From a virus: a DNA stretch of 64,000 bases. Below, piece by piece: positions 1 to 64,000 of this stretch (positions within the stretch are counted from its first letter, which is position 1; each line of letters begins with the position of its first letter). Made by a program: the position numbers and the translations under genes. The stretch lies in the IMG/VR virus record IMGVR_UViG_3300020036_004192, positions 1-64,000 of that record; one strand, 5' to 3'. A model generated the notes under the pieces. It saw nothing but the letters and a program-made list of their open reading frames with translations, was not told where the DNA came from and did not search any database.

Positions 1-782
1 CTCTTGATGGTTGGTGGGTGCTCTATGATTCGTCATTAAGTGCCGTAGGGGACTTTGCTACGGCTGCCCAGGGTGCTACAGCGGACAGCGCGGTCCAGCC
101 TGGCGATCTTCCTACTTTTGGTGACATAGTAACACATAATGCTGCAGAGTTCGATACTGCAGGCGCAGCGGCAGCGGTAACTCCAACGTCATTAGGTCTT
201 ATTGTCGGTACAGACGTTCAAGCTTATGACGCGGACCTTGCAGCTATAGCGGGGACCACCTCGGCAGCTAATAAGATACCGTATTTCACAGGTGCTGCTA
301 CAGCCAGCCTGCTGACCTTAGATACGGATGGCACGTTAGTCGCAAATAGCGATACAACCTTACCTTCCCAGAAGGCAGTTAAGACTTATGTGGATGCGCT
401 CTCTGCTACTAGAATGGCTAGAGCATGGCACTACTGGTCGTACTCAGCAGTTTCTTCTGGAACCATGTCTGGTTCTAACATGTATATGGCTATAGCTGCA
501 ACGGGATATCTAGAATGGGTTGATGAGCTTGAAGCGGGTACGTGGAGATTCCAAGCCCACTATACGGCTATCAACGCTAATGCTTCGAGTACATTACAGC
601 TAGCTATTAATAGCTCTAACTTAGGGTCTGCTATGTCGACATATTTAGGGACTAACACCCCAGTTGTTTCAATCGTAGATGCTGACAAAGTGCTTACAGC
701 TAAAACTGTTGTCACGTTGAGGGTTACGGCTGCTGTTGCAACCTGTAGATTCCATGGCATTTCAGCAAGGAGAGTTGATTAA
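1..782 (+). CDS. Tail fibre protein, C-terminal part (5' partial; frame open to window edge)
   Basis: Frame is open from nt 3 with no stop, so the GTG at 18 is not a real start. Ala/Thr/Gly-rich sequence with an [12 protein letters not shown] motif typical of phage tail-fibre proteins. Confidence 0.55.
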
Positions 783-949
783 TGGGTTTAGAATGGCAAG
801 ATGGTGAAATTGTAGAAGTGCCTGATGTTGTCGATGCAGATTTGGTGTCGACTCGGGCAGCTATTGCATCAGCTACTACAGTTTCGGGTTTAAGGACTGC
901 ACAGTTACGGCTTGCAGATTACATTAGGGATAATAAAATAGATATCTAG
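782..949 (+). CDS. Hypothetical small protein (55 aa)
   Basis: ATG overlaps the upstream stop (TAATG); tiles between the tail fibre and the next gene. Confidence 0.35.
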   Translation: MGLEWQDGEIVEVPDVVDADLVSTRAAIASATTVSGLRTAQLRLADYIRDNKIDI

Positions 950-957
950 GAGATGCT

Positions 958-1104
958 ATGCCTACAGAAAAAGAACTTATTATAACAGAGGGTCTGCTTT
1001 TAGAGCAAACAGATAACGGTGCCACCCCTGAAGATGGCCCCCAACCTCCTATGCTTGATGACAAAGAAGATCGCAAGCCGGTGAAGGAGTATAAAGATGT
1101 CTAG
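958..1104 (+). CDS. Hypothetical small acidic protein (48 aa)
   Basis: GGAG lies 6 nt upstream of the ATG; the stop overlaps the endolysin start (ATGTCTAG). Confidence 0.3.
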   Translation: MPTEKELIITEGLLLEQTDNGATPEDGPQPPMLDDKEDRKPVKEYKDV

Positions 1105-1933
1105 ACAGTTGACTGTAGCTGACCGTGAGCAGATTTTAGCGTTGGCTTATTCTCAGCGTGGGGTTAAAGAAGTTCCTGCTGGGTCTAACCGAGTTAAGTA
1201 TTCTGACTGGTGGGGTTTCACTGGCCCATGGTGTTTTATGTTTGTTTCATGGGTTTTCTATACTGCTTTAGGGTTCTCTCCGTTCCCATGTACTACATCT
1301 AAGGGTGGCGCATACTGTCCTAGTGGGGTTTCTTGGTTTAAGTCTAAAGGTAAGTGGGCTAGCAAGTCGACTCGCCCCCAGCGTGGTTGGATTGTTTTCT
1401 TTGATTTCGGCAAGGGGCGTCCTAGCCATGTGGGGATTGTTTTAGGTGTCCTGAAGGATGGGCGCATCCACACTATAGAGGGGAACACTAGTTCGGGTGG
1501 CTCCCAAGATAACGGTGGTATTGTTGTCGAACACTATCGTAGCACTTCTTCCATTGTTGGCTATGGGATCATAGATTACACTTACGTTAAGCCTGCGCCT
1601 TCGAAGCCTCCGGTTGTTATTCCGGCTATGCCGACTCTGACTGCCTCTTTAACGCTTGAGGACTATAAAACCAATGACCCCCAGGCTGTACGGTATGTCC
1701 ACAACAGGCTAAATGTTATACTTCCTCATTGGAAGTATAAGGGGCCGAAGAACCGTGGAGATGGTAGGTTTGACGAAACAACATTAGTACAGGTTGTTTA
1801 TTTCAAGGGTTACGCCAATGAGCTGGCAGACCTTAACAAGCAGGAACGTCCGTTCCCTGTTATAAACGGTGTTGTTGGTTCTAAGACTATGGCTATTCTT
1901 GCATGGTATGGGGCCTACTATCAGTCCACCTAA
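1097..1933 (+). CDS. Endolysin: N-terminal CHAP peptidase domain plus C-terminal peptidoglycan-binding domain
   Basis: Cys (GPWCFMFVSWV) and His (RPSHVGIV) spacing fits CHAP. The C-terminus (AVRYVHNRLNVIL...NGVVGSKTMAIL) resembles a PG_binding_1 repeat. Confidence 0.75.
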   Translation: MSRQLTVADREQILALAYSQRGVKEVPAGSNRVKYSDWWGFTGPWCFMFVSWVFYTALGFSPFPCTTSKGGAYCPSGVSWFKSKGKWASKSTRPQRGWIVFFDFGKGRPSHVGIVLGVLKDGRIHTIEGNTSSGGSQDNGGIVVEHYRSTSSIVGYGIIDYTYVKPAPSKPPVVIPAMPTLTASLTLEDYKTNDPQAVRYVHNRLNVILPHWKYKGPKNRGDGRFDETTLVQVVYFKGYANELADLNKQERPFPVINGVVGSKTMAILAWYGAYYQST

Positions 1934-1980
1934 CTTTATTTGTCTTATTTAATCCCCGATGTTATCAGTGAGGGGATTAA

Positions 1981-2595
1981 ATGAGTATTCTCAAAAATTC
2001 TACTGTGAACATTTACATTCGCCAGGCTGTAGTAAAGGCGCGTAAACGTATCAATAGAGGATCAGTTATCTTGCTTGTTGCTGCTCTTTTAGTTGGACTG
2101 ACTTCTGCTGTCATAACTTACAAGCTCATTAAGCCAGATGAGTGGAGACCACTGGGGCCGTACCCAGTGCAGCCTGTGACCAATAGTGGCCCTAGGATAG
2201 ATTCATTAACTGGTGATAATTCTCAAGTTGCTACCGTAGATATCAATGGGACGGTTAAGACTTCTGGAGTAAAGTGTGCTAAAGAAGAAGTTCTTGTAAC
2301 CGGCATTCTTGGTTGGCATTCTGTATATCCTGGTGGATTTGTTTATGAGGTACCTCAGCCAGCCAATAAGCCACCAGCAGTAAGGTTGATTGGGTGTAGC
2401 GCAAAGACTCCATATGAAAACCATATCCCCATTGAGGTAAGAGAATACGCTTTAGGAAACATGAAAAATGGTATCGGTCCAGAGTTTATTATTGGTGGTT
2501 GCGAGATACCGCAGAAGTTAGATTCAAGTGGCAAAACTGGTGAAAGGCAATGCTGGAGAACCGAGCGATTCATACTAGTAGATAAGGCTGGGTAA
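1981..2595 (+). CDS. Membrane-anchored protein (single N-terminal TM), lysis-cassette position
   Basis: Hydrophobic segment VILLVAALLVGLTSAVITY; lies immediately after the endolysin. Confidence 0.5.
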   Translation: MSILKNSTVNIYIRQAVVKARKRINRGSVILLVAALLVGLTSAVITYKLIKPDEWRPLGPYPVQPVTNSGPRIDSLTGDNSQVATVDINGTVKTSGVKCAKEEVLVTGILGWHSVYPGGFVYEVPQPANKPPAVRLIGCSAKTPYENHIPIEVREYALGNMKNGIGPEFIIGGCEIPQKLDSSGKTGERQCWRTERFILVDKAG

Positions 2596-3278
2596 TGATA
2601 ACCTGGGGTACTGTCGTTGCTATAATGCTAGGCATCCTAGCCTTCTCTGCGGTTCTGGCCCTGGTGCCAAAGTTTCTGCGAGCGGTCAAAACATTTGGTA
2701 ATTTTCTTTCTTCTATAGATAGGATCTATCAGATCCAATCTTTGTCTGAGGGGCAAAAGGGAATTATAGAGTCAATTGAAGGAATCAATCACAAACTGCG
2801 CAACTCATTTAATCAGACTGAAGATATAAAAAAGATTAAAGACATTGTTACTCAGTTTTCCGAGGATCTTTCAAACAACGCAGCAGAAATGGCTGTCGCT
2901 ACTTTCAAGGCTCACACTATTCATTGTCCTACAGCTTCGTATATCATCAAATCAACTGTGGAAGGTGATGGTGAATTCATTTGGGCTAATAGTGAATGGT
3001 ATAAACTATTGGGCATCACATATGCAGAGGCTGCTCTGGGACAATTTTGGTCTGCGGTAGCGGCTGAGGATAGAGTGCGTGTAAAGGATGCTTCTGATGC
3101 GTCTTATCATTACCGTCTAGAGTTTAATGTTTCATATACCAATGTTAACGTTAAAACGGGGAAACGTAACAAAGTGGAAGTTCAGGCATGGCCACTTATC
3201 CCTCTGCATGCTAAGAAAGATACTCAAGTGATTTTCTTAGGTGCAATTAAAATCCTCGATGAATACGAAATTAATTAG
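2595..3278 (+). CDS. Membrane protein with N-terminal TM and PAS-like C-terminal region
   Basis: Overlaps the upstream gene as ATGA; TM segment VVAIMLGILAFSAVLALV. Confidence 0.45.
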   Translation: MITWGTVVAIMLGILAFSAVLALVPKFLRAVKTFGNFLSSIDRIYQIQSLSEGQKGIIESIEGINHKLRNSFNQTEDIKKIKDIVTQFSEDLSNNAAEMAVATFKAHTIHCPTASYIIKSTVEGDGEFIWANSEWYKLLGITYAEAALGQFWSAVAAEDRVRVKDASDASYHYRLEFNVSYTNVNVKTGKRNKVEVQAWPLIPLHAKKDTQVIFLGAIKILDEYEIN

Positions 3279-3552
3279 CCTTGAGCCAGTTTTGGGTTGG
3301 GCTGCTGTATTCGGTTCGGTTGTAGTGTATGATCTTTGGGCGATAAGAAAAGAGAAGGAAACTCTTTCTTCGTTCTATCGTAGAATGTCTAGGAATAGAT
3401 TTGGACTCGTTGCCGTTAATAGTCTGTGGATGGCATTAACATGGCATTTGATGTTGGGGCATAAGAAGATCCTGCCGGAGCATCATAGACAGTCGTATGC
3501 TAAATACCATCCTGTTTGGATTGTTGTCAATGGGGTAAAACAAAAAGGATAA
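3259..3552 (+). CDS. Small two-TM membrane protein (holin-like candidate)
   Basis: Two hydrophobic helices (LGWAAVFGSVVVY and LVAVNSLWMALTWHLML). Start taken at the ATG at 3259 (ORF track gives 3241). Confidence 0.4.
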   Translation: MNTKLISLEPVLGWAAVFGSVVVYDLWAIRKEKETLSSFYRRMSRNRFGLVAVNSLWMALTWHLMLGHKKILPEHHRQSYAKYHPVWIVVNGVKQKG

Positions 3553-3555
3553 GTT

Positions 3556-6500
3556 TTGGGTAAATCATTTGCCCACCTTCATCTGCATACAGAGTATTCC
3601 ATGCTCGATGGCGCAGCGAAGGTGGATGGAGTTGTTGCGGCGGTGGCTGAAGATGACCAGCCAGCAGCAGCTATCACTGATCATGGTAACATGTATGGCG
3701 TTATCCCCTTCTACAAGGCGGCTAAGGCGGCTGGTATAAAACCTATTATTGGTAGCGAGTTGTACCAGGCTAGGGACCACAGAACTGAACGCATCACCAG
3801 TAAGGGGAAAGTAAAAGATGGCGGTGGTGAAACTGAAGACAATCTGAAGCAGTATTATCATATAACCACTTTGGCTGAGACTAATGAGGGTTATCAGAAC
3901 CTTATTCAACTGTCAAGTAAAGCTTACTTAGAGGGGTATTACAAGAAACCTAAAGTAGACTGGGAACTTCTAGAGCAACATTCTAGAGGCATCATTGCGA
4001 CGACAGGCTGCCTTGGCGGGCATGTCTTACAGGAACTACTTAATAAGCGAAGAGGTAAAAGGGACAACTATAATGCCGCCCTAGCTAAAGCTGCTCGATT
4101 GCAAGATATCTTTGGTAAAGATAATCTGTTTATTGAAATTCAAGATCATGGTTTAGAAGAGCAGACTTTTACAAACCCTTCGCTTATGAGGATAGCTAAG
4201 AAGCTAAACGCTCCGTTAGTTGCAACTAACGATAGTCATTACGTGCATAAGCATGATGCAGAGTCTCATGGGGCTTTACTTTGTCAGCCCCCTGGTACAA
4301 AAGTTCTTAGAGTTACTGGAACGACTTTAGCTGGTAATCCAAGGGGGTCCTCGTGGAAGGTTCTAGTTGATGCCACCAATATAGAGGATATAAGGGTTGG
4401 TGATCGGGTAGTCTCTTGGTCTGGAAAAGATAGGAAAGGACGAGTCCATAAACTTGGTAACTATGTGACTCAGGTTGGATCAAGACAATATCTTGGAGAA
4501 CTTATAAAGGTAAATCTGACTAGTGGAGAAGAATCTCGATATACCGACGATCATATCTGCATAGTTAGACTGGATTCTGATCCGACTGATGGTAACTATG
4601 TAACCTACATAATGCGTCAAGGAAGTAAATACAGGATTGGGTCGACCCAATTCCAAAGGATTAGGTCTAAGAATAGGCCTGGAACCGGAGTTTTAGGATT
4701 AATAGCTAGGGCTAAAGAACAAAATGCTGATGCAATATGGGCTTTAACTGTTCACAAAACAAAGGCAGAAGCTAATCAAGAAGAACTATTCATAAGTCAA
4801 AAGTTTGGAATTCCTACTTGGTCTTTTTATGATGTAAGGAAAAGTTTGCCTAGAACTGACTATTACAAGCCCCTATGGGAGCGAACCACCGGAGAATGTG
4901 ATCTTGAAGCTAGGGCTAAAAACTGCATTAGCTCATATAATAGAAAGTTTGAGTATCCATTCTGGGATGTCCGAACTTTACAACCGGGGCAAAGAAGGAC
5001 TAACGAGATAAGAGCTTGTAATTTATTATCTGGGATGTTGATGTGTGCTCCTGGTCTTAGTAGTAGTGTTCATACTTATGCAGGATCGGGTGCGTGGCAG
5101 GCTATCACTGTAAGTAGAGAAAATTATTCTGGTGATGTTTATTCTATTGATGTTTCTGAAGATCATACATACATAGCTGATGGAATTGTAACACATAATT
5201 GTGTCCAAACGGGTTCTAGATTATCCGATCCTGACAGATTTAAGTTCACAGGTGAAGAGCACTATATTAAAACCGCTGAAGAAATGCGTTATCTGTTTCG
5301 TGAAGTTGAAGTCGCTTGTGACAACACGTTACTTGTAGCTGAGCGTTGTAACGTTGAAATAGACTTTCATCGACCCTCTATGCCAGAATTCCCTCTGCCA
5401 ATTGGCTTTAATGATTATAAGTCTTATCTACATCATCTCACTTTTGAAGGTGCTGTTGAGCGATGGGGTCAAGATCTTCCAGATGAAGTTATCTATAGAC
5501 TAGGCTATGAGTTGGATGTTATATCTAACCTTGGGTTGGAATCTTACTTCTTAGTTGTATGGGACCTAATTCGTCATGCTAAAGAAAATGGGATTCGTAC
5601 CGGCGCAGGTCGGGGTAGCGCCGCTGGAAGCGCAGTAGCCTATTCTCTAGGTGTAACAAACATTAACCCTATCAAGTACGATTTGCTGTTCGAACGTTTC
5701 TTAAATCCAGATAGGGTTTCTATGGCAGACATAGATATGGACTTTGATTCACGTTATCGTGATCATATGATTAATTATGCTGCACAGAAATATGGGCGTG
5801 ACCATGTTGCCCAAATCATTACGTTCTCAACTATTAAGGCGAGGGCTGCCGTGCAGGACGCAGCTAGAGTCTTAGGTTATGAATTCGATGTGGGACGTAA
5901 TATTAATAGGCTCATGCCCAAGCTTATAGCTGGCAGAAGCACTCCACTTCATGCTTGCTTTGAATTGAAAGAAGAATTCAAAGACGGCTATGGCTTAGCA
6001 AAGGATTTGCGTGAGCTATATAACCGCGATCCAGATACTAAAAAAGTTATTGATGTCGCCCTGGGACTGGAAGACCTGCGTAGGCAGGACGGCATCCATG
6101 CGGCAGCCGTAATTATCACCAAAGATCCTTTAACTGACTATGTGCCGATTCAACGTAAGAATAAAGTCAATCAAGACCCAGAAGAGGCCCCTATCGTAAC
6201 CCAATATGAGGCTACGGCTTGTGATGACTTAGGGTTATTAAAGATGGATTTCTTGGCTTTAAGGAACCTTGATGTTATAACTGATACACTTAAACACGTT
6301 AAGTCCCGCCAAGGAGTAGAGGTTGATATTGATGAACTTCCCTTAGAGGATGGTAAGACGTTTGACCTACTACAGTCAGGTCACGCTATAGGTGTTTTCC
6401 AGCTAGAATCTAAGGAAATGCGGAACCTCATGAAACTCTTGGAACCGAATTCCTTGGATGACGTAGCAGCCCTGGTGGCTTTGTACCGTCCTGGCCCTAT

Positions 6501-7740
6501 GGCAGCTAATATGCATAAAGATTACGCTGACAGAAAGACTGGTCGCAAACCTGTCACCTATTACCATCCTGATCTTGAAGATGTGCTTTCCAGCACATAC
6601 GGTCTGATGATCTATCAAGAAAGCATCATGAAGGTTGCCCAGAAAATGGCTGGCTATTCTCTGGCTGAAGCAGATATGCTCCGAAAAGCAATGGGTAAAA
6701 AAGATAGGAATCTTATTGCTGCTGAGCGGGACAAGTTTGTTCAAGGGTGCATAGCCCAGGGGTATGGAACTATAGGCCATTCTTTGTTCGACATCATGGA
6801 ACCATTTGCCGATTATGCTTTTAACGCTAGCCATGCTTACTCTTATGGCTTTATTGCGTATCAAACCGCATACCTTAAAGCTCATTATCCAGTCGAGTAT
6901 ATGGCAGCGTTACTAACCAGCGTGATAGATAAGTCAGATAAGCTAGCTATCTATTTAAATGAATGTAGACGAATGCAAATCCCCGTCTTGGTCCCAGACA
7001 TTAACAAATCAGGAGTTGATTTCGCGCCAACCGAGGACGGGGCCATCCTGTTCGCCATGGCAGCCGTAAGAGATGTTGGTCAGGCTGTATCGGTGAGCCT
7101 TGTTGAAGAGTACGGTGGCCCTTATTCCGATTTTCACAAGTTCATTAAGGATGGACCTATGGCTCTTATAAATAAGAAGGCACTTGGTTCGTTGATTAAT
7201 GCAGGTGCATTTGATTCTTTAGGCCATAGTCGCAAGGGCCTGCTAAGTATTTATGAAGATTCATTAAAGAAATCTAAGAGGCATCAAAAAGATGAAGATA
7301 ATGGGGTCATGACTTTGTTCGATGTGTTTGAACATGACGTGGCGATTCCCCTTGAAGAGTTTTCCCGTGAAGAGAAAATGGCTAAAGAAAAGGAAGTTCT
7401 TGGGGTTTATGTTAGTGATCATCCTTTAATTGGGATGGAGGGAATACTAGAACAGGGTAGGGAGTTTACTATAGGTGAACTAGTGGAGTCTAAGGGTAGT
7501 GCTTATGTAAGCACTACAGGTATGGTTAGTAATATACAAAAGAAGATAACTAAGAAAGGGGATTGGATGGCTACTTTTAATTTAGAAGATTTAGAGTGGA
7601 GTGTTGAAGCTGTCGTATTCCCAAAAGACTATCCAAAAGTAATATCTCTTCTTAACGAGGACTCTGTGGTATGGGTTAAAGGTAGAATGTTAGAGGATAA
7701 CAATAAGCTATCTGTATCTAAGGTAAAAACCCTAGCATGA
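3556..7740 (+). CDS. dnaE: DNA polymerase III alpha subunit (DnaE-type, PHP domain) interrupted by an intein
   Basis: PHP motif HLHLHTEYSMLDGA and the GAGRGSAAGSAVAYSLGVTNINP polymerase motif. TTG start with an AAGGA RBS upstream. The intein-free length of about 1088 aa fits a phage DnaE. Confidence 0.9.
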   Translation: MGKSFAHLHLHTEYSMLDGAAKVDGVVAAVAEDDQPAAAITDHGNMYGVIPFYKAAKAAGIKPIIGSELYQARDHRTERITSKGKVKDGGGETEDNLKQYYHITTLAETNEGYQNLIQLSSKAYLEGYYKKPKVDWELLEQHSRGIIATTGCLGGHVLQELLNKRRGKRDNYNAALAKAARLQDIFGKDNLFIEIQDHGLEEQTFTNPSLMRIAKKLNAPLVATNDSHYVHKHDAESHGALLCQPPGTKVLRVTGTTLAGNPRGSSWKVLVDATNIEDIRVGDRVVSWSGKDRKGRVHKLGNYVTQVGSRQYLGELIKVNLTSGEESRYTDDHICIVRLDSDPTDGNYVTYIMRQGSKYRIGSTQFQRIRSKNRPGTGVLGLIARAKEQNADAIWALTVHKTKAEANQEELFISQKFGIPTWSFYDVRKSLPRTDYYKPLWERTTGECDLEARAKNCISSYNRKFEYPFWDVRTLQPGQRRTNEIRACNLLSGMLMCAPGLSSSVHTYAGSGAWQAITVSRENYSGDVYSIDVSEDHTYIADGIVTHNCVQTGSRLSDPDRFKFTGEEHYIKTAEEMRYLFREVEVACDNTLLVAERCNVEIDFHRPSMPEFPLPIGFNDYKSYLHHLTFEGAVERWGQDLPDEVIYRLGYELDVISNLGLESYFLVVWDLIRHAKENGIRTGAGRGSAAGSAVAYSLGVTNINPIKYDLLFERFLNPDRVSMADIDMDFDSRYRDHMINYAAQKYGRDHVAQIITFSTIKARAAVQDAARVLGYEFDVGRNINRLMPKLIAGRSTPLHACFELKEEFKDGYGLAKDLRELYNRDPDTKKVIDVALGLEDLRRQDGIHAAAVIITKDPLTDYVPIQRKNKVNQDPEEAPIVTQYEATACDDLGLLKMDFLALRNLDVITDTLKHVKSRQGVEVDIDELPLEDGKTFDLLQSGHAIGVFQLESKEMRNLMKLLEPNSLDDVAALVALYRPGPMAANMHKDYADRKTGRKPVTYYHPDLEDVLSSTYGLMIYQESIMKVAQKMAGYSLAEADMLRKAMGKKDRNLIAAERDKFVQGCIAQGYGTIGHSLFDIMEPFADYAFNASHAYSYGFIAYQTAYLKAHYPVEYMAALLTSVIDKSDKLAIYLNECRRMQIPVLVPDINKSGVDFAPTEDGAILFAMAAVRDVGQAVSVSLVEEYGGPYSDFHKFIKDGPMALINKKALGSLINAGAFDSLGHSRKGLLSIYEDSLKKSKRHQKDEDNGVMTLFDVFEHDVAIPLEEFSREEKMAKEKEVLGVYVSDHPLIGMEGILEQGREFTIGELVESKGSAYVSTTGMVSNIQKKITKKGDWMATFNLEDLEWSVEAVVFPKDYPKVISLLNEDSVVWVKGRMLEDNNKLSVSKVKTLA
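4282..5199 (+). mobile_element. Class-1 intein (306 aa) in the DnaE PHP domain; Cys1 ... His-Asn, then Cys+1
   Basis: Host sequence ALL|CQPPGT...IVTHN|CVQTGS; removing the insert restores the conserved ALLCVQTG of PolIII alpha. Terminal HN followed by Cys. No clear LAGLIDADG motif was seen. Confidence 0.8.
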
Positions 7741-7946
7741 ATGTAATTCTTTTTCATGAGTTAAGAAAAAGAAGTGGAATAAGTGCCCGAGAGCTTTCGT
7801 TGAAAGCTGGGTTATCGCCTGCATACGTTTCTAAAATTGAATCGGGTGCCATGTCTCCGACTGTCCATGCATTTGCTTCTTTGATGAGGTGCTTAAATGC
7901 TAACGTGTATGAGATATACTTTATACTTTTTGGAGAAGACAAATGA
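7737..7946 (+). CDS. XRE/Cro-type helix-turn-helix protein
   Basis: SARELSLKAGLSPAYVSKIESG HTH motif. ATGA overlap with the dnaE stop. The segment is AT-rich (~38% GC). Confidence 0.6.
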   Translation: MNVILFHELRKRSGISARELSLKAGLSPAYVSKIESGAMSPTVHAFASLMRCLNANVYEIYFILFGEDK

Positions 7947-7996
7947 GAATTAGCTACAGCACTTTGAAGTTGTGGAATTCGAGTGGTTGGAAATGA
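7943..7996 (+). pseudogene. 17-codon stub duplicating the 5' end of the downstream nuclease gene (MRISYSTLKLWNS...)
   Basis: Protein-identical but synonymously diverged from the 8696 gene start (MRISYSTLSLWNS); the stub terminates in an ATGA overlap with the HNH gene. Confidence 0.45.
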
Positions 7997-8706
7997 ATGT
8001 AAAATATACGCCAGAAATGATAGAGTCAGCGGTGGCTAGAAGTAATTCATGGATTGAGGTATGTAGTATATTCGGATCACAAGAAGCAATGTCTAAACAT
8101 TTTAAACGTATGTCTGTAAAATATGGTATAGATTTTTCACACTTTAACACTTCTAGAAAACATAGAGAAGGAAGGGTCTTGCTTGCTGATGTTCTTTCTG
8201 GAAAAGTCAAAACAGAAGAATGCCCTAAGAGACTTAGGGTACGTTTGGTTCAATACGGATATAAGGAAGAACAGTGTGAAATTTGTTTAAGGACTGAATG
8301 GAATAATAGTAAAATTCCTTTAGAAGTTCATCATATTGATGGAAGTAGGGCAAATAATATTTTAGAGAATCTTCAAATTTTATGTGCTAACTGCCATGGA
8401 GTCTTAACTGTGCAACAGTATACTCCAAGAAAAGTATTTTCTTGTCCTGATTGTGGTGACCCTATATCTCAATATTCTAAAAGATGTAGAAAATGCTCTT
8501 CCTTTAAGCAAAAAACATCCTTCAGAAATGAACGAACTAAGATTAATTGGCCTGAAAATTCTGAATTAGTGCAATTAGTTGAACGAAGTGGTTACTTGGG
8601 AGCGGGTAGGCAGTTGGGCGTATCAGGGAGTAGCATTCGTGGTAGGTTAGAACGTCAAAACTTAAAAGCAAAATCTCCATTTGAAAGGCAATCACATGCG
8701 AATTAG
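7993..8706 (+). CDS. HNH homing endonuclease (free-standing)
   Basis: CEICLRTEWNNSKIPLEVHHIDGSRANNILENLQILCANCH HNH motif plus zinc-ribbon cysteines. Start taken at the ATG at 7993 (ORF track gives GTG 7972). Confidence 0.75.
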   Translation: MNVKYTPEMIESAVARSNSWIEVCSIFGSQEAMSKHFKRMSVKYGIDFSHFNTSRKHREGRVLLADVLSGKVKTEECPKRLRVRLVQYGYKEEQCEICLRTEWNNSKIPLEVHHIDGSRANNILENLQILCANCHGVLTVQQYTPRKVFSCPDCGDPISQYSKRCRKCSSFKQKTSFRNERTKINWPENSELVQLVERSGYLGAGRQLGVSGSSIRGRLERQNLKAKSPFERQSHAN

Positions 8707-9541
8707 TTACTCTACATTAAGTTTATGGAATTCTTGTCCATTAAAGGGACACTTTAAGGAAACACTAGAGGTCGAAGATAGAGTTAATGCTAAGGCCGTG
8801 TTCGGCACAATTATCCACATGTGCCTAGAAGATCTAAACAAGGGCGTTTCTATCGAAAATTGCATTGAGCGTTTTAAAGATCTATGGGATAACCCAGACA
8901 AGATAGGTTCCATAATTGATTTCTGGCCTAGGAACACGACCTACGGTGGGCTGCGTGATAAGGGCGTAGAAATACTAAACCTATACTATGATAAAGTCAA
9001 GTGGGAGAATCGACAGATTCTTGCGACCGAACATAAATTCTTAGTGCCATTCGGGGATCATGAACTTAAAGGTGTGGTTGACTTGCTGGAAGTTAAGAAA
9101 GCAGGCAACGGCCATCGTACTTTGCGTATCTGTGACTACAAGACGGCGGGGCGTCAGCCCACTAAGATTGAGTTGTTCCTGAACCAGCAGTTCACGGTTT
9201 ATTATTATGCTTCGCTTCAGCCAGAGTTCTGGATGGGTAACGGTCCTGATTATCCTGGCATCCCTGGTGGTGAAGATTACTTTGAAGCTTTCAAGCGAAT
9301 CAATCGTAAAGCCATATGGGTTCATCTGATGAATATGAAAGATATTGATGCGGGGCCAAGAGATGATGATGACTTCTATAGGCTGTACCGTCTGGTGACT
9401 GAAATCGAAAAGGCACAGGATGCTGGTGTGTTTGTTCCTAACATTGGTGAAAGTTGTGTGTGGTGCCCCTACACCGATCCTTGTGGTGTTCCTATCCCTA
9501 AAGAACTTGCAGAAGAGGCACTTGTGACTGCAGAAGTTTAA
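8696..9541 (+). CDS. Cas4-like / RecB-family PD-(D/E)XK exonuclease with a 4-Cys FeS cluster
   Basis: N-terminal Cys (WNSCPLKG), the GVVDLLEVKK and ICDYKT nuclease motifs, and a C-terminal CVWCPYTDPCG. Confidence 0.7.
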   Translation: MRISYSTLSLWNSCPLKGHFKETLEVEDRVNAKAVFGTIIHMCLEDLNKGVSIENCIERFKDLWDNPDKIGSIIDFWPRNTTYGGLRDKGVEILNLYYDKVKWENRQILATEHKFLVPFGDHELKGVVDLLEVKKAGNGHRTLRICDYKTAGRQPTKIELFLNQQFTVYYYASLQPEFWMGNGPDYPGIPGGEDYFEAFKRINRKAIWVHLMNMKDIDAGPRDDDDFYRLYRLVTEIEKAQDAGVFVPNIGESCVWCPYTDPCGVPIPKELAEEALVTAEV

Positions 9542-9557
9542 GCAAACATTTTCAATA

Positions 9558-9569
9558 TGTGGTATAATA
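9558..9569 (+). promoter_or_regulatory. Candidate extended -10 promoter (TGgTATAAT) upstream of the ATPase gene
   Basis: tgtGGTATAATat lies in the 88-bp intergenic gap; a weak TTTAAG sits at -35. Confidence 0.3.
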
Positions 9570-9629
9570 TATCCAATAAAGCAAATGCTTATTGATTAAG
9601 TCCAGAGATGGCGAAGAAAGAAAAGAGAT

Positions 9630-10664
9630 ATGTTACAGATCAAAAGAACAGGTGCGTCTGACTATGGACGCTACATAAAAGCACTAATTGCGGGAAACTC
9701 CGGTGCTGGTAAGACCTTACTATCGAGTTGCTTCCCGAATCCTATTTATGCTTCTGCTGAAGCAGGACTTATGTCGATTGCTGATAGGGATATCCCTTTC
9801 GTTGAAATTAAGTCGTTGGATGACCTTCTCAACCTGAAACGCATGCTAGACCAGGACCCCCTGGTACGTGAGCAGACATTAGGTTTTCCTGTTGAAACTG
9901 TGGTCATCGATACAATCGATGAGGTGCAAAGAATCATCATTCGTGAGCGGCTTGCCTCACAGCGCCGAGACGCAACCAATCTTCAGGATTGGGGTTTCAT
10001 CGGTTCACAGATGCAAGCTATTGTTTCTGGTTTTAGAAACCTTGAAATGAATGTTATCTTCACTGTGCATCTAAAGGAAGTCAATGACGGGGACAGTGGG
10101 CAGATCTGGTTCAACCCAGGTATCCAAGGTGAAATGGGTAAGCAGATTACTGGCTATGTTGACCTGGCTCTGCTACTAAAGACCAACACTGTCAGCGAAT
10201 TAGTGGACAATAAGCCAGTGAGAAAGCAGGTCCGGGTTCTTACGACTGTGCAGTCCCCCCAGTTCCCCTGGGTTAAGGACCGTTCGGGTAAGTTGCCTGC
10301 TGAAATCCCTGTCAACTTTGAAGATGACTACGATAGGATCGTATCCTACATTTATGGTGATGTAGATTTGAAGGACACGGTTGAAATTAACATTAGCGAC
10401 GAAGCACTGATTAAAGCTAATGGGACTACTGATGATGACATCATCAAGGATGCTATTAAAGAAGAAGAGGTTGCTGTTGAGATAGCTAACAGGAAGAAAA
10501 CCATGTCAAGTATTGCCCCTGAATCTTCTGAGCCAGAAGAGGAATATCCATGTGATGTAGATGGTTGTACAGAGATGGTAGCTAAGAAGCAATCAGAGTT
10601 AAGTAAGATCCGTTATAGGAATGTGCTTTGTCGGGATCATTATCTTGAAAAGGCTAAGAAGTAA
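9630..10664 (+). CDS. RecA-fold P-loop ATPase (AAA_24 / Sak4-like recombination mediator) with C-terminal Cys zinc finger
   Basis: Walker A GNSGAGKT, Walker B VVIDTIDE, and a C-terminal CDVDGC...CRDHY. Confidence 0.6.
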   Translation: MLQIKRTGASDYGRYIKALIAGNSGAGKTLLSSCFPNPIYASAEAGLMSIADRDIPFVEIKSLDDLLNLKRMLDQDPLVREQTLGFPVETVVIDTIDEVQRIIIRERLASQRRDATNLQDWGFIGSQMQAIVSGFRNLEMNVIFTVHLKEVNDGDSGQIWFNPGIQGEMGKQITGYVDLALLLKTNTVSELVDNKPVRKQVRVLTTVQSPQFPWVKDRSGKLPAEIPVNFEDDYDRIVSYIYGDVDLKDTVEINISDEALIKANGTTDDDIIKDAIKEEEVAVEIANRKKTMSSIAPESSEPEEEYPCDVDGCTEMVAKKQSELSKIRYRNVLCRDHYLEKAKK

Positions 10665-10705
10665 AAATCTACAAATAGTAGTGACTTAATGAGAGAGGGA
10701 AAATA

Positions 10706-11164
10706 ATGACATTTAAGCTAGGTGAGTACGAAGTAGAAGAGGCAATCCCCGAGGGCACTGTTCATCCGGTAGAAATTACTAAGTGTGAGGTACGTGATTC
10801 GTTCTATGATATTGATGAGAATGATCCTTCTAAGGGCAAAAAGCAGCAGGTATCTTTTCATTTCAAGATCACGGAAGGTGAGTTTAGTGGCCGAATGGTA
10901 TTCGGCAATACTCCTACCACTTTCACGCTTCACCCCGACTGTAAGCTTCGGGCCTGGGTGCAGTCTATCCTAGGGTTTGATGGCATCCCTGTGGGCTTTG
11001 AGTTTGAGCCTGAGGATCTTGTCGGTATGGTTGCTAAGGTTGTGATTGGCACTCGGCGCAAGATCGCTGCCGATGGGACCACTGTTGAGAAGAACTTTGT
11101 TGCGGACGTGCTTCGTTCGGGGTCTTCGTCAGCCGACCCGTATGTAGCCGATGATCCGTTTTAG
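10706..11164 (+). CDS. Hypothetical protein (152 aa) in the recombination module
   Basis: Good RBS (GAGAGGGAAAATA then ATG); followed by an intrinsic terminator. Confidence 0.5.
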   Translation: MTFKLGEYEVEEAIPEGTVHPVEITKCEVRDSFYDIDENDPSKGKKQQVSFHFKITEGEFSGRMVFGNTPTTFTLHPDCKLRAWVQSILGFDGIPVGFEFEPEDLVGMVAKVVIGTRRKIAADGTTVEKNFVADVLRSGSSSADPYVADDPF

Positions 11165-11187
11165 TCTGTAAGCTTTAGTTTAAGGCC

Positions 11188-11226
11188 AAGAAGGGAGCGT
11201 GTTCATCGCTCCCTTCTTTTAGTTAT
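11188..11226 (+). terminator. Rho-independent terminator
   Basis: 12-bp GC-rich stem (AAGAAGGGAGCG/CGCTCCCTTCTT) with a 7-nt loop, followed by TTTTAGTTATT. Confidence 0.6.
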
Positions 11227-11237
11227 TAGGAGATTAT

Positions 11238-12197
11238 GTGACAAAGTTAGATGACGAAATTAAAGCTATCAATAAAGACTACGGAGAGGGATCAATCATC
11301 GCAATGGGTGATGCCCCTAATTTAGAAATTGAAGTTATCCCTACCGGCTGCATTGCTTTAGATAGGGCATTAGGTATTGGCGGCTTACCTAAGGGGCGAG
11401 TGATTGAATGCTTCGGCCCGGAGGGAAGTGGGAAGAGCACCCTTGCTTTGCACCTTGTTAAGTCAGCACAGGAGAAGGGTGGTAAGTGTGTGTATGTTGA
11501 TACAGAACATGCGCTTGACCCTACATATGCTGAACGTATTGGGGTTAATGTTGATGATCTACTCATCTCGCAGCCCACTACAGGCGAAGAGGCTCTAGAA
11601 ATCGTTCTAAGGGTCGCAGCTACTGGTGAGGTAGCTTTGGTAGTCGTGGACTCTGTGGCAGCCCTGGTGCCCGCTGCAGAGCTTAATGGGGACATGGGGG
11701 ACTCACACGTTGGGCTGCACGCCCGTCTAATGTCCCAGGCTATGAGAAAGCTTACTGGCACGGTATCTAAGACTCATACTACAGTTTTCTTTATTAATCA
11801 GATTAGAGAAAAGATAGGCATCCTGTTCGGTTCACCAGAAACCACGTCGGGTGGTCGAGCTTTAAGGTTCTATGCTAGTGTCAGATTAGATATTAGACGT
11901 ATTGAATCTATCAAAAATGGTGTGGAGATTATTGGCAATAGAACTCGGGTGAAGGTTATTAAGAATCGCATGGCCCCACCGTTCAAGCAAGCAGAGTTTG
12001 ACATTATGTATGGTGAGGGAATTTCACAGACTGGTTCCCTGTTAGACGTAGCTGTACAGGAAGAGGTAGTTCGCAAAAGCGGTGCATGGTTCTATTATGG
12101 CGAAGAGAAATTAGGCCAGGGTAGAGAGGCTGCTAAGCTTACACTTTCTGACGAAGATTTGTTCAATAGGATTTCCAATGATTTAATGAAAGTTTAG
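11238..12197 (+). CDS. recA: RecA recombinase
   Basis: [23 protein letters not shown] and [14 protein letters not shown] are near-identical to RecA signatures. GTG start with an AGGAGA RBS. Confidence 0.9.
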
Positions 12198-12204
12198 GTG
12201 GTAA

Positions 12205-15153
12205 GTGGCAGATGTAGAAGGTTATCTTTTAGATAAGAAGTGGCCTTTCAAGAGAGCAGGGAACAATGAAATTCATGGTCCCTGCTTCTTTTGTAACGAG
12301 GATCAGTCTTCAAGGGGAAGATTGTATATTAACGTTGACCCAAGTGGCGACCCTCCTGGGCTGTTCACTTGTTTCTTATGCGACGAACGTGGTGCACTAA
12401 ATAAGCTTCGTAAGCATTTCGGTGACCCAGTTTTGAAAGAGGATTCTCAAATAGAGAATTCTTATAGGGTGTCGCAGGTCTTGCAGTCAGCAGCAGAGCA
12501 CTACTACGAGTCTTTAGCTGAGAATGAATTTGCTTACGATTATCTTAAGGACGAACGTGGTTTAACTTTTGAAACAATTGAATCACATAAGCTAGGGTAT
12601 TCGGATGGCAAATCTCTTATACCATTACTGTTTAAGCAGGGGTTCACTAAAGAAGAGGTTATTGCGTCTGGCATGATGGACCAGTATGGCAGAGAATTCT
12701 TAGCAGGGTGCATCGCTATTCCTTATCTAAGCTTCGGTAAGGTGCTTCAAATTCGTGGACGGAAACTAGATAACTCTAAAAACAAATACCTAACCCCTAC
12801 TGGCCATAAAGCCAAACTGTTCAATGCGGATAGGGTGGCGACCAGCACGGAGGTCGTGGTTGCAGCCGGTGAGTTTGATGCGATGGTATTGGAGCAGTAT
12901 GGTTTTGACGCTGTTGGGGTTCCGGGAGAGCTATCATGGCAAGACGGTTGGAATGACTACCTATCTTCGGCTTCCAGGGTCTATGTCTGTCTAGATGCTG
13001 ACGAGACTGGCGCTCGTGGTGCAGAGAAGATTTCTATTTCGATTGGCGCTCGGGCCAAGATTGTCAAGATGCCGCCAGATGATGATGACGGCACAAAGAA
13101 TGACCCTACCGAATGGCTTATTGGTAAGCAACATTCTGCGGACGACTTTAAGATGTTGCTTATTAAAGCTAGGGGTGGTATTCTTCTAAGCGTAGATGAA
13201 GCATGGGATGAGTGGGAAGAAGATCGGTTCACTGGTGGATTGAAGCTTGGCATCGAATCTATAGATTCTCGCATCCAGCCAGGTCTGAAACCAGGCCAGG
13301 TTGCTGTTATGCTTGCAAAAACAAATGTTGGAAAAGGTCACCCCTTAGATACTGATGTTCCCACTCCTAATGGAATTAGAAAATGGGGAGATTTAGAAGT
13401 TGGAGACTATGTTTTTGGTAGCAATGGTCACCCAACTAGAATAACAGATGTATTTGACCGTGGGGTATTGCAGACATATAGGGTTACTTTTAGTGATCGC
13501 ACGTCTACTATTGTAGATGGTGATCATATTTGGACAGTTTTAGAGCGATATGGTCGTGAGAGAAAATGGATAAAATCTTCTAATTATTCAACAAAGGATT
13601 TGATGTCTAAGAATCTTCATGCTGGATATAAGAATAGAGAGTATCGTTACAAGATCCCCATGTGTTCTCCCGTCCAATACGATCATAAGGATTTACCTGT
13701 CGATCCGTACACCTTAGGCGCTTTGATATCTAATGGATACTTAGCTGGGGGTTCTGTAGCTTTAACCACCCCTGATCCCGAAGTGGCTGCTAGGGTGCGA
13801 GAGGTATACACTGTTGTAAAAATTAACCGTAAAGGTGATGTTTGTGATGCATATACAATTCATAATTTGATTTCTACCATTAGGGGGATGGGGTTAAATG
13901 TAAAAAGTGGTTTAAAGTTTATCCCGGAAGAGTATTTCGTCTCTTCGGTGGAGCAGAGAGTGGCATTATTGCAAGGACTTATGGATGGTGATGGCAGTAG
14001 TAGACAAAATCAGAATCGCAAGTCATGTAATTATTACAGTTCATCTAGACAGCTTTTGAAAGACATGATAAGGCTTGTAACTTCTCTCGGTGGTACTGCT
14101 ATGGAATCTTGGATTCAGAGGAATGAAGATGTTGTACCGGAAGGTCAATTGTCAATTATGTTACCAGATGAGATAAAAGCATTTTCATCTATTAGGAAGA
14201 ATATAGAACCTACGGTAATAAATAAGACAACCCCGATGCGAGCTATAGTATCAATTAAGCCTGAGGGCGAGTCTGAGATTAGGTGTATTTCTGTAGACTC
14301 TGAGGATTCTTTATATCTCATTGAGAAGTCTCATATTGTTACACACAATACTATTATGATTCTCAATATCTTCCATAGATTATTGATGTCAGATCCTAGT
14401 AAGAAGATATTGTTTGTCTCTTTAGAGCAAACGCGGGCTGAGTGGTTCGAACGTGCTAGACGGATCTATAGGTTCTATAATCCGCAAGCTAGTGATAGAG
14501 ATTGTCTGGATTTCTTTAGAGATAGACTTTTAATTATTGACAAAAACCGTGTAACCCCCGATGAATTTATAAACTGCGTAGAGCAGTACGAGTTTGAACT
14601 AGGTGCTAAGCCAGATTTTGTTGGTGTAGATTATCTAGGTTACTGGGCAAGGTCCTTTAAAGGTGAGGGGTACGAACGCACTGGCGCAGCCATCATGGAA
14701 ATGAAGGCTATAGCTAAGGATTTGAAGTTAACGATATTCACACCGCATCAGGTGAACCGTGGGACTAAGTTTGGTGAAGAGATTGAAGCTGATAGTGCTA
14801 GAGACGCTGGCACTGTAGAGGAAACTGCAGATTTCGTATTCTCTTTATTTTCAGATGACAACATTAAAGGCAGGCAGGAGGATGAAAAAACTGGTGAAGT
14901 TAAGATGAGAATTCTTAAGTCAAGACACGGAGGTAAGAATGCCTTGACTTCTTTCCAGTTCGCTCCTTTGTCTCTAGCTATGATCCCGCAGGGCGACCCC
15001 TTAGTCTTAAGAGCTAAAGATGAGCTTAAAATGGAGCAGCAGCGTGATAACTTTGAGACTGCAATCTACCGGCATGCTACGGGTGATAGGAGAATTATTG
15101 TACCAGACGATGACTTGTTTAACTGGCAGGCAGAATTAGGATTGGGAGAGTAA
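12205..15153 (+). CDS. Bifunctional primase-helicase (T7 gp4-like: Zn-finger plus TOPRIM primase plus DnaB-family helicase) containing an intein
   Basis: Zn motif CFFCNE...CFLCDERG, TOPRIM VVVAAGEFDAMV, Walker A AKTNVGK|T split by the insert, and DnaB-like downstream motifs. Confidence 0.85.
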   Translation: MADVEGYLLDKKWPFKRAGNNEIHGPCFFCNEDQSSRGRLYINVDPSGDPPGLFTCFLCDERGALNKLRKHFGDPVLKEDSQIENSYRVSQVLQSAAEHYYESLAENEFAYDYLKDERGLTFETIESHKLGYSDGKSLIPLLFKQGFTKEEVIASGMMDQYGREFLAGCIAIPYLSFGKVLQIRGRKLDNSKNKYLTPTGHKAKLFNADRVATSTEVVVAAGEFDAMVLEQYGFDAVGVPGELSWQDGWNDYLSSASRVYVCLDADETGARGAEKISISIGARAKIVKMPPDDDDGTKNDPTEWLIGKQHSADDFKMLLIKARGGILLSVDEAWDEWEEDRFTGGLKLGIESIDSRIQPGLKPGQVAVMLAKTNVGKGHPLDTDVPTPNGIRKWGDLEVGDYVFGSNGHPTRITDVFDRGVLQTYRVTFSDRTSTIVDGDHIWTVLERYGRERKWIKSSNYSTKDLMSKNLHAGYKNREYRYKIPMCSPVQYDHKDLPVDPYTLGALISNGYLAGGSVALTTPDPEVAARVREVYTVVKINRKGDVCDAYTIHNLISTIRGMGLNVKSGLKFIPEEYFVSSVEQRVALLQGLMDGDGSSRQNQNRKSCNYYSSSRQLLKDMIRLVTSLGGTAMESWIQRNEDVVPEGQLSIMLPDEIKAFSSIRKNIEPTVINKTTPMRAIVSIKPEGESEIRCISVDSEDSLYLIEKSHIVTHNTIMILNIFHRLLMSDPSKKILFVSLEQTRAEWFERARRIYRFYNPQASDRDCLDFFRDRLLIIDKNRVTPDEFINCVEQYEFELGAKPDFVGVDYLGYWARSFKGEGYERTGAAIMEMKAIAKDLKLTIFTPHQVNRGTKFGEEIEADSARDAGTVEETADFVFSLFSDDNIKGRQEDEKTGEVKMRILKSRHGGKNALTSFQFAPLSLAMIPQGDPLVLRAKDELKMEQQRDNFETAIYRHATGDRRIIVPDDDLFNWQAELGLGE
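13336..14349 (+). mobile_element. Class-3-type intein (~338 aa) with LAGLIDADG homing-endonuclease domain in the helicase P-loop (between Lys and Thr)
   Basis: No Cys/Ser at intein position 1 (GHPLDTDV). Block B DGDHIW (Trp), block F RCISVD (Cys), terminal HN then Thr+1, giving a WCT signature. LGALISNGYL and LLQGLMDGDGS are LAGLIDADG motifs. Confidence 0.7.
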
Positions 15154-15600
15154 ATGGGTTTCACTAGTTATACTAAAGTTGAGGACGTTGTAGATGGCAA
15201 GAGTTTTGCTAGATACTGCCAGCAGAGAATGGGGATTCCGTACCCTACAGGTAAGCAGATAGCTATCCTTAACCGATCACTTAAGGCATTTTTTAAAGAG
15301 TACCCTCATTGTGATTACAGAACACTTGTTCGAGTGGCGGATTGGTGTCATGCCCGTAAGAAGAGATATGCAACGCCAGAAGGCGTTGTAAGCTCTTACA
15401 GGTACGCTTGGGCAGCAGGAGCCATCCCTGAGCTTACAGGCGCTCTGGAGCCGATTGACGAGGCTCTGGAGGCAAGCATAGTGAAAGCCTTGGAGGTTGA
15501 GAGTGATCCGGCTTGGCGGGAGCGTCTAATTGGCTCTACTGGGTCTGGTAGGAAGTTAGTTTATGAAGCTTGGTCTAAGACACAAGGAGTTGCAGCATGA
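15154..15600 (+). CDS. Hypothetical protein (148 aa)
   Basis: ATG immediately follows the upstream stop; tiled operon arrangement. Confidence 0.5.
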   Translation: MGFTSYTKVEDVVDGKSFARYCQQRMGIPYPTGKQIAILNRSLKAFFKEYPHCDYRTLVRVADWCHARKKRYATPEGVVSSYRYAWAAGAIPELTGALEPIDEALEASIVKALEVESDPAWRERLIGSTGSGRKLVYEAWSKTQGVAA

Positions 15601-15833
15601 CTAAAATAAGTTTGTACCTGAGGGATTATGACTGGATTTCAGGGGAGTTGGAACCTGAGGATCTTTGGGAAGATCCACCTGAGCAAATTACTGCAAAAGC
15701 TGTTGCCGAAAGAATTGGCACATTGTCTGCCAGAATAACAGTTATCGAGCCAAATAAACATTATACACAAGAAGAGTCTTTATTCCCAGAGTTGCGACCA
15801 GATCAGGTCAATGTAACATTTGCTGGAATATAA
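15597..15833 (+). CDS. Hypothetical protein (78 aa)
   Basis: ATGA overlap with the upstream gene. Confidence 0.45.
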   Translation: MTKISLYLRDYDWISGELEPEDLWEDPPEQITAKAVAERIGTLSARITVIEPNKHYTQEESLFPELRPDQVNVTFAGI

Positions 15834-15859
15834 ACCAAACGAAAGGGGTTGAGCTTGTC

Positions 15860-16015
15860 ATGAGCACAACTAAACAGATATGGGAATGTCCTCAATGTAA
15901 GAGGACATATGATAGTCCTATCAAAATTAGTCAAGCTATCTGCATGCAGAAGCACAATGAAAAAAACATGAAGCTAATAAAAGGGGAGATGCCCCTGGTC
16001 AGGAGTGGGAAATGA
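15860..16015 (+). CDS. Small Cys-containing protein (51 aa; CPQC...C), below the ORF-track cutoff
   Basis: ATG at 15860; the stop overlaps the next start (ATGATG). Sequence begins MSTTKQIWECPQCKRTYDSP. Confidence 0.4.
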   Translation: MSTTKQIWECPQCKRTYDSPIKISQAICMQKHNEKNMKLIKGEMPLVRSGK

Positions 16016-16539
16016 TGGTGAAAATCATTAAGGACGGCAGGGAGCAGTTTGATGGGCTACCTGTAACCATCTATGTAAACAAGTTCAATGGTTCATTTGA
16101 CCTAGAAGAGAATGACGACATCAAGCTAGCATTTGATGATATGGTTGAATTCAGGGTTGTGGCTAGGGTTGGGGCAGCCGGTATTACCGAGACCGCCAAG
16201 GGCGACATTAAGCGCACAAACACTTACAAGGTGGTTGGGGCAGAAGTAATGTCAGTAAATAGTATTCCAACAGTTCGTGATGAATACACGGAACCTGAAT
16301 GGATTCCGAGCCGAAACATTGATGTTGATACTGGTGAAATTGAATACGACGGTACGAACATGAACTCTGAACCAGTTCGGATCAGCCGAGTCCCTATGGG
16401 TAGTGATCCTGAATTAGATTCATTCTTGAATGGCAGAGAAGAGGCTAATCCTGAGGTCGTGACTGCCGTTCGTGCAGCCCCTAGTAAGAGTAGTTCTGAC
16501 GAAGAACTACAGTCGTTTCTATATGGACCTAACAGATAA
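16012..16539 (+). CDS. Hypothetical protein (175 aa)
   Basis: Tiled; overlapping start and stop. Confidence 0.5.
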   Translation: MMVKIIKDGREQFDGLPVTIYVNKFNGSFDLEENDDIKLAFDDMVEFRVVARVGAAGITETAKGDIKRTNTYKVVGAEVMSVNSIPTVRDEYTEPEWIPSRNIDVDTGEIEYDGTNMNSEPVRISRVPMGSDPELDSFLNGREEANPEVVTAVRAAPSKSSSDEELQSFLYGPNR

Positions 16540-16784
16540 TGTCAGATCAAGTTAAAGTAACGTCAATAGCTTTTAGTGATGACTACATCAACATCCAATA
16601 CATTGAGATGCGTGAGCAAACCAAAGCAATAGCTGTGATGAGGTCTGTAGTTATAGATACAGAATTCCTGAATGAAAGGCTAAGCCGGGAATTAGAAAGC
16701 GTCATTGAAGATACAGAAGATTTCCTTGACAACGTACTTGCTGAAAACGGCAGAATTAAACCAGAAGAGCAAGAGGAAGAATGA
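16539..16784 (+). CDS. Hypothetical acidic protein (81 aa)
   Basis: TAATG overlap with the upstream gene. Confidence 0.45.
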   Translation: MSDQVKVTSIAFSDDYINIQYIEMREQTKAIAVMRSVVIDTEFLNERLSRELESVIEDTEDFLDNVLAENGRIKPEEQEEE

Positions 16785-17041
16785 GTTTTATTATAGACTC
16801 TGAGCCGTGGATGGATGAAGCAGCTTGCGCCTCAGGCGCTGCTACTGCTGACTACGATATCTTTTTCCCCGAGGACGAGAAAGATAAGGGGCCAGCCATG
16901 CGATTCTGCAACTCGTGTCCCGTTAAAGAGCAATGCTTAGACTATGCGCTCAGGAAAGATATCAACTACGGCATATGGGGTGGGTTTAATAGTAAAGAAC
17001 GAAGGAAGTTAGTGAGGATGGGATTAAATGCAACTATTTGA
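16781..17041 (+). CDS. whiB: WhiB-like (Wbl) Fe-S transcription factor
   Basis: Four Cys (C...C..C.....C) and the GIWGG turn motif: CASGAATADYDIFFPED...CNSCPVKEQCLDYALRKDINYGIWGG. Confidence 0.85.
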   Translation: MSFIIDSEPWMDEAACASGAATADYDIFFPEDEKDKGPAMRFCNSCPVKEQCLDYALRKDINYGIWGGFNSKERRKLVRMGLNATI

Positions 17042-17408
17042 GGTAGGTGATTTTACCTTAGCAAGCGGAGCTAGTAGTGGATGGAAAATTGAATGTGACG
17101 CTCTAAGTGATCAAGACTGGGATGGAGTAGCTTTAATGTTAGTAGAGTGCATCAGGCCATTCGATGAGGTCTGGGGCGTCCCTACTGGTGGAGTCCCGTT
17201 CGCTAAGGCGTTAAAGAAGTATTCCCGAAAAGGGTTTGGTCCTCTAGTAGTAGATGATGTGTGGACCACTGGTGGTTCCATGCGTTCATATATTGACATG
17301 ATGGGCAAGCTGACTGCTGACTGCCAGAGTGCAGTCCTATTTGCTAGAAACCCTGTACCCAATTGGGTTACAGCACTATTCACGATGCCACCCGCTTTGC
17401 GCCTCTAA
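17028..17408 (+). CDS. Hypothetical protein (126 aa)
   Basis: Tiled ORF. Confidence 0.5.
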   Translation: MQLFEVGDFTLASGASSGWKIECDALSDQDWDGVALMLVECIRPFDEVWGVPTGGVPFAKALKKYSRKGFGPLVVDDVWTTGGSMRSYIDMMGKLTADCQSAVLFARNPVPNWVTALFTMPPALRL

Positions 17409-17410
17409 AA

Positions 17411-17824
17411 ATGCAGGTACGGTGTGGACGCTGTAGAGGACATTTCAATAAAAAAGAAATGAAAAAAAGGGGCTTGCAGTATTTCTGTGAAGAAACCTGC
17501 AAGCCCCTAGTTAAAGTTAAAACTAAAACAGTGAAGTTGTCTGCGTTCGATCGTGAATATGAGTTAATTCGACCTGCTATAGTGGAACGTGATCGGGTTT
17601 GTCGTGGTTGTGGTGCCCCCGGTAAAGAGGTTCATCACATTTATTATCGTAGCGAGCAGGAGTGTACCAACTCTCTCTTGAACCTGATTTACTTGTGTAA
17701 TAAATGTCATCTATTAGTTCATTCAGATAAGAAGAAATACCAACCAATGCTGTTAGGTATTTCTTGGTTATATTACACGGAAGGTAGACGAGTTTCTTTA
17801 ACATCGTTTGAAGCTTGTAGTTGA
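17411..17824 (+). CDS. HNH endonuclease (137 aa)
   Basis: CRGCGAPGKEVHHIYYRSEQ...CNKCHLLVH. Start taken at the ATG right after the upstream stop (ORF track gives 17363). Confidence 0.7.
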   Translation: MQVRCGRCRGHFNKKEMKKRGLQYFCEETCKPLVKVKTKTVKLSAFDREYELIRPAIVERDRVCRGCGAPGKEVHHIYYRSEQECTNSLLNLIYLCNKCHLLVHSDKKKYQPMLLGISWLYYTEGRRVSLTSFEACS

Positions 17825-17882
17825 AATTCTTTAGTAAGAGGCTGGGTCCAATCTATCCTAATCCATTTATTTACCTTTTTAA

Positions 17883-18296
17883 TCACAACTTTAACCTTCC
17901 TTGTGGGATTTCTTGATTGGATTCAAGAACATACCTATAATCAGACTGAGGCCAAATAGGCCCACGGTGATCTTTAGTGATGAAAGCAGCGTCTACTATG
18001 CCGCCATCTTCATCATACCATGCAATATGAAAATCAAACCTCATACCGTCTGCCGTGAAAGGGGTGTACCACATTCTCCCGCAGTCGAACAGGACTGCTG
18101 CAACATCTAGGTCTGCAGAGTCTAAGCCGAGTAGCCCCACTGTGCGGCTCTCAGGAGTGTCTGCAACCTTTACGGTGAAGGTGTGGTCACCTACCGTGAC
18201 ACGTCTGACGGCACTAGAAGTTATCCAGTGGTTCATTTTGTCTCTCTTTCTTAGGTAGATCTGAACAAAATGCATTGGTATCTTCGTCAAGATCAT
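17883..18296 (-). CDS. Hypothetical protein (137 aa)
   Basis: First gene of the leftward block; convergent with the HNH gene. Confidence 0.45.
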   Translation of the reverse strand: MILTKIPMHFVQIYLRKRDKMNHWITSSAVRRVTVGDHTFTVKVADTPESRTVGLLGLDSADLDVAAVLFDCGRMWYTPFTADGMRFDFHIAWYDEDGGIVDAAFITKDHRGPIWPQSDYRYVLESNQEIPQGRLKL

Positions 18297-18708
18297 CAGC
18301 TAGTGCATCTCCTGTTTGTCTATATCGTTCAATAATGCTTTTTATTTTATCTTTAAACTGAATTCTGACTACTGTCATCCCATGTTTAACGGATGCGTGG
18401 TAGTAGCCTGACTGCACAATCTTCGCATCAGCCATGGCTTTAAGCATTGGAAAGTATTTATCTTCCGGTATCACAGTGTCAATATATAAATGGAAGTGGC
18501 CAGGTGTTTTGGATTCGATTAGTCTGCATGGTAGATCAATGTCTATACATGGGGCATGCATGCCAGGGGAGACTAGAGAAACATAGACATTAGGCTCTTC
18601 ACCTTCCGGCACCGGCTTTGGGCCGTTCCCCATATAAATACCGATGCCTCTTTTCTCAGCCTCTTTAGCCCTATTCTCATCTATCCAAAACTTAGGTCTA
18701 GAAATCAC
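18214..18708 (-). CDS. Hypothetical protein (164 aa)
   Basis: Long ORF with regular amino-acid composition. Confidence 0.45.
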   Translation of the reverse strand: MISRPKFWIDENRAKEAEKRGIGIYMGNGPKPVPEGEEPNVYVSLVSPGMHAPCIDIDLPCRLIESKTPGHFHLYIDTVIPEDKYFPMLKAMADAKIVQSGYYHASVKHGMTVVRIQFKDKIKSIIERYRQTGDALADDLDEDTNAFCSDLPKKERQNEPLDNF

Positions 18709-18789
18709 GGAAGAATTCCGTGATGTTCGTCTTTAAATCCCATGCGCATAGCCCTAATAAGATTATAACTGCAGCTACAATTAATTTTA

Positions 18790-19137
18790 TCATTGTACTC
18801 CTACATACGTCCACACTGGACAGCCGTAATTAATCACTGTTGAATTCTTAGAGTCTCCAGGGCCGTAGGCAACCATAATGGAGCCGTTATTAAATCTTAC
18901 TATCCCAGCACTATCCAAAGGCACATGTGGTAGCGCAACCTCCCCGCAAATTAAGTCTTTCATTTCCCTAAACCCCGGCGCTCTCTTCAATTCTGGCAGC
19001 GTAGAGTACATTAACTTAGCATGCATCTTACCTTCTGCCACAAAAAACATGTGTCTGTTATTGAGCGGTGGTATTGAAATTCTGTAAAGTCTCATATGCT
19101 TTAATAGCAATCTTTCTAGATATCTGCCACTTAACAT
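18790..19137 (-). CDS. Hypothetical protein (115 aa; start may be an internal Met)
   Basis: ORF track. Confidence 0.4.
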   Translation of the reverse strand: MLSGRYLERLLLKHMRLYRISIPPLNNRHMFFVAEGKMHAKLMYSTLPELKRAPGFREMKDLICGEVALPHVPLDSAGIVRFNNGSIMVAYGPGDSKNSTVINYGCPVWTYVGVQ

Positions 19138-19366
19138 CAGCTAAGTAGCCTACTAGTAGAGCAACTAGTATAGGCCAAAACATGTATGATACTAGAATCA
19201 AATTCAGTAACCATAGCACGGTGAATAGGTTCGGTTTAAAAGTCACACCTAATTCTACGTTGAGAAAAGTGAAACAAATAACACCTATAATGGTGCCAGT
19301 AAGCCATACCATTTTAACCTCGTTTAGAAACGTAAATCCAGTTGGAAGGTAAATCTTCCTTGGCAT
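19058..19366 (-). CDS. Hypothetical membrane protein (102 aa, 2-3 TM)
   Basis: Hydrophobic segments VWLTGTIIGVICFTFLNV and LFTVLWLLNLILVSYMFWPILVALLVGYL. Confidence 0.4.
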   Translation of the reverse strand: MPRKIYLPTGFTFLNEVKMVWLTGTIIGVICFTFLNVELGVTFKPNLFTVLWLLNLILVSYMFWPILVALLVGYLADVKWQISRKIAIKAYETLQNFNTTAQ

Positions 19367-19995
19367 TCAACCTGGAACCTTCGCATGAAAATTTAGATTT
19401 GGTTTTATTTAACATTGTAACAGTCCATTTGTTTTGGACCCATGATAGCCTGCAGAATGGATAGATCGCATAATGCTCATATAAGCTTATCATGGTCCAT
19501 TTGGGAGTTAAATACATTTGGTGGAGGTGTTCGCGTTCGAAGCGAAGTACACCGAACTAACATGTAGTATCATATGACTATTCCCACTTCAAGGTAGGTG
19601 GGTCACCTTTCACTGTCTTTCCAGCAGTCATAGATTACTTTACAGTTTAACCCTCTGTCCTGTCTCCCCAGGATGCCCACCCGTCTTTTCGGGTCGTCAG
19701 GCTAATTGGATAAAAAGGTTTAACCAACCCCCCCCGCTTACTAGACTAGTGAAAGCTCTAGAGCGTCAAGCTCAGCCCAAATTGCGGCTGAGCTCTTCGA
19801 TGCGATATTATCGACATCTATTTTTGTACTAGCCGTTTTACATCTCTGCCAGTTAAGATGAGTCAAACACTTACACACTAACTTTCGGTGGCGAAGCCAA
19901 CTCTCACCCCCTTGAAAGCTTGCTAAGGGTTGCTGATACACACAACAGTTACATTCGGCAAGCCTACTAACTGTTGCCAACCCTTACGAAGCTAG

Positions 19996-20069
19996 TGGCG
20001 TGGACAGGATTTGAACCTGCGACCTTCTGGTTATGAGCCAGACGAGCTACCAGACTGCTCTACCACGCT
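19996..20069 (-). tRNA. tRNA-Met (anticodon CAT; could instead be a lysidine-type Ile2), CCA not encoded
   Basis: Hand-folded cloverleaf: acceptor AGCGTGG/CCACGCC with an unpaired A1:C72, D-arm GAGC/GCTC, anticodon loop CTCATAA, T-arm GCAGG-TTCAAAT-CCTGT. Confidence 0.8.
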
Positions 20070-20105
20070 GATACCATCTTACACTATCAAACTTACTTTG
20101 TCAAG

Positions 20106-21107
20106 CTACTTGCCATTTACAATAACAGGGCTGCCTGAGCCGGGACTTGCAGAACCAACGCCACAGATGTTAACAACAGTTGCGCCAGTGTTCTTAATAG
20201 CATCGGAACAAGCCTGTGCAATCTTATAGCTAAGTAGTTCAGGCGTTAAGGACTGAGCTACACGCTTGTTAGAATCGGCCTGAGCCTGTGATGCAATAGC
20301 CAAAGCATCTGCTTCACCCTGCGCCCTTACGACGGCCTCTGCGGCAGTCTTTTCGGCAACCTGGCGCTTAGTTTCCGCTTCAGTAACAGACTTCTTCTGG
20401 ACTTCCGTGGCCTGGACAGCCTGATTGCGTGCAGATAGAATGGCATTAATATCTGTCAGCACACGAGCCTCTGGATTAACATCCCTGATTGTAACAGAAT
20501 CCAGAAGAATGCCTCTTGCGGCTAGACGTGGCCGGAGTCTCTTTTCAATTTCTAGAGAAATCTCTCCACGCTTATCACCGTACCCCTGTTCCGCTGTGTA
20601 CAGGGCAAACACGTCCCTTGTAACTGAGCGGGCGTCGGGGCGAATGAAACGGTCCTTGATTGCAGCCATAGACCCTGCGGTCTTATATAGTTCTCTGGCC
20701 TGCTTCTCATCGACTACATATCGGACAGTCTCATCTACACTCATTGAGCCGCCACCTTTGGCGATGATGGAGATACTGTCATCCTTTGCCGCATCGCCTT
20801 CATCTTTAGCCTTAAGCATTGAAAGTTCTTCAACTGTGGTCTTTAAGGTTTCAATCTTAGTCCAAGGTAATTCTAGGTGGATACCTGAACCCAACGCAGG
20901 TCCGATATGGCCCATAGAAACGGGGACACCAACATGGTTAGCCGGGACCACTCTGAACATTGAGAGAAGAAGGAACAGCACGGTTAGTCCGCCTGCAACT
21001 CCTATCCCTGTTTTTACGCCGACGCTTTCGTCGCCAGCCACTTTCTTGTAGATGATGAGACCTAAAAATGCAATTAGGCATGTTAGAGCAATAATAAACT
21101 TGATCAA
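20106..21107 (-). CDS. SPFH/band-7 (stomatin/prohibitin/HflK-C-like) membrane protein
   Basis: N-terminal TM IIALTCLIAFLGLIIY, then an SPFH core, then an Ala-rich coiled coil (AEAETKRQVAEKTAAEAVVRAQGEADALAIASQAQ) as in HflK/C. Confidence 0.75.
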   Translation of the reverse strand: MIKFIIALTCLIAFLGLIIYKKVAGDESVGVKTGIGVAGGLTVLFLLLSMFRVVPANHVGVPVSMGHIGPALGSGIHLELPWTKIETLKTTVEELSMLKAKDEGDAAKDDSISIIAKGGGSMSVDETVRYVVDEKQARELYKTAGSMAAIKDRFIRPDARSVTRDVFALYTAEQGYGDKRGEISLEIEKRLRPRLAARGILLDSVTIRDVNPEARVLTDINAILSARNQAVQATEVQKKSVTEAETKRQVAEKTAAEAVVRAQGEADALAIASQAQADSNKRVAQSLTPELLSYKIAQACSDAIKNTGATVVNICGVGSASPGSGSPVIVNGK

Positions 21108-21124
21108 TTAAACTTCTTTCTTAG

Positions 21125-21194
21125 TAAAGTGAAACAAAAATCCAATTGTTGGGATAATATGTTTGTATTGCAGCATGTATCCCAACAATTGGAT
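21125..21194 (-). terminator. Intrinsic terminator on the - strand: 17-bp perfect inverted repeat plus T-run
   Basis: Arms ATCCAATTGTTGGGATA (21140-21156) and TATCCCAACAATTGGAT (21178-21194) with a 21-nt spacer. On the - strand the stem is followed by TTTTTGTTT. Confidence 0.6.
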
Positions 21195-21392
21195 TGAGAT
21201 AAGACTTTCAGGTTTAAATGGGCAACCCTGCTTTATCCACGTCCAATGGACATCCGCCTTGCCCCAAGTAGATGATAAGCCTTTTACAACGAAACGCATA
21301 TCCTATAGGAAATACAAGATGAGCACAAAAGCTATTACTAACTCTATAACGAGGCAGATTAGAAATGCTTTTGTACTCATCCTTGCACCTAG

Positions 21393-21590
21393 TTACGCAG
21401 CGGCCTTGACTGCCCGAGTAGACGACAGTCCAAGCTGTGTTGACCACAGCCGGGTAATGAGGCCACCACGAGCAGTAGTATTGCCGTAGTCCTCACGCTC
21501 GATAACCATCTTCGAACGGTCACCACGCAGCCACTGATTGTACTGACGCTGTAGGGTACGCTTGTTAACACGAATAGTGTTTCTTGCCAT
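21393..21590 (-). CDS. Hypothetical small basic protein (66 aa)
   Basis: AGGAGA RBS 7 nt before the ATG (MARNTIRVNK...). The ORF track extends it to 21629, but the internal ATG with an SD is preferred. Confidence 0.45.
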   Translation of the reverse strand: MARNTIRVNKRTLQRQYNQWLRGDRSKMVIEREDYGNTTARGGLITRLWSTQLGLSSTRAVKAAA

Positions 21591-21802
21591 TGTTTGTTTC
21601 TCCTGTTGTTTAGCTTGTGTTTCAGCCAACGGTTGTTGGCAGCCGAGTGTGCAAGGATCGAACTTGCATTTCGTAAGAATCTTAGTGGAAATGTTTGGAG
21701 TTACTTTTTGGGAAAGTATTTGATTCTAGTTGCGTAATACCTTTTATACTAACACTCGTATAGGCACTGGACTTTGAGTTCCAGAGCCTTAGTATATACT
21801 AT

Positions 21803-22141
21803 CTAAGTCCGATTGTCAACCCCTACAAATGGGAGTTCGTGAGCTACGACGAATGCATCTAATTGAGTGCGCCCCATCGCCCCGGATACTCTATTAACTT
21901 CCCAACCATCCTTAAATAGAAGAAGAGTTGGCATGCTTTGCACCCCTAAGTCTTCAACGAGAATGCGATTTTCGTCAACGTCGACTTTGGCTACGATGAT
22001 ATCTTGATTATCGCTAGCGAAGTCTTCTAGTATTGGTTCCATCATCCTGCATGGGCCGCACCAGTCAGCATAGAAATCAACTAGCACCAGGTTGTTCGCT
22101 GCAATTGTTTCGTAGAAATCTGCATCTGTTAAGTAAATCAT
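21803..22141 (-). CDS. trx: Thioredoxin
   Basis: WCGPC active site (LVDFYADWCGPCRMMEPIL) and the typical ~110-aa length. Confidence 0.9.
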   Translation of the reverse strand: MIYLTDADFYETIAANNLVLVDFYADWCGPCRMMEPILEDFASDNQDIIVAKVDVDENRILVEDLGVQSMPTLLLFKDGWEVNRVSGAMGRTQLDAFVVAHELPFVGVDNRT

Positions 22142-22293
22142 ATGTAATCATCATCCTCATGGCAAGATTCACAATCGAATGGACAGTAATCTTCATTGCG
22201 AATAGCTTGTACTAGGGCGGCTGCTGTGGGGTGTCGATGCAGGCTGCTACTACTCGCCCATTCTTGTAAATAGATATCCCATCTGACTCCCAC

Positions 22294-22842
22294 TTAGCGG
22301 TCATCGCCACTCCCTTGTATTGCTCCACGTTCTTTGCGTGAGGCAAGTTTGCTAAGATTAGCTTCTGCTATTTCACCCAATGATAGACCTAATTCACAAG
22401 CTAAGGCTGCGCAATACCACAATATATCTCCTAGCTCTTTGGCTATAGCTGTCTTTTTCTCGTCTGTTAAGACGCTATTGTCGTCCCGAATGATCTTTTT
22501 TACTTTACCCTGAACTTCGCCCGCTTCACCTAATCCTAGAGCAGTATAGTACAAACCGAGCGTGCTGCCTTTGCCGGGGTAAACTGCGGTGTCCTGAGTC
22601 CTGCGTTGATACTCGTCTAGTGTTAGTCTATCCGATGTTGGATTTTCTCCAATTAGCTTTGCCTGGTCAATTAGCTTTCTTGTAAAATCTTGTATAGATT
22701 CATTTAAATCTGGTTCTGTCATATCTACCTTTTCAGAGGTTGTTACGGTGCCACCCGTTGTGGCCCATATTGATTGGATGAACTGGTTGGCTCGTTCAAT
22801 TTCTGCCTTTGCAGTTCTAAACTTTCTATCTTGGAAACCCAT
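22294..22842 (-). CDS. mazG: MazG-like nucleoside triphosphate pyrophosphohydrolase
   Basis: EAGEVQGKVKK...ELGDILWYCAALACELGLSLGEIAEANLSKLASRKERG matches MazG/EEXXE-type motifs. Confidence 0.75.
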   Translation of the reverse strand: MGFQDRKFRTAKAEIERANQFIQSIWATTGGTVTTSEKVDMTEPDLNESIQDFTRKLIDQAKLIGENPTSDRLTLDEYQRRTQDTAVYPGKGSTLGLYYTALGLGEAGEVQGKVKKIIRDDNSVLTDEKKTAIAKELGDILWYCAALACELGLSLGEIAEANLSKLASRKERGAIQGSGDDR

Positions 22843-22849
22843 TTATCTC

Positions 22850-24865
22850 CTAAGGAATTTCACAATGGTCAGTGTTACAGAAACGCTCACCCTGTGCTTC
22901 ATTTAACTTTGACTTATAGAACTTAATAAGCTTCTTGCCCGATTGCGCAGCAAGCACCTCAGCCTCCGTAGAAGGCTCTAGAGGGGCCTGTACGTAGCTT
23001 GTACCCTCTTTGCTGATAGGAAGGAAGGAAACGCTCTTAAGGCTGCCCTGGAACGATCTGAGAAGAGGCGCAATCTGATCGGCCTCGGTATCCTTATCGA
23101 AGGATACGGTGACTGAAATCATATTATCTGACCAATACTTCTGTCCCATCGCAGCCAAGTGTGCTTTCTCCCAGATAGAAACTTCACGTTCACTTCTAAC
23201 ATTTAACCCTGTTACGGGGAACTCGACAACTACAGTTGAAGTAGGGTCATCTACGCTTGGTTCAATGGGGTATCCGGCATCTTCAAGAATTTGCACCATC
23301 GGATCGACCTTATGAAATCTCATTCGTCTTGTGAAGAAACCTGAGGTTGTAGGCCAGTGAAAACCTGAGGTAGTAGAAGCAATCAATGAAGTGCTTCCAG
23401 CAGGCTTACCTGTGGAAAGTCGAATAGACTCCCTGACCCCCAGCCAAGCCGAATACTTTTTATCCAAACCTCTTAGGTAATCGTATCCTTTGTCCATCCA
23501 TTCTTGCATTTCAAACCATGAACGGTTTTCGATGAAGTCTACAACACCCGTTATTGATACACCGATTCGTCGGTTGCGTGTGATAACTTCGTTTGTTTCA
23601 CCCCAAGGTGATGTTAGAAGAACCACGGCCTTAGCGTACATGTACGCATGCTTCATTGACGCTTTAAAGTCTTCAAGCGAGTCATGGTGTGCAGGATAAA
23701 GTTCTGATAGGCAGCATAGCTCTGATGATTCTAATGGAATCTCTGCACAAGGGTTTGTAAGATTTGCTTTGTCCTTGAAGTCAGCGGGATCTTTTAGTCT
23801 ACCATAGTTTGCCATGGTGTCAACCCAAATAATGCCTGGTTCTCCATTTACCGCAATCTTATCAACTAGATGATCTAGGTTATCTCCGTTGCGAGCAATG
23901 ATGGAGTTATTTGAAGTCCATGCCCATCCATCTTCTCCGGTTCGTTCTTTGTTTTCTTCTAGTTCCCAGTTCTTTAAGTTAACATAATCGTCGTCACTTG
24001 CATCACCTAGGCTTAGTAGCGCACTTCTTCGTGCCCCACCGGCCACAACGGCTTTACCAATCTTGTTCATAATGTCAACGATGTCACGTGAGGTAATTAG
24101 TTTACCTTCACGGTTAGATAACTGGGACACTAATGTTTCGTGCAGGGTCTTTAGTGGCCCTGGACCTGAGGCGTTCCCACCGAACCTCTTTAGTGGGGCA
24201 CCTGCTGGTCTAATCTGTGAATAATCAAAGATAACAGTGGGACGGTTCTTAAAGAAGAATGATTCCAGAAGAATACCTACAGATTTTGCCCATTCTTCTC
24301 TAGTGTCACCGATTACATATTCGATAGTTTCTTCTGTAGGGTTATGTAAGGTGAGATTGCCTGCGCCCCGAGTGTCAAACCCAACGCCTTCACCACGCAT
24401 TGACATTTCCATTAGTCTAACAAATGGGAAAGTTGCTTCATATGCCGAGTGGTGTGAAATCTTTTCAGTCGTAACGGCAGCGCAATTGATCAGGGTTGAA
24501 ATATCCCCTTCTTCATGAACCATCTCTGTCCCCATGTTAGCCATGCCCCTACCGGGCGGCGTCCATTTGAATGCAAACATTCTAGCGTAAGCATCTTCTG
24601 CCGACTTCTGCGCCTTGAACTCATTCCAAGGTGTCTTGTTGCGCTTGCAGTTATCCTTTAAGATGGAATAGTAGCCCTCAATACATCTACGACATGTTTC
24701 ATACCATTGTTCTTTTGTCCCGTCAGCCTTTTTGCGGCTATACTTTGAGACGAAGACTAGTTCTGATAGGTAGTTCCCACCACCTATGTCTAATCCCCAG
24801 TTGGGACGAACTTTTTTGTAAGTGTTTACGAACTCATCGGACAGTTTGAATGTTAAAAACTCCAC
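22850..24865 (-). CDS. nrdJ: Ribonucleotide reductase, class II (B12-dependent, NrdJ-like)
   Basis: NPCAEIPLES active-site loop with Cys, the GGARRS region, large size (671 aa), and adjacency to thioredoxin. Confidence 0.7.
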   Translation of the reverse strand: MEFLTFKLSDEFVNTYKKVRPNWGLDIGGGNYLSELVFVSKYSRKKADGTKEQWYETCRRCIEGYYSILKDNCKRNKTPWNEFKAQKSAEDAYARMFAFKWTPPGRGMANMGTEMVHEEGDISTLINCAAVTTEKISHHSAYEATFPFVRLMEMSMRGEGVGFDTRGAGNLTLHNPTEETIEYVIGDTREEWAKSVGILLESFFFKNRPTVIFDYSQIRPAGAPLKRFGGNASGPGPLKTLHETLVSQLSNREGKLITSRDIVDIMNKIGKAVVAGGARRSALLSLGDASDDDYVNLKNWELEENKERTGEDGWAWTSNNSIIARNGDNLDHLVDKIAVNGEPGIIWVDTMANYGRLKDPADFKDKANLTNPCAEIPLESSELCCLSELYPAHHDSLEDFKASMKHAYMYAKAVVLLTSPWGETNEVITRNRRIGVSITGVVDFIENRSWFEMQEWMDKGYDYLRGLDKKYSAWLGVRESIRLSTGKPAGSTSLIASTTSGFHWPTTSGFFTRRMRFHKVDPMVQILEDAGYPIEPSVDDPTSTVVVEFPVTGLNVRSEREVSIWEKAHLAAMGQKYWSDNMISVTVSFDKDTEADQIAPLLRSFQGSLKSVSFLPISKEGTSYVQAPLEPSTEAEVLAAQSGKKLIKFYKSKLNEAQGERFCNTDHCEIP

Positions 24866-24978
24866 AGTACCCTTTCAGATAGATAGCTCTAGCTTTTTTT
24901 AAGCTAACTTTTAGACTACTATCCTCGGAGTATAACACTCAGCTATTAAACTTATTCCGAAAGTTCCAGAATCCAAGT

Positions 24979-25284
24979 TTATGGTCTGGCGGGTTCTGGT
25001 GAATCAGCGATACTCAGTGCCTCAAGTCTAGGCGCTCTAATGCGGCCAGGCGTAGCCCGGTTGCTAGTGGTTACGAATCCCCTGTCAGTGTACATATCTC
25101 TCAGGAACATATTCACAGACTCGTAGGCCATATCAAATCGCATATGTCTAGCCCTTAAGGTGACGGTATCATTGTTGGGCATTTTCAGCACAATAGTTTG
25201 TGCAGCCCGCCAATCAAGCATTTTAAGAAACTGCATCACATCGTTAGGGTGATCAGTTGTTTCTACTGTTATTGTAAATTTCAT
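24979..25284 (-). CDS. Hypothetical protein (101 aa)
   Basis: Tiled ORF. Confidence 0.45.
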   Translation of the reverse strand: MKFTITVETTDHPNDVMQFLKMLDWRAAQTIVLKMPNNDTVTLRARHMRFDMAYESVNMFLRDMYTDRGFVTTSNRATPGRIRAPRLEALSIADSPEPARP

Positions 25285-25488
25285 TTATACCTCAGATTTG
25301 TATCGCATAATAAGATCCCAAAGGTTGCAGTTGGGGCAAGCATCTCCGAGACTTCCGAGAAGCCCGCACATTCCCCGAATGGGGCCTTCCGAACATGGAC
25401 CTATTTCTAATCCAGGTCGTAGTACCGCATCGAGGATACCTTGTTCTAAATTGTAGAGGCTCATGCAGGCTGCCTTTGTGGCCGCCAC
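25285..25488 (-). CDS. Hypothetical Cys-containing protein (67 aa)
   Basis: Stop abuts the next start; the alternative overlapping frame (25292..25504) is Arg-rich and looks like junk. Confidence 0.4.
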   Translation of the reverse strand: MAATKAACMSLYNLEQGILDAVLRPGLEIGPCSEGPIRGMCGLLGSLGDACPNCNLWDLIMRYKSEV

Positions 25489-25560
25489 TTACGTAGCCAT
25501 TCACAGATTAAGTCCCATAAGGTTTTATTCTTCATTTTCAAATTTCCTTTTATGTTATAA

Positions 25561-25596
25561 TGGCGGGGCGAGAACGATTCGAACATTCATCGCCCC
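25561..25596 (-). ncRNA. tRNA-like minihelix (acceptor stem plus T-arm only) with discriminator G and encoded CCA
   Basis: - strand sequence GGGGCGA-t-GAATG-TTCGAAT-CGTTC-TCGCCCC-G-CCA: a perfect 7-bp acceptor stem, 5-bp T-stem and consensus T-loop. Sits in a divergent intergenic region. Confidence 0.45.
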
Positions 25597-25682
25597 ATGG
25601 GAATAGTATACACGAATAATGGGTTGAAGTCAAGGCTTCACTAGTCGAAGTAAATCCTACAATCTACATTAAGGATAAATGA

Positions 25683-26507
25683 ATGACAACACACGCAGTT
25701 ATACCCGACCTGCAAGTAAAACCGGGTGATCCATTGGATCATTTAACTTGGATATCCAAGTATCTACTAGAACGTAGACCAGATGTTATCGTGAATTTAG
25801 GTGACACATACGATATGGAATCGTTATGTAGCTTCGATCGTGGTAAGATTCAGTTTGAAGGTCGCCGTTATAAGGAGGATATTGAAGCAGGAAACAATGC
25901 GTTTCGACTGCTCGACGCCAGTACCGACCTTTTTAATAAGGGGCGTCGTAAGCGTAGACAGGAAGAATATAAGCCACGTAAGATTTTCTTGTTAGGGAAT
26001 CATGAGCAACGTATCGAACGTTGTATTCAAGACAACCCCATCCTTGATGGCACTATTGGTTATCAGGATTTAAATACACGTGGTTGGGAAGTGTTTGATT
26101 ATCTTGAACCTGTAGATGTTGACGGTGTAATCTATGCCCATTTTTTCCCGAACCCCATGACGGGGAAACCTTTAGGTGGTGTTGTTTCTACAAGACTAAA
26201 AACGATTGGTCATTCTTTTAGCATGGGGCATCAGCAGATTCTAGACTATTCCATGCGTTATGTCCGTGGGCAGTCCCAGCATGGGTTAGTAGCAGGAGCC
26301 GCCTATCTCGCATCAGAGGGTTACAAAGGTTACATCGGTAACCAGCATTGGCGTGGAATCATCATTAAAAATCACGTTGAAAATGGTAGTTATGATCTTT
26401 CCTTGGTGAGTTTAGATTCTCTATGTAGAAAATATGAGGGAGTGCCTGTTGGTGACTTTATGGAAGAAAAGTATCCAGAAGTTCAACCCTGGTGGCCCAC
26501 TAAATAA
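25683..26507 (+). CDS. Calcineurin-like metallophosphoesterase (PPP-family Ser/Thr phosphatase, lambda-PPase-like)
   Basis: VNLGDTYD (GDxxD), LLGNHE (GNHE) and a later GH motif. Confidence 0.7.
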   Translation: MTTHAVIPDLQVKPGDPLDHLTWISKYLLERRPDVIVNLGDTYDMESLCSFDRGKIQFEGRRYKEDIEAGNNAFRLLDASTDLFNKGRRKRRQEEYKPRKIFLLGNHEQRIERCIQDNPILDGTIGYQDLNTRGWEVFDYLEPVDVDGVIYAHFFPNPMTGKPLGGVVSTRLKTIGHSFSMGHQQILDYSMRYVRGQSQHGLVAGAAYLASEGYKGYIGNQHWRGIIIKNHVENGSYDLSLVSLDSLCRKYEGVPVGDFMEEKYPEVQPWWPTK

Positions 26508-26557
26508 GACAGAAATCTATACCTTATTCTCATTTATCACGACCCGATAATTCATAT

Positions 26558-26815
26558 ATGAGGTTCCGTATGGTAGATGAAGATTACCCAGATGACCAAG
26601 ATTTGCCGCCAGACCCGTCATTTAGCATTGTGATACGTTGGGATGCTTTAGACGGGTCTTTGCAGGTAGATATTAGGGGGGTCTCTATTATAGAGGCAGC
26701 TTCTATTCTACGTAAAGCAGAAGAGTCAGTGTATGACATGATTGAAGAGCCTGAAATTTTAACTGACGACCCGGCTGTCTGTTTTTTGTTAGATGGCTTT
26801 GACGAAGAAGATTAA
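26558..26815 (+). CDS. Hypothetical acidic protein (85 aa)
   Basis: ORF track; convergent with the - strand block. Confidence 0.4.
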   Translation: MRFRMVDEDYPDDQDLPPDPSFSIVIRWDALDGSLQVDIRGVSIIEAASILRKAEESVYDMIEEPEILTDDPAVCFLLDGFDEED

Positions 26816-27060
26816 CGCCCACACGTTTTACATACTTTACGTTTAGGTGGGCACCAGTACGCTAGGAAGTCTTTAAATCTACGAAAATTGTCTTCGCTAG
26901 ATACAGGTTTAAAATCTTCTAATTTCCAGGAAGAATTATTTAATCGTTTGACTTCACCAGTAATTCTGTCCGTAGCTTCAATCCAACTACCTGTGTAGCT
27001 TCGTGGAGTAACGTATTCTAAGTTGTAGTAGCGTCTATTTTTATGTTTGTAAATAGCCAT
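26812..27060 (-). CDS. Hypothetical protein (ends CKTCGR; start possibly 27144)
   Basis: An internal Met at 27060 gives a non-overlapping tiling. Confidence 0.35.
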   Translation of the reverse strand: MAIYKHKNRRYYNLEYVTPRSYTGSWIEATDRITGEVKRLNNSSWKLEDFKPVSSEDNFRRFKDFLAYWCPPKRKVCKTCGR

Positions 27061-27070
27061 ATTCAAGCAC

Positions 27071-27253
27071 TTACGTCTGATTCCCGTATAAGGTAACGAA
27101 TTTAGTTCTCTTACCTTTTCTGTATTCAATAGTGGTGAACCCATGAACTATGCGATTTAGGGCATCTATGCTAGATCCTTCTAAACTTTTAACCTCTTCA
27201 ATGCTGGGAGGGGTAAAAGTTCGATGCACTTCAGTCCAATTTCTCAACAACAT
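27071..27253 (-). CDS. Hypothetical protein (60 aa)
   Basis: Tiled ORF. Confidence 0.35.
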   Translation of the reverse strand: MLLRNWTEVHRTFTPPSIEEVKSLEGSSIDALNRIVHGFTTIEYRKGKRTKFVTLYGNQT

Positions 27254-27419
27254 TTATGCGCTCCACCGTAAGGTTTACATAATAGTGAAAGTCATCGTGC
27301 ATATCAGTATCTAAAACCACTGAACCGCAATCCTGACATTTCGTTAAAGTTACAGAGGCAAGTAGCTCTTGTCTAACACGAACACTAACTTCCTCATATG
27401 TTGCCATGTGATTCCTCAA
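27231..27419 (-). CDS. Hypothetical Cys-containing protein (62 aa)
   Basis: Tiled ORF (TKCQDCGS). Confidence 0.35.
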   Translation of the reverse strand: MRNHMATYEEVSVRVRQELLASVTLTKCQDCGSVVLDTDMHDDFHYYVNLTVERINVVEKLD

Positions 27420-27582
27420 ATCTTATAGCTGCCTGCTGAATATCTAACAGATAGTTCATGCATTCATCAGCAGAGAATAGTTCCCGACCTGGGATAATCT
27501 TTAACCATTCATGGATTATATTAAGGAATTCTGGAAGCTCCGAGCTTTTGGTTTCTGTCTGTTCTAATGTATCAGTAGTCAT
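27394..27582 (-). CDS. Hypothetical protein (62 aa)
   Basis: Tiled ORF. Confidence 0.35.
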   Translation of the reverse strand: MTTDTLEQTETKSSELPEFLNIIHEWLKIIPGRELFSADECMNYLLDIQQAAIRFEESHGNI

Positions 27583-27775
27583 GGTACCCTAATCTATGCT
27601 GTCTAGCGCATCCAGCTATACTTACAGCCGAAACGTCACAATCAGGGTACAGACGGCGGCCGCAGTCCACGCAAGCTATATCAGCGTCATCAAAAACTAC
27701 ATGTCTAGATACATAGGCTACTGCATCTCTCATCTCTTGAATATAATCCATTGTTACCCTGTTTACATTAATCAA
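27572..27775 (-). CDS. Hypothetical Cys-rich protein (67 aa)
   Basis: Tiled ORF with CVDCGRRLYPDCD. Confidence 0.35.
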   Translation of the reverse strand: MINVNRVTMDYIQEMRDAVAYVSRHVVFDDADIACVDCGRRLYPDCDVSAVSIAGCARQHRLGYHDY

Positions 27776-28202
27776 TTAAACTCCATAGTTTCTCATCTGC
27801 AGCAAACCCGTCATCATCTGTTTCAGTAACAGCTTCCATATGTTCTCTAATGGCTGCCTCTAGCCGTGAGTCTTTATCAAACGCTTTCACTAGGCGCTTA
27901 ACCTCAACAAGCTTACGGTCAACACCGTTCTTAAACTTCACGGCATTATGTTTCCATTTTGCATTAGAAGCCAGGAAACTTTGCCACCCTATCTCGTCAC
28001 TTGTTTGCAGATAGTTGGCCCGGTTTTCAGCGACCTCTATTTTGTTGGCAGTCAACTGTAAGTCTACATCATGTTTGAGTTTCAGTAACGTATCATAGAA
28101 TCTATAAACATTATCTGATTGACGTAGCCAGTCAGAGGTAGGTTCATCTAACGTACCTCTGATGTCGGCGTTAACCAAGGATGTGAATTCTTCGTTATCC
28201 AT
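27768..28202 (-). CDS. Hypothetical protein (144 aa)
   Basis: Tiled ORF. Confidence 0.5.
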   Translation of the reverse strand: MDNEEFTSLVNADIRGTLDEPTSDWLRQSDNVYRFYDTLLKLKHDVDLQLTANKIEVAENRANYLQTSDEIGWQSFLASNAKWKHNAVKFKNGVDRKLVEVKRLVKAFDKDSRLEAAIREHMEAVTETDDDGFAADEKLWSLID

Positions 28203-28806
28203 TATCTGCTAGGAAAGTGGCACCTGTAGAGCGTGTTGCAGTTAGCCCCGTAGACACGCTACTATATGCTGAGAGTGTCTGTCCACCGGCATGAGCGTAA
28301 CCCATAAACCGCTTTGAGTCTACAACGCCACCAAAGGTCCGTTCCAGCCATTCTGAGCCACCGGAACCTAGGAACATGAACTCCCACCCATCATTCTGCT
28401 TAGAGGCGATGATGTCGTTTAGATCGCTGCCTTTAGTCCAAACATGACTAGCATTATCCATGCCATCTGTAAGGATTACGCAAACAACTTTCCCACTGAA
28501 ATCATTATTCTGATCCAACCATAGCTCTGTCGCCATAATGGACTTACCTACAGCGTCAAGAAGTGCTGTGTTGCCATTGGGAACGTAGTCGTTAGTCTCT
28601 GAGCCTAAGGGCGGAATATTCTCTAGCGGGACCGCAATATACCGGGCGTCAACGGCAGTCGAAAAGAGTGTAAGGGATAGTCGAGCCTCGCCTTCTACCG
28701 CCTTCTGTTCTTCAATGAATGAATTGAATCCGTCAATTGTTGCCTGACGTACACTATTCATTGATCCTGAACGGTCAATCACGAAGTTAATTAAACAGTC
28801 TGTCAT
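28195..28806 (-). CDS. von Willebrand factor A (vWA) domain protein
   Basis: MIDAS motif VIDRSGSMNS near the N-terminus; 203 aa. Confidence 0.7.
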   Translation of the reverse strand: MTDCLINFVIDRSGSMNSVRQATIDGFNSFIEEQKAVEGEARLSLTLFSTAVDARYIAVPLENIPPLGSETNDYVPNGNTALLDAVGKSIMATELWLDQNNDFSGKVVCVILTDGMDNASHVWTKGSDLNDIIASKQNDGWEFMFLGSGGSEWLERTFGGVVDSKRFMGYAHAGGQTLSAYSSVSTGLTATRSTGATFLADNG

Positions 28807-28819
28807 TGTTCTCTTTTCT

Positions 28820-29050
28820 TTAAGCTAAAATGCCACGGTTGGCAAGTATGATTTTAACAGCAGCCCGCTGAGAATGCAAATCTCTACCCTCTTGTGTAAC
28901 AGGTCTAAGTTGCTGTTCTAATTGTCTTAGTTGTTCTGACACATCAACATATATGTCAAGTAAAGTATCGGATGATAGTTCTGAATAGTTTAGATCAGTT
29001 GGCTCTTGAATCTCAATGCCTGAGATAATGGAATCAAAGTCTTTATCCAT
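28820..29050 (-). CDS. Hypothetical protein (76 aa; the ORF track runs to 29173 but an internal Met avoids overlap)
   Basis: The ATG at 29050 sits 2 nt after the upstream stop. Confidence 0.4.
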   Translation of the reverse strand: MDKDFDSIISGIEIQEPTDLNYSELSSDTLLDIYVDVSEQLRQLEQQLRPVTQEGRDLHSQRAAVKIILANRGILA

Positions 29051-29231
29051 CCAACCAACCTTGTCCCGAACATTCATAGCAATCCAGTTGTACTGGTATT
29101 GGCTCATTATGCCATCCGGTATCTTCATTCCAAACAACCCATCCAGCTTCATTTGTAATGTGCTGCCCATCACCTGCTTCTATAACATGAAAGACATTGC
29201 CATCAGAGCCTCTAACTTGTAGTAGAATCAT
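29043..29231 (-). CDS. Hypothetical Cys-containing protein (62 aa)
   Basis: Tiled ORF with clean composition. Confidence 0.4.
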   Translation of the reverse strand: MILLQVRGSDGNVFHVIEAGDGQHITNEAGWVVWNEDTGWHNEPIPVQLDCYECSGQGWLDG

Positions 29232-29335
29232 ATGCGTTTGCTATTTCTTTTAGAATTGTTTGTATAATATCATCTGCTACTAAAACAAATACAGAAGCGA
29301 TGACTATGGGGTAGAGGACTGCCCGACCCAGAATC

Positions 29336-29533
29336 CTATCCATTTGCTACAATAACCTTACTAATTTTGTTCATTATATCAATGATGTCCAGTGAAGTAA
29401 TTAATTCATTTTTACGATTAGAAAGTGGGGCACCTACTGGTCTGATTTCTGAATAATCATAGGTTAGAATAGGACGGTTGTTGGAAATGAGTGCAATTAA
29501 TTTAGCCCATTCTTCTCTCGTTGGTTTTTTCAT
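29336..29533 (-). pseudogene. Decayed remnant (65 aa) of a second class II RNR (NrdJ) gene
   Basis: Aligns to the intact NrdJ at 22850..24865 (TREEWAK, NRPxxxxDYSxIRPxGAPL, LITSxDIxDIMNKIxKxxVAxG) with an internal deletion. Confidence 0.7.
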
Positions 29534-29536
29534 AGA

Positions 29537-31105
29537 TTATAATGTCCCAAAAACATCACGCATATCCGTTCCTGATGTAAGGCGCTTAACCGTAGTGACC
29601 TTCCCATCGCAAATTGTTCGAAGAGGCTCATCCATTATAGTACCACCAATGACCACCCCATAGACATTAAATCCTAGGCGATCCTGTTCTTTCTTGAACG
29701 CTTCAAGCCATGCCGGATCGACTGCACATTGCCCGTCTGTGCAGAACACAATGTCAGCTTTAACGGCACCAGTTTTCTCATATTGTACTTTTAGGATATC
29801 AAGCGCCTTAGACAAGGGAGTCATGAAGCAGGTGCCTCCTGAAAAGAACACCTCAGCAAAGTCAATTAGCTGTTCGATCTGAACATTACGGATATCAGAA
29901 AAATCAAAATGTTTAATCTGTCTTGGTCCACCGAAATGGATGCCATGGAATTCACGCTTCTGTGACTTAGCGATCTGCAATAAAGTCAACCCGACCGCTT
30001 TAGCCCAGAGTTCTCTGTCGCCTGACATTGACCCTGACCCGTCCTCGCAGAAGATTATACCACCCTTAGCAAGCTTTTCTTCGCCCTTAAGCTTATACTG
30101 TAGCAGTCTTTCCTCATAGAACCTACGAATGAAGTCGTTACGTAAAGCCTTATGCTTTAAGGCAAGCAATTCGTTGGCGATAATTCTTGACAGGTCATTG
30201 CCTGTTTCAATATCATAGATTTCGTCACGTGAATGGATGGTTCGCTTCTGTCGTTCAGCGAATGCCATGCGAATCATTGGCCCGATCAGTTCAGATATTC
30301 TCCTGAATCGATCATTGGAAATCTTCTTCGCTAACTCTAGACGCTTATTGGCAGGGAGCCTCTTCAACTCGCCTGGGGACATGCCCCATGACTCAGCCTG
30401 TTCGATGCTTTCCTGTTCACCAATGGCGTCACCTGCCATTTTCTTTAGAGCCGACTGGATATCAGCGGTCTTGCCATCTAGGGCATCTTGGAGAGCTTGT
30501 GCCCCTTCGTCTATGGCTTTCTGTAAAGCGTCTTTTGCATCTTGAACAGCACCTTTTTGTTCCTGATAGTTCTGCACTTCTGCTTCATCAGCGTCATCTT
30601 CAAGCTGGGACAGTAGATCGTCAATGTCTGATTCCTGCTGATCCAGGCCAGCCATCTGATCCATTTTCTTCTGTAGTTCCTCAGCCGCTTTCTGTTCCTC
30701 TTTGAGTTTATCGAACAGGATTTCTAGCTCAGGTTCCATCGTGATAGAAGACAGGGCGGTTGCCACATCATCATTCACTGTGTAGGTGCGAAGCTCCTTG
30801 AACTCTTTTAGTTCCTGTGCTTCCTGTGCTACACGATGATTGACAAGATGGGAGGCCCGCATGTTGCCACGTGTCTCTAATTGTGGCATTGCTTTAAGCA
30901 GAGCGTAGAAGTTATCAGCGTAAGCCGATGAGCCTGTCGTTACAACATCTGCCAGCTTCTCTTCGGACTTACGGAGTGCCTTCATTTCTTTGAGGATTGA
31001 CTGGTAGGATTCCTCATCCCATTTGTCACGGATGATAGCATTTTTGCTGGCCTCATCGGGTGACTGTTTGTTGTTGTTTAAGAATCCTCTTAGGAAATCA
31101 CTCAC
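29537..31105 (-). CDS. vWA-domain protein with long N-terminal coiled coil (CobT-like partner of the AAA+ ATPase)
   Basis: C-terminal vWA with MIDAS FCEDGSGSMSG; acidic coiled-coil N-terminal half. Confidence 0.7.
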   Translation of the reverse strand: MSDFLRGFLNNNKQSPDEASKNAIIRDKWDEESYQSILKEMKALRKSEEKLADVVTTGSSAYADNFYALLKAMPQLETRGNMRASHLVNHRVAQEAQELKEFKELRTYTVNDDVATALSSITMEPELEILFDKLKEEQKAAEELQKKMDQMAGLDQQESDIDDLLSQLEDDADEAEVQNYQEQKGAVQDAKDALQKAIDEGAQALQDALDGKTADIQSALKKMAGDAIGEQESIEQAESWGMSPGELKRLPANKRLELAKKISNDRFRRISELIGPMIRMAFAERQKRTIHSRDEIYDIETGNDLSRIIANELLALKHKALRNDFIRRFYEERLLQYKLKGEEKLAKGGIIFCEDGSGSMSGDRELWAKAVGLTLLQIAKSQKREFHGIHFGGPRQIKHFDFSDIRNVQIEQLIDFAEVFFSGGTCFMTPLSKALDILKVQYEKTGAVKADIVFCTDGQCAVDPAWLEAFKKEQDRLGFNVYGVVIGGTIMDEPLRTICDGKVTTVKRLTSGTDMRDVFGTL

Positions 31106-31264
31106 TATCTCTCCGCTCTATTAACTAACTCTTGCCCTTGCTTGTAACCCTCATTATATGCTTTTTGTATATCAGAACGATATTCTCTGGGGCCGATACA
31201 AACAAGCATACCACAATTAATTAGACCGTACTTCTCCATAAAAGCTTCTGCTAATACCTCAGCC

Positions 31265-31528
31265 TTACTCATCATCTAATGCCCTGCATACACTGCACTT
31301 ATCTCCATATTTAGAAGAAACCCAAGTGTGGACATGAGCACCTAAGTCTCTAGCTGTAACTTCTATTTCTCTCCCAGCGTAGACTACATGCATAGAATCA
31401 AGTTCCGTGACATTAGTGTACCGAATGTGCTCCCGTACGTCAGCCAATTCGTCATTAAACTCGCCTCGGTCAAGTAGGTATAGAAGGGAACTACATGTAT
31501 CTGCAAGGAACCTTTCAGCTACCCCCAT
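31265..31528 (-). CDS. Hypothetical protein (87 aa)
   Basis: Sits between the AAA+ and vWA genes; ATGA overlap. Confidence 0.45.
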   Translation of the reverse strand: MGVAERFLADTCSSLLYLLDRGEFNDELADVREHIRYTNVTELDSMHVVYAGREIEVTARDLGAHVHTWVSSKYGDKCSVCRALDDE

Positions 31529-32703
31529 TATAGCTCTCCCTTAAATCCGTCCTTCATTACCCGAGTAGCAACCTCGTTAACCTTTGCGTCAGCAAGATCA
31601 ATAATCTCGGACTTGCGGCCTGACTCTTCGATCTTAGCGTGAAGTTCCTTAAGAGTGATCTTGGCCTTCTTAAGCTTCGTCCAGATTTCCACTGACTGAC
31701 TGGCAGCCTGGTTATCGTTATCTGCATCAGACAGAACCTTGTTAAGATCCTTATCCAGCTTCTCCACTCGCTCTAGAATATCTAGGGCTTCCTTCTCTAG
31801 AGGGTTAGCTAGCTCTAGGATAACACGCTCAGCCACTCTAGCATCTTCGGGCCGACCCCACATTACATGGCGTAGAATACGTAGGTCATCTACTTCGACC
31901 TCATCACGACCGTTCAGATAAGCCTCAGCCTGGATGATCGGCAGACATTCAGCGAACCGTCGCTCAGACGGCTCAATGCCCTTAGCTGCAAGGTCGTCAC
32001 GAAGGGCACGCATGATTTCTAGAATCTCTGTTGAGATTTTTACCTGCTTGACGCCTTCCTGTGCTTCCAGGATGTCATTCCAAGTCAGAAACTTCTCTAC
32101 ATCCTTCTGTGTTGTGCTGTTGTGGGTGTCAAGCATCCGAATGAAGTTCCCAGGCTCGTGAAGTGGGCCTACGTTAAACCGAAAATGCAATCTATCCCAA
32201 AGCGCCCATAGCCCATCATCTGCGGGCATCTCATTGGAGGCCGCAAAGATGGAGGATAGCGGCACACGTTCCTCATCTGCACCGTTGAAGAACAGTCTCT
32301 CGTTGGAGATGGTTAGCAGGGCGTTAAGAATAGACGAGTTGGCCTTGAAAATCTCATCTAGGAACGCAATAGCAGCGGTTGGAAGCTTGCGATCAGTTAC
32401 CCTAACATAGTTACCTTTCTCCATTTCAACAATAGAAGGCGGGCCGAGCACTTCCTCAGGGGTAGTGTACTTTGTTAGCAGCCACTGGAAGTAAGGATTG
32501 TCTAGGTGAGAGTCTGAGAAATCTACACGATCAACTAACTCACGAATCATATAGGACTTGCCTACACCGGGCGGGCCGATCATGAAGAAATGCTTCTGTG
32601 AAACTAGAGCATTCAGCATTGCATGAATTTCACGCTGACGTTCGAAAACGCTTTCGTTTAGGTCTGCTTCTAGAGCAGAGAACTTATCTGTTAAGGTTGT
32701 CAT
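31528..32703 (-). CDS. MoxR/CobS-like AAA+ ATPase
   Basis: Walker A IGPPGVGKSYM, Walker B AFLDEIFKA, sensor motifs, about 390 aa. Confidence 0.75.
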   Translation of the reverse strand: MTTLTDKFSALEADLNESVFERQREIHAMLNALVSQKHFFMIGPPGVGKSYMIRELVDRVDFSDSHLDNPYFQWLLTKYTTPEEVLGPPSIVEMEKGNYVRVTDRKLPTAAIAFLDEIFKANSSILNALLTISNERLFFNGADEERVPLSSIFAASNEMPADDGLWALWDRLHFRFNVGPLHEPGNFIRMLDTHNSTTQKDVEKFLTWNDILEAQEGVKQVKISTEILEIMRALRDDLAAKGIEPSERRFAECLPIIQAEAYLNGRDEVEVDDLRILRHVMWGRPEDARVAERVILELANPLEKEALDILERVEKLDKDLNKVLSDADNDNQAASQSVEIWTKLKKAKITLKELHAKIEESGRKSEIIDLADAKVNEVATRVMKDGFKGEL

Positions 32704-32713
32704 TTAGCTTCTT

Positions 32714-33073
32714 TCATACGAGTGTTGTCCAGTTTTCTCCACCGCTACATACGGCTAGAACTTTGAGTTGTTTATTTATGGCATGCATATTAATTACTTT
32801 ACTTCTAGCATCCCTGGGGTTAAACGCTACAACGTTCAAGTTTATTTCAACGTCACCTATCTTACAGTATACATCATATGGTCGCCCTTTGGCAAGGAAA
32901 ACTTTTAGAGCCTCTGGATCATTGTTATTCCCTTTATCCAGATAGTTTTTTAGGTCTTGTAGTGAGTTACCAAAGTTGAGTGCATCCCATTTGGATGATG
33001 CATACTTAGCTTTTTTGCCCTTAGAATGGTTTTTGTATTGTTTTGAATGTTTCGATCCGTCTTTTCTTGGCAT
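32714..33073 (-). CDS. Hypothetical basic protein (119 aa)
   Basis: Lys-rich N-terminus; tiled. Confidence 0.45.
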   Translation of the reverse strand: MPRKDGSKHSKQYKNHSKGKKAKYASSKWDALNFGNSLQDLKNYLDKGNNNDPEALKVFLAKGRPYDVYCKIGDVEINLNVVAFNPRDARSKVINMHAINKQLKVLAVCSGGENWTTLV

Positions 33074-33189
33074 TTGTCACATCGTAGTGGTGATGATACG
33101 AGCTAGTGCTGCGATTAAAGCATCGGCCTTCAAGATATTATTCACTTTACCCACGGCCCCTTCGAAAGCCCAAGCTAAATCTTTATAGG

Positions 33190-34326
33190 TCATACCAGTA
33201 CATCCTTATTTACTAGCTTAAGTGAACCAAAAGGATCTGGTTCCGACTTGTCATTACGGATTCTCATGAACGCAGGCTGATATAGCCGATTACTTTTCCC
33301 TACATATAAGTAGCGAATCTCAACGATGTCACCAATCTTTACCCTACGAAGATTAGTTGCGCTCATAGTGCAATTACCGATGGGGATATCGTCAGCACAC
33401 TCTAGGGAAATACTTGCCTGTTCATTAATGCCGGTCACTCTTAGGTCAGCCGTTTCAACGAACTTAAACTTAAGTAAGTTCGTTGTCCTTGCACCTGACT
33501 GGTATGGAGCAGTCATTCGTCTGGCAATTACGCCTTCTGAATTAGATGCGTCAACCTTATCTAAGAAATCTTCTTTATCCTTGGAGGTAAGATGCGAAGG
33601 GAGTTGCATGATGTGATTAGGTGCCCAATGATTGAAGATCGTGTTGAGGCAGTCTAATCTCATATGGTAAGTGGCGTCTTGAATGATATTAACACCGTTT
33701 GTGTTGATCACTTTGATTAGATCAAAGACATAATATTTGCGGTTAATATATTCACCATCGAATAGCCATACACCTTTAAAGAATTCTGGATTCGAGAACT
33801 CTTTAATCACAGGACGTAAAACTTTTACCTGGCGAGTGTATTCTTTACCATCCCTATTGTAGACGGTAACCGCTCCGTTGTCAACCTCGACTATCATTCT
33901 GTCTCCGTCAACTTTTTGCTGAAAGCAGAATGAGTTATCGCTGACTAGTTCCATTAGTCGTTCTTTGTCCATGGATTCTGCGAGCATTGGAAGATGCATT
34001 TTGAACTCTTCTAACGTTAAGTTATTCTTCTCTAGGTTGCATTTCTTGCAGGCTAGGCATAAGTTTTCTATAGCATCCGTACCTTGTCTGCTAATGGGGG
34101 TCTTGTGGTCAACAGTTAATGTTTCTTCGTTAAGTTCTTGTTTGCAGTAGAAACATTTGTTATCCTGCTGTTCTTTTAGGATTTTGATTTTAGTCTGAGA
34201 TATCTTCTTTCGCCTATGGATTTTGAATCCGCATCTGAGACAGAGGCGTCCGTCCCAATTGTGCTTCTTTTGTTTGCCACATGGCTGAAGATCATTCCAG
34301 GCTAATTGTCTATCCGCTATTGCCAT
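33190..34326 (-). CDS. Fusion protein: N-terminal HNH endonuclease/Zn-ribbon domain plus ATP-dependent DNA ligase (minimal NTase plus OB)
   Basis: HNH motif CFYCKQELNEETLTVDHKTPISRQGTDAIENLCLACKKCN. Ligase motifs I KVDGDR, III FDGEY, IV EGVIARR, V LLKFKF, VI IRNDK. Confidence 0.7.
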   Translation of the reverse strand: MAIADRQLAWNDLQPCGKQKKHNWDGRLCLRCGFKIHRRKKISQTKIKILKEQQDNKCFYCKQELNEETLTVDHKTPISRQGTDAIENLCLACKKCNLEKNNLTLEEFKMHLPMLAESMDKERLMELVSDNSFCFQQKVDGDRMIVEVDNGAVTVYNRDGKEYTRQVKVLRPVIKEFSNPEFFKGVWLFDGEYINRKYYVFDLIKVINTNGVNIIQDATYHMRLDCLNTIFNHWAPNHIMQLPSHLTSKDKEDFLDKVDASNSEGVIARRMTAPYQSGARTTNLLKFKFVETADLRVTGINEQASISLECADDIPIGNCTMSATNLRRVKIGDIVEIRYLYVGKSNRLYQPAFMRIRNDKSEPDPFGSLKLVNKDVLV

Positions 34327-34345
34327 TTTGTAAAGTTAGCATTTA

Positions 34346-34576
34346 TTACCATCCCACCCCAAAGAATTTATAGAAATCAGTTTTGATGTTATTATGGTCA
34401 GTTAGTTCAAGAATACTCCACGGTCCATCTGAATCACCAAATTTAATGACGCAATCAAATGTATTGGCGTCGTCTCTTTCAAACTTCATTTCAGTGATGC
34501 CATGTTTAACCATGTAAGTCATGATCTTCTCGGCTCGTCCCCAACTTCTACGGGCACGAAGATTCCTAATCCACAT
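34346..34576 (-). CDS. Hypothetical protein (76 aa)
   Basis: Tiled ORF. Confidence 0.4.
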   Translation of the reverse strand: MWIRNLRARRSWGRAEKIMTYMVKHGITEMKFERDDANTFDCVIKFGDSDGPWSILELTDHNNIKTDFYKFFGVGW

Positions 34577-34772
34577 CGTTTGGATCTTCGGCGTCTATGA
34601 ATTGTAATTGCGTTTTACTGAGGTTTTCCTCAGTAAGCTCGAATGTAACTTTATATACATTCGATAACATATACTTATTAGCAAAGTCTTCTGCGTTAGA
34701 GTGAAATATAAACAACTCGCTGTTAAGCGCATCAGTTTTGTTATCTCCTGCCACAAACATTTCTATTTTCAT
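34566..34772 (-). CDS. Hypothetical protein (68 aa)
   Basis: Tiled ORF. Confidence 0.4.
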   Translation of the reverse strand: MKIEMFVAGDNKTDALNSELFIFHSNAEDFANKYMLSNVYKVTFELTEENLSKTQLQFIDAEDPNDVD

Positions 34773-35107
34773 TAGCTAAACCAGTCTTTCATTTCATCCA
34801 TGATTTCTTGGCGCTTCTTACCGTCGTCTGCCTTTGCAGCCTGTGCAAAGCCACCCTGGATAATACTCATGAATTCAGCTTCAAGATCAGGATCAGATAC
34901 TACAACATTCTCATCTGCGGGAGAGAACTTCAAAGCGACCTGCGCCGTGTCCCCACCGTCAGGATCTTCATTCGGAATGATAGCCAACCCACCCAACTCA
35001 AATCCGTGCTTGGCAGCAAGTTCTTTGATGCGTTTCTGCAGAATGCGTAGCTTCTCTAGTGGGTCATTAGCCATGTCTAATCCTAATTTCTTCTTCAGTC
35101 TTTTCAT
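34772..35107 (-). CDS. Hypothetical protein (111 aa)
   Basis: Tiled ORF; ATGA overlap. Confidence 0.45.
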   Translation of the reverse strand: MKRLKKKLGLDMANDPLEKLRILQKRIKELAAKHGFELGGLAIIPNEDPDGGDTAQVALKFSPADENVVVSDPDLEAEFMSIIQGGFAQAAKADDGKKRQEIMDEMKDWFS

Positions 35108-35405
35108 TATATGCTTTTAACGCTTCTGCGTCAATTGCTTCTAATTCTTCGGTCTTATCTTGTTCGTCAACACGAGTATATTGGACTTCATTCCAGCCGT
35201 TAAAGAAGAATTCGATATTCTTGACATTGGCTCTCATAGGCATTTCTGGAGAATCTAATGCTGCCGCGATGCCCGCCCAGTAAGCATACCTTTGACTATG
35301 AACGATACATTCATATGTGTTTTTGATGTCTTTGAAAGTGCCATCAGTGAAAATATATCGTACCCCTGAGCCTTTCAATTCTGCGGATTTAATGTCACCG
35401 TTCAT
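35067..35405 (-). CDS. Hypothetical protein (112 aa)
   Basis: Tiled ORF. Confidence 0.45.
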   Translation of the reverse strand: MNGDIKSAELKGSGVRYIFTDGTFKDIKNTYECIVHSQRYAYWAGIAAALDSPEMPMRANVKNIEFFFNGWNEVQYTRVDEQDKTEELEAIDAEALKAYNEKTEEEIRIRHG

Positions 35406-35773
35406 GCTGTCAACTCTTTCATTACTTCAATGATTTCGGATAAACCACTACCCACCCAGATGGGCACAGGGTTACCTTTCTCAGTCACCCTGCAAAAATA
35501 GGACTTCTCGTTACCTTTTTCTAGTGGATCATACGTTACTCTGGCAAGTTTACCGTCAGCGCATACTATAAATAACACTAGCGGACCATGCCTGCTTGCC
35601 ATCGTGAACTTTAGGATATTATCCTGGTCTTTAAGCCCCTTAAGTAAAAAGAATAGGGCGCTGTATCCCCATTGGGGTTTCACTGATGAGCTAAACTTAT
35701 CCCATTCGGCGTTGTCATTGTAAAGTGCAAGTGCCCAATCAGATATCATTGCCCAACTCGCTTCTAGAAGCAT
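35402..35773 (-). CDS. Hypothetical protein (123 aa)
   Basis: Tiled ORF. Confidence 0.45.
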   Translation of the reverse strand: MLLEASWAMISDWALALYNDNAEWDKFSSSVKPQWGYSALFFLLKGLKDQDNILKFTMASRHGPLVLFIVCADGKLARVTYDPLEKGNEKSYFCRVTEKGNPVPIWVGSGLSEIIEVMKELTA

Positions 35774-35936
35774 AGATCATTGTGATAGGCCAAGCCATAC
35801 ACATAGCCCAAATTAAGATAAGCCCACCTACCGCATTTCCGGGTTGGGATTTTGAAAATCTATTCCTAAATGCAAATGTACAGTATACAAACCATGCGAC
35901 TGCAATAAGCAGGTACAACACTTTAACTATTACCAT
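35739..35936 (-). CDS. Small membrane protein (65 aa)
   Basis: Two hydrophobic segments. Confidence 0.4.
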   Translation of the reverse strand: MVIVKVLYLLIAVAWFVYCTFAFRNRFSKSQPGNAVGGLILIWAMCMAWPITMIYASRSELGNDI

Positions 35937-35938
35937 CT

Positions 35939-36835
35939 TTAAACCTCTACGTCTCTCGCTAGCCTAGCGCCGAGGGCTGTGATCTCTCTACCTCTGGCTT
36001 GACGTTCAATAAGCCCCTGCCTGATCAGATCAATTTCTAACTGGACTATAGCGCCTTCTGGGATACTCAGCATCATTTGCATAAGTTCCAATCCGGCCTG
36101 CCCACCGGCAGCTAGTAAGTTTTTAAGATACCTGATGTGTTCTACTGATAACCCTGTCTCTGTTATTCTTAGTGCATCTAGAATTTCTAAAGCAGAAGGC
36201 GAATTCCCATTCTGGTAGAATAAATCTCTAGCGACTGAAATAAAGCCATTGACATTTCGAGGGACACCAAGAGAAGCTTTCGCCAGCAATTCCAAGTCCA
36301 CCTCATTCATATATAGCATTTCTTTTTTCATCCCATTAGAAATGATTTGCATTATCTCTTGCTGGGTATAGGGGTCGAAGGTAGGGAGAATTCCTGCATT
36401 TTTGAACCGTTCATACAATGGCCGAATGATTTTATCACCTTCGGTGGTAGCGGCTACCACTGTAAGATTGTTATTGTCCCATCTATTACCTCTGTCGTCA
36501 AGGTAATAGTTATCTTCTATGAATGTTAGTAGACTTTCCTGCTGTCTCGGGTTGCTTCTATGGATTTCGTCAAAGAGGACAACACCTTCCTGGTTCTTTA
36601 CCACACGTTCTAGGATTCTTGGCTTAAGTGGCATGATGAAGTTTTCGAACGGTTGCCCCATCTCATTGGAGATGATCGAGGCCAGCGTTGTCTTGCCCAT
36701 TCCAGGACCAGAGACTAGTAGAACGTGTGGTAGATTCACGCCACGTTCTAACGATGATTGGATATGGAGTTGCAGTCTGTCTTTAAGACTCTCTTGTCCT
36801 ATATAGTCAGACCATGAAGTTGGTCTATGTGTCAT
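35939..36835 (-). CDS. ruvB: RuvB-like Holliday-junction branch-migration AAA+ ATPase
   Basis: YIGQ, LLVSGPGMGKTTLASIISNEMG, VLFDEIHR, VVAATT, GVPRNVNGFISVARD and a C-terminal winged helix, collinear with bacterial RuvB. Confidence 0.8.
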   Translation of the reverse strand: MTHRPTSWSDYIGQESLKDRLQLHIQSSLERGVNLPHVLLVSGPGMGKTTLASIISNEMGQPFENFIMPLKPRILERVVKNQEGVVLFDEIHRSNPRQQESLLTFIEDNYYLDDRGNRWDNNNLTVVAATTEGDKIIRPLYERFKNAGILPTFDPYTQQEIMQIISNGMKKEMLYMNEVDLELLAKASLGVPRNVNGFISVARDLFYQNGNSPSALEILDALRITETGLSVEHIRYLKNLLAAGGQAGLELMQMMLSIPEGAIVQLEIDLIRQGLIERQARGREITALGARLARDVEV

Positions 36836-36978
36836 TATTCTTTTTCAACGATTCACGCATTGTCTGTATGGCCTCTGTGATCTGCTCGCCACCTTCGTCT
36901 TCGTAATCTGCTTCATCCATTAGGATACGTTTCCAGGCACTGGCTGCACTAATAAGAGTCCATATCGCATCAACTTCT

Positions 36979-37170
36979 TTACGATTCATTATTCTGCCTG
37001 AGATAGTTTGAATTAGTATGTTGCCCGCCTGGGTCTACCGGAATTCCACGCAGATCGTCTACTGCATCTTTGACAAGGATAGATTCTTTCCATTGTCCGT
37101 TTCTTGCCAGTTCTGCCGCATAGTGCAGTAGTTCTGCTAAACGTTCGTCCGTGAAACGCGGTGTGGCCAC
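36979..37170 (-). CDS. Hypothetical protein (63 aa)
   Basis: Tiled ORF. Confidence 0.35.
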   Translation of the reverse strand: MATPRFTDERLAELLHYAAELARNGQWKESILVKDAVDDLRGIPVDPGGQHTNSNYLRQNNES

Positions 37171-37377
37171 TTAACCCTCTGATTTGTATACGTTTACCTG
37201 CACTGAAAGGGCAAGCAGTAGAGCTAGTGCCTCAGTTTCTGAGGTTGCAAAGATAGCTGATCGTGTAATGATCTTATTGCTATGATTGTCTGGCACTTCT
37301 CGTCCTGTTATGTCAGTGACTGAGTAGTTGACTCGGTTGTCGTCTGTTTCAAACGTTGTAATTAGGTATCTGTTCAT
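37171..37377 (-). CDS. Hypothetical protein (68 aa)
   Basis: Tiled ORF. Confidence 0.35.
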   Translation of the reverse strand: MNRYLITTFETDDNRVNYSVTDITGREVPDNHSNKIITRSAIFATSETEALALLLALSVQVNVYKSEG

Positions 37378-37763
37378 AATGCTACTTTCTGTAATAGTCT
37401 ACGAGACTGAACCATATTTACATATGCCTCATGCTGCTCTTTTGTTCTGGTTAGGATAGCGATAAGATCCTCTAACTCATGGTTATTTTCGAACTGAATT
37501 TCAATGGTTGTTGCTAGGGTTGATCCAGGGTAACGGCGTGGTACTATCTTAAGATAGAAACCGGCTGGGGATTCCCCATCGTTTTCTTGAATTTCTTCGT
37601 CACTTAGGTCATAAGCTATGAGGCCAGCTTCGTAGCCCTGCAGTCCACGTTGTTCGCTCTTGTTAGTTGTGAGTGTTTTCATTGCTTTCCTTTTAGTTGT
37701 GACAACTGTTGATTGCTCCGTCAATTGATCGAAGCAGTTCGTCTTTTTGCGACCAATGGTCAC
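37374..37763 (-). CDS. Hypothetical protein (129 aa)
   Basis: Tiled ORF. Confidence 0.45.
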   Translation of the reverse strand: MTIGRKKTNCFDQLTEQSTVVTTKRKAMKTLTTNKSEQRGLQGYEAGLIAYDLSDEEIQENDGESPAGFYLKIVPRRYPGSTLATTIEIQFENNHELEDLIAILTRTKEQHEAYVNMVQSRRLLQKVAL

Positions 37764-37935
37764 CTTGGTATAAGGAGGGGCCTTCTTTTAGCTTCTCAGC
37801 TTGGGCCTTGGCCTCATTAAGTAACGCTCTAATGGTAGCGCATTTATCGTTTTCAACTTCTCTACGAAGTTCCCTGGCCTGTTTTTCTAGCAGTGCAGCC
37901 TGGGTTAACCTTTCATCTTCAACGTTTATCACCAT
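37693..37935 (-). CDS. Hypothetical coiled-coil protein (80 aa)
   Basis: Tiled ORF. Confidence 0.35.
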   Translation of the reverse strand: MVINVEDERLTQAALLEKQARELRREVENDKCATIRALLNEAKAQAEKLKEGPSLYQGDHWSQKDELLRSIDGAINSCHN

Positions 37936-38249
37936 TCACCTCCATAATCTTCATACGCACGAACGGCTGGGACGATATTCGGGAAACGTCCGCCCCCTCG
38001 GCATATATCACCGATCCGATGCGCATGATACGCAGAATTGCATACGTCCCATCGTAAAACCCATCTGCTACCTAAATATTCATATACAGCCACTCGATAG
38101 TATGAGCCTGGCATTAACGGGTCTACAGATAACACTAAGTGAAACTCTCCACGCTCATCGTCAGAGTGAGTTATACTTGCCACAACGACCCCATCAATTC
38201 CTGGCTCAGTGCAGCCTGGCTGTGGCAGTCGAGGGTGATTGCCCATCAC
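37929..38249 (-). CDS. Hypothetical protein (106 aa)
   Basis: Tiled ORF. Confidence 0.4.
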   Translation of the reverse strand: MMGNHPRLPQPGCTEPGIDGVVVASITHSDDERGEFHLVLSVDPLMPGSYYRVAVYEYLGSRWVLRWDVCNSAYHAHRIGDICRGGGRFPNIVPAVRAYEDYGGEW

Positions 38250-38458
38250 AGCAGATTCTTGCCTTCCAAGTCAAGGAACTTTCTTCTGTCATGCAACCAG
38301 TCACATTTTAGATCATGTTTAGACTTAAAGATAGTCTTCCGGTTGAACACAAAGTATGTTCCAACATATGAGGGGAGATGATTGGGGTCCCCGTAGAGCC
38401 TACGTGTGCCTATGAATTTTCCGTATCTTAAATCACGGATTCTATCTGAGATTTTCAT
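38246..38458 (-). CDS. Hypothetical protein (70 aa)
   Basis: Tiled ORF. Confidence 0.35.
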   Translation of the reverse strand: MKISDRIRDLRYGKFIGTRRLYGDPNHLPSYVGTYFVFNRKTIFKSKHDLKCDWLHDRRKFLDLEGKNLL

Positions 38459-38476
38459 ATACCCTTGTCTCCGACT

Positions 38477-38800
38477 TTAAACATTTTCTCCCCTACGTTT
38501 CTGTATAGCCGCATCAAAAGCTATTGCTTCTTCTATCCTTTTGTTAACGGCAGCGTTACCGAATCGGTTAGCAATTTTCTGTAAAGTTTGAGAATCAGTG
38601 GCCCAAGATTCTGGTGGGATTGACCCGTCTAGAAGTGCAGCCTGAATTGCTAACTCGTATTGATGGTACAGATGTAACCCACTATTATCAGACTCTCCGC
38701 ACACGCAATTGTCCCATAGCCAGGAAGGGAAGTGTTTTCTAGAAACGGCTAATAAGATTCCTGCTATAGTATTTGGATCGGGGTCAAGCTGGGCAGTCAT
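38477..38800 (-). CDS. Hypothetical protein (107 aa)
   Basis: Tiled ORF. Confidence 0.4.
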   Translation of the reverse strand: MTAQLDPDPNTIAGILLAVSRKHFPSWLWDNCVCGESDNSGLHLYHQYELAIQAALLDGSIPPESWATDSQTLQKIANRFGNAAVNKRIEEAIAFDAAIQKRRGENV

Positions 38801-39062
38801 CTTCTACCTCCACTGGACGTTCTGACTTGACTAACCTAAGGAACATTGGTTCCCTGGGCAGGTTCTTGTCTTCTAGTTCTTCTAGGATGGAAGCTAGTGT
38901 TCCGTCTAGTGAGTCTCCACCTGTATCTTTAATGTACTTTTCGATAGCTAAGCATGCTGTTTGGAACAGCAGAGTTGGCTCATGATGTTGTAGTTTGGAT
39001 TTGATTCTAATGTCGTCGTTCAGTTTAATTTTCATAGCATTCCTAAATCGTGTAGCGTTCAC
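38784..39062 (-). CDS. Hypothetical protein (92 aa)
   Basis: Tiled ORF. Confidence 0.4.
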   Translation of the reverse strand: MNATRFRNAMKIKLNDDIRIKSKLQHHEPTLLFQTACLAIEKYIKDTGGDSLDGTLASILEELEDKNLPREPMFLRLVKSERPVEVEDDCPA

Positions 39063-39097
39063 TAAATTGACGTTCGCTTAGGGCATACACATAAATC

Positions 39098-39292
39098 TTA
39101 GCTCTCATGCAGGCAGGATCTGTGTTGGCAATGACAGGTGTAGATCTGTTTCTGAATGAGGTCGCCACGACGTAATAAACTTAGTAAAGTGTTGGACGAA
39201 TAGCCTCTGTATTCCGGTCCCTCTGGTGGGCCATAGTTGCTAATCTCATTTAATGCATTCTGCTGTGCCCGGCTTCTAACGGTCATGCCCAT
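39098..39292 (-). CDS. Hypothetical protein (64 aa)
   Basis: Tiled ORF. Confidence 0.35.
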   Translation of the reverse strand: MGMTVRSRAQQNALNEISNYGPPEGPEYRGYSSNTLLSLLRRGDLIQKQIYTCHCQHRSCLHES

Positions 39293-40065
39293 TGTCCTTT
39301 AATAGATAGATCTTTAGTGTCCAAGATGGCCATTGAGTTAGGCACACCATCACACCCTAGACCATACACATCACCGTACTGTATTTCATCTTTATAACGA
39401 TACAAGTCACCGTATTGTAATTTATCTTTGTAACAGTAATGATAGTGTCCATGGACTAGAATTTTAGGTTTCACTTTATCGTAAATCTCATAGAGTCTCA
39501 TTCGATTGCCCCATGATGACCTGATTAGCCTATCGGGCCATGTAAATTCTGTCTGATTTAAATATGTTCGCAAGGTGCCGGTTAGTTCAGGGCAGTCATG
39601 TGTTAATAGAATATCTACTGGTTCTTCTGTGACTTTACGTACTTGTACGTCTGTAATGGCTTCCTGTGGGAACCAGGAGATAAAGTGTACTCTAGAATCT
39701 TGATCCACAGATGTTGCTCCACCGAACGACATGAATTTCACGCCGTCTATGTTAAATCTGTAACCTCGGGGTAGGTAGTAGACTCTACTTTGAAGTTGTG
39801 TGATTGTCAAATTTTCTGTGTTTGCACCTAACCTGTTTAGCAGGTCAAAGTTTTCGTGGTTACCGTCTAGGAAGAACATTGTCTTCTTGGATTCTGTCAA
39901 CATGTCATTTAGCTTGTTGAACTTGCTGAGGTCATCGTCTTTCCAGATGAATCCAAAGTCCCCTAATTGAATAATTAGGTCAATATTTTCTTCTGTTGCG
40001 GCTTCAATAACTTGACTGGCTGAGTCTAGTTGTCCATGCAGGTCGCCTGCTAGAAGAATTCTCAA
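39283..40065 (-). CDS. Calcineurin-like metallophosphoesterase
   Basis: ILLAGDLHGQ (GDxHG), IQLGDFG (GDxxDRG-like), DGNHEN (GNHE) and the HGHYH motif. Confidence 0.7.
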   Translation of the reverse strand: MRILLAGDLHGQLDSASQVIEAATEENIDLIIQLGDFGFIWKDDDLSKFNKLNDMLTESKKTMFFLDGNHENFDLLNRLGANTENLTITQLQSRVYYLPRGYRFNIDGVKFMSFGGATSVDQDSRVHFISWFPQEAITDVQVRKVTEEPVDILLTHDCPELTGTLRTYLNQTEFTWPDRLIRSSWGNRMRLYEIYDKVKPKILVHGHYHYCYKDKLQYGDLYRYKDEIQYGDVYGLGCDGVPNSMAILDTKDLSIKGQWA

Positions 40066-40403
40066 CTAAACACACCTCGTTTACCATTTGGTAAATCTAC
40101 GATATCATCGTCTGTCCATTCCATTGAGCACCCATCAGGTCCAATAACAAAAGAAACATAATGCGTCTTATGTGGCCCTCGTTGTTCGCATTTCGCTGTT
40201 GACTGATGACCTGGCCCGCAGAAGACTACTGCTTCACATGGAATACGATATGTACGTTCTGCACACACGGCTTCATAGTATTTCTTTTCAAAAAAAGTAA
40301 ACCATGCATACTTTTTTAGGGCATCGATTTCTGCGTCTAGATCATCTTTTGTTAGTGTTCTAAGACTAGTTAGTTCGGTACGAATTAAGTCTTGTTCAGC
40401 CAT
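40062..40403 (-). CDS. Hypothetical protein (113 aa)
   Basis: Tiled ORF. Confidence 0.4.
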   Translation of the reverse strand: MAEQDLIRTELTSLRTLTKDDLDAEIDALKKYAWFTFFEKKYYEAVCAERTYRIPCEAVVFCGPGHQSTAKCEQRGPHKTHYVSFVIGPDGCSMEWTDDDIVDLPNGKRGVFS

Positions 40404-40788
40404 CTAAAGTCTCCAAGCATCGTTTAAGTTGATCTATTACAATCTGTTTTGAATCTGACTCCCACCATGATTCAGAATCATCAAGGCCATCTTCCATATA
40501 TAGTTTTTGCTGATTGGCCAAGACTAACAGCAGCCTGGCGAACTCTCCACGCAATCCAAGTAGTGAATGAAGAAAGGTTGACAATTCTTCTTCTGTAATA
40601 TAATCAGTCGTGGACGGCCAGATTCTGCTAACCTCATCCCAGTCAGCAGTAATAATAGCCCATAGCGGCAGCCTTGATTTTCCTGCTGTAATTGATCCAG
40701 CCATTCTGCCGTCATGTACTACAAGACCAGGATAAAGTCCTTCCGTCTCTTCATATGGGGTACGCCAGATTTCGTCGTATTCGGTCAC
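40396..40788 (-). CDS. Hypothetical protein (130 aa)
   Basis: Tiled ORF. Confidence 0.4.
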   Translation of the reverse strand: MTEYDEIWRTPYEETEGLYPGLVVHDGRMAGSITAGKSRLPLWAIITADWDEVSRIWPSTTDYITEEELSTFLHSLLGLRGEFARLLLVLANQQKLYMEDGLDDSESWWESDSKQIVIDQLKRCLETLDG

Positions 40789-41045
40789 GAATTTCCTATT
40801 TCTAGTAACTGAGCTATGAGCGTTTCGAAAGATACATCTACTGTTAGACTGTAAGTTTTCCGGCTTGCCTTGTAACTAATAACAACATTGGGAGAATCGT
40901 AGCCCCAGGTGTATTCACTCATTTCATAGGGGCCACAGTTCCCAAACTCTACTCCGGTGATTTCAAAGTCAGCCTGTGGCTTCTTGATAGTTAGAACCTG
41001 ATGCCTAGCCCACTTGTCTTGGGCTTCTTCCCATGTTAATGTCAT
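40785..41045 (-). CDS. Hypothetical protein (86 aa)
   Basis: Tiled ORF. Confidence 0.4.
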   Translation of the reverse strand: MTLTWEEAQDKWARHQVLTIKKPQADFEITGVEFGNCGPYEMSEYTWGYDSPNVVISYKASRKTYSLTVDVSFETLIAQLLEIGNS

Positions 41046-41046
41046 T

Positions 41047-41229
41047 TTATTCCCCCTCTAATGATTTGATGGCAGTTGAAAGCGATACAACTAAGTCCCC
41101 ATTATCTAGTTCCACCAGATAAACAAGTGTTTGGTTGATGTCTACTATCTTGCCAGTAAATCCAGAAGGTCTATGGATAACCTTATCTCCAACAGCTCTT
41201 TTAATCATATTAGGCACCGAACCCTTCAA
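41047..41229 (-). CDS. Hypothetical protein (60 aa)
   Basis: Tiled ORF. Confidence 0.35.
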   Translation of the reverse strand: MKGSVPNMIKRAVGDKVIHRPSGFTGKIVDINQTLVYLVELDNGDLVVSLSTAIKSLEGE

Positions 41230-41983
41230 GGATGCTCAGGAGGCTGTCTACGGGTGTTGTAGGGGCCTCTCGTGGCAACTCAGAACCACTAAGCTCTGCG
41301 TCTAACTGTTCAGAACGTTCACGGTATGCGTTTCTGTACTGTGAAGCATCAAAGTCTACTGTTACACGGTCAATCATCTGCATGGCTGCATCGTAATGTT
41401 CCTGTGGAAGTTCCACACTCACACCTTCAAGTTCTGTTACCTCATCGGGCCACAGCAGTTTCTGTACTACAATCTGGTTGCGCCATGTTGTTAGCCGCCA
41501 GAATCCTTCTGTGGTACGTACCTTGCACATGCCAACGAATGCCTTGTCTGAGTCTGAAACCATCTTTAAAACTAGGCCATGATATTCGTCTGCAATGTTA
41601 GGCACGAACACATATGAGCCTTCCGCAAAGAATGTTGATCCTTCAATTTCTTTACGTGGATGAATGGTTGTGCGTAGAACGTTCTCAGGTAGAGTTGATG
41701 TCCTTACTTCTGCAACATCTTCTACTGACACCTTGACTAGTTCTTCTTCGCCTTCATTATTAAGGACAACACGTGCCCGAGCTAATTGTCCTCGGGTCCA
41801 TGAGCCTGTGCCTTCGGGCGTCTGATACACTTGCTGAACCCTCGTTGGGGGTTCAATGTCGGGTGCGATTGAAACGAATTCACGGTATTCGTTTCGGTTC
41901 GGTAGGGTGATATTGAATAGTCTTCCAGTCAGGCTGATTGGTCCTAGCTGGATTGTGAAGTTTGCTACGTGCGCTCTAGGCAT
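41210..41983 (-). CDS. ku: Ku-like DNA end-binding protein (NHEJ)
   Basis: Collinear similarity to bacterial/mycobacteriophage Ku. FVGMCKVRTTEGFWRLTTWRNQIVVQKLLWPDEV matches the Ku core (...VHTLLWPDEIR), and DRVTVDFDASQYRNAYRERSEQL matches the Ku C-terminal helix. 257 aa. Confidence 0.7.
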   Translation of the reverse strand: MPRAHVANFTIQLGPISLTGRLFNITLPNRNEYREFVSIAPDIEPPTRVQQVYQTPEGTGSWTRGQLARARVVLNNEGEEELVKVSVEDVAEVRTSTLPENVLRTTIHPRKEIEGSTFFAEGSYVFVPNIADEYHGLVLKMVSDSDKAFVGMCKVRTTEGFWRLTTWRNQIVVQKLLWPDEVTELEGVSVELPQEHYDAAMQMIDRVTVDFDASQYRNAYRERSEQLDAELSGSELPREAPTTPVDSLLSILEGFGA

Positions 41984-42150
41984 TTAATCACTTTCGTATT
42001 CGATCCAACGTACTGTTGAGTATTTATGATTCATTCTATCAGTAGTGTCAAGCTCTTTCTTTAGTGCCTCTAAAGCAGGTCTATCTCCACGAGCTATTGC
42101 ATTACGGAGGGTGAATCCAAAGCATGCCGTATCCGCATACAGTATATGCA

Positions 42151-42561
42151 CTAATCTTCCTCTGCCATTTGGCCTATAAGTATAGATCCCAATTCTGCAA
42201 TATCAAGGAATGCTTCACCGTGACAGAAGTAATGCCAGGCTGCCTCAGTGGAGGTTGCCATTGTGGCATGCCGTGTCATTACGATAGGAACCGTATCCGC
42301 TTCAATATGAACCTCTACTTGCGGTACAACCCATGCGTCGTCTACGAATTCAGGCATTCCTGAATGAACTAGATTAATGTTTTTTAGTTCACAGTTACCG
42401 TAGTCCAACAACTTAAGAAGGGCGTCAATTGCTAGAAGCTTAATTAGCTCTTCCCTGCCTTGCCTGGAACTTTCTCTCTCTAACTGTACTGTAGATACTT
42501 TTACTGTTTCTGATGCTTTCATTATTGCTACTTCTTTTAAAGATGTATTTGTGTCTGCCAT
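42151..42561 (-). CDS. Hypothetical protein (136 aa)
   Basis: Tiled ORF. Confidence 0.4.
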   Translation of the reverse strand: MADTNTSLKEVAIMKASETVKVSTVQLERESSRQGREELIKLLAIDALLKLLDYGNCELKNINLVHSGMPEFVDDAWVVPQVEVHIEADTVPIVMTRHATMATSTEAAWHYFCHGEAFLDIAELGSILIGQMAEED

Positions 42562-43076
42562 TATTTGCTAGAAATCTTTCTTGGGTTAGAGTATGCTTTC
42601 TCCCATGATTCAACTCTTTCAGGGAGTTTTTCATTCAAAGTTAGAGCCTCAATAAGTAGATGACTGGCAGGTCTAGCAGGATATGCTCGCCGTAATGTCT
42701 TAGTCTTAAGTCCTGACGGCTTTATAATCATGCTAACTTCTTCTTCCTTGTCGAAGCATCCATACTTATAGTTGTCATAACTTACATCAATGTTCTTTAG
42801 ATTAACCCAGATGAGAGCGTCGTCTACTTCTCTACCAACGACCAGCCATCTTTGATTCTTCTTTGATACTAAAACATCGCCTTTCCACAAGACTCGGGCA
42901 GGTAGCTTACTGATTTTGTACTTCTTCTTGTTATACCACTCTTCATCTATCGACTTGTAGTATTCTTTGAATGCGGGAACATAGTCAGGTGAAAGCGGGC
43001 ACCAGTTGGGGTGCTCGAAGGTTTTATGGGCTAGTGGGCTTTCTTCTTTTGTTATGTCACAACACCATGTTGTCAT
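42561..43076 (-). CDS. Hypothetical protein (171 aa)
   Basis: Tiled ORF. Confidence 0.45.
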   Translation of the reverse strand: MTTWCCDITKEESPLAHKTFEHPNWCPLSPDYVPAFKEYYKSIDEEWYNKKKYKISKLPARVLWKGDVLVSKKNQRWLVVGREVDDALIWVNLKNIDVSYDNYKYGCFDKEEEVSMIIKPSGLKTKTLRRAYPARPASHLLIEALTLNEKLPERVESWEKAYSNPRKISSK

Positions 43077-43312
43077 TTGTATCTCATCTCATCGTTAGAA
43101 ACCTGGGTCCAGATCTGGCGGTTCGGTCGGCGCACAATGCGGGCAAGTTTTCGGGTTGCGTGTGCAGGGGAGATAGCTCCTTCGAAAGTTCCGCCCGTTC
43201 GGCGGTCCCCATCTAGGATAGACCAAGCCCAGAGGTTCCAAGCGTCATAACCCGCTCCGTTGCTTCGGATACGGCGAAGTTGAATGAGTGGTTCCTGATG
43301 AACAACAATCAT
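43073..43312 (-). CDS. Hypothetical protein (79 aa)
   Basis: Tiled ORF. Confidence 0.35.
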   Translation of the reverse strand: MIVVHQEPLIQLRRIRSNGAGYDAWNLWAWSILDGDRRTGGTFEGAISPAHATRKLARIVRRPNRQIWTQVSNDEMRYK

Positions 43313-43773
43313 TATTGTCTCCTGAATATGTCTTTAACGTTACTAAGAATAGTTGAAGCAGGAAGAGGAACCGGCATCACAGGGGAATAAGTCTTCTTTA
43401 CTGACCTGTATCCATGATAAGAGTCCCATCCATGTCTATTATTCCAGAACATATCGTAATCCTCTTCATCATCATATCCGCCATCTGCGAACTGCTGGTA
43501 GCCTTCTCTGTCTTTAATGTCATCGTAGTCATCAGTTTTAGGACAATAGATTTGCACGCCCTCATCGAAATGAAAAAACATAACATCCCTGTGCCCATGA
43601 GGACCTTTAGCCGAAATAGCTACAGTCGGGAGTGGAGTGTTTTCAAGCTTCTCGACATCTTCAACATACATTATCTCGTCTTTGTGGACGATGAAGTCCC
43701 CTTCGACTACCTTGTATGCATCTATCTCAAAAACGAATTCCGGTTCAATAGTTGACTCATTGATTTCGATCAA
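43312..43773 (-). CDS. Hypothetical acidic protein (153 aa)
   Basis: Tiled ORF. Confidence 0.45.
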   Translation of the reverse strand: MIEINESTIEPEFVFEIDAYKVVEGDFIVHKDEIMYVEDVEKLENTPLPTVAISAKGPHGHRDVMFFHFDEGVQIYCPKTDDYDDIKDREGYQQFADGGYDDEEDYDMFWNNRHGWDSYHGYRSVKKTYSPVMPVPLPASTILSNVKDIFRRQ

Positions 43774-44507
43774 GACCCTTCTGCGTCGTCAGAGTTCCTG
43801 CTGTAAAGGACCGCTCCGTTTCGGTTGAAAGCTTCTGCATAGAACCCTCTGGATAGGAGGAAAATCTGTGCAGCAATGTTCGTTCGCCCAACCCAGAGCT
43901 TAAGCGGGGTAGAGGAATCAGATACAAGTAACGTCCCAATGCCAGACCTACGAACCTGGGGGTGAACTGTAAGGACAGTTTTCCCCGGCCAAGAAATTCG
44001 CATGCCAATGATTCCACCAAACTTTATTTCGGATTCATCATCGTAGTGGTAAGGGATTTGGGCTACAGATATTTGCGGCAGGTCAGCGGTTGTCCCATCG
44101 TGTGCATTGTCTGAGATATACGCAATTGCGTTTAGCGTAGCTGGGGAATACCTGCTAGCTGTCTGTCGAAAGAACGAGTACGCTTGGGAGGCGTACTGCA
44201 GGTATGATGACCTGTCGGAATTGTAGGTGCATGTCACAAGGTTGAGGTCTTGTGGCAGGTCTGGCAGCCTAGGGGGATGTTCAATATCAGTAGCCGATGA
44301 CAGGATTGTTTGGTTTACTCTGCGCTGTAAAAGCTCGCTTGCCTGTTCGGCTCTAGTTCTAGATCGTGCTGTTGTTGGCATATAATACGCTCTTTCTTCT
44401 GTCGTAGGATGTAGGGTTAATAGACGCTCAAGCTGCTCATCTATGGCAGATGCAGAGAGGGCAAAATCATGTGGGGTAGTTGTAGTAAAAGTGTAGTTAC
44501 GTGGCAT
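43770..44507 (-). CDS. GNAT-fold (acetyltransferase-like) protein
   Basis: Motif A-like VHPQVRRSGIGTLLV in the C-terminal half; adjacent to an amidoligase-like gene. Confidence 0.45.
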   Translation of the reverse strand: MPRNYTFTTTTPHDFALSASAIDEQLERLLTLHPTTEERAYYMPTTARSRTRAEQASELLQRRVNQTILSSATDIEHPPRLPDLPQDLNLVTCTYNSDRSSYLQYASQAYSFFRQTASRYSPATLNAIAYISDNAHDGTTADLPQISVAQIPYHYDDESEIKFGGIIGMRISWPGKTVLTVHPQVRRSGIGTLLVSDSSTPLKLWVGRTNIAAQIFLLSRGFYAEAFNRNGAVLYSRNSDDAEGS

Positions 44508-44509
44508 AT

Positions 44510-45469
44510 CTACCTGCTAACCTGATAGAAATCAGTCCACCCATAGTTTGCACTATTCTGATATGCAATCTGCTTACCCATCAACTCCCCAAGTCGTTCA
44601 TCTCTTGCGCCAACTAGAGGATGAAGGACCGCAAGAGCCTCGTCCGGGTCTGAGGGCACCTCTACGTCTTTCAGGTTACTCATGAACTCGTAGTTCCCTA
44701 ACAACAGAGACATTTTGGCATACATTTCCCAACGCCAAGCTGAGCGTGTAGAATTCCACACTCTAAACTCCCAAGTGTCGTGACGTGTGCGGATTGCAAG
44801 ATTCGAGTGCCTGTCCGCTTCATAATGATTGTTGAATAGGTTAGCTAGCCACCATTCCCTAGTTGCCCCTCTAGGCTGACCAACCTCGACCTCTAAGGTG
44901 CTGGGCAGGGCGTCAATCTTTTTAACGTACTCACTGAACCCGGATAGCTCTCTTCTCCTAGCTTCCCCCTCTGGGGCATAATCGTACCATAGGGTGTGAA
45001 GGTTATACAGGTTTGATTCCTGAACTGACGTATTCATCGGACGGAGGCCAGGGAATCTTCCATTAGCCAGCCGGATGACTGCATCCTCCCACCGCATAAA
45101 CTGCCATAATAACTCATGGCACTGTAGAAAGTTTTCTGTAACTGGGACAACGTGAACATGAACGCCAGCGTTTGTTCCAGGCACAGCGTCAACTTCGACA
45201 GCGACTTCCTGAAGACAGTCTAGAACCTCTACAAATTCAGAGAACTCGTTTTCGTTGAAGACTTTTGTGATTAGCTCTCCAGAACAACTAGAGTCACGTT
45301 GCGCTCTTAGGGTCACAGTGCGACTCATGCAGTTGTTGCAGTCACAGTGGTATGAGTGTAATGAATCTGAGGGCAGAAGCTCAGGGTAAAGCATGTGCGT
45401 CTTCTCTACGAGAAGTTCAGCATTGTCCTGAAATTCGATTTCCATTCCAAAAGTGGTCAATAGTCCCAC
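44510..45469 (-). CDS. Phage amidoligase-like protein (paralog 1)
   Basis: Shares GxHVHV and EFRVWNSTRSAWRWE signature blocks with the 49170..49985 paralog; family assignment by recall of the phage amidoligase family, not verified. Confidence 0.45.
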   Translation of the reverse strand: MGLLTTFGMEIEFQDNAELLVEKTHMLYPELLPSDSLHSYHCDCNNCMSRTVTLRAQRDSSCSGELITKVFNENEFSEFVEVLDCLQEVAVEVDAVPGTNAGVHVHVVPVTENFLQCHELLWQFMRWEDAVIRLANGRFPGLRPMNTSVQESNLYNLHTLWYDYAPEGEARRRELSGFSEYVKKIDALPSTLEVEVGQPRGATREWWLANLFNNHYEADRHSNLAIRTRHDTWEFRVWNSTRSAWRWEMYAKMSLLLGNYEFMSNLKDVEVPSDPDEALAVLHPLVGARDERLGELMGKQIAYQNSANYGWTDFYQVSR

Positions 45470-46095
45470 ATCCCATAGTTGTAGTAGTAGCTTTTAGTGT
45501 CTGGCTTAGTTAAGGTTACAGGCTCCATCCTTTTACAGCCGATCAGAACCGTGTTACCCACTAGCTCCTTGTGTACCTTTTCAGCCTTTTTGATAGCTTC
45601 TTCTCTAGTCCCAATAATGGAGTGAATTAGTGCAGCACCAGTTTGGCTAATAGGGAAGGTTGTTAGCTTCCATCCAGGGAGCTTTTCAACTTCCTTTGGT
45701 GGTGCTGTATAGCTTCTGCTTACCTTATTCTCTCGTGCTTTATGTAGACTAAGGTATCTGTTAACCTTGTTATGAAAAGCTATGCCAGCAGCAACATCGT
45801 TAGGGTTTTTCTCTAGATGAATAAGAAGCTTGCCTAGCTTTTCCTTGGCCTTATTGGAAATTTCAATCCATGGAGAGTCTTTCCACTGTTTATTGTGACG
45901 TAGCCGTGATACTTCTTCTTCAACTAGATCATACCATTCAGAAAAGCTGATGTAATCGGGAAGCGGCACGGAATAGGTCGAATGCTGGATTAGTCCGTCA
46001 GGGAGCTTTTTTCTGACAGGTACGACTATTCTGATAGTCGATCGCCGCTGGGGTGCCGATCCTACGACGGCTCCGGTTACTTGTACAGTTGTCAT
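45457..46095 (-). CDS. Hypothetical protein (212 aa)
   Basis: Tiled ORF. Confidence 0.45.
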   Translation of the reverse strand: MTTVQVTGAVVGSAPQRRSTIRIVVPVRKKLPDGLIQHSTYSVPLPDYISFSEWYDLVEEEVSRLRHNKQWKDSPWIEISNKAKEKLGKLLIHLEKNPNDVAAGIAFHNKVNRYLSLHKARENKVSRSYTAPPKEVEKLPGWKLTTFPISQTGAALIHSIIGTREEAIKKAEKVHKELVGNTVLIGCKRMEPVTLTKPDTKSYYYNYGMWDY

Positions 46096-46102
46096 TTTTT
46101 CC

Positions 46103-47553
46103 TTAGTTCACTGGAACAAGGGACTTGTCAGGTCCCACTACGTAATCCTTGCCAGTTGAAGTTCTCACATACTTGTCCTCACTTGAGTCCACATAGGTTC
46201 CTAGATCCTCTAGGATCAACTGGAACGTGTTGAGCATCTCTGCTGTTAGACTAGTCCCAGAGTCAAGGATGTATTGTGTTGCCTGATTGAATACAATGAA
46301 ATCTTCGTTGCTTCGTGAGACTAGAACAGTGTCGAAGTCATCATACTTGTTGATCGGGAAGTACCCCTTGATCATGTATTCTCCGTAGGGGAACGCTTGG
46401 GGTAGGGAAACAATCTGCCCAACGATGGGGACATTGCCTACGCCTGTCATCACCCAGTTGCCAGGGCGAACGAAGCCGTGAAGGTCCCGAACGGTGTCAA
46501 TCACAGTGTCAGGCTCGTCACTGATATGCTTCATGAACCTATCAATAGACGCTTCACGTTCGACATACTCTTCGTCGTATTTGCCATTCCCGACGTAAGT
46601 GCCTTCGCTGAGATGGTTAACAACCGTCCCATGGGAGGCAGCAAGGGAATGAAAGGAAGAATCTGACATCACCTTTGCGATGATTTCAGTCATTGACTCG
46701 TCGCTGCCAGTTGTAGTAACAGGCAGAGTGCCCTGAGTCGGAGTGTTGGTAGATCGATTGACGTAGCCTGATCCAGTGGTGTACGTCTTCTTGGTAGGCG
46801 TCTTGTCTTCCCAGGTATTGACTGCCACGATCTTGCCAGCGTCAATCTCCATCAAAGTACCGTCAGTCAATGAGTCAACGAACAGTAGTTCCACGTCTGA
46901 AGCTGCAGCAGCCTTGTTGAGAATTTCAGCTTCAGAAGCGAAGATGAAAGACCCACCGGGAGTCTGGGCAAACACGAACGGGGACCCAGAGATTTTGGCT
47001 ACACGGAACGTTGTGGGATTCCCATCAATTTCCTGCCATGCAATTGCAGCAGAACCAGAAATCTCGTTAAGGATTTCTGGAATGGAACCGGCGATCAGAT
47101 GCTTGCCATCTGAGTCCTTCTCTAGCCCATAGGCGATGGCAGCAAAGATCGCTTCCGTGTCTACCTGGGCAATTCGTCTACCTGGGCCGATCTTCTGGAA
47201 CAAGTTGTAGTCGTTGTGCATAACTCCGTTATGAACACCAACGATGTTGCCGGTAATGATCGGGTGATTGTTGTGGTTGTTTTCGGGGCTACCCTGGGTA
47301 GCCATCCTTGTATGGAGAATGACATTCCGAGCGTCACTCGGTAGGTCAAGCTGTTCTACGAAGCTGGTGGCTGCCATTGCATCCTTCTGGATCATTAGCA
47401 CACCGTCAGTGTCGTACCATGCGGCTCCTGAGGCGTCTCGGCCTCGGGACTGGATTCCAAGAAGTAGGTTCTTGGCTAGTTGAGCGGCGTCGATGACGCC
47501 TGCGTCTTGATCTGATAGATTAATTCCTGCGATCCCACAAATGAGGACCACCC
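46103..47553 (-). CDS. Class II (Ntn) glutamine amidotransferase domain protein
   Basis: N-terminal (M)VLICGIAGI with the nucleophile Cys near the N-terminus, then HTRMATQG...NNHP; 482 aa; GTG start at 47553. Confidence 0.65.
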
Positions 47554-47657
47554 TCTTTCTGAGTTTACCATCGTCTTTAGATGGATTTGTTTTTTAAAGT
47601 TGAAGTACGTTGGTTGACGCACTATTTATATCAGTATAGCAGATGTTCTGCTAAATG

Positions 47658-48050
47658 TCAATAGTAGCGATTCTCGGCACAGAACTGTTTCCAGTCACCG
47701 GAAGTGACTGCACAATCCGTACCCATAAATCTGTATTCAGTGAAGTCGAATGCCATGACTTCAATGATTCTACCATCCTCTGTAGTGGCATCTACGAGCT
47801 TTTCCGTGTATCCTGCACGTCTTTCCATAGCGCACACTGAGTTAAGTGTGCCTCCATGTTCTAAACATGTTAGGATATCACCCTTAATTACTCCCGGCTT
47901 ATCTAGGAATGCAACCGGGTAAGCTCCACCCATGAAAGAGTGAAGCTCACCTTCAATAGTTGCAGGAATAGATTTTACTACTACGTCTGCTAGTAGCGGA
48001 TATAAAGCCATTCCGGGCCTTAAGGTTCCGTAAACGAAAAGCTTCCTCAT
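47658..48050 (-). CDS. Gamma-glutamyl cyclotransferase-like (AIG2/GGCT fold)
   Basis: N-terminal LFVYGTLRPG motif; about 130 aa. Confidence 0.65.
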   Translation of the reverse strand: MRKLFVYGTLRPGMALYPLLADVVVKSIPATIEGELHSFMGGAYPVAFLDKPGVIKGDILTCLEHGGTLNSVCAMERRAGYTEKLVDATTEDGRIIEVMAFDFTEYRFMGTDCAVTSGDWKQFCAENRYY

Positions 48051-48349
48051 GAATGGATTTTCGGCTTAACCTCATCGGGTGGCACGACCGGCCACGCTTC
48101 CTCACTAGGCTTATTGGCCACCAGCGTTGCCAGTGGGGTTTCTACCTTGATATACATTGTTCCAGGGGGGATTCTGCACTGGCAGTACGTTGTCTCTGTT
48201 AGGATATCAAGGAGGTTGTCCTCTTCATTACATGAACGGCAAATCACTCGGCCCGCTCCCTCGGAGTAGTCATCTTCATAGTAGTCGTCCTCATAGTAGT
48301 CGTCAGCATCACAGTATTCGTCATCACAGTTAATATCACGACACGGCAT
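48047..48349 (-). CDS. Acidic Cys/Tyr/Asp-rich small protein (100 aa)
   Basis: CDDEYCDADDYYEDDYYEDDYSEGAGRVICRSC. Confidence 0.45.
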   Translation of the reverse strand: MPCRDINCDDEYCDADDYYEDDYYEDDYSEGAGRVICRSCNEEDNLLDILTETTYCQCRIPPGTMYIKVETPLATLVANKPSEEAWPVVPPDEVKPKIHS

Positions 48350-49169
48350 TGTTTATTCTCCTATAGATTGTACGGAAAGTGTTTGTGCTCATGCCTGCAG
48401 CCCTGGAACTTTCAGAGCGAAGGACATAATGGGTTAGGGGGTCACGTCCATGATGCTGGCCCCATGCTCTTGCAGCTTCCATCTCGACTTGACAGATAGT
48501 TCTAAGCGTGTTGCGCCTAGGGTGTATTGTGATGTAGTCTCCACTCCCACGATCATCATTGTTCACTCTTGAATTATGAACTAGCGCACCAGAGTCATCA
48601 GTGATTTCGACCTGAACACTGTGCTCAGTGACTCGGGAGATGTGAACATTTTGGTATGACCCGGTTCGGCCAGTTAGCCTATAGTGTCCGGGGTTAGGGA
48701 TCATCGTTATAACATCTCTGAACCCATCGACTCTTGTATGAGGAACCTCTACCGTATCTGTCGGCATAGCCGGATGCCGGTCACGCTGGCGTGTCATGTT
48801 AGAGAAGCCGCCATGCCAGTTGACTGCGTGCTCGGAACACAGTGAAACACGCTCGGCTCTGTAATTGGTCCGCCAGCGACCATCTCTACCTGGACAATTA
48901 GATGGGGAAACAAGTAGTCGGGCGCTCCAGATTACTGGATCATTACAGTTGTTGAAGTAACATCCTGTTCTGGAACGGGCAATCTCGGCTAGCCTCATCT
49001 CTTCCAGGCGGGCCTCAACTTCCTCGTCAGTTGGACGTGATGAAGTTAAGAAAGATACTACGCCAGCGCCATCGTCAGGCAAGGCATACGTCATGATCTG
49101 TGGAAGTTCCTCTTCTAGAAGAAATCCAAACGGATCATAAAGTTCTGGTCTAGCTAGAGTAATAGGCAT
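48336..49169 (-). CDS. Hypothetical protein (277 aa)
   Basis: Tiled ORF. Confidence 0.45.
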   Translation of the reverse strand: MPITLARPELYDPFGFLLEEELPQIMTYALPDDGAGVVSFLTSSRPTDEEVEARLEEMRLAEIARSRTGCYFNNCNDPVIWSARLLVSPSNCPGRDGRWRTNYRAERVSLCSEHAVNWHGGFSNMTRQRDRHPAMPTDTVEVPHTRVDGFRDVITMIPNPGHYRLTGRTGSYQNVHISRVTEHSVQVEITDDSGALVHNSRVNNDDRGSGDYITIHPRRNTLRTICQVEMEAARAWGQHHGRDPLTHYVLRSESSRAAGMSTNTFRTIYRRINNAVS

Positions 49170-49985
49170 TTACAGGCTCCTATGGTAGTTGAACTGACGA
49201 TGCATCAGCCCAATGATATCAGGCGGGGCAATGTCTTCAAGGAAAGTGATAAGCGTATAGTCGTCACCGGGGACAGTCAGCTTCTCTGCTTTGGCAGCTT
49301 CTACCATAGCAGAAGATACACCGGCTGCCAAATGCATACGCCAGGCAACTCGGGAAGCATTCCAGGCTCGGAACTCGATGGTAGGTCCACCTCGGCCACC
49401 GAAGTTTAGAGTGGGGCGACCGGGGAGAGGGAAGGAAAGCTCAGCAACAGGCAACTCCCAAACATCAGGACTGGTGATGTAGTAGCTCTGGTTCAGCCTA
49501 GGCTCGGTGTTGCCGTTTGAACGAACCTCTCGGTCACTGAGCGCAGCCAACTCCAAGAATTCCTCCTGGAATCTCAGGTAGATTCTGATAAGCTGGCATT
49601 TCTGCTGATTGGTGAGGTCGCTGGCCCCGACGTGAGTGTGCATGCCCACCGATCGGCTGTGGGTGCCACGGACCTGCTGCAAAGCTACCGCAAGATAGTT
49701 CGTTGCATCGAAGTAGGTCTTCGATCCGAACAGAACTCCACGAGAGCCACCGATGATGAATTCACCACCGCCTGCCGTGCAGTCCGAAGTGGGATGCACA
49801 GGGTAGGTGTCACGGTAACGACAGGAACAAGCGTAACCGTGAAGGTTGCGGTCAGGGGCTAGCCCTGCAGCATGCAAGACGCCAGCAGCATCAGCACCTG
49901 ATGCCATTTCAACCTCTTGCCCTACGGTTCGACGGTAGGAAGCGTAGGTCTTGTCGGCTTCCGGTGGAAGGTAAAAGTCAGGCAT
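49170..49985 (-). CDS. Phage amidoligase-like protein (paralog 2)
   Basis: GMHTHVG and EFRAWNASRVAWRMH blocks, paralogous to 44510..45469. Confidence 0.45.
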   Translation of the reverse strand: MPDFYLPPEADKTYASYRRTVGQEVEMASGADAAGVLHAAGLAPDRNLHGYACSCRYRDTYPVHPTSDCTAGGGEFIIGGSRGVLFGSKTYFDATNYLAVALQQVRGTHSRSVGMHTHVGASDLTNQQKCQLIRIYLRFQEEFLELAALSDREVRSNGNTEPRLNQSYYITSPDVWELPVAELSFPLPGRPTLNFGGRGGPTIEFRAWNASRVAWRMHLAAGVSSAMVEAAKAEKLTVPGDDYTLITFLEDIAPPDIIGLMHRQFNYHRSL

Positions 49986-50006
49986 TATAGTTTTCCTTTG
50001 TTTGGT

Positions 50007-50492
50007 TTACCATGACTGGATAGTCTCTAATAGGGCTAGCCCCTCTTGAGCCAGCACTTTGTTTTCTTTCTGTGCCATTAGTATTGCTTTGATGGTTTCA
50101 AAATCTGAGATGTCATCAATCCCAAATTCTACACATATGTCATCATATGCTTGAAGAATCAAGTTTCGTTCACTGTCTTCGTGGCAAGTGCATGAGCACA
50201 TTTCTTCTTCCACGTTGTCAATTTCATGACAGTATTCGTGCCAGCCACTTAAGCATTCACTGAACTTGAAGAATTCGTAGCAATCATCTAGATCAAAGTC
50301 GTCGTGGCATTTGCAGTCACATACAAACATACCGACCTTGGGGTCCACCCCAAAGATTGGCACTTCGCTGAGGCACCCAGTATGATTTCCACTTAGACAC
50401 ATAGAAAACGTTCCTACGTCATCATATGGGCGTGCAGGCGTGGTGCCGTTCAAAGGATGCAGGAGGAAATCTTTAGCAGCTATAGCGGGCAT
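50007..50492 (-). CDS. Cys/His-rich protein with CxCxCH repeats (paralog A)
   Basis: CDCKCHDD and CSCTCHED motifs, plus GNHTGC. Confidence 0.5.
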   Translation of the reverse strand: MPAIAAKDFLLHPLNGTTPARPYDDVGTFSMCLSGNHTGCLSEVPIFGVDPKVGMFVCDCKCHDDFDLDDCYEFFKFSECLSGWHEYCHEIDNVEEEMCSCTCHEDSERNLILQAYDDICVEFGIDDISDFETIKAILMAQKENKVLAQEGLALLETIQSW

Positions 50493-50943
50493 TTTGTATC
50501 CCTTCTACGTGACAGTAGCATTTGCAGAACCTGCCCGATACGCATTTACCATGGTCTCGTCTCACGCATTGCTGTGATACGTATGTTTCTGACAGACTGT
50601 ATTTTTGCCCATGACAGTAGCATGAGCAGAAGTTCCCGCTGCATTCGTCGTGTGAGTTTTGAAGACATTTGGAATTTTTGTATCCATCGGTTATAGGTGT
50701 GTATTTGTAGTGGCAGTCACAGTCGCATTCATAATTTACATTGGTCAGTCTGCCTGGAACGCTGACTTTGAATTCCCTTTTTTCTACACATTCTGAGTGA
50801 TCACCATGAATACAGTCGGTGAATGTCATGAATGTTGTTGAGGGGTAGGAACTTACTCTTGACTTGAAGTTCTGTTGGGGTCTAGGGGTTGTTTTTGCTG
50901 CTTCTGGCACATCCAGAAAAAGGCTTGCTGGGTATGCAGGCAT
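50473..50943 (-). CDS. Cys/His-rich protein with CxCxCH repeats (paralog B)
   Basis: CDCDCHYK, CSCYCHGQ and CKCYCHVE, plus GDHSEC. The N-terminus MPAY parallels paralog A's MPAI. Confidence 0.5.
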   Translation of the reverse strand: MPAYPASLFLDVPEAAKTTPRPQQNFKSRVSSYPSTTFMTFTDCIHGDHSECVEKREFKVSVPGRLTNVNYECDCDCHYKYTPITDGYKNSKCLQNSHDECSGNFCSCYCHGQKYSLSETYVSQQCVRRDHGKCVSGRFCKCYCHVEGIQNARYSC

Positions 50944-50954
50944 GTTGTTTCTTT

Positions 50955-51254
50955 CTAGTAGTAGATCGTGCTTCGTCCCATACTGTCTGCTCTGCGTGGG
51001 ACATCATTCTCTTCCCATGTGGGTGACTGGTCCATGAACCGCCGCTGATCGTTCATTTCTGCCATTGCTTGACCCATAGTGTACCCAAAAAGCACAGGGG
51101 ATACGTCGGTAACGAAACCGACGCATGTTTTACCATACATACCTCTGCCTGAATAGTCCCAGCGAATGTCTATTTCGCCAAAGACCCCATGGTCATACAT
51201 TCGGTCTACAAGGTCTTGCACGTCTTGTCTAGTAACTCTATCGTCTAGTACCAC
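50955..51254 (-). CDS. Hypothetical protein (99 aa)
   Basis: Tiled ORF. Confidence 0.4.
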   Translation of the reverse strand: MVLDDRVTRQDVQDLVDRMYDHGVFGEIDIRWDYSGRGMYGKTCVGFVTDVSPVLFGYTMGQAMAEMNDQRRFMDQSPTWEENDVPRRADSMGRSTIYY

Positions 51255-51635
51255 TTATTCTACCTTCTTGACAAAGCCAGCATTTATTAGGATTTCAGTG
51301 AGATGAGCCGCCCATTTCTCATCAGGAAGAAAGGCGTCCTTGCTTTCGTTACTCCCGAACCCGCACTTGCAATACACGTCGCACCCATCGTAGTCATGGG
51401 GTTCCAAAACATGTTCGGCTATTAACTCGCTTAGGTCACGCAGTGGATCTAGTAGAATTACTTCCACACTCTGGATAGGGAGAGGCGGGGCTACATCTAG
51501 CCCTGCTGTGGCCCAAGAGTTTCTTCCTTCATCTTCAGCGTAGCGTTCGTTAACAGCTTCTACGATAACCTCGTGATGTTTTACTCCGAGAGCGTTAGAG
51601 TTAGCTGCAGTTAGTACGACTTTATATTTAGGCAT
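51255..51635 (-). CDS. Hypothetical protein (126 aa)
   Basis: Tiled ORF. Confidence 0.45.
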   Translation of the reverse strand: MPKYKVVLTAANSNALGVKHHEVIVEAVNERYAEDEGRNSWATAGLDVAPPLPIQSVEVILLDPLRDLSELIAEHVLEPHDYDGCDVYCKCGFGSNESKDAFLPDEKWAAHLTEILINAGFVKKVE

Positions 51636-51947
51636 TTACAAATCCTCAATTCTGGCCTTAACAAAAGTTCCTTCTTGGACAAACACAATCCAGTTAGTAC
51701 GAGTGGACTGCAACAGCGCAGCACAATACCGGCAAGGGCGCGAATTCATCATGATTGATGAAGATGATGCTTTACGTCCAGCCACATAGATGGTTCCACC
51801 ACGCATCTGTGGATTCTTGTAGTAGCAGGACAGTTCACAGTGAACCCCTGCAATGTCAGGATACGATGCATTCATCGTCGTGGCAGGTCGGATCAGGTCG
51901 TTCTTTCCGACGATGATTCTTGATCCTTTAACGTACAGTGCAACCAT
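51636..51947 (-). CDS. Cytidine/dCMP deaminase-like zinc enzyme (apparently 5'-truncated)
   Basis: HCE...PCRYC zinc-binding motifs (GVHCELS and PCRYCAAL). The frame stays open and deaminase-like for 43 more codons upstream (to 52076) with no ATG/GTG/TTG. Confidence 0.6.
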   Translation of the reverse strand: MVALYVKGSRIIVGKNDLIRPATTMNASYPDIAGVHCELSCYYKNPQMRGGTIYVAGRKASSSSIMMNSRPCRYCAALLQSTRTNWIVFVQEGTFVKARIEDL

Positions 51948-52130
51948 ATCATAGGAGCCACCGCTGGTGTGTGTCTTTGCCAGGTCTATTGCCTTCGTAA
52001 TGAATGTTTCGTCGTTGCCAGATAGTGCGAAGGTTTCTATCGGCTTAACGGACTTTCTACCCTTTGGGCGGATACTTCATTCGTACATTCCTATCGGGTA
52101 CAGGTTTGAATGTGTCATCATACGCTGTCA

Positions 52131-52376
52131 TCAGGACTCCAAATCCCAATCAGCTAAGTTCATAATAGGATATTCTCTTAGCTTGGCAAGGTTAGCACCT
52201 GTTGTGTCAAAAGTGAGTCCAATGTTATCCATCCCAATTTTACCATTTATGTTTATATTATGCAACGCATAGACAAGCGCATACATCGAACCAGCTAAAC
52301 ACAAGACAAGCAAGACCATAAATACCATTCTAAGCCTCAATCTCCGGTGGATTTTCGGGGTTGTATCGGAAAGCAT
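52131..52376 (-). CDS. Small membrane protein (81 aa)
   Basis: TM segment MVFMVLLVLCLAGSMYALVYAL. Confidence 0.4.
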   Translation of the reverse strand: MLSDTTPKIHRRLRLRMVFMVLLVLCLAGSMYALVYALHNININGKIGMDNIGLTFDTTGANLAKLREYPIMNLADWDLES

Positions 52377-52653
52377 CCACTTTCCATTCCCCAGTGTCAG
52401 GGTCAGTCACGAACAGAACGTCTAAAATGTACCCGTCAGGGTCAGGATGCTCACAGTTGATGTCAGCTAAAGCTATGGCTTTACGGCAAGCGTCACCGAC
52501 ACCGATAGCTTCCACTGTAAGGTCCAGTAAAATACGCCCTTCTGGATCATCATTTTCTCTGGTGCGGACAACGATTGGTCTAGGGGTTTTTTCTAGCGTT
52601 GGCATGCTTATCTCCTTCGTATTTAGAAGTGGGTCCGAGTTGTCCATCATCAA
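52330..52653 (-). CDS. Hypothetical protein (107 aa)
   Basis: Tiled ORF. Confidence 0.4.
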   Translation of the reverse strand: MMMDNSDPLLNTKEISMPTLEKTPRPIVVRTRENDDPEGRILLDLTVEAIGVGDACRKAIALADINCEHPDPDGYILDVLFVTDPDTGEWKVDAFRYNPENPPEIEA

Positions 52654-52743
52654 ACATTTGACACATTGTAGCTATACAACATGAGCATATGCCATTCCTC
52701 ATCGGACAGGTATCATGGTCGGGAACTTGACACTCGGGACACT

Positions 52744-52938
52744 TCATACTATAGGCTCAGGATATGAGCCATGCTTTTCTTTGAAGATTTCCAATGCTTC
52801 TTCCTTAGAAATCATATGGCTAAGGTTTTTTGCTACTGTCTTGCATCTTCCGCATCGGCTTTCATGTTGCGCTTCGATTAATGGAATGGGCCACACGTAG
52901 CAGTCGCAGAGAGCGTACAGGACAGGGATTTCACTCAC
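52744..52938 (-). CDS. Small Cys protein (64 aa)
   Basis: CDCYVW...CGRCK. Confidence 0.35.
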   Translation of the reverse strand: MSEIPVLYALCDCYVWPIPLIEAQHESRCGRCKTVAKNLSHMISKEEALEIFKEKHGSYPEPIV

Positions 52939-53329
52939 TACTCAGCTTCTTGCATAGAGCGAAAGCATCTTCTGAACCCCAAGCTAGAGAGAACCCCATA
53001 AGCCTATCCAGGTCATCTTTGCTGATCGAAATTCGGTTGTCACCACTTGGGGTGACAGGAGCAGGCTGTCGCTGGACACGCCGCACCTTATCCTGTGCGT
53101 TGTGTAAAGTTACTCTACCAAGCTGACGTAATGCCCTACCGTATGCTAGACCGTAAGCAATCTCAGGGTCATTTCGGTCCACCGGGTCACGTCTGGCTGT
53201 TCCGTTTGCAAAGAACGTCTTGCCACCGATGTCGGCCTTGAGTCTAACGGCTGTTACCCCATTGGACTCAATGATTTCTGTTGATAGATCAAACTGTTGC
53301 TTATTCATATTTTCTCCTATAAGTTTCAT
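52931..53329 (-). CDS. Hypothetical protein (132 aa)
   Basis: Tiled ORF. Confidence 0.45.
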   Translation of the reverse strand: MKLIGENMNKQQFDLSTEIIESNGVTAVRLKADIGGKTFFANGTARRDPVDRNDPEIAYGLAYGRALRQLGRVTLHNAQDKVRRVQRQPAPVTPSGDNRISISKDDLDRLMGFSLAWGSEDAFALCKKLSSE

Positions 53330-53472
53330 GTTTAAATGCTGGGCAAGTCATCATCGCTTCACCACCCAAAGGCCGCTGTAACAGGGGCACCCGATGGACT
53401 CGCAATGCGACTGTGTTTCGTCAGCCCGCTCCAGCCGTGGCCTGTTGCCCTTCGCCGCCTGTGGCATGAGCG

Positions 53473-53838
53473 TCAGTGGGCAGGACGATGAGCGACCCAC
53501 TGGCCGACCTCATCGAAGAACGACTTACTCGCCCAATGGAGCCGGGGATGGGCAACCCACCGTCGGTAGCTGAGACGGATCAGCAGGGCCGGTCGCCCGG
53601 GCGGGTTCTTCACTGAGATTGACGCCATCTCGCGGGCGGCGACGGCGGCGGGTGGCGGCGGGTCGGGGATGACGACGTGGACGATGAGGCTGGGGGGCCA
53701 GACGTTCCATGAGTCGTAGCCGCAGTCGTAGCCTTCGACAGAGTGCACCCGTAGGTCGTGGGCGTCGGGGCGGGCGAGCAGGGTGGCGATGGTGGCGGTG
53801 CCGGGTTCGCCGGGGAAGTCATCGATGGTGATGGGCAT
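53473..53838 (-). CDS. Hypothetical protein inside a GC-rich island (121 aa; the C-terminal half looks degenerate)
   Basis: The ORF lies in a ~68% GC segment; N-terminal ITIDDFPGEPGTATIATLLARPDAHDLRVHSVEGYDCGYD is followed by a Pro/Arg-rich low-complexity tail. Confidence 0.4.
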   Translation of the reverse strand: MPITIDDFPGEPGTATIATLLARPDAHDLRVHSVEGYDCGYDSWNVWPPSLIVHVVIPDPPPPAAVAAREMASISVKNPPGRPALLIRLSYRRWVAHPRLHWASKSFFDEVGQWVAHRPAH

Positions 53839-54053
53839 GTTTTTCTCTTTTCATCTTGCATGAATACTTGTGTAGCCTCTCTTATTACAATACCATCACA
53901 ATGTTTGCCGTTAATTACTTTCAAACAATGATCATGAACGCCGAAGGTTGTAAAAACGTGGCCATGACTGCACTTGAACGTAGGGTAGGAGAACATTATA
54001 GCACCAATCTAGTCGGGCTGCACAGTAGAAGTTGATAACGTAATAGAGTAGCA

Positions 54054-54260
54054 TCATATCCTAGTTTCATGGTGATGTTCTTTATCATGCTTAAGAATGG
54101 CGTAATGCCACACTTTGACTACGACAGGGTACAGGAGGAATCCTGTAACAAGTTCCCATACTCCTTCTGCAAGAATGTGGGCAGGGTCAGTTACGATGCT
54201 TCGGAATTCTTCCAGAAACCCCATGTTGGCGGTTTCTGTTGCGACTGTCAGTAGGCTCAT
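54054..54260 (-). CDS. Small membrane protein (68 aa)
   Basis: ORF track. Confidence 0.35.
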   Translation of the reverse strand: MSLLTVATETANMGFLEEFRSIVTDPAHILAEGVWELVTGFLLYPVVVKVWHYAILKHDKEHHHETRI

Positions 54261-54320
54261 TTTCTTCCTCCCATTCGGGTTTGGCGTATAGTCCTGATTC
54301 GATTAGGGCTTGGTCAGGAT

Positions 54321-54572
54321 TCATTTTCTTTCATCTTGTCGTCGGTTAATCTCAGCGATACGTCGCCACACCCAAGGAAGCCTCTTAGACTCCTTACGAA
54401 TAGCACCGGATGCCGTATCTTCCTGTCTGATATGCGCGTTAAGGTCAGTCATGTTATCCTCACTAACGGATGATTCATTCTTGAAAGTGTTGAAACCCTC
54501 AACCCAGCCAACCTTATAACATATTCTACATACGGCTAAGGTCCAGATGGTGAGTAATATGGCTATGAACAT
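54321..54572 (-). CDS. Small membrane protein (83 aa)
   Basis: Hydrophobic MFIAILLTIWTLAVCRICY. Confidence 0.4.
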   Translation of the reverse strand: MFIAILLTIWTLAVCRICYKVGWVEGFNTFKNESSVSEDNMTDLNAHIRQEDTASGAIRKESKRLPWVWRRIAEINRRQDERK

Positions 54573-54687
54573 TGGTTTCCTTCCAGGAAAAACGACTTGA
54601 CTAGGTTAACTGCTTCTAGGAGTTCGTCATCTAGGTCTATTGTTAATTCAACCTCATGAACAAGAATTTCTATTGCTTCTCTAGGTG

Positions 54688-55059
54688 TCATAATCTTTCA
54701 ATCCTTTCTACAAGAGTGCCCCACTCGACACCTCTATCAGCGTCTGCCTGGACTATATCCAGAAACTCTAAGTCATCGGGGTCAATAGGCCACTCATTTA
54801 CATAAGCCTTGACACTGGCAAATGCGTACTTGTAATCAGTATCATCACAACCGTATGTTCTCGTTAAATTACCTAGAGGCCAGCCATTGTTGACTGCAAG
54901 CTGCCCCAAAAGACAGTGTTCTACACGAACACCTGTCGACCCTTTGACAACTAGCTCATATAAGCATTGTTTGTCATAATCTACAGGGTTGACTGTATTA
55001 GGATTGGCCTCACAAATTGCGATGAGTTGATCCTTGATTTCGTCTCTTGTTAGTGTCAT
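54688..55059 (-). CDS. Hypothetical protein (123 aa)
   Basis: Tiled; ends just before tRNA-Tyr. Confidence 0.45.
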   Translation of the reverse strand: MTLTRDEIKDQLIAICEANPNTVNPVDYDKQCLYELVVKGSTGVRVEHCLLGQLAVNNGWPLGNLTRTYGCDDTDYKYAFASVKAYVNEWPIDPDDLEFLDIVQADADRGVEWGTLVERIERL

Positions 55060-55078
55060 TTAGTTTTCTTTCTTTAGT

Positions 55079-55165
55079 TGGTGAGCCGAGTAGGATTTGA
55101 ACCTACGATGTATCTTACGTCACGGATTTACAGTCCGCTTGCTTCAGCCTCTTGCATACCGACTC
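55079..55165 (-). tRNA. tRNA-Tyr (anticodon GTA), long variable arm, CCA encoded
   Basis: Hand fold: acceptor GAGTCGG/TCGGCTC, anticodon loop CTGTAAA, 14-nt variable arm, T-arm GTAGG-TTCAAAT-CCTAC, 3' A-CCA. Confidence 0.85.
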
Positions 55166-55329
55166 ATGAATTTTCAGATCCTAGTTAGGAACGGTGTTGC
55201 ATCATACTTATCTAGGATGCGGTTTGCTTCCTTACGAACTTTGTCATCCATGGAACACAGATGATGCCTAGCCCATTCTATTTCTAGGGTTTCTAGGTCT
55301 TTAACTTGGCTAAGTACCATTTTATTCCT

Positions 55330-55683
55330 TTAGAAGCCATGTTCCCAATGTGGTACGGAAAAAACCCGATCCGTTAAGCGGGATTCCGGGAAATCCGGCC
55401 CTATGTCATCTAATGATAGGCCAGTTAGTTCTAGCTGTTCCTCTACAGTAATGATTTTCCTATGAGTCACCTCAATGGGGCGGAACCCGATGGAGGTGAC
55501 ACCCCCATCTTCTCTTTCCAGATTCATGTACCCCTTCATCTTACCATGCCCGCAGCATGCAACCAAGACCCCCTTCATACGTCCCAAGCATGGATCTACC
55601 CCCATTTCGCGGCAGTCTAAACCACCAGGAGCAACTTCCACGCATTCTAGGTTGCATTCCTCGCAAACATCACCAAGTTCCAT
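55330..55683 (-). CDS. Hypothetical Cys-rich protein (starts MELGDVCEECN)
   Basis: ATG at 55683, 3 nt after the upstream small-ORF stop (ORF track gives 55698). Confidence 0.4.
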   Translation of the reverse strand: MELGDVCEECNLECVEVAPGGLDCREMGVDPCLGRMKGVLVACCGHGKMKGYMNLEREDGGVTSIGFRPIEVTHRKIITVEEQLELTGLSLDDIGPDFPESRLTDRVFSVPHWEHGF

Positions 55684-55685
55684 GA

Positions 55686-55853
55686 TTACCACCCCCACCG
55701 TTCGCCGCCAACGCTAGACCTGTAACTCTCTTTGAGAGCGACGAGAGCCTGCACTTCTGCAGCCCAAGCAATTCGTTCCTGAGCATTTGTTGCTGCCTCA
55801 AGTTCAACGACTGCATGATTCAGCCTAGTGCAAAGCGTTTTCCAATCTGGCAT
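55686..55853 (-). CDS. Hypothetical small protein (55 aa, MPDWKTLCTRLNHAVVELEAA...), below the ORF-track cutoff
   Basis: The ATG lies 1 nt after the upstream stop; helical composition. Confidence 0.3.
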   Translation of the reverse strand: MPDWKTLCTRLNHAVVELEAATNAQERIAWAAEVQALVALKESYRSSVGGERWGW

Positions 55854-55854
55854 G

Positions 55855-56049
55855 TTATTCTCCATAATCTATTTCGTTTAGGGGAACCCATCCAAACCAA
55901 CCACAAGACTCTGGGCAGCGAAACTCTGCTACTGTCTGTCCAGGAAATGAAACGATGTTGTTTCTGGTTTGTGTGTGTTCCCAATGGTCGGTGTGTTCTC
56001 GTACACGGTTTTTTGTTCTTTGTGATGCTGCTTGGGTTGCTTTAATCAT
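55855..56049 (-). CDS. Hypothetical protein (64 aa)
   Basis: Immediately follows tRNA-Arg on the - strand. Confidence 0.35.
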   Translation of the reverse strand: MIKATQAASQRTKNRVREHTDHWEHTQTRNNIVSFPGQTVAEFRCPESCGWFGWVPLNEIDYGE

Positions 56050-56052
56050 AAG

Positions 56053-56127
56053 TGCCCCCGGAGAGATTTGAACTCCCGACCAGCAAATTAGAAGTTTGCC
56101 GCTCTTTCCTGGCTGAGCTACAGGGGC
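56053..56127 (-). tRNA. tRNA-Arg (anticodon TCT, reads AGA)
   Basis: Acceptor GCCCCTG/CGGGGGC, D-arm GCTC/GAGC, anticodon stem GCAAA/TTTGC with loop CTTCTAA, T-arm GGGAG-TTCAAAT-CTCTC, discriminator A. Confidence 0.85.
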
Positions 56128-56235
56128 ATGGTAGCATACGTTTCACTCGGTATGCTAGCGAGCTTGAGCTACCTCATCCCCTTGTAGCCCTTATCCGACC
56201 ACCTTATTAAATCGGAATCCCCAACCAACCAAAGA

Positions 56236-56706
56236 TTACTGATAGTCAACGATCGTTAGGTGGATTTCACTATCTTCAAATACTTCCCGAACTACATTCT
56301 CTATGGCAGCAACTGGAAGACCGCCAATGCCTGACCCAATGCGAGGAATAGCAATTGTTCTTATCCCTATAGCCTTAGCGTGCTTCTCCATTCTGTAGAG
56401 ACTGGTCTCTATAGCATCGAGAGTTGCATTTCTGCCAGGATTAAGTTGGGTTGCAAGGTTGTAAACCGAAGGGTGACTTTGCCATTCTCCCCAATTTACT
56501 TCACCGCCACCTCCGTAGAAGAAAATATCACCTGGGATAAATAACCCACGCTCAACACGTTGCTTGTAGTCCTTAAACATTTGGGGATAACGTCGCTTGA
56601 AGATGTAAGCAATACCCGCCCCCATTACCCCACGACAATTGCAACCATGAGCTATAGCGTCAACGTCTTGCTCAAACAGATTACCCTGGATAACAGATAC
56701 AGTCAT
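56236..56706 (-). CDS. Macro domain protein (ADP-ribose / Appr-1''-p processing)
   Basis: VDAIAHGCNCRGVMGAGIA and IAIPRIGSGIGGLP glycine-rich loops typical of macro domains; 156 aa. Confidence 0.75.
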   Translation of the reverse strand: MTVSVIQGNLFEQDVDAIAHGCNCRGVMGAGIAYIFKRRYPQMFKDYKQRVERGLFIPGDIFFYGGGGEVNWGEWQSHPSVYNLATQLNPGRNATLDAIETSLYRMEKHAKAIGIRTIAIPRIGSGIGGLPVAAIENVVREVFEDSEIHLTIVDYQ

Positions 56707-57809
56707 TACTCATCCTTCCTAAATGGTAAAGTCCACTCAGGTTTTACCATCTTCCAGATTCTAGCAGAAATATCCTTGTTGTCAAGTAGAGCAAACAACA
56801 GGCCAGGATACTGCGTCTCTTTGGCTACCTCAGCGAATTGCCTACGGTCAACCTCTTGCTCTCTTGTAAGATGATCGGTGCGGTGAAGAACTTCGATGAA
56901 ATCATACGTAACTGTTTCAACAATCTCACGAAACTGATTGTTAAGCGAGTCTACTGTTTGGTTAACCCAATCAGAGAACTCATCAGGCACTTTCTCATAC
57001 AGTTCCTCCAACGGTGCGCCACTGGAAAGCATCTCCCAGATTGTACGGGAAGAAACACCAGTCACCAGCCTGTGCAGCCTGACATATTCATCAGCCTTAA
57101 CCTTGACTCTGGTAACCCCGTCACCTGAAAGGATAACGTAACCCTCAGCGCCGGTACGATCGTTAGGATCGACAGTCTCAGGATCGGTGGCTTCACCGAA
57201 GAAATCCACATGGTCAACAGGCCATTGTGCCTTCAACTCTAGGGTTTCATGATGCAAGCCTGTTTCGGTGTCAATGATTGACAACAATACCAGGCTGGCA
57301 TAGTTACCGTAGTCTACGACGATACGATTTTGGGGATAGATGATTTCAGCTAACCAAGTGAAATTCTCATCCAATTCGCACATGTCGTAGCGTTCGTTCC
57401 AGTATTCAGTGGCCCATGCAGCCTGCTCTGAAAAGAATGATCCACGTGTGGCCCACGCTAACGCCCCCGTTGATGGCAGCCTATACGCAATTCCTAGGGA
57501 ACCATCCATCTTGTCATAGACTCTGAGCGGTGGCTGTAAGTTGAGTGGTCCTGCTGCTGGGGTGCCACCGTGATGTTCACCGAGGTTGAAAAACTTTGAA
57601 AATGGTCTAGCCACAACCTCTTGGGTTTCGCTGTTGACGATCAGCCCACGGCATCGCTTGGTCACATCATCCCATCTACCAGTGTATTGACAGGTTTGAG
57701 TGTAGTTGTAGATGACTAGTGGCTCAGTTGGGTGGGCAGTCTCGCTGACGAGCCGTGCTTCTACGTGTGACCCTAAAAGCTCTACGTCTAGCAGGTCATA
57801 GATTTTCAC
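56706..57809 (-). CDS. rnlA: RNA ligase 1 (T4 RnlA-like, tRNA repair ligase)
   Basis: Collinear with T4 Rnl1: LVIYNYTQ...RCRGLIVNS...VARPFSKFFNLGE matches YRIFSYNY...ECRGIMFE...ASRPMEKFFNLNE; motif I KMDGS. Confidence 0.8.
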   Translation of the reverse strand: MKIYDLLDVELLGSHVEARLVSETAHPTEPLVIYNYTQTCQYTGRWDDVTKRCRGLIVNSETQEVVARPFSKFFNLGEHHGGTPAAGPLNLQPPLRVYDKMDGSLGIAYRLPSTGALAWATRGSFFSEQAAWATEYWNERYDMCELDENFTWLAEIIYPQNRIVVDYGNYASLVLLSIIDTETGLHHETLELKAQWPVDHVDFFGEATDPETVDPNDRTGAEGYVILSGDGVTRVKVKADEYVRLHRLVTGVSSRTIWEMLSSGAPLEELYEKVPDEFSDWVNQTVDSLNNQFREIVETVTYDFIEVLHRTDHLTREQEVDRRQFAEVAKETQYPGLLFALLDNKDISARIWKMVKPEWTLPFRKDE

Positions 57810-58106
57810 TTATAGCCCCAATTCTTTCAGAAACATTTCGATTCCATCGAAGTCATTGCCTTTCATCTCTATAAGAGCATTATAAGCCATGCTCGCTGGA
57901 ATCCCTGGATAGTCACCCTTGGACACTATTTCCAACCCCATCATATGAGGCTTGTTGAACAACAAACATCCGTTCAGCCTGAACGCTGTATGTGCGACAA
58001 ACTGTGCTTCCGCAGATTCAGGGTGTGAATGGAGATTTTTCAGTGACCATTCGTTCAGGTCATTGGTGCTCCAAGGTTCACCACAGCCAGCTACCGGGCA
58101 GCGCAT
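57810..58106 (-). CDS. Hypothetical protein (98 aa)
   Basis: Abuts the ligase start. Confidence 0.4.
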   Translation of the reverse strand: MRCPVAGCGEPWSTNDLNEWSLKNLHSHPESAEAQFVAHTAFRLNGCLLFNKPHMMGLEIVSKGDYPGIPASMAYNALIEMKGNDFDGIEMFLKELGL

Positions 58107-58120
58107 CAGAGAAGACGCAC

Positions 58121-58339
58121 CTAGAGTACGTTCACGCTGGTATTGCTATTTAGCACTTCTACCAAATAACGATCCCCACCCTCTACTTGGTTTCTTCCAA
58201 CAAATCGAGGATTGACTTGCCCACTAGTCTGGCCTGACTGTTGCCATTCAGCAACCGCCGTTAGTGCATCTTCCACGTTCCCATCATTCGGAAACGTAAC
58301 TGTTACTTCGACTTCCTTTGTCACCTTGAATACAGGCAT
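58121..58339 (-). CDS. Hypothetical protein (72 aa)
   Basis: Tiled ORF. Confidence 0.35.
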   Translation of the reverse strand: MPVFKVTKEVEVTVTFPNDGNVEDALTAVAEWQQSGQTSGQVNPRFVGRNQVEGGDRYLVEVLNSNTSVNVL

Positions 58340-58350
58340 TGTGTTTCTCC

Positions 58351-58623
58351 TTAGTAGATCGGTCGGTATGTTGCAGCCAAAGAACCATCTACCGGAATAT
58401 TGAAGTAGATATGTTCTGGCTGCTCTGGCTCGGGAACCAGGACGGTTCGCTCTGCCATTGTTACAGGGAATTCCAGAACCTTACGAATTCGCTTCATCAC
58501 GTTCTTCTTTCTGCCACCAACGCTTCTCACGTTGTTTGAATATCTTTTTAGGTATGCGCTTGTTTCTGCGACCGGAGCCTTGTGGGTAGGCTGAACAGCA
58601 GTCGCCACAGAAAGGTTTACCAC
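58351..58623 (-). CDS. Hypothetical protein (90 aa)
   Basis: ORF track; lies between 58121..58339 and the tRNA. Confidence 0.3.
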   Translation of the reverse strand: MVNLSVATAVQPTHKAPVAETSAYLKRYSNNVRSVGGRKKNVMKRIRKVLEFPVTMAERTVLVPEPEQPEHIYFNIPVDGSLAATYRPIY

Positions 58624-58668
58624 ATTTCCCTAACATATGCTGATTGCTCAACTGAACCCCATTCTTCG

Positions 58669-58742
58669 TACCCCTAGTGGAACTCGAATCCACACTGTAG
58701 AGATTTTAAGTCTCCTGTCTCTGCCAATTGGACTATAGGGGC
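58669..58742 (-). tRNA. tRNA with anticodon TAA (Leu/UUA by anticodon) but a short class-I variable loop; discriminator A
   Basis: Acceptor GCCCCTA/TAGGGGT, D-loop with GG, anticodon stem GGAGA/TCTCT with loop CTTAAAA, T-arm GTGGA-TTCGAGT-TCCAC; 74 nt. Confidence 0.6.
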
Positions 58743-58749
58743 ATGTCAG

Positions 58750-59205
58750 CTATGTAATCTCCGTGATCTTGTGCAGTCGATCGAACCCATCCTCAAGCGA
58801 AGGCGGCCACTCAACCAACTGCCTGTGCATACGGTCTAGTACATGTTCTGGAACAACCCGTTCACGCAGGGCATTCCGTTCCTTGCAAACATCGAGTGGG
58901 GTGTCAAACCAGATGCCGTGAACTTCTGCACCATGTTCGTGACAGAACTCTATCATTTTACGTCGGTCACTACGTCGTGTATTTGTTACGTCAATGACGA
59001 GGCTATCTTCACCCATCAGGATGTCGTGAACCCGCTCATAAAGAAGCTCCCAAACTTCATTATTACGACCCTGGTCACTGGCATTGCCTGTAAGTTCCTT
59101 ACGGATATCGTCCGCACAAATGTAGAAACTTTCATTCAGATCTTTACCGAGGAACGTGGTCTTACCACTTCCGGGGATTCCAATCCCAACAGTTACAACA
59201 GTCAT
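58750..59205 (-). CDS. pnk: Polynucleotide 5'-kinase (T4 Pnkp kinase-domain-like P-loop kinase)
   Basis: GIGIPGSGKTTF Walker A, LVIDVTNT, and a C-terminal WFDTPLDVCKERNALRERVVPEHVLDRM region collinear with the T4 Pnk N-domain. Confidence 0.7.
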   Translation of the reverse strand: MTVVTVGIGIPGSGKTTFLGKDLNESFYICADDIRKELTGNASDQGRNNEVWELLYERVHDILMGEDSLVIDVTNTRRSDRRKMIEFCHEHGAEVHGIWFDTPLDVCKERNALRERVVPEHVLDRMHRQLVEWPPSLEDGFDRLHKITEIT

Positions 59206-59215
59206 TCATTTTCTC

Positions 59216-59704
59216 CTATCGGGCGTAGTCGATCATTACAGTGTCGCCATCTCTGTTGATACCCATGTTCGGTGTATTCAGGTCTGAGAAATTGAACTTT
59301 GCGAACTTATCCACCTTACCCCATGCGCTATCATCAGCGGGGGCACATTTCTCCATTATGAGCCATTTGAAATCATGGGAGAACCCAATAACTTCAGCGA
59401 AGATTGTTCGGTCAGGATGCTGAAGCCAGGTTTCTAACTCCTGCTCGTTCTGTGCCCGACATGAAACGTCATACACACCACCTGAACGCATCTTTGGTAG
59501 ACGATCATAAAACCTAGGTACATCCCAAGATGATTCGCTAACATCGCTGTGAGCCATTTTGATAACAGCTTCACCAAGATCGAAAGCAGTCCTGGTGGTC
59601 CCCTTCCAAGCTGCGTGAGAGATTCCTTCTTTCAGGGACTTGTGCAGGCTGGGTAGTGCATTTGGGTAGGCTTGTGCGTTTGGGAGGATGGTGTATCCTA
59701 TCAT
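59216..59704 (-). CDS. Hypothetical protein with kinase-like catalytic-loop remnant (DLNTPNMGINRDGDTVMIDY)
   Basis: AAGGAG RBS; small (162 aa). Confidence 0.4.
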   Translation of the reverse strand: MIGYTILPNAQAYPNALPSLHKSLKEGISHAAWKGTTRTAFDLGEAVIKMAHSDVSESSWDVPRFYDRLPKMRSGGVYDVSCRAQNEQELETWLQHPDRTIFAEVIGFSHDFKWLIMEKCAPADDSAWGKVDKFAKFNFSDLNTPNMGINRDGDTVMIDYAR

Positions 59705-59761
59705 GTTTTCTCCTTGTCTAGTGGGGCCGGGGAGGATCGGCCTCCGCCGACTACGCTTTTG

Positions 59762-59847
59762 TAGGGCGAGTGAGATTTGAACTCACGATGGGCATTGCCA
59801 CATGTTTATAAGACATGCTTCTTCGAACCAGACTTGAATATCGCCCC
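59762..59847 (-). tRNA. Atypical tRNA-like gene: long variable arm, anticodon loop CTTATAA (anticodon TAT, reads AUA), 3 extra nt between D- and anticodon arms
   Basis: Acceptor GGGGCGA/TCGCCCT, 3-bp D-stem with 11-nt loop, anticodon stem CATGT/ACATG, variable hairpin GGCaatGCC, T-arm GTGAG-TTCAAAT-CTCAC. May be a pseudogene or unusual isoacceptor. Confidence 0.45.
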
Positions 59848-60015
59848 TAGATGATATCTATTTCCTCATCTTCTTCTAGACGGATGGCACGAACTCCAGC
59901 ACCGTTTCTGTAGAAAGGTGGAGGTAAAGACGATGTGGATTTCATCTACATCGGGCGAGGTTAGAGTAGATGTTGGGGTATTAGGTGGAGTCGTCGCTTG
60001 TAGGAGAGGCATCCT

Positions 60016-60248
60016 AGCCGTTGCCGTTGCCGTTGCCGTCGCCGTAGCCGTTGCCGTAGCCGTCGCCGTCGCCGTCGCCGTTGCCGTTGCCGTAGCCGTA
60101 GCCGTTGCCGTTGCCGTTGCCGTCGCCGTCGCCGTCGCCGTAGCCGTTGCCGTTGCCGTTGCCGTCGCCGTAGCCGTAGCCGTTGCCGTCGCCGTAGCCG
60201 TAGCCGTCGCCGTAGCCGTAGCCGTTGCCGTTGCCGTTGCCGTAGCCG
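60016..60248. repeat. Perfect tandem hexanucleotide repeat (NGCCGT)x~39; in the - strand frame it encodes (Asn/Tyr/Asp)-Gly dipeptide repeats
   Basis: The period-6 repeat varies only at one position (T/A/C). Open in 5 of 6 frames; the GNGYGDG frame continues from the upstream - strand ORF region. Confidence 0.9.
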
Positions 60249-60291
60249 ATTAGAACTTGGGCATCTTCTCCCAACGACCCTATCAGGCCGA

Positions 60292-60633
60292 TCACAGATG
60301 ACCAATCCACTTGGAGTCATCAACAGAAATCGTCAATACAACCCCAAGACTGGGTGCTTCAATATGGCCAGCGGGTTCCAGTATGGTCCTGCTGGTTGGA
60401 CCGTTGACCAGTTCACCAAGCCCCTTCGTAGTGCCCCATCGGCGGATTACTGATGCGTTATCGAGCAGAACTCGATCCCCGTCCTCGGTGTAGTAACCAA
60501 CAGCAACCCATCCACGCTGTAGCACAACGATGCGAATGGACGAATCGGGTGGGACAACCGTGGGGATAGAGTCGGCACGAACATAGTCAACTCCGTTGAT
60601 GGCGATGACTTCAATACCAGTTGCAGTAGGCAT
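60292..60633 (-). CDS. Hypothetical protein (113 aa) immediately upstream of the repeat tract
   Basis: ORF track. Its stop overlaps the GTG-initiated X-Gly repeat ORF (60014..60310) and the ATG-initiated Arg-rich ORF (59961..60323). Confidence 0.5.
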   Translation of the reverse strand: MPTATGIEVIAINGVDYVRADSIPTVVPPDSSIRIVVLQRGWVAVGYYTEDGDRVLLDNASVIRRWGTTKGLGELVNGPTSRTILEPAGHIEAPSLGVVLTISVDDSKWIGHL

Positions 60634-60749
60634 GTTGCTTGTTTCTCCTGTTTGTTTGGTTTAGCCTAAACGATTTGTTTAGACTATGATGTCACTTCTG
60701 TCTGCGACTAACTATGGCGTGAACATAGTTCCGAAGCCGCCGTTTTGGC

Positions 60750-61220
60750 TTATGGGCACACTTCTGGTTGGAAACACTCACATGAAAATGGTTCTACGAG
60801 CCAAGCAGGATCAGCAACAACCGGAGTCAGGTTCTTAGCTAGTTCCTTCATGGCGTCGGCACGTGTTGCTGGGACACTCTCGATGTGGTTAGAGGGATTC
60901 CACCATTCTCTCTCATCTCCCTTGTAAGGGGCTGCCCCAAAATCAGTGAAGTGGAGTGCATCAAGCACTGTGCCAGGCTTGCCAAGTCTGGCACAGAAAC
61001 CTGGAATAGTGAACATGATTAGGAACTGCTTGTCAGGGTTATATCCAGCAACCCCGTACCATGTAGTTCCACCCGAGGTAATCCACTCTGGGCCAACCAC
61101 AACTGCCTCAAACTCATGGCGCTTGTGACTGTACTGAGATGGTTCGTTGATTACCTTGATCCTTAGACCAGGGGCTAGCTCATGCTTGAGTAGGGCATTG
61201 GGAAAGTTTGGGTTACTCAT
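60750..61220 (-). CDS. Hypothetical protein (156 aa)
   Basis: ATGA overlap with the upstream frameshifted ORF. Confidence 0.5.
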   Translation of the reverse strand: MSNPNFPNALLKHELAPGLRIKVINEPSQYSHKRHEFEAVVVGPEWITSGGTTWYGVAGYNPDKQFLIMFTIPGFCARLGKPGTVLDALHFTDFGAAPYKGDEREWWNPSNHIESVPATRADAMKELAKNLTPVVADPAWLVEPFSCECFQPEVCP

Positions 61221-61412
61221 TCTTCTACCTCACAGTATTTGACAGGACTATCATTCTGTGCTGAGAACCAGTCTTTATGATGGATGACAATACAGTTGTC
61301 AGTATAACGACTGGTTGTTTCAGGAAGCATCCAAGCTAGCCCGAACGATAAGAGTACTATAAAGGCTATTAGGCCAAATACGATAAAGAACCCTTCAAAG
61401 GAATTCTCGCAT
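61217..61412 (-). CDS. Small membrane protein requiring a +1 frameshift at CTT_TGA (or a pseudogene)
   Basis: AGGAGG then ATG CGA GAA TTC CTT TGA. The +1 frame continues EGFFIVFGLIAFIVLLSFGLAWMLPETT... and ends in ATGA overlap with the next gene. Confidence 0.3.
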
Positions 61413-61801
61413 TTCTTACCTCCTTCTGCGATTCTCTATGACCTTTGGCGTTGCCTTACCACTGTTCACATGATAAGGATGACATTTTTCTTGTCTAGAG
61501 CCAAGATGTAGGTATTGCTTAGTCCCGATCTTGAACAGGTCGCCGCCACATTTACAGGTACAAGTGTTAGCTGTCAAGCTGCGATTATCTCAGAAACTGG
61601 ACGAACCCGAAATGCGCCTCTCGGACCTGCTAGAAACTCGTTCGCTTGACGGCAGGCATCGTCAATGTCTGCCACGTCACGATCCTCTGGGCATTCCAGA
61701 ACTACAAGAAACTGTTGCATACTACTCTCCCTTAGTCACTTGACTGACGCAGCCTTCCAGCCAGTCGGCTGAATGGCTCCCAACTGTCTCATACCTGCCG
61801 C

Positions 61802-62116
61802 TCATGCCGGGTACGTCGTCACGTCAAGACCATGCTTCTCGCCCCAATACTCCAACTTGAGGTCGATGATGTGCTCGTCAGCGATGCGTCCAGCCTCAGC
61901 AGCGGACGGTGCACGCACCAGCAACTGCTCCAGCACGTAACGCCCACGGCGCAACTTGATCGGAACAGAACGCATCACACCGAACAGCCGGGTTTCTGGA
62001 ACCAGATTGTCCATCATGATCTTGTTCTGATCCTGACGGGCCTTGTAGGTTTGCATCCTATAGGTCATGTTGTTGCCTTTCTTAGTTGGTTGGGTAAAGG
62101 AACGGGATACGGACAA
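61802..62116 (-). CDS. Hypothetical protein (104 aa)
   Basis: ORF track. Confidence 0.4.
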   Translation of the reverse strand: MSVSRSFTQPTKKGNNMTYRMQTYKARQDQNKIMMDNLVPETRLFGVMRSVPIKLRRGRYVLEQLLVRAPSAAEAGRIADEHIIDLKLEYWGEKHGLDVTTYPA

Positions 62117-62315
62117 TCTGCCACATGAGGTAGCAGAAACTGAGCAACGCCACGGAGAGAAGAAGCTTGTTGACTCCTTGGACAGTGGACTTCTTCGACT
62201 GGATGGACAGGAACAGTGGCCCTATCCACAGCAGCCGAACACCGTCCAGCTTGTGGTAGCTCAGGATGAGCTTGGATCGGTTTATGCTGATCCAGTAACG
62301 GTCACGAAGGTACAT
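62082..62315 (-). CDS. Hypothetical membrane protein (77 aa)
   Basis: Hydrophobic LLWIGPLFLSI and LLLSVALLSFCYLMW. Confidence 0.3.
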   Translation of the reverse strand: MYLRDRYWISINRSKLILSYHKLDGVRLLWIGPLFLSIQSKKSTVQGVNKLLLSVALLSFCYLMWQIVRIPFLYPTN

Positions 62316-62603
62316 TTATTCCCCTTTACATTTGGAACATAGGACCAGGAACCTACCGCCTAAGACTTTGATGAAGCCTTTGTTGGCAGGAACTGGGTTA
62401 TGGCAGGTTGTGCATTTCCCGTAGAAACGGTTAGGTTTCAGGTTTCAGTTACTTTCGGTCGTAGATGAAATGGGGCTGAAATACCCAGCGATCTGAACTA
62501 CCGGAATGCCGATGCCGATAGACAACTATCTTTACCTGGATGCGCCAGAACTTCCATTGACGTTGCCAAGTGTCAGATGTACCGATGTCGCTTTGCGTGT
62601 GTT

Positions 62604-62975
62604 TCAGGAACATCCTTCCTCCCAATGACTTTCGAGCCACGCCCAGAACTGCCACAGTTTGTGATCCACATGGAACGGGTCAATGACAGCACCAGTGACC
62701 CTCCTGTAAAGGTCTGGACGAACATCACATAGCGAGTTCATCACCCATTGACCTTCACGCTGACCGTCAGGTCGTGGCCTGGAAGCTATGGCTTGCTTGA
62801 ACTGGAGGAATGTGAGGGGCGTCCCAGGCATTTCTGTCAGCAGCTTCTCGTATTCGTTGAACTTCTCATCATCCCATTCACATTCATGGGAGGCGAGAAC
62901 TGTCATCTCGATGGGGGATGCGATCTTGAACATTCGACCGCATCCCCCACAAGACTTGTAACCAGCTTGACTCAT
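62604..62975 (-). CDS. Hypothetical Cys-containing protein (123 aa)
   Basis: CGGCGRMF N-terminus; ATGA overlap with the CCA enzyme gene. Confidence 0.45.
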   Translation of the reverse strand: MSQAGYKSCGGCGRMFKIASPIEMTVLASHECEWDDEKFNEYEKLLTEMPGTPLTFLQFKQAIASRPRPDGQREGQWVMNSLCDVRPDLYRRVTGAVIDPFHVDHKLWQFWAWLESHWEEGCS

Positions 62976-63697
62976 TAGAACGAACCTTCTTCCATCGTAG
63001 CCTTGAGTCGAAGCCCACCTGCAAGGATAGCCTCGACAGTGATAGTGGGCAGGCTCGCAAGAAGCTCGAAAGATGTCATCGTATCGAACGCCAACATCTT
63101 GTTCAGTTCCTCACGTCTACGCTCCTTGGACACACAGCCAAGCATTTCGGCTGCAAACACCGACTGCAAGTCGCGAAATGTCTCAGGAGTGGGCGTCAGG
63201 CTCTTCGTGACCATGAACCGCAGCCCACGAAGGACACGCAAGCCATCTTCTTCGATCCTCACAGCAGCAACACCAACGAACCGTAGAGTCCTGTTCGCTA
63301 GGTCCTCTTGCCCATTGAAGGGGTCATGGAGAACACCGTCAAGTCCACGAGCCATAGCGTTGACCGTGAAGTCACGCCTGTCTAGGTCATCGAACAGATT
63401 CCCTGGAACGGTGAAGTCAGGCCGTCTACCGTCCGAGGAAGGTCCGTCCCTACGGGCCAGTACGAAGTCAGCAACCCGAGTCCTGGCACGAAGTTCAGGC
63501 ATCGAGTCAGGAACCTTGGCCCTGATTGTGAAGAACTCGGGACGGGACTCGAAGATTTGAAATCCCATACCTGTGAGTTCTGCATGGAAATCATCGAAGC
63601 TGGCAGGGCCAACAACGGTGAAATCTACATCGTTGGATTCCAGGCCAAGGAGGGAATCCCTGACACATCCACCAACTTCAAAGAACTGGGTTGTCAT
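62975..63697 (-). CDS. cca: tRNA nucleotidyltransferase (CCA-adding enzyme, minimal head domain)
   Basis: GGCVRDSLLG...DVDF pol-beta NTase motif, then a second Asp region and an RRDFTVNA motif. Consistent with tRNA genes that lack an encoded CCA. Confidence 0.75.
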   Translation of the reverse strand: MTTQFFEVGGCVRDSLLGLESNDVDFTVVGPASFDDFHAELTGMGFQIFESRPEFFTIRAKVPDSMPELRARTRVADFVLARRDGPSSDGRRPDFTVPGNLFDDLDRRDFTVNAMARGLDGVLHDPFNGQEDLANRTLRFVGVAAVRIEEDGLRVLRGLRFMVTKSLTPTPETFRDLQSVFAAEMLGCVSKERRREELNKMLAFDTMTSFELLASLPTITVEAILAGGLRLKATMEEGSF

Positions 63698-63709
63698 GTT
63701 GTTGCCTTT

Positions 63710-64000
63710 CTAGCTCATCAACTCCAAGAGCTGATCGGTGTGGACAGGGCGGTAATCCCAAACGTCCACACCTACGTTGATCATGCGGCCATTCTGCTTC
63801 CATAGGTCATGGATATGACCGTGGATCAGCCATTGGCCGTGGTCTACTGGACGCCATTCCGTGTAGCGTTCCTCGTCTGTGTGGTCACCTGACCCAGCGA
63901 AAGGGAAGTGACATACTGAAGCTACAGGGGGCGTGTCAATAACTCCCTGCACTTCTGTAATCTCCATGTGCTCAGAGTACAACACACAACGCCTCACAAA
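63710..64000 (-). CDS. Metallophosphoesterase, C-terminal part (gene continues past the window end)
   Basis: The C-terminal HGHIHD motif is visible; the upstream GD/GNHE motifs would lie beyond 64000. Confidence 0.45.
   Translation of the reverse strand, partial: FVRRCVLYSEHMEITEVQGVIDTPPVASVCHFPFAGSGDHTDEERYTEWRPVDHGQWLIHGHIHDLWKQNGRMINVGVDVWDYRPVHTDQLLELMS

Follow-up and report, generated by a model that had tools for sequence, protein, structure and literature searches.

A tRNA top-half minihelix at the predicted 5' end of a phage operon transcript

Between two divergently oriented transcription units of a large tailed phage lies a 36-nt element (positions 25596-25561, minus strand) that, judged by its sequence, is a genuine tRNA top half and not a chance hairpin: tRNA positions 1-8 are joined directly to positions 49-76. 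The window, i.e. the whole stretch of 64,000 nt that was analysed, is part of the 130.7-kb JGI metagenome contig Ga0206652_1000009. We tentatively propose, with a probability of roughly 0.45, that this minihelix is a tRNA-derived cis element which serves as a non-decoding signal for processing or stability at the start of an mRNA, similar to the t-elements in mRNAs of plant mitochondria. For 35 years, minihelices have served in the laboratory to define which features of a tRNA are recognised by RNase P, the CCA-adding enzyme and several aminoacyl-tRNA synthetases. As far as our literature searches show, a natural genomic minihelix has apparently not been described from a phage, let alone one located at the first nucleotide of an mRNA.

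A tRNA top half in a divergent intergenic region

The minus-strand sequence of the minihelix, GGGGCGA-U-GAAUG-UUCGAAU-CGUUC-UCGCCCC-G-CCA, is exactly the one given in an earlier note on this DNA. According to sequence, fold and covariance model, the 5' strand of the acceptor stem (GGGGCGA, 25590-25596) corresponds to tRNA positions 1-7. It is followed by one unpaired U (25589), which the covariance-model alignment places on tRNA position U8, whereas positions 9-48 are wholly missing in this alignment. The T-arm (25572-25588), supported by the same three lines of evidence, has the stem GAAUG/CGUUC with one U-G wobble and the loop UUCGAAU. The 3' strand of the acceptor stem (UCGCCCC, 25565-25571, positions 66-72; sequence and fold) leads to the discriminator G73 and a genomically encoded CCA (25561-25564; sequence). 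All 7 bp of the acceptor stem are Watson-Crick pairs and the T-stem contributes another 5 bp, giving a stack of 12 pairs. In the T-loop, U54, U55, C56, G57 and A58 are all present and the closing pair is of the G53-C61 type, so that the canonical features of a tRNA top half, namely a 7-bp acceptor stem, a T-arm and a discriminator with CCA, are found together. The minimum free energy structure is a hairpin of -19.8 kcal/mol that accounts for 92% of the ensemble. The fold has a z-score of -4.2, and none of 200 shuffled sequences was equally stable. The identical sequence also occurs in a second assembly, made independently from another sample (L008), which indicates that the minihelix is no assembly artefact.

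The covariance model was trained on positions 1-8 and 49-73 of 77 tRNAs that come from unrelated loci in phages and bacteria; the tRNAs of the window itself and all tRNAs with the same acceptor stem were left out. Searched with filters off, it matched 25596-25564 over all 33 positions without any insertion or deletion, with 32.8 bits and an E-value of ~9e-8. The runner-up within the window reached 14.4 bits, scores of 11-14 bits were obtained for the T-arms of its five real tRNAs, and nothing comparable to the minihelix was found in 359 kb of other phage contigs. We also estimated the chance expectation by simulating 20 Mb of Markov sequence with the dinucleotide content of the window. Stems of 7 + 5 bp with 0-3 nt between them and a TTCRA loop occurred at 0.0064 per 64 kb on both strands, and none of them also carried NCCA, which gives an expectation of ~1e-4 per window. 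Fold, simulation and covariance model are thus in agreement with the earlier description of the element as an acceptor/T-arm minihelix with discriminator and CCA, lacking D and anticodon arms and located in a divergent intergenic region.

ARAGORN did not call the minihelix as a tRNA in the window, relaxed thresholds included, and Rfam gave no match at the minihelix at either gathering or E<=10 thresholds, only meaningless antisense plastid matches. Both tools miss it because 40 nt of the tRNA body are absent: a single nucleotide lies between the acceptor 5' strand and the T-stem, where the canonical tRNA family (RF00005) has the remaining arms of a cloverleaf. The tRNA-like domain of a tmRNA was considered as well and rejected, since the minihelix is a contiguous hairpin with G3-C70 as third acceptor pair and without an internal domain, and since the ARAGORN tmRNA search was negative.

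A possible parental tRNA was sought within the same genome and elsewhere. The acceptor stem had been described as the same as that of an atypical tRNA at 59762..59847. This is true for the 5' strand, GGGGCGA; the 3' strand of that tRNA is TCGCCCT and not TCGCCCC. The tRNA, located in our analysis at 59761-59847, shares the 5' strand and U8 with the minihelix, but has G1-U72, the T-arm GTGAG-TTCAAAT-CTCAC, discriminator A and no encoded CCA. On the basis of these sequences, a relationship is possible, but neither is a recent copy of the other. The same combination of acceptor stem and T-loop was found in 71 viral and bacterial tRNAs with specificities for Tyr, Lys, Ser, Cys, Ile, Met and Leu. 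None of these 71 tRNAs matches the T-stem of the minihelix, and G73 occurs among them only in tRNA-Ser genes.

The idea that relatives of this phage could carry a full tRNA at the site was followed up, and neither an orthologous locus nor such a tRNA was found. When the locus was compared by megablast with 50,697 phage records, no DNA-level similarity came up, a distant blastn search with the 46-nt core returned a chance match only, and the exact 36-mer as well as two degenerate minihelix patterns had 0 matches in IMG/VR. Loci of IMG/VR and JGI metagenomes anchored on the ribonucleotide reductase (RNR) gene showed at most 68% amino-acid identity and had only the RNR gene in common with the phage. 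The best non-self homologues of the neighbouring phosphoesterase were 66% identical and encoded in unrelated contexts, and the 101-aa ORF of the downstream operon had no homologue among 5.8 billion proteins. Contigs from two other samples were 100% identical (L008, L106 and L107), and no divergent copy was found.

Promoter, operon and other tRNA-like elements of the phage

The minihelix is preceded on the minus strand by a sigma-70-type promoter detected in a consensus scan, with the -35 hexamer TTGACT at 25628-25633 and the -10 hexamer TATACT at 25605-25610. With 10 of 12 consensus matches, TTGACT-17-TATACT is among the best sigma-70-type sites of the window, and the type TTGACA-17-TATACT recurs at other intergenic promoters of the phage. 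G+1 of the minihelix lies 8 nt past the -10 box and directly follows the trinucleotide CAU (25597-25599); CAT also directly precedes the genes for tRNA-Tyr, tRNA-Arg and tRNA-Leu in the window. From the promoter geometry we infer that transcription starts at A25598, 7 nt past the -10 box, or at G25596, leaving a leader of 0-2 nt in front of the hairpin. Given this predicted start, the minihelix should form the extreme 5' end of the operon leader. The scan yielded 17 such promoter sites on the minus strand of the 64 kb, and simple arithmetic on these sites gives a chance of ~0.002 that the end of a promoter falls 5-10 nt upstream of any given point. No other promoter found in the scan of the window is associated with a comparable hairpin. 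A function as 3'-end signal, one of the earlier suggestions, is at odds with this arrangement, in which the minihelix lies just past the -10 box, where the transcript should begin, and no U-tract is present.

An A/U-rich spacer of 25 nt (25536-25560) extends from the CCA to the first ATG and contains the Shine-Dalgarno sequence AAGGA (25549-25545). In the predicted fold of the first 99 nt, the spacer stays single-stranded. The first small ORF (25461-25535, minus strand, ATG at 25535) would encode 24 aa. It is not called in the source annotation, and its coding nature is suggested by the Shine-Dalgarno sequence and by the overlap of its stop codon with the next start codon (ATGA). The second small ORF (25285-25464, minus strand) encodes 59 aa with four cysteines and had no match in the family search; its stop abuts the start of the third (TAAATG), a 101-aa ORFan according to homologue searches (24979-25284, minus strand). 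Further along this strand are the genes for a class II ribonucleotide reductase (22850-24865), for MazG and for thioredoxin, and the operon of three small ORFs probably runs on into them. On the opposite strand, a calcineurin-type phosphoesterase gene and a gene for an 81-aa protein (25683-26815) form a small inverted cassette within the block of minus-strand genes, which would explain the need for a fresh promoter at the minihelix.

Other uses of the leader were considered and dropped. A 41-aa ORF starting within the hairpin, in frame with the 24-aa ORF, is considered unused because its ATG is buried in the 5'-most stem. A riboswitch-like leader that sequesters the ribosome binding site does not agree with the predicted fold, which leaves the Shine-Dalgarno sequence single-stranded, and for an RNase III site the stem is too short.

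The first part of the window (1-17.8 kb) is occupied by large plus-strand ORFs, including those for a CHAP-domain protein and for replication proteins; the listed position of the DNA polymerase III alpha gene is 3556-7740. More large ORFs without family assignment are located directly upstream of the window. From ~17.9 kb on, many small minus-strand genes are found with five tRNA genes interspersed. The phage encodes a short tRNA nucleotidyltransferase (62975-63697; PolyA_pol head domain, phrog_24229), an Rnl1-type RNA ligase (56706-57809), a polynucleotide kinase (58750-59205), a Macro-domain protein (56236-56706) and also metallophosphoesterases. Most of the tRNA-related genes sit among the tRNA genes, and in unrelated phage contigs, too, homologues of the 274-aa phosphoesterase adjoin tRNA genes.

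Two neighbouring transcription units of the phage open in a similar way: a full tRNA-Met heads the first, a degenerate tRNA-like element the other. The tRNA-Met (20069-19995) starts 6 nt past the -10 box of the promoter TTGACA-17-TAAGAT (20104-20076). The degenerate element (21758-21643) begins ~26 nt into the leader that follows the promoter TTGACA-17-TATACT (21819-21791) and lies within the 5' UTR of an ORF starting at 21590. Its acceptor stem CGAGUGU/ACACUCG consists of 7 Watson-Crick pairs and is closed onto a perfect T-arm (GCAAG-UUCGAUC-CUUGC), with 84 poorly structured nucleotides between the 5' acceptor strand and the T-arm. ARAGORN calls it only at the 80% threshold, and then as a tRNA whose anticodon loop holds a 46-nt insertion ("intron"). 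Generic matches of acceptor stem and T-arm with G-U pairs allowed are expected 0.54 times per window, and scaling of this figure gives ~0.004 per window for an all-Watson-Crick match like the one at 21758-21643.

A further tRNA-like element, 56 nt long, is found in the same phage 3.6 kb past the end of the window (L106, 3518-3573). It has the sequence GGUAUGU-[GGCA GAAGUUGG UGCC]-AGAGU-UUCCG UUCGACC CGGAG-GCAUACC-G-CCA and comprises an acceptor stem, a D-arm-like hairpin with GG in the loop, and a T-arm; an anticodon arm is missing. Its encoded G-CCA is located 46 nt before the ATG of a 174-aa ORF. In 71 kb of the phage, a perfect top half is accompanied by an encoded NCCA only three times, namely in tRNA-Tyr (ACCA) and in the two truncated elements of 36 and 56 nt (both GCCA). 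Among the five true tRNAs, CCA is encoded in one, and the other four stop at discriminator-C. The encoded CCA of both truncated elements, as compared with one in five tRNAs, fits a cis signal that presents RCCA inside a longer RNA. The intactness of the sister elements is partly an ascertainment effect, because their detection demanded intact top halves. The promoter, the coupled small ORFs, the parallel promoter-tRNA units and the genes for CCA addition and RNA repair had not appeared in the earlier note.

Possible functions of the minihelix

In the function that we propose, the first ~36 nt of the emerging RNA would fold into the 12-bp stack of acceptor stem and T-arm with its T-loop and 3' GCCA. 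RNase P might then recognise the minihelix like a pre-tRNA or a hairpin model substrate and cut between U-1 and G+1, by which any 5' extension would be stripped off, be it the short primary leader or RNA reading through from upstream. Two outcomes are conceivable. The mRNA could be left with a flush, base-paired 5' end that is hard for RNase E to engage, or a second cut in the A/U-rich spacer after the CCA could yield a free ~36-nt minihelix and a trimmed mRNA. In this way the minihelix would resemble a t-element or a punctuating tRNA and would set and shield an mRNA end by means of tRNA end processing.

Bacterial RNase P recognises U(-1)/G(+1), a stem of ~12 bp, a T-psi-C loop and a 3' RCCA (PMC10731613), although the RNase P type of the host may differ. 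E. coli RNase P RNA, alone or together with its protein subunit, efficiently cuts synthetic hairpins made of acceptor stem, T-stem and T-loop at the canonical site (PMC11143913). The minihelix carries all of the RNase P determinants, i.e. U(-1)/G(+1), the 12-bp stack, the T-psi-C loop and the 3' RCCA, and in addition a bulged U. At most a single U-G wobble could form between the leader and G73. With respect to its location, the minihelix resembles a t-element, as it lies at the predicted +1, 25 nt upstream of an ATG that is preceded by a Shine-Dalgarno sequence. In bacteria, 5' stem-loops of the ompA type stabilise mRNAs, and the action of RNase E depends on the 5' end. A flush paired 5' end should for that reason resist 5'-end-dependent decay. 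If the predicted start is right, with the hairpin 8 nt past the -10 box and a leader of 0-2 nt, the minihelix may also lie close enough to the RNA 5' end for a stem-loop of the ompA type. If transcription does start at A25598 or G25596, RNase P cleavage would hardly be needed, and a plain hairpin would be equally good.

The earlier note had named both a processing signal and a tRNA remnant, and both fit the genomic context. The minihelix could be an inert relic, left when a promoter-proximal tRNA gene lost positions 9-48 in one deletion and the remainder was tolerated without any specific role. We consider this rather unlikely, though it is the strongest competitor of a cis element. The unpaired U on U8 is what would be expected after a clean internal deletion, and a single recent deletion in a tRNA gene would give exactly this sequence, with no need for selection. 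The element at 21758-21643, called by ARAGORN at the 80% threshold only, looks like a second tRNA gene in decay. tRNA gene fragments are reportedly common in prokaryotic genomes (bioRxiv 10.1101/2022.07.05.498093). No conservation was seen either, as our searches turned up no related phage with the locus. On the other hand, 12 of 12 pairs, the conserved T-loop bases, the discriminator and the CCA are intact, the exact placement at the predicted promoter +1 is kept, and both truncated elements have an encoded CCA, as against one of the five true tRNAs. A very recent deletion, however, would account equally well for the intactness, the CCA and the placement, and the case against a relic is therefore weak.

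While a cis element would act within its own mRNA, it is also conceivable, but improbable, that the ~36-nt RNA is released and works in trans as a free acceptor arm. Such a mini-tRNA might be a decoy, a role also named in the earlier note, for host enzymes attacking the tRNA 3' end or acceptor stem, a substrate for CCA addition and repair by the phage's own enzymes, or a non-ribosomal carrier of an aminoacyl group. The presence of the phage's own tRNA nucleotidyltransferase, Rnl1-type RNA ligase, polynucleotide kinase and Macro-domain protein among the tRNA genes is consistent with a role of this kind, as are the strong predicted promoter and the fact that two different truncated elements end in G-CCA. 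Mu Mom provides a precedent for a phage enzyme that uses a charged tRNA (Gly-tRNA) outside translation (PMC13219725). G1-C72, G2-C71 and G73 are acceptor features of the serine type (PMC9976931), which agrees with the confinement of G73 to tRNA-Ser genes within the natural tRNAs that match acceptor stem and T-loop. However, the long variable arm, which is the main bacterial serine determinant (PMC9976931), is absent from the minihelix. Alanine identity is excluded by G3-C70, and there is no G-1/C73 pair for histidine. Furthermore, the nearest natural analogues, the mitochondrial t-elements, are CCA-tailed yet not aminoacylated (10.1101/2024.09.09.612099). The extension of this idea to a family of non-decoding mini-tRNAs, in which the 36-nt minihelix and the 56-nt element would both be released and act in trans, for instance as decoys for defence enzymes of the host, appears slightly less probable still. 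If the minihelix were released and used in trans, it would add a new class to the small RNAs with which phages take part in the struggle over tRNA.

The likeness to tRNA would be a coincidence if the element were a generic 5' hairpin, or else a palindromic operator on the DNA of the divergent promoter region, and we regard this as very unlikely. It is true that 5'-terminal hairpins stabilise bacterial mRNAs in general and that the site is situated between divergent genes. Coincidence is contradicted by the E-value of the top-half model and by the chance expectation per window given above. The bulged U and the U-G wobble make the sequence an imperfect palindrome, with 74% complementarity over 19-nt arms, which does not favour an operator, and comparable hairpins are missing at the other promoters of the window. 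Typical attP cores are tRNA 3' segments that end in CCA, which would speak for an attP-type copy of a host tRNA 3' end. Such a copy is nevertheless hardly credible, because attP cores do not need the 5' acceptor strand that is present here, none of the 71 genome tRNAs with matching acceptor stem and T-loop shares the T-stem, no integrase was seen among the part of the ORFs scanned near the site and elsewhere in the window, and the gene content (RNR, DNA ligase, tRNA-repair genes, DNA polymerase III alpha) is that of a large phage of virulent type; an intrinsic terminator is just as implausible, as the hairpin is not followed by a U-tract on either of the strands and is not among the sites reported by the terminator scan.

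Comparison with known tRNA-derived and tRNA-like elements

Returning to the proposed cis element, the closest parallels are the t-elements and acceptor-stem-like stem-loops in leaders and trailers of plant-mitochondrial mRNAs, where cuts by RNase P and RNase Z make the mRNA ends (PMC1920247; 10.1101/2024.09.09.612099). The excised t-element pieces become CCA-tailed and are not aminoacylated (10.1101/2024.09.09.612099). Like t-elements, the minihelix is derived from tRNA, keeps the T-psi-C arm together with the acceptor stem and is situated in an mRNA leader. In contrast to them, it consists of a 36-nt top half only, whereas t-elements are non-canonical cloverleaves of ~74 nt. T-elements are furthermore organellar and receive their CCA afterwards, while the minihelix belongs to a bacteriophage, has an encoded CCA and lies at a predicted promoter +1. 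With respect to the non-canonical cloverleaf, the element at 21758-21643 is nearer to t-elements than the minihelix is. If the minihelix is processed, phages would shape mRNA ends with the machinery of tRNA end maturation, as plant mitochondria do.

A hairpin model substrate of RNase P, AT-1, was reportedly introduced by McClain, Guerrier-Takada and Altman in 1987, and the minihelices used in aminoacylation studies are of the Schimmel type. Both kinds of synthetic RNA have the same architecture as the phage element, i.e. 7 bp and 5 bp, a 7-nt T-loop and a discriminator with CCA (PMC11143913, PMC9976931). AT-1 and its kin are laboratory constructs, whereas the minihelix is a natural genomic sequence that continues into an mRNA. 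Due to the extra unpaired U at the junction, C74 is nucleotide 34 in the minihelix and nucleotide 33 in AT-1 (PMC11143913).

Natural RNase P substrates of the hairpin type, some of them encoded by phages, share with the minihelix the stem of ~12 bp, U(-1)/G(+1) and the 3' RCCA (PMC10731613). Among these, 4.5S RNA and C4 RNA have an extended helix where the minihelix has the T-psi-C loop (PMC10731613). tmRNA differs by its large internal domain and its G3-U70 pair, neither of which is found in the minihelix. Nor is any of 4.5S, C4 and tmRNA known to open the leader of an mRNA.

Within phages, the order promoter, tRNA or tRNA-like element, Shine-Dalgarno spacer and ORF is the same in units where a tRNA gene precedes an ORF, such as the unit of tRNA-Met at 20069 and those of tRNA-Arg in L001-L005. 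These units contain complete decoding tRNAs, whereas the minihelix is incapable of decoding. A tRNA gene co-transcribed ahead of protein genes is also known from the metY-nusA-infB operon of E. coli. Processing of the minihelix, if it takes place, would explain why phage tRNA genes are so often located directly ahead of ORFs. In L001-L005, a tRNA-Arg ending in CCA is directly followed by a Shine-Dalgarno sequence and an ATG, upstream of a homologue of the phosphoesterase.

Further tRNA-like elements and a tRNA at a promoter start

The tRNA-Met gene and its promoter occupy 19995-20104 on the minus strand, where the distance from the -10 box of the promoter (TTGACA-17-TAAGAT) to the tRNA start is 6 nt. 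A full tRNA thus stands at promoter +1, the position that is also taken by the minihelix, the 36-nt tRNA top half at the predicted start of an operon leader. The first pair of this tRNA-Met is an A1-C72 mismatch.

A degenerate tRNA-like element is located at 21643-21758 (minus strand), with its promoter at 21791-21819 on the same strand, and lies within a leader of about 195 nt that precedes an ORF starting at 21590. Its acceptor stem is a perfect 7-bp helix (CGAGUGU/ACACUCG), stacked on an equally perfect T-arm (GCAAG-UUCGAUC-CUUGC), and the 84 nt between the two are poorly structured. ARAGORN called this element at the 80% threshold only, where it was read as tRNA-Ser(aga) interrupted by a 46-nt "intron".

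Another tRNA-like element, of 56 nt, was found in L106 (3518-3573, plus strand), a contig from another sample that carries sequence 100% identical to the phage studied here; the element lies about 3.6 kb past window position 64000. In this element the acceptor stem is accompanied by a D-arm-like hairpin and a T-arm, whereas an anticodon arm is lacking; it ends in an encoded G-CCA, and a 174-aa ORF follows 46 nt downstream. The same element is also present in L107, a contig from a different sample. Directly upstream of it, a stretch of about 1.65 kb (L106 1974-3619, plus strand) holds no called genes and no plausible ORFs. Certain 250-nt windows of this stretch fold much more stably than shuffled sequence, with z-scores down to -5.2. 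It had no match in Rfam at E<=5 and none by blastn against phage records, and it may represent a large non-coding RNA. The GC content of the flanking ORFs is much higher than that of the window (62-68% versus 45%).

tRNA genes and RNA-repair genes

The tRNA genes at 55079-59847 (minus strand) include two that are named from their anticodons: an 87-nt tRNA with anticodon UAU, called Ile (59761-59847, minus strand), and a 75-nt tRNA with anticodon UAA and a short variable arm, called Leu (58668-58742, minus strand). These names may not be those of the amino acids truly charged. Encoded CCA is absent from four of the five tRNAs, which stop at discriminator-C, and tRNA-Tyr is the only one with CCA encoded, as ACCA. 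The trinucleotide CAT stands directly 5' of tRNA-Tyr, tRNA-Arg, tRNA-Leu and the minihelix alike. The long variable arm of the tRNA at 59761-59847 corresponds to a class II shape, normally that of Leu, Ser and Tyr tRNAs.

Among the tRNA genes lies a set for RNA repair and tRNA maturation (56236-59205 and 62975-63697, minus strand), which encodes a Macro-domain protein, an Rnl1-type RNA ligase, a polynucleotide kinase and a short tRNA nucleotidyltransferase of 240 aa. In L106, a metallophosphoesterase gene (189 aa) is situated immediately 5' of the nucleotidyltransferase gene.

Phosphoesterase cassette and other ORFs

The two-gene cassette at 25683-26815 (plus strand), which encodes a calcineurin-type phosphoesterase of 274 aa and an 81-aa ORF, is inverted relative to the surrounding minus-strand block. 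Homologues of this phosphoesterase repeatedly adjoin tRNA genes in unrelated phage contigs. In L001-L005, a Shine-Dalgarno sequence and ATG come immediately after a tRNA-Arg that ends in CCA, with the phosphoesterase downstream, and L017-L020 carry tRNA clusters at 1-3 kb upstream of the homologue.

An ATG in the 5' half of the minihelix hairpin, at 25586, opens an alternative ORF (25461-25586, minus strand) in frame with the 24-aa ORF, with a possible product of 41 aa. This start codon is probably unused because it is buried in a stem of -19.8 kcal/mol at the extreme 5' end.

The class II ribonucleotide reductase at 22850-24865 (minus strand) comprises 671 aa without insertion, and its closest relatives among the compared loci (L011, L012 and L026-L030) are 64-68% identical. 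The enzymes of L011 (904 aa) and L012 (1131 aa) contain large insertions, which look like inteins or homing-endonuclease domains. At 44510-47551 (minus strand), an amidoligase-like ORF (weak match) lies beside a class II glutamine amidotransferase ORF; pairs of amidoligase and glutamine amidotransferase are known from phage clusters for nucleotide or DNA hypermodification.

Follow-up and report, generated by a model that had tools for sequence, protein, structure and literature searches.

A partial copy of a phage class II ribonucleotide reductase gene as a candidate reductase-derived mini-protein

The window analyzed here, a stretch of 64,000 nucleotides of viral DNA, holds an intact gene for a class II ribonucleotide reductase and, elsewhere, a 65-codon open reading frame (ORF) on the minus strand (29336..29533), here called mini-NrdJ. 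Mini-NrdJ duplicates part of this phage's RTPR-type nrdJ at an ectopic site. We favor the reading that it is a maintained reductase-derived mini-protein over that of a dead relic, and we give this reading about an even chance. We think that what is preserved here is a small, translated protein and not dead DNA; we infer both its translation and its selection.

The resident reductase and its copy

The parent gene, nrdJ (22850..24865, minus strand), encodes an intein-free protein of 671 residues in which Pfam recognizes RNR_Alpha, the insertion domain RNR-II_ins_dom (residues 175-239), and a barrel domain; PF21995 is matched at E 1.6e-10 and PF17975 at E 3e-21. The protein is of the monomeric RTPR type, as shown by the long loop-1 insertion domain, by a match to the RTPR profile TIGR02505 (279 bits, under the 340-bit equivalog cutoff), and by its similarity to the Lactobacillus leichmannii RTPR (PDB 1L1L, E 5e-78). 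Its AlphaFold2 (AF2) model has a pLDDT of 88.6, and its NPCAE finger-loop motif, with the thiyl-radical cysteine, lies at residues ~371-375, beyond the copied region.

Mini-NrdJ (minus strand) matches NrdJ residues 188-277 (BLASTP, E 1e-20, 40 identities), and its source segment within nrdJ is located at ~24054..24304. An earlier note on this DNA had described three blocks of identity to the intact reductase with an internal deletion. The blocks were reproduced by nucleotide alignment, at 78% identity over 77 nt (29358-29433), 81% over 59 nt (29424-29482), and 91% over 22 nt (29500-29521). The loss of internal sequence was found as well, though as two gaps rather than one, of 5 and 24 aa (15 and 72 nt), both in frame. 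A tblastn search of the rest of the window with NrdJ finds the same site at E 4e-15 and no further nrdJ-like site below E 0.1, thus also no other reductase remnants flanking the copy. The pair was independently recovered by the repeat search (family D2), and mini-NrdJ on its own matches the reductase profiles TIGR02505 (2.7e-5) and phrog_367 (6e-4). The 64 kb window has no other fragment paralogue, so mini-NrdJ does not belong to a wider scatter of broken-off genes. An assembly artifact is excluded for this stretch because contigs from two separate JGI samples carry it with 100% identity; in public data the phage is represented by a single sequence, with no variants, and its source environments are JGI 3300020049 and 3300005664.

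Synonymous codons point to the resident gene as the source. At conserved residues, 22 of 37 codons are identical between mini-NrdJ and nrdJ, against 13.1 of 37 expected from codon usage (P 0.002), and codon identity to other reductases at such residues is 36-44%. The dS value is 0.97 against the resident gene and saturated in every comparison with other reductases. This excess of codon identity shows mini-NrdJ to be a paralogue of the resident nrdJ, which bears out the suggestion that the phage has its own nrdJ a second time, in part.

The description of this copy as decayed is not supported. Its reading frame contains no frameshift or stop, and its limits are those of the homology: the protein begins MKKPTREEWAK, in which the four leading residues (MKKP) are new, and the last homologous codon is followed immediately by the stop. 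None of the marks of a decaying pseudogene (frameshifts, premature stops, homology running past the ORF, or a dN/dS near 1) is present. All non-synonymous change falls on the mini-NrdJ branch (dN ~0.21 versus ~0 for the resident gene), giving that branch, with half of dS assigned to each of the two branches, an omega of ~0.4 (61 codons); the pairwise omega is 0.21. Seven positions that are at least 85% conserved among 120 reductases are altered (S12L, F17S, F25Y, G42N, R48L, G58S, and A60V). An omega of ~0.4 is equally compatible with a past period of function followed by drift.

Structural elements retained and lost

With 65 of 671 residues, mini-NrdJ amounts to ~9% of its parent. Mapped onto the AF2 model of NrdJ, and much as in the L. 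leichmannii RTPR (NrdJm, 1L1L), it covers the greater part of the final helix in the monomer-specific loop-1 insertion, the strand after it, the loop-1 core in its first half (YSxIRPxGxPL), and helix alphaB. With the 24-aa deletion, KRFGGNASGPGPL and the helix behind it are gone, and the protein ends ahead of loop 2 (ARRSA). Unlike the RTPR enzymes, it has no GGxxSGP loop, helix 236-249, or loop 2, and none of the catalytic cysteines, the barrel, or the B12 domain. Without these catalytic elements it cannot reduce nucleotides and is no enzyme: of the features that define a class II reductase, it shows the homology and neither the ten-stranded barrel with NPCAE nor a complete loop 1 with loop 2.

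Loop 1 and helices alphaA/alphaB have a published role (PMC9669993). In monomeric class II enzymes this region forms the specificity site and imitates the dimer interface. According to the model, the retained elements are positioned in and beside the pseudo-dimer and specificity-site region, and the protein could thus dock on a reductase. Mini-NrdJ has the makeup of a microProtein, being a small single-module derivative of a multidomain protein in which an interaction region is partly retained. The AF2 model of mini-NrdJ alone is weak (pLDDT 60, two helices) and therefore unsuited to a fold search.

We think that translation of mini-NrdJ is coupled to termination of the von Willebrand factor A (vWA) gene 3 nt upstream. 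As for a mechanism, the product might act as a microprotein that docks on a reductase, be it that of the phage itself or a dimeric enzyme of the host or a competitor. Once docked, it would alter the allosteric control or the assembly of that reductase. Taken on its own, we consider this mechanism distinctly unlikely.

A second mini-protein on an unrelated contig

An exhaustive phmmer search with mini-NrdJ over 1.84 billion representatives returned a single other short protein, P0257 (62 aa, E 4e-4); two members of the family are known among ~15 billion proteins. The two align without gaps and collinearly over 57 aa, P0257 starting within 2 aa and ending within 3 aa of the corresponding mini-NrdJ positions. 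P0257 is encoded on an unrelated contig of 2.6 kb with 33% GC from ERR10503102, where its ORF is packed tightly between genes and overlaps the upstream gene by 11 nt. No vWA or AAA+ gene stands beside it in those 2.6 kb. Matches of mini-NrdJ to WD40-repeat proteins in the same search were spurious repeat matches.

A single origin of the two mini-proteins was considered and rejected. P0257 has a loop-1 signature, IRPKGMPLKTT(K)GG, that is typical of a different clade of reductases, its deletion edges differ from those of mini-NrdJ, and its identity to mini-NrdJ (21/57) is no higher than that to ordinary reductases (16-25/57). Owing to the different clade and deletion edges, P0257 is taken to have arisen independently or been converted separately, and similar products thus arose or were maintained separately. 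Should the genome of P0257 turn out to encode a reductase that reads IRPKGMPLKTTGG at this place, with an excess of shared synonymous codons, recurrent origin or conversion would be confirmed. Shared loss of reductase-invariant residues was discarded as a signal of selection, given that the overlap (6 positions changed in both proteins versus 4.5 expected, by our own count) is not above chance.

Other searches added no third member. A word-indexed search for homologs of mini-NrdJ retrieved only the query itself, junction-specific DNA patterns had 0 matches in IMG/VR, and a profile scan of IMG/VR as well as a tblastn search of isolated phages yielded only reductases (full-length ones in the former case). 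With one junction pattern for each collection, a PAS-domain protein and one noncoding chance match were obtained from JGI metagenomes and one noncoding chance match from GTDB genomes; these were dismissed.

Taken to its furthest, this pairing would mean that phages have on at least two occasions independently excised the same helix-strand-helix module from different RTPR clades and kept it as a docking protein of 62-65 aa that retunes or blocks dNTP synthesis. We regard this scenario as unlikely.

The MoxR/vWA neighborhood

The surroundings of mini-NrdJ were described correctly in the earlier note. All on the minus strand, a 391-aa MoxR-type AAA+ ATPase (31528..32703), its partner vWA protein of 522 aa with the MIDAS motif DGSGS (29537..31105), and a stand-alone vWA protein of 203 aa (28195..28806; phrog_7371, an accessory gene) lie beside the fragment. 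Two small ORFs separate the MoxR gene from the 522-aa vWA gene, a conserved core gene of a large phage family, and the ATG of mini-NrdJ follows the vWA stop codon after 3 nt and in the same frame (TAA-TCT-ATG). The remainder of the variable slot that holds mini-NrdJ (29174..29335, minus strand) contains only doubtful ORFs of 43 and 62 aa and is bounded by a conserved gene of 117 aa (28820..29173). No clear ribosome-binding site, promoter, or terminator is recognizable at mini-NrdJ, and nothing further came from scans with Rfam, with the defense-system models of PADLOC, or for promoters and terminators. A local resemblance between GDRELWAKAVG of the vWA protein and GDTREEWAKSVG of NrdJ is taken as chance on account of its E value (0.2-0.5) and its distance of ~150 aa from the junction.

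The earlier note had called the ATPase and vWA proteins CobS/CobT-like and had proposed an ancestral NrdJ-CobT-CobS adjacency; neither idea is supported. The ATPase matches bpMoxR (1e-42), AAA_5, and AAA_lid_8 in Pfam and RavA in NCBIfam (5e-58), and the vWA protein matches ViaA (1e-19), with scores (197 of 681 and 71 of 500 bits, respectively) that do not reach the equivalog cutoffs. No CobS or CobT model in Pfam or NCBIfam matches either protein at E <= 0.01. CobN and other cobalamin genes were found neither among the ~30 larger window ORFs scanned with Pfam nor in the flanks of four relatives; a weak CobU match sits on RecA and reflects its P-loop.

MoxR AAA+/vWA chaperone-cochaperone pairs such as RavA-ViaA, including those of phages and archaeal viruses, are documented (PMC7824862; PMC3893208). 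The window's genes resemble them in encoding, in one operon, a MoxR core with AAA_lid_8 and a MIDAS vWA partner, and differ in falling far below the equivalog cutoffs and in the two small ORFs between the genes. With the aerobic cobaltochelatase CobS/CobT they share only the general architecture of a MoxR-class AAA+ protein plus a vWA protein. A beta-propeller partner, the third component of the MoxR-vWA-beta-propeller ternary conflict systems to which the Pfam bpMoxR context points, was sought among four adjacent window ORFs (56, 87, 117, and 119 aa), which have no Pfam match, and in the precomputed annotations of the relatives' flanks, which list no propeller families and could miss distant ones.

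These four relatives carry the MoxR-vWA module with a vWA protein 50-56% identical to that of the window; no close relatives of the phage were found in INPHARED (megablast) or IMG/VR (single-protein scans). MoxR and vWA are adjacent in all four, and none has a reductase or a remnant of one within 10 kb of the pair. The closest reductases, found in three phages, are instead encoded beside DnaE and dCMP deaminase. The MoxR-vWA pair travels with RuvB-like and DNA ligase genes, and with Ku-like genes in two of the four. Downstream of vWA the slot is variable, relatives holding DUF6744 and other small genes there, and the 203-aa vWA gene is missing from their syntenic stretch. No evolutionary or functional connection of mini-NrdJ to the MoxR-vWA pair was detected, nor was a link to the 203-aa vWA protein demonstrated.

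Relic, by-product, or maintained protein

The most serious competitor is that mini-NrdJ is a dead relic, either a partial nrdJ duplicate or the last piece of a full second copy, which came to lie in a recombination-prone slot, drifts without function, and is an ORF by luck; we judge this quite possible, if somewhat short of an even chance. It would account for a fragment that retains ~9% of its parent and no catalytic element, for amino acid change that is confined to its branch and hits seven highly conserved positions, for a slot that varies among relatives, for the extreme rarity of the mini-protein family, and for a location in a phage family rich in inteins and homing endonucleases, which promote rearrangement. 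However, neutral drift over the whole branch dS of ~0.5 should have left a nucleotide identity below the ~78-80% observed, and two in-frame deletions, the lack of stops and frameshifts, and the coincidence of ORF and homology limits are, by rough estimate, each unlikely under drift. Neither would one expect P0257, which was independently derived, to have the same ends and spacing and to be packed between genes of an unrelated contig, nor a last piece without further remnants at its flanks. A related proposal, in which mini-NrdJ is a by-product of an intein or homing endonuclease (an extein flank moved ectopically with a mobile element since lost), draws on the inteins that reductases of this clade hold at no fewer than four sites, one of them at R280|S281, 3 aa past the end of mini-NrdJ. 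In the window itself, DnaE and the primase-helicase contain inteins and the ligase is fused to an HNH domain, and mobility of this kind would account for fragments that arose independently with similar limits. Yet intein or endonuclease remnants are absent next to both mini-proteins, and 30 intein-bearing homologs have no known site at the N-terminal limit (~188) or at the deleted loop, leaving this proposal very improbable.

The position directly behind the vWA gene invites two further explanations. CobS and CobT are a pair of a MoxR-class AAA+ and a vWA protein. Since the resident reductase depends on B12 and the fragment follows the vWA gene in frame, mini-NrdJ might mark an ancestral NrdJ-CobT-CobS cluster whose AAA+/vWA pair works in the handling of cobalamin or in maturing the reductase. 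This is made extremely improbable by the better fit of RavA, ViaA, and bpMoxR models where those for CobS/CobT fail, by the absence of a reductase or remnant within 10 kb of the module in 4/4 relatives, by the location of the closest reductases beside DnaE, by the lack of cobalamin genes among the window ORFs scanned, and by P0257, which has neither gene as a neighbor on its contig. Alternatively, given that stop and start share one frame and mini-NrdJ begins one codon past the stop, it could be a C-terminal extension of the vWA protein produced by readthrough, an idea that is hardly credible. TAA is an efficient stop codon, such an extension is missing from more than 100 vWA homologs of normal length (~503-563 aa), and the longer ones have internal insertions, not C-terminal additions; moreover, the 11-nt overlap of P0257 with the gene upstream places it in a different frame. 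Set against these alternatives, a maintained mini-protein remains the reading we favor.

Comparison with known small proteins

Short, ectopic gene pieces in variable regions are familiar as phage gene remnants and pseudogene fragments, and in these respects mini-NrdJ is one of them. It differs in its intact ORF that is coextensive with the homology, its in-frame deletions, an omega of ~0.4, and an independent look-alike in another genome. MicroProteins, described mainly in plants, are small derivatives of larger proteins that titrate their targets through a retained interaction surface. Mini-NrdJ is likewise a single-module derivative with its parent in the same genome, but any interaction or dominant-negative effect of it is putative; we know of no reductase-derived microProtein. 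A precedent for small proteins regulating a reductase exists in yeast Sml1, Hug1, and Dif1 and S. pombe Spd1, inhibitors that bind the large subunit. These are, however, eukaryotic, directed at class Ia enzymes, not derived from a reductase, and without sequence relationship to mini-NrdJ.

Biological significance

As the proposed link between B12-dependent reduction and CobS/CobT does not hold, no new cofactor-handling pathway is implied. If the mini-ORFs are relics, they represent an ordinary recombination footprint in a mosaic, intein-rich phage genome. Nucleotide supply is, on the other hand, a central battleground of phage infection, and we know of no viral protein that controls a reductase through mimicry of one of its parts. 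If the docking reading is true, mini-NrdJ would be the first reductase-derived microprotein regulator. If both mini-ORFs are real proteins, they would exemplify the recurrent "domestication" of an enzyme fragment and provide a means of probing how monomeric class II reductases build their pseudo-dimer specificity site.

A Second, Truncated Copy of nrdJ

By its sequence, the resident reductase (NrdJ; 22850..24865, minus strand) is a monomeric RTPR-type class II enzyme: it matches the Pfam models RNR_Alpha, RNR-II_ins_dom, and the barrel domain, reaches 279 bits against TIGR02505, and aligns to PDB 1L1L with an E-value of 5e-78. Inteins occur in 30 of its 120 best reductase matches, at four or more sites of the clade (about N127/C128; R280/S281 in homologue P0168, with classic C...HN/S ends; P372/C373; and about 500), and the copy in the window is intein-free.

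The earlier note saw a decayed second nrdJ in a 65-aa ORF (29336..29533, minus strand). The similarity is confirmed: the ORF aligns to reductase residues 188-277 (BLASTP E 1e-20) and is the only match below E 0.1 when NrdJ is compared with the rest of the window (E 4e-15); these 64 kb hold no other partial gene copy of this kind. In the nucleotide alignment, three blocks (78%, 81%, and 91% DNA identity) are interrupted by two in-frame gaps (15 and 72 nt). Homology runs from codon 5 through the last codon, and the first four codons (MKKP) and all sequence past the stop lack a counterpart in nrdJ.

An AF2 model of NrdJ (pLDDT 88.6) divides this region into a helix (189-204), a strand (209-214), the loop-1 core (215-235), two further helices (236-249 and 259-275, the latter being alphaB), loop 2 (276-282), and a strand (283-288). 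Of these elements, the mini-ORF retains helix 189-204 for the most part, the strand following it, the loop-1 core in its first half, and alphaB; the GGxxSGP loop and helix 236-249 are missing, and the ORF ends ahead of loop 2. Monomeric class II enzymes have a long loop-1 insertion that packs on alphaA/alphaB, thus mimicking a dimer interface and forming the specificity site (PMC9669993). The fragment is hence a piece from in and around this region and has none of the catalytic machinery.

Origin and Rate of Change

Of 120 clade reductases compared with the fragment, the resident enzyme matches it best (35 of 57 identities in shared columns vs a median of 29). At residues that the two have in common, 22 of 37 codons (59%) are identical to those of the resident gene, whereas three other reductases, one of them with the same GC3, give 36-44% by the same measure, and the window's codon usage predicts only 13.1 (P 0.002). 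The dS between fragment and resident is 0.97; all other comparisons are saturated. The fragment and the resident gene are therefore paralogues, unless the latter has converted the former; "second copy of nrdJ" was the right description. By three-point distances, essentially all nonsynonymous change falls on the branch of the fragment (about 0.21 vs about 0), where seven positions at least 85% conserved in reductases are hit; if dS is split equally, omega on this branch is about 0.4.

A Look-Alike on Another Contig

On the question of gene or relic, the most telling result is that of an exhaustive phmmer search with the fragment against 1.84 billion representatives. Apart from a small number of reductases and spurious hits to WD40 repeats, it gave a single additional short protein, P0257 (62 aa, E 4e-4); every additional search for further members found none. 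P0257 is encoded on a contig of 33% GC unrelated to the window; it shares 11 nt with the gene upstream, and the next gene follows after 5 nt. The two mini-ORFs align ungapped over 57 residues at 37% identity (21/57), with start points no more than 2 aa apart and end points no more than 3 aa apart. They also share a W-to-YS spacing of 18 (22-27 in reductases) and a PL-to-DIM spacing of 14 (about 38 in reductases).

We considered a single lineage for both mini-ORFs and rejected it. Their mutual identity is no higher than that to ordinary reductases (16-25/57). P0257 carries the motif IRPKGMPLKTT(K)GG, which matches the loop-1 core of another reductase clade (IMG/VR loci L035/L036, IRPKGMPLKTTGGYASGP), and its deletion begins after GG, that of the fragment after PL. 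Comparable products therefore arose, or were re-formed through conversion by the respective resident reductase, on at least two occasions. Either course lowers the likelihood of chance decay, as far as two sequences can tell.

The MoxR-vWA Neighborhood

Upstream of the fragment lie genes for an AAA+ ATPase (31528..32703, minus strand) and a 522-aa vWA protein (29537..31105, minus strand), previously described as CobS/CobT-like. Neither of those models matched; the best matches are bpMoxR (1e-42) and RavA (5e-58, under the cut-off), alongside AAA_5 and AAA_lid_8, for the former and ViaA (1e-19) and vWA domains, with a DGSGS MIDAS motif, for the latter. Defence-system models yielded nothing useful. 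Phage MoxR-vWA pairs are described as chaperone and cochaperone, with a proposed role in virion assembly (PMC7824862).

Homologues of the vWA protein number more than 150, and the phage contigs that encode them reach about 115-150 kb. Several, in clusters P0006, P0007, P0010, P0013, P0037, P0063, and P0067 as well as P0025 and P0056, are 800-880 aa long owing to insertions at about residues 424 and 109 (window numbering). At 424, the inserts resemble inteins and contain LAGLIDADG domains, an annotation absent from the inserts at 109. Inteins are unusual in a MoxR-partner vWA protein and suggest that the gene belongs to the conserved core of this phage family.

Past its MIDAS motif, the vWA protein has a helix, GDRELWAKAVG (30016..30045, residues about 361-371), that resembles NrdJ GDTREEWAKSVG (24283..24310, residues 186-197). 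This similarity (E 0.2-0.5) falls at the exact start of the fragment homology, with 15 of 18 nt common to the fragment; it is probably chance and could have been microhomology.

Four relatives with a 50-56% identical vWA were examined (loci L003/4, L005/6, L007/8, and L016). In all of them MoxR and vWA remain neighbours in a region that also has RuvB-like and DNA ligase genes, and none has a reductase or remnant within 10 kb. In three phages whose reductases are closest to the resident one (62-71% identity), that gene adjoins DnaE and dCMP deaminase. An ancestral reductase at this site, as had been proposed, is therefore not supported, and relatives lacking an RNR here are the very outcome that the earlier note had said would refute it; the CobS/CobT link is not supported either. 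The stretch from vWA to the homologue of a conserved 117-aa gene (28820..29173 in the window) varies across relatives; most carry DUF6744 and small ORFs there, none of which occur anywhere in the window. Two relatives encode a weak Ku-like protein (L003 1960-2736 and L005 1646-2467) near the ligase, RuvB-like ATPase, and MoxR-vWA genes, an arrangement suggestive of an end-joining or repair module surrounding the two chaperone genes.

The Phage and Its Gene Content

The window belongs to a phage contig of 130.7 kb (JGI 3300020049 Ga0206652_1000009), and the same stretch recurs, 100% identical, in another JGI sample's contig; no close isolated phage was found at the DNA level. Its DnaE-type Pol III alpha (3556..7740, plus strand) measures 1394 aa vs 1147-1163 aa in relatives and probably contains an intein, given a weak Intein_splicing match at residues 282-548. 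Another intein probably accounts for the LAGLIDADG domain splitting the primase-helicase fusion (12205..15153, plus strand; DNAG_N, Toprim, DnaB_C) at about residues 583-632; window positions 13348-14091, inside this gene, weakly resemble reductase inteins. The 378-aa ATP-dependent DNA ligase (33190..34326, minus strand) has an N-terminal HNH endonuclease domain that relatives' ligases (261-269 aa) lack. RecA, a RuvB-like ATPase, an RNA ligase, and a nucleotide block of thioredoxin, MazG, and the 671-aa reductase are also encoded.

Five tRNA genes (Met-CAT, Tyr-GTA, Arg-TCT, Leu-TAA, and Ile-TAT) lie at 19995..20069 and within 55079..59847 (minus strand), four of them clustered at 55-60 kb. 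Near 18000, GC skew shifts from about +0.17 to about -0.1 and genes turn from plus to minus strand, marking a divergent module boundary or a possible replication landmark. A tandem array of 12/18-nt units (59957..60284) would encode low-complexity GNG/GYG/GDG on the minus strand and (AV)n or (RQ/RL)n in other frames. At 44510..47551 (minus strand), an Amidoligase_2-like gene (weak match) lies two genes ahead of one for a class II glutamine amidotransferase; the intervening 212-aa ORF is of no known family, and some large phages share this pairing of amidoligase and amidotransferase.

Gene, Relic, or By-Product

That the fragment is decayed is doubtful: it shows none of the frameshifts, stops, or homology beyond an ORF that a relic would be expected to have. 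An omega of about 0.4 falls short of neutrality without reaching strict constraint and does not decide between gene and relic. A dead relic of nrdJ is nearly as likely as a kept protein. An origin as an intein or homing-endonuclease by-product is attractive, with clade inteins at residues about 127, 280/281, 373, and 500, one of them only 3 aa past the fragment's end, but neither mini-ORF has an intein or endonuclease trace beside it. The mini-ORF starts 3 nt past the vWA stop, making coupled translation possible. It is unlikely to be a readthrough extension of vWA, whose homologues lack such a C-terminal tail; P0257, moreover, does not share the reading frame of the gene upstream of it.

We consider a small reductase-derived protein, kept in a variable slot, the best reading, and hold it with about even confidence. 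The proposed action, an inference, is that such a mini-protein would dock on the specificity-site or dimer-like interface of a reductase.

Follow-up and report, generated by a model that had tools for sequence, protein, structure and literature searches.

Gene content of the replication/recombination region

The 64,000-nt window analysed here (positions 1 to 64,000 of IMG/VR record IMGVR_UViG_3300020036_004192) belongs to an uncultured tailed phage with a large genome (at least 130 kb). In the replication/recombination region of this phage, a conserved set of genes encodes a homodimer-type Ku, an AAA+ motor of the RuvB family and a minimal ATP-dependent DNA ligase with two domains. All three are encoded on the minus strand: Ku (257 aa) at 41210..41983, the RuvB homologue (298 aa) at 35939..36835, and the ligase, preceded in the same polypeptide by an HNH module (378 aa in total), at 33190..34326. 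The phage also encodes a DnaE polymerase, a primase-helicase, RecA, Sak4 and a PD-(D/E)XK nuclease. There are two intein-like insertions, one in DnaE and one in the primase-helicase, and a possible second HNH-like ORF, a weak match, lies elsewhere in the genome.

The RuvB ORF matches Pfam RuvB_N at 2e-24 and RuvB_C at 2.5e-11, the C-terminal winged helix included. Residues 3–291 match solved RuvBs at 1e-26, which amounts to a full-length match, while the next AAA+ family reaches only 3e-6. No match to the RuvA or RuvC families was found among the scanned ORFs, of which the small ones were covered only in part. The first-pass annotation had reported two phosphoesterases between the Ku and ligase genes, but there is only one, a calcineurin-type metallophosphoesterase (39283..40065, minus strand; Metallophos, 1e-15) situated between Ku and RuvB; a second ORF with a weak Metallophos match is found beyond this interval, at 25683-26507 on the plus strand. 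Since relatives lack the metallophosphoesterase between Ku and ligase, its link to the Ku/ligase module is unproven. A 111-aa ORF just upstream of the ligase (34772..35107, minus strand) is weakly conserved in three related contigs (L007, L009 and L010), and its membership of the module is uncertain. The remaining ORFs of the Ku–ligase interval gave no family matches.

A divergent Ku of the phage-type subfamily

Because the sequence of the ORF at 41210..41983 is divergent, we assign it to its family by profile and by fold. Alone against Pfam, the ORF gives no match at E ≤ 0.1 and does not pass the Pfam Ku model; it matches PHROG 4873 ('Ku-like') at 1.2e-6, and phmmer against the PDB aligns it with bacterial Ku (8v53/9i91) at ~1e-5, with LLWPDE placed on LLWPDE. 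An exhaustive HMMER search retrieved 464 relatives of ~260–280 aa. The family profile matches solved bacterial Ku over its full length (positions 15–261) at 6e-27, and PF02735 is matched by 24 of 54 family members.

The AlphaFold model of the ORF has a pLDDT of 94.3 and a pTM of 0.81. It has the Ku beta-barrel/bridge fold: Foldseek ranks the Ku proteins of M. tuberculosis and B. subtilis highest, with TM values reaching 0.77 and E between ~1e-11 and 1e-12, and the model also matches the predicted structure of mycobacteriophage Dylan Ku. The window Ku shares its core fold and its LLWPDE region with the Ku proteins of bacterial Ku–LigD systems. In addition, a D-LL-x2-L-x2-F motif at its C-terminal end can be aligned with the C-terminus of M. 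tuberculosis Ku, although a loose version of it occurs in only 20 of 54 relatives, and a CxxC..C..H zinc-ribbon-like insert carried by 22 of 54 relatives has been lost from the window protein. A tblastn search with the window Ku found no deposited phage Ku, because its sequence is too divergent. We regard this ORF as a divergent but genuine Ku of the phage-type subfamily with very little room for doubt, in accordance with its first-pass assignment.

A complete minimal ATP-dependent DNA ligase

The ligase module occupies residues 110–378 of the fusion protein (33190..33999, minus strand) and comprises a nucleotidyltransferase (NT) domain and an OB domain, with motifs I (K138), III, IIIa, IV, V and VI. 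Specifically, we find K138-VDGDR, FDGE, EGV(IARR), LLKFKF and RIRNDK, so that the complete motif set claimed in the first pass is indeed present; K138, E264, G265 and K288 vary little or not at all in the family alignment. The ORF matches PF01068 at 5.6e-20. Residues 110–375 are modelled at a pLDDT of ~90, and 50 of 50 among the Foldseek matches listed are DNA ligases, the best being T4 ligase, the LigD ligase domain, LigIV and archaeal ligases (E~1e-15). An identity as RNA ligase or capping enzyme is ruled out by the DNA-ligase fold and by the Pfam scores (72 bits for DNA_ligase_A_M versus 27 bits, under its cutoff, for mRNA_cap_enzyme). That the module is a complete minimal ATP-dependent DNA ligase is, in our judgement, practically certain. 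Its orthologues are conserved near Ku. The phage does bring its own ligase, as had been proposed.

The 378-aa protein consists of HNH and ligase core only and is not a LigD, because the AEP polymerase and phosphoesterase domains of LigD are absent. No AEP or LigD-PE family was detected in the scanned window ORFs (about 45 of the 64 of at least 120 aa and several shorter ones), and the 'LigD' names given automatically by JGI to relatives reflect the ligase domain only. In architecture, the module is closer to minimal LigC/LigE-type or Chlorella-virus-type ligases than to LigD.

An HNH module fused in frame to the ligase

The HNH module (residues 1–109; 34000..34326, minus strand) shares one uninterrupted reading frame with the ligase and is joined to it by a linker of ~5–8 residues; residue M110 sits at most one residue from the start position of standalone orthologous ligases. 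The Pfam HNH core (PF01844, beta-beta-alpha-Me) is matched by residues 58–102 (nt 34021-34155) at 2e-10, with 41–44 bits against a cutoff of 21.4. The module is of the HNN/[CxxC]2 type, with zinc ligands C58, C61, C93 and C96 and catalytic residues D73-H74, N88 and N97. In an alignment to 4h9d, the counterparts in Gmet_0936 are C38, C41, C73 and C76, and D53, H54, N68 and N77, respectively, the roles of which are taken from PMC3765158. Residues 1–101 have a pLDDT below 50 in the structure model, because the alignment lacks depth over this segment.

The fusion is genetic and not an annotation artefact. Five JGI contigs carry the identical HNH-ligase protein, and at the DNA level a 2.2-kb contig obtained from another sample shows 100% identity, which rules out an assembly artefact. 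With the HNH intact, in frame and joined by a short linker, production of a bifunctional protein is almost certain, and this protein could have acquired a function. No other HNH-ligase fusion was found in a word-limited search of 5.8 billion proteins or in scans of viral, metagenome and genome sequences; in all searches, the combination occurs in one phage only.

Ku and ligase recur together in related phages, with an HNH present only sporadically

In seven distinct contigs (the window, L004, L007, L009, L010, L020 and L050), Ku lies upstream of the orthologous ligase on the same strand, 0.9–6.9 kb away, in a sample that is small and mostly ascertained through the ligase. A true RuvB homologue is found near Ku in nine distinct contigs and is the most constant neighbour of the Ku family, with an order that varies (before or after Ku). 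The linkage of Ku and ligase and the recurrence of RuvB indicate that a phage-borne set of Ku and ligase, with RuvB, is conserved; the pairing is consistent with a two-component end-joining set. The Ku–ligase spacing of 1–7 kb persists despite protein identities of ~30–40% and local rearrangements. The whole region, however, is syntenic across related phages (amidoligase/GATase ... RuvB, Ku, ligase ... MoxR/VWA), so that Ku and ligase may lie close together by common descent and not because they are functionally coupled. In L006 and L011 the ligase is present, and no Ku occurs in the sequence fetched for either.

The orthologous ligases are all standalone proteins of 267–275 aa. Among nine orthologous loci that keep Ku and/or ligase, an HNH lies directly 5′ of the ligase in three (the window, L004 and L010) and is absent from six. 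In L004 and L010 it is a free-standing PF13392 HNH_3 gene of the homing-endonuclease type that overlaps or abuts the ligase start. The window HNH is unrelated to these, is fused in the window only and resembles ~120-aa free-standing phage HNH genes. The locus thus presents sporadic occupancy of one site by different HNH families. Within the ligase family, a sister branch carries an N-terminal WGR fusion, with no Ku within 8 kb of the WGR-ligase genes, consistent with targeting of the ligase to breaks by alternative partners.

Relation to known systems

The mycobacteriophage Ku proteins of Corndog and Omega (Cluster O/J) are, like the window Ku, phage-encoded and of the homodimer type. Corndog/Omega Ku reportedly uses host LigD as the ligase for genome circularisation. 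In contrast, the window lineage keeps a phage ligase 1–7 kb downstream of Ku. For Cluster O phages, an AAA ATPase is listed adjoining Ku (PMC4351075), reminiscent of the RuvB neighbour in the window phage; the word 'ligase' is absent from the text of that genome paper, and where it cites Pitcher 2006 it attributes end joining to the NHEJ pathway. As summarised in PMC8136500 (citing Bhattacharyya 2018), phage Mu Gam, a Ku-family end binder, promotes joining with E. coli LigA. This arrangement likewise combines a phage Ku-family end binder with a ligase lacking NHEJ-specific domains, but Gam uses a host NAD-dependent ligase, whereas the window protein is Ku-type and best matches Ku, not Gam.

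The WGR-fused ligases (NT-OB_2-WGR cluster, Williamson & Leiros 2020; Tunturiibacter phage Tunturi_5 gp61) belong to the same family as the window ligase (28–35% identity) and also bear an accessory domain, placed N-terminal to NT; in the window it is an HNH nuclease, and the WGR loci differ further in having no neighbouring Ku. Free-standing phage HNH homing endonucleases (HNH_3/I-HmuI-like) and Gmet_0936-type HNN nickases share the catalytic motif and the [CxxC]2 zinc site with the window HNH. Such phage genes also lie beside a conserved replication gene and are sporadic among relatives, but in the window the endonuclease frame runs into that of the ligase with no stop codon between them, giving one polypeptide.

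Origin of the HNH module

The sporadic presence of the HNH, the two families at one site, the fusion in the window only, the retention of M110 and the other selfish elements of the genome together make the module best read as a homing-endonuclease gene, a pattern that would be the signature of mobility and not of a built-in end-processing tool. The module would represent a small HNN-type gene, catalytically intact by its residues and of a kind found free-standing in phages, at the site immediately 5′ of the ligase that unrelated HNH_3 homing endonucleases occupy in two relatives; in the window phage its reading frame would have merged with that of the ligase. We think it probable that a mobile endonuclease gene gave rise to the HNH and that selection for end processing played no part. 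Nucleotide-level comparison yielded no close relative in which the insertion boundaries could be mapped, and composition and Shine-Dalgarno analysis favoured neither reading. The first-pass annotation had itself raised an independent homing endonuclease joined by an annotation artefact; our reading comes close to this, except that the fusion is no artefact.

That annotation proposed an adaptive bifunctional enzyme, in which the HNH stands in for the phosphoesterase/nuclease of LigD by nicking or trimming ends that are damaged or blocked, the ligase seals them, and the fusion makes with Ku a self-contained NHEJ kit. Gmet_0936, the closest solved HNH, nicks DNA weakly, with a preference for AP-damaged substrates, and has been proposed to act in repair (PMC3765158), which fits an end-cleaning role and counts against a mobile gene. 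The intact catalytic and zinc residues, the continuous frame confirmed in an independent assembly, the Ku–ligase linkage in seven contigs and the tolerance of the ligase family for N-terminal domains such as WGR point the same way. Against this, the HNH is missing from six of the nine loci, is elsewhere a separate gene of an unrelated homing-type family, is fused in a single phage across all searches and resides in a genome rich in other selfish elements, and we consider a selected end processor improbable. The HNH may alternatively have been co-opted, nuclease-active or not, as a DNA-binding module that targets the ligase, analogous to the N-terminal WGR that many relatives carry at the equivalent position; among minimal NT+OB ligases, dependence on an added DNA-binding element is frequent (PMC7470946). 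The nearest orthologues, however, have no N-terminal domain, the retained catalytic residues argue against a purely structural role, and the L004/L010 pattern points to mobility, which leaves this proposal highly improbable.

Function of the Ku–ligase set

We infer an NHEJ function for the Ku–ligase set. Ku would thread onto phage DNA ends, either the termini of the linear genome after injection or breaks that host nucleases introduce, and would protect and align them, and the phage's own ligase would seal them. Such a scheme would work like mycobacterial Ku/LigD or Mu Gam/LigA, without dependence on a host ligase, and nicks left by replication are probably sealed by this ligase too. Alternatively, the phage may have no end joining at all: the ligase would be a replicative nick sealer, like T4 gp30 or T7 gp1.3, Ku alone would shield ends from host exonucleases, like Mu Gam, and gene proximity would be inherited synteny. 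A replicative ligase is expected in a phage that also encodes a DnaE polymerase, a primase-helicase, RecA, Sak4 and a PD-(D/E)XK nuclease; regional synteny and the two loci with ligase but no Ku in the fetched sequence agree with it. So does the lack of a second DNA ligase in the 64-kb window, although the contig runs on for about 66 kb beyond it. Yet Ku is kept 1–7 kb upstream through sequence divergence and RuvB rearrangement, and the sister clade has a break-sensing WGR domain in place of a Ku neighbour. We find this alternative rather unlikely and lean slightly towards cooperation of Ku and ligase in end joining.

Of the kit proposed in the first pass, the Ku/ligase pairing, which recurs together with RuvB, is supported, and the HNH finds no support as its end-processing component. 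Our favoured explanation as a whole, a conserved Ku/RuvB/ligase set with the HNH as a merged mobile gene, has about an even chance of being correct. A more elaborate reading, to which we give little credence, joins Ku, a RuvB-type hexameric motor and the ligase in one autonomous three-part machine independent of host LigD, with the HNH nickase exapted in the window phage for cleaning damaged ends; RuvB could then act on Ku-bound DNA, for instance by stripping the topologically trapped Ku ring after sealing or by driving synapsis of the ends.

A divergent phage Ku

The open reading frame at 41210–41983 (minus strand) encodes a 257-aa product whose identity as Ku is secure, being supported by PHROG, PDB, profile and fold matches. 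The product alone has no match among Pfam families. It matches the PHROG 'Ku-like DNA end binding' family at 1.2e-6, and solved bacterial Ku proteins match it at ~1e-5, with its LLWPDE motif placed on the LLWPDE of mycobacterial Ku. An exhaustive HMMER search returned 464 relatives, nearly all of 255–285 aa, the size of bacterial Ku. A profile of 54 relatives, 24 of which individually match Pfam Ku, aligns with solved M. tuberculosis-type Ku over essentially its whole length (6e-27) and with B. subtilis Ku (6e-20). The structural model of the window Ku predicted by AlphaFold2 from the family alignment has a pLDDT of 94.3; in a Foldseek search, M. tuberculosis Ku and B. subtilis Ku (TM 0.77 on target) lead, followed by eukaryotic Ku70/80, while a viral structure library yields the Ku of mycobacteriophage Dylan and a Ku homologue of an uncultured phage. 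The profile match, the model and the fold search thus bear out the first-pass annotation, which had read this frame as Ku, and the protein models as Ku.

The Pfam Ku model used in published surveys, each of which reports only ~11 Ku-bearing phages found by that model or by OrthoDB, does not detect the window Ku, which is a member of a divergent subfamily missed by simple Pfam annotation. A tblastn search of deposited phages with the window Ku gave no match, and megablast of a 9-kb region against the same phages gave no DNA-level match, so no cultured relative is at hand. In the family alignments, 22 of the 54 relatives carry a zinc-ribbon-like insert (CxxC...C..[HC]) near the N-terminus; in the window Ku, at residues ~40–65, all of its ligands are lost (APDI...T..GT).

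A minimal DNA ligase

The frame at 33190–34326 (minus strand) encodes a 378-aa product containing an HNH domain (PF01844) and an ATP-dependent DNA ligase (PF01068). Both this frame and that of Ku lie where first described, inside a long run of minus-strand genes. The ligase adenylation domain is matched at 5.6e-20, and PHROGs assigns the product to ATP-dependent DNA ligase (6e-34) and HNH endonuclease (1e-23). Ligase motifs I (K138-VDGDR), III (FDGE), IV (EGV), V (LLKFKF) and VI (RIRNDK) are present and conserved across the family alignment, in agreement with the complete motif set originally claimed, and residues 110–375 are modelled at a pLDDT of about 90; residues 1–101, the HNH part, over which the alignment has no depth, stay below 50. 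Every one of the 50 fold matches listed is a DNA ligase, with T4 ligase, the LigD ligase domain, LigIV and archaeal ligases at the top (E~1e-15); the enzyme is not an RNA ligase. The product has no AEP polymerase or phosphoesterase domain and is therefore not a LigD; its ligase module is a minimal NT+OB ligase.

The ligases most closely related to it are 32–35% identical, stand alone at 267–275 aa and reside in syntenic phage regions with RuvB, MoxR and VWA neighbours. Relatives further removed have a WGR domain at the N-terminus, an architecture already on record in the ligase literature (PMC7470946). A scan of genome contigs found only a degraded ligase fragment without motif I, in an Ilumatobacter MAG.

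Origin of the HNH fusion

The HNH domain (residues 58–102, PF01844 at 2e-10) precedes the ligase in one continuous reading frame, as the first-pass annotation had noticed. An independent assembly of the locus (L002) has no polymorphisms relative to the window. Five JGI contigs encode the identical protein, and one of these, 2.2 kb long and from another sample, matches at 100% DNA identity; therefore, the fusion is not an assembly or annotation artefact.

Ligase-homologous sequence starts at residue ~109–110, and M110 ('MHLPMLAES') lies within one residue of the starts of orthologues ('MEIRPMLSHS', 'MNLKPQLAED'). Among nine orthologous ligase loci with visible upstream sequence, three have an HNH gene directly 5′ of the ligase (the window and the relative loci L004 and L010). 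The window HNH (residues 1–109) belongs to PF01844 and is fused in frame; the other two are separate PF13392 HNH_3 frames, one of 173 aa overlapping the ligase start (L004) and one of 147–157 aa abutting it (L010), and both also match a homing-endonuclease zinc-binding loop model. Among the ligase relatives compared, the window protein is the only one with HNH on the ligase, and the nearest matches of its HNH are small HNH genes that stand alone in temperate phages. Two homology-search matches to the HNH region (H10 and H11) were rejected as fusions, being small free-standing HNH genes whose extension into the ligase is spurious; Tunturi_5 gp61, which had been aligned into the HNH region, was also rejected, since Pfam and BLASTP detect no HNH in it and its N-terminus resembles WGR.

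Other candidate selfish elements reside in the window. The DnaE-type polymerase (3556–7740, plus strand) has an intein-like insert of ~300 aa at residues ~246–547, with an intein splicing domain match of 2e-5, below the Pfam cutoff, and tblastn against phage DnaEs breaks into two alignments, one on each side of the insert. The DnaG-primase/DnaB-helicase fusion (12205–15153, plus strand) has a central insert at residues ~370–760, probably an intein with a homing endonuclease; its PHROGs label 'terminase' is a mislabel, given its LAGLIDADG_3 and Hom_end matches. A second, weak HNH-like frame (7972–8706, plus strand; PF01844 4.8e-4, HNH_3 1.7e-3), between dnaE and a PD-(D/E)XK nuclease gene, may be another free-standing homing endonuclease.

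Such a pattern, with a single site occupied only sporadically and by endonucleases of unrelated families, and with many selfish elements elsewhere in the genome, is characteristic of homing-endonuclease genes. The fusion is thus most likely a selfish-element accident; in the simplest reading, a homing-endonuclease gene would either have dropped its stop codon or have inserted in frame, and so come to be co-translated with the ligase. The suspicion that the HNH could be an independent homing endonuclease joined to the ligase by an annotation artefact therefore probably holds for its homing origin, given the three of nine sites occupied, and fails for the artefact, given the five contigs. Alternatively, the fusion may have gained a function. 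In an alignment with Gmet_0936 (PDB 4h9d), the closest solved HNH relative, four zinc cysteines and D-H/N/N all match, and the active site looks intact at the level of sequence; Gmet_0936, the roles of whose residues have been described, is a weak nickase preferring AP-damaged DNA (PMC3765158). However, HNH is not a conserved component of the Ku-ligase set. The earlier idea that the fused HNH could supply end processing is disfavoured by its presence at three of nine loci, in unrelated families, and by its fusion in the window only, and a designed end-processing module should not be assumed.

Composition (GC and GC3) is uniform between the HNH and ligase parts and most genes have no Shine-Dalgarno motif, so neither composition nor Shine-Dalgarno scoring of internal Mets is informative. 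A Shine-Dalgarno match, even of 4–5 nt, precedes only 5 of the 17 gene starts examined among the minus-strand genes of 29537–47551, and the scarcity of such motifs may hint at a host with weak Shine-Dalgarno usage.

Ku, RuvB and the ligase in related phages

In seven distinct contigs (the window, L004, L007, L009, L010, L020 and L050), Ku and the ligase share a strand, with Ku upstream across a gap of 0.9–6.9 kb. Four other contigs with Ku relatives are too short to show whether a ligase follows. Between the two genes in the window lies a RuvB homologue (35939–36835, minus strand), whose match of 1e-26 to solved RuvB upholds the initial assignment. RuvB is found within a few kb of Ku, before or after it, on nine distinct contigs (loci named: the window, L004, L005, L009, L045, L046, L048, L049, L050 and L051), and is the most constant neighbour of this phage Ku family, more constant than the ligase. 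RuvB is weightier than the first-pass annotation implied. This arrangement suggests a possible partnership between Ku and an AAA+ motor; an AAA ATPase is also listed next to Ku in Cluster O mycobacteriophages (PMC4351075). Of the two phosphoesterases proposed between Ku and the ligase, one is recovered (39283–40065, minus strand; Metallophos 1e-15), and the second is not, as the remaining frames have no family matches.

In the loci fetched, no Ku lies within 8 kb of a WGR-ligase. The WGR-fused branch is without Ku at this distance, whereas the standalone branch is Ku-linked (loci L018–L034, and L003, which is Tunturi_5 gp61), so that Ku and WGR look like a complementary pattern. At one further locus (L006), WGR is encoded by a separate gene and no Ku is in view.

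These linkage patterns are consistent with a phage-borne functional set of Ku and ligase, perhaps with RuvB. Nevertheless, synteny across the lineage extends over the whole region, amidoligase/GATase through MoxR/VWA; therefore, proximity of Ku and ligase alone is weak evidence of coupling. The role of the ligase may be partly or wholly that of a replicative ligase.

Smaller genes accompany the pair at some loci. A PF09414 'RNA_ligase'-family nucleotidyltransferase of 206–213 aa lies between Ku and the DNA ligase at L049 (11064–11684) and L050 (11344–11985). The gene for a weakly conserved protein of ~105 aa (24–30% identity) closely precedes that of the ligase in four phages (window 34772–35107, minus strand; L007 2702–3064; L009 6842–7165; L010 1338–1652).

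Gene content of the window

The window is clearly phage DNA, with genes for an endolysin, a DnaE-type polymerase, Sak4, a primase-helicase, a class II ribonucleotide reductase, an Rnl1-like RNA ligase and five tRNAs. Its DnaE is ~42% identical to the DnaEs of Streptomyces and Saccharomonospora phages. A recombination cluster (8681–12197, plus strand) encodes a PD-(D/E)XK nuclease (4.9e-21), a Sak4-like annealing protein (4e-41) and RecA (4.6e-122), and homologous-recombination machinery, including a bona fide RecA, is thus encoded alongside Ku in the same phage. Two genes upstream of the Ku region (44510–47551, minus strand), one Amidoligase_2-like and one for a class II glutamine amidotransferase, are conserved also at L004 and L048 and may form a peptide or metabolite modification system. 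A MoxR-type AAA+ ATPase (bpMoxR 1e-42) is paired with a VWA-domain protein (29537–32703, minus strand); the pair is conserved downstream of the ligase at L004, L007 and L050. The stretch 55079–63697 (minus strand) resembles a gene set for supplying and repairing tRNAs, with four tRNA genes, a T4 Rnl1-like RNA ligase (56706–57809, minus strand) and a CCA-adding/poly(A) polymerase-family enzyme (62975–63697, minus strand); the fifth tRNA gene, tRNA-Met, is at 19995–20069.

Discussion

To our knowledge, the characterised phage Ku proteins have the host's ligase as partner; Corndog/Omega Ku was reportedly used with host LigD (Pitcher, 2006). Known phage Ku proteins include those of mycobacteriophages Corndog and Omega. 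Corndog, which has 4-base overhangs, apparently recircularises by non-homologous end joining aided by its own Ku (PMC4351075, citing Pitcher 2006); the Cluster O genome description in that paper makes no mention of a ligase. Mu Gam, the other known phage case, is partnered by E. coli ligase (PMC8136500). In contrast to these cases, which rely on a host ligase, the window lineage conserves a phage ligase near Ku, and, unlike LigD, this ligase has no AEP polymerase and no phosphoesterase domain. A non-exhaustive literature search found no description of a phage Ku with a phage ligase module, which is absence of evidence only. The same search found no HNH-ligase fusion, again absence of evidence only, in line with the first-pass remark that the combination is not known to have been described, and 'HNH' is absent from the text of a comprehensive review of ligase architectures (PMC7470946).

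The first-pass observation of Ku and an HNH-fused ligase is confirmed, and its interpretation as a self-contained end-joining kit is half right. The HNH-ligase fusion, as far as comparative sequence analysis suggests, mainly illustrates a selfish endonuclease gene merging with an adjoining essential gene. The set of Ku, RuvB and minimal ligase conserved in this uncultured phage lineage would represent a variant of two-component end joining, of modest novelty, that merits testing. If true, a phage lineage conserving its own Ku, ligase and RuvB would possess a compact, host-independent end-joining set, which would bear on genome circularisation in large phages and on phage survival of restriction or CRISPR cuts, and could provide a small portable end-joining tool.
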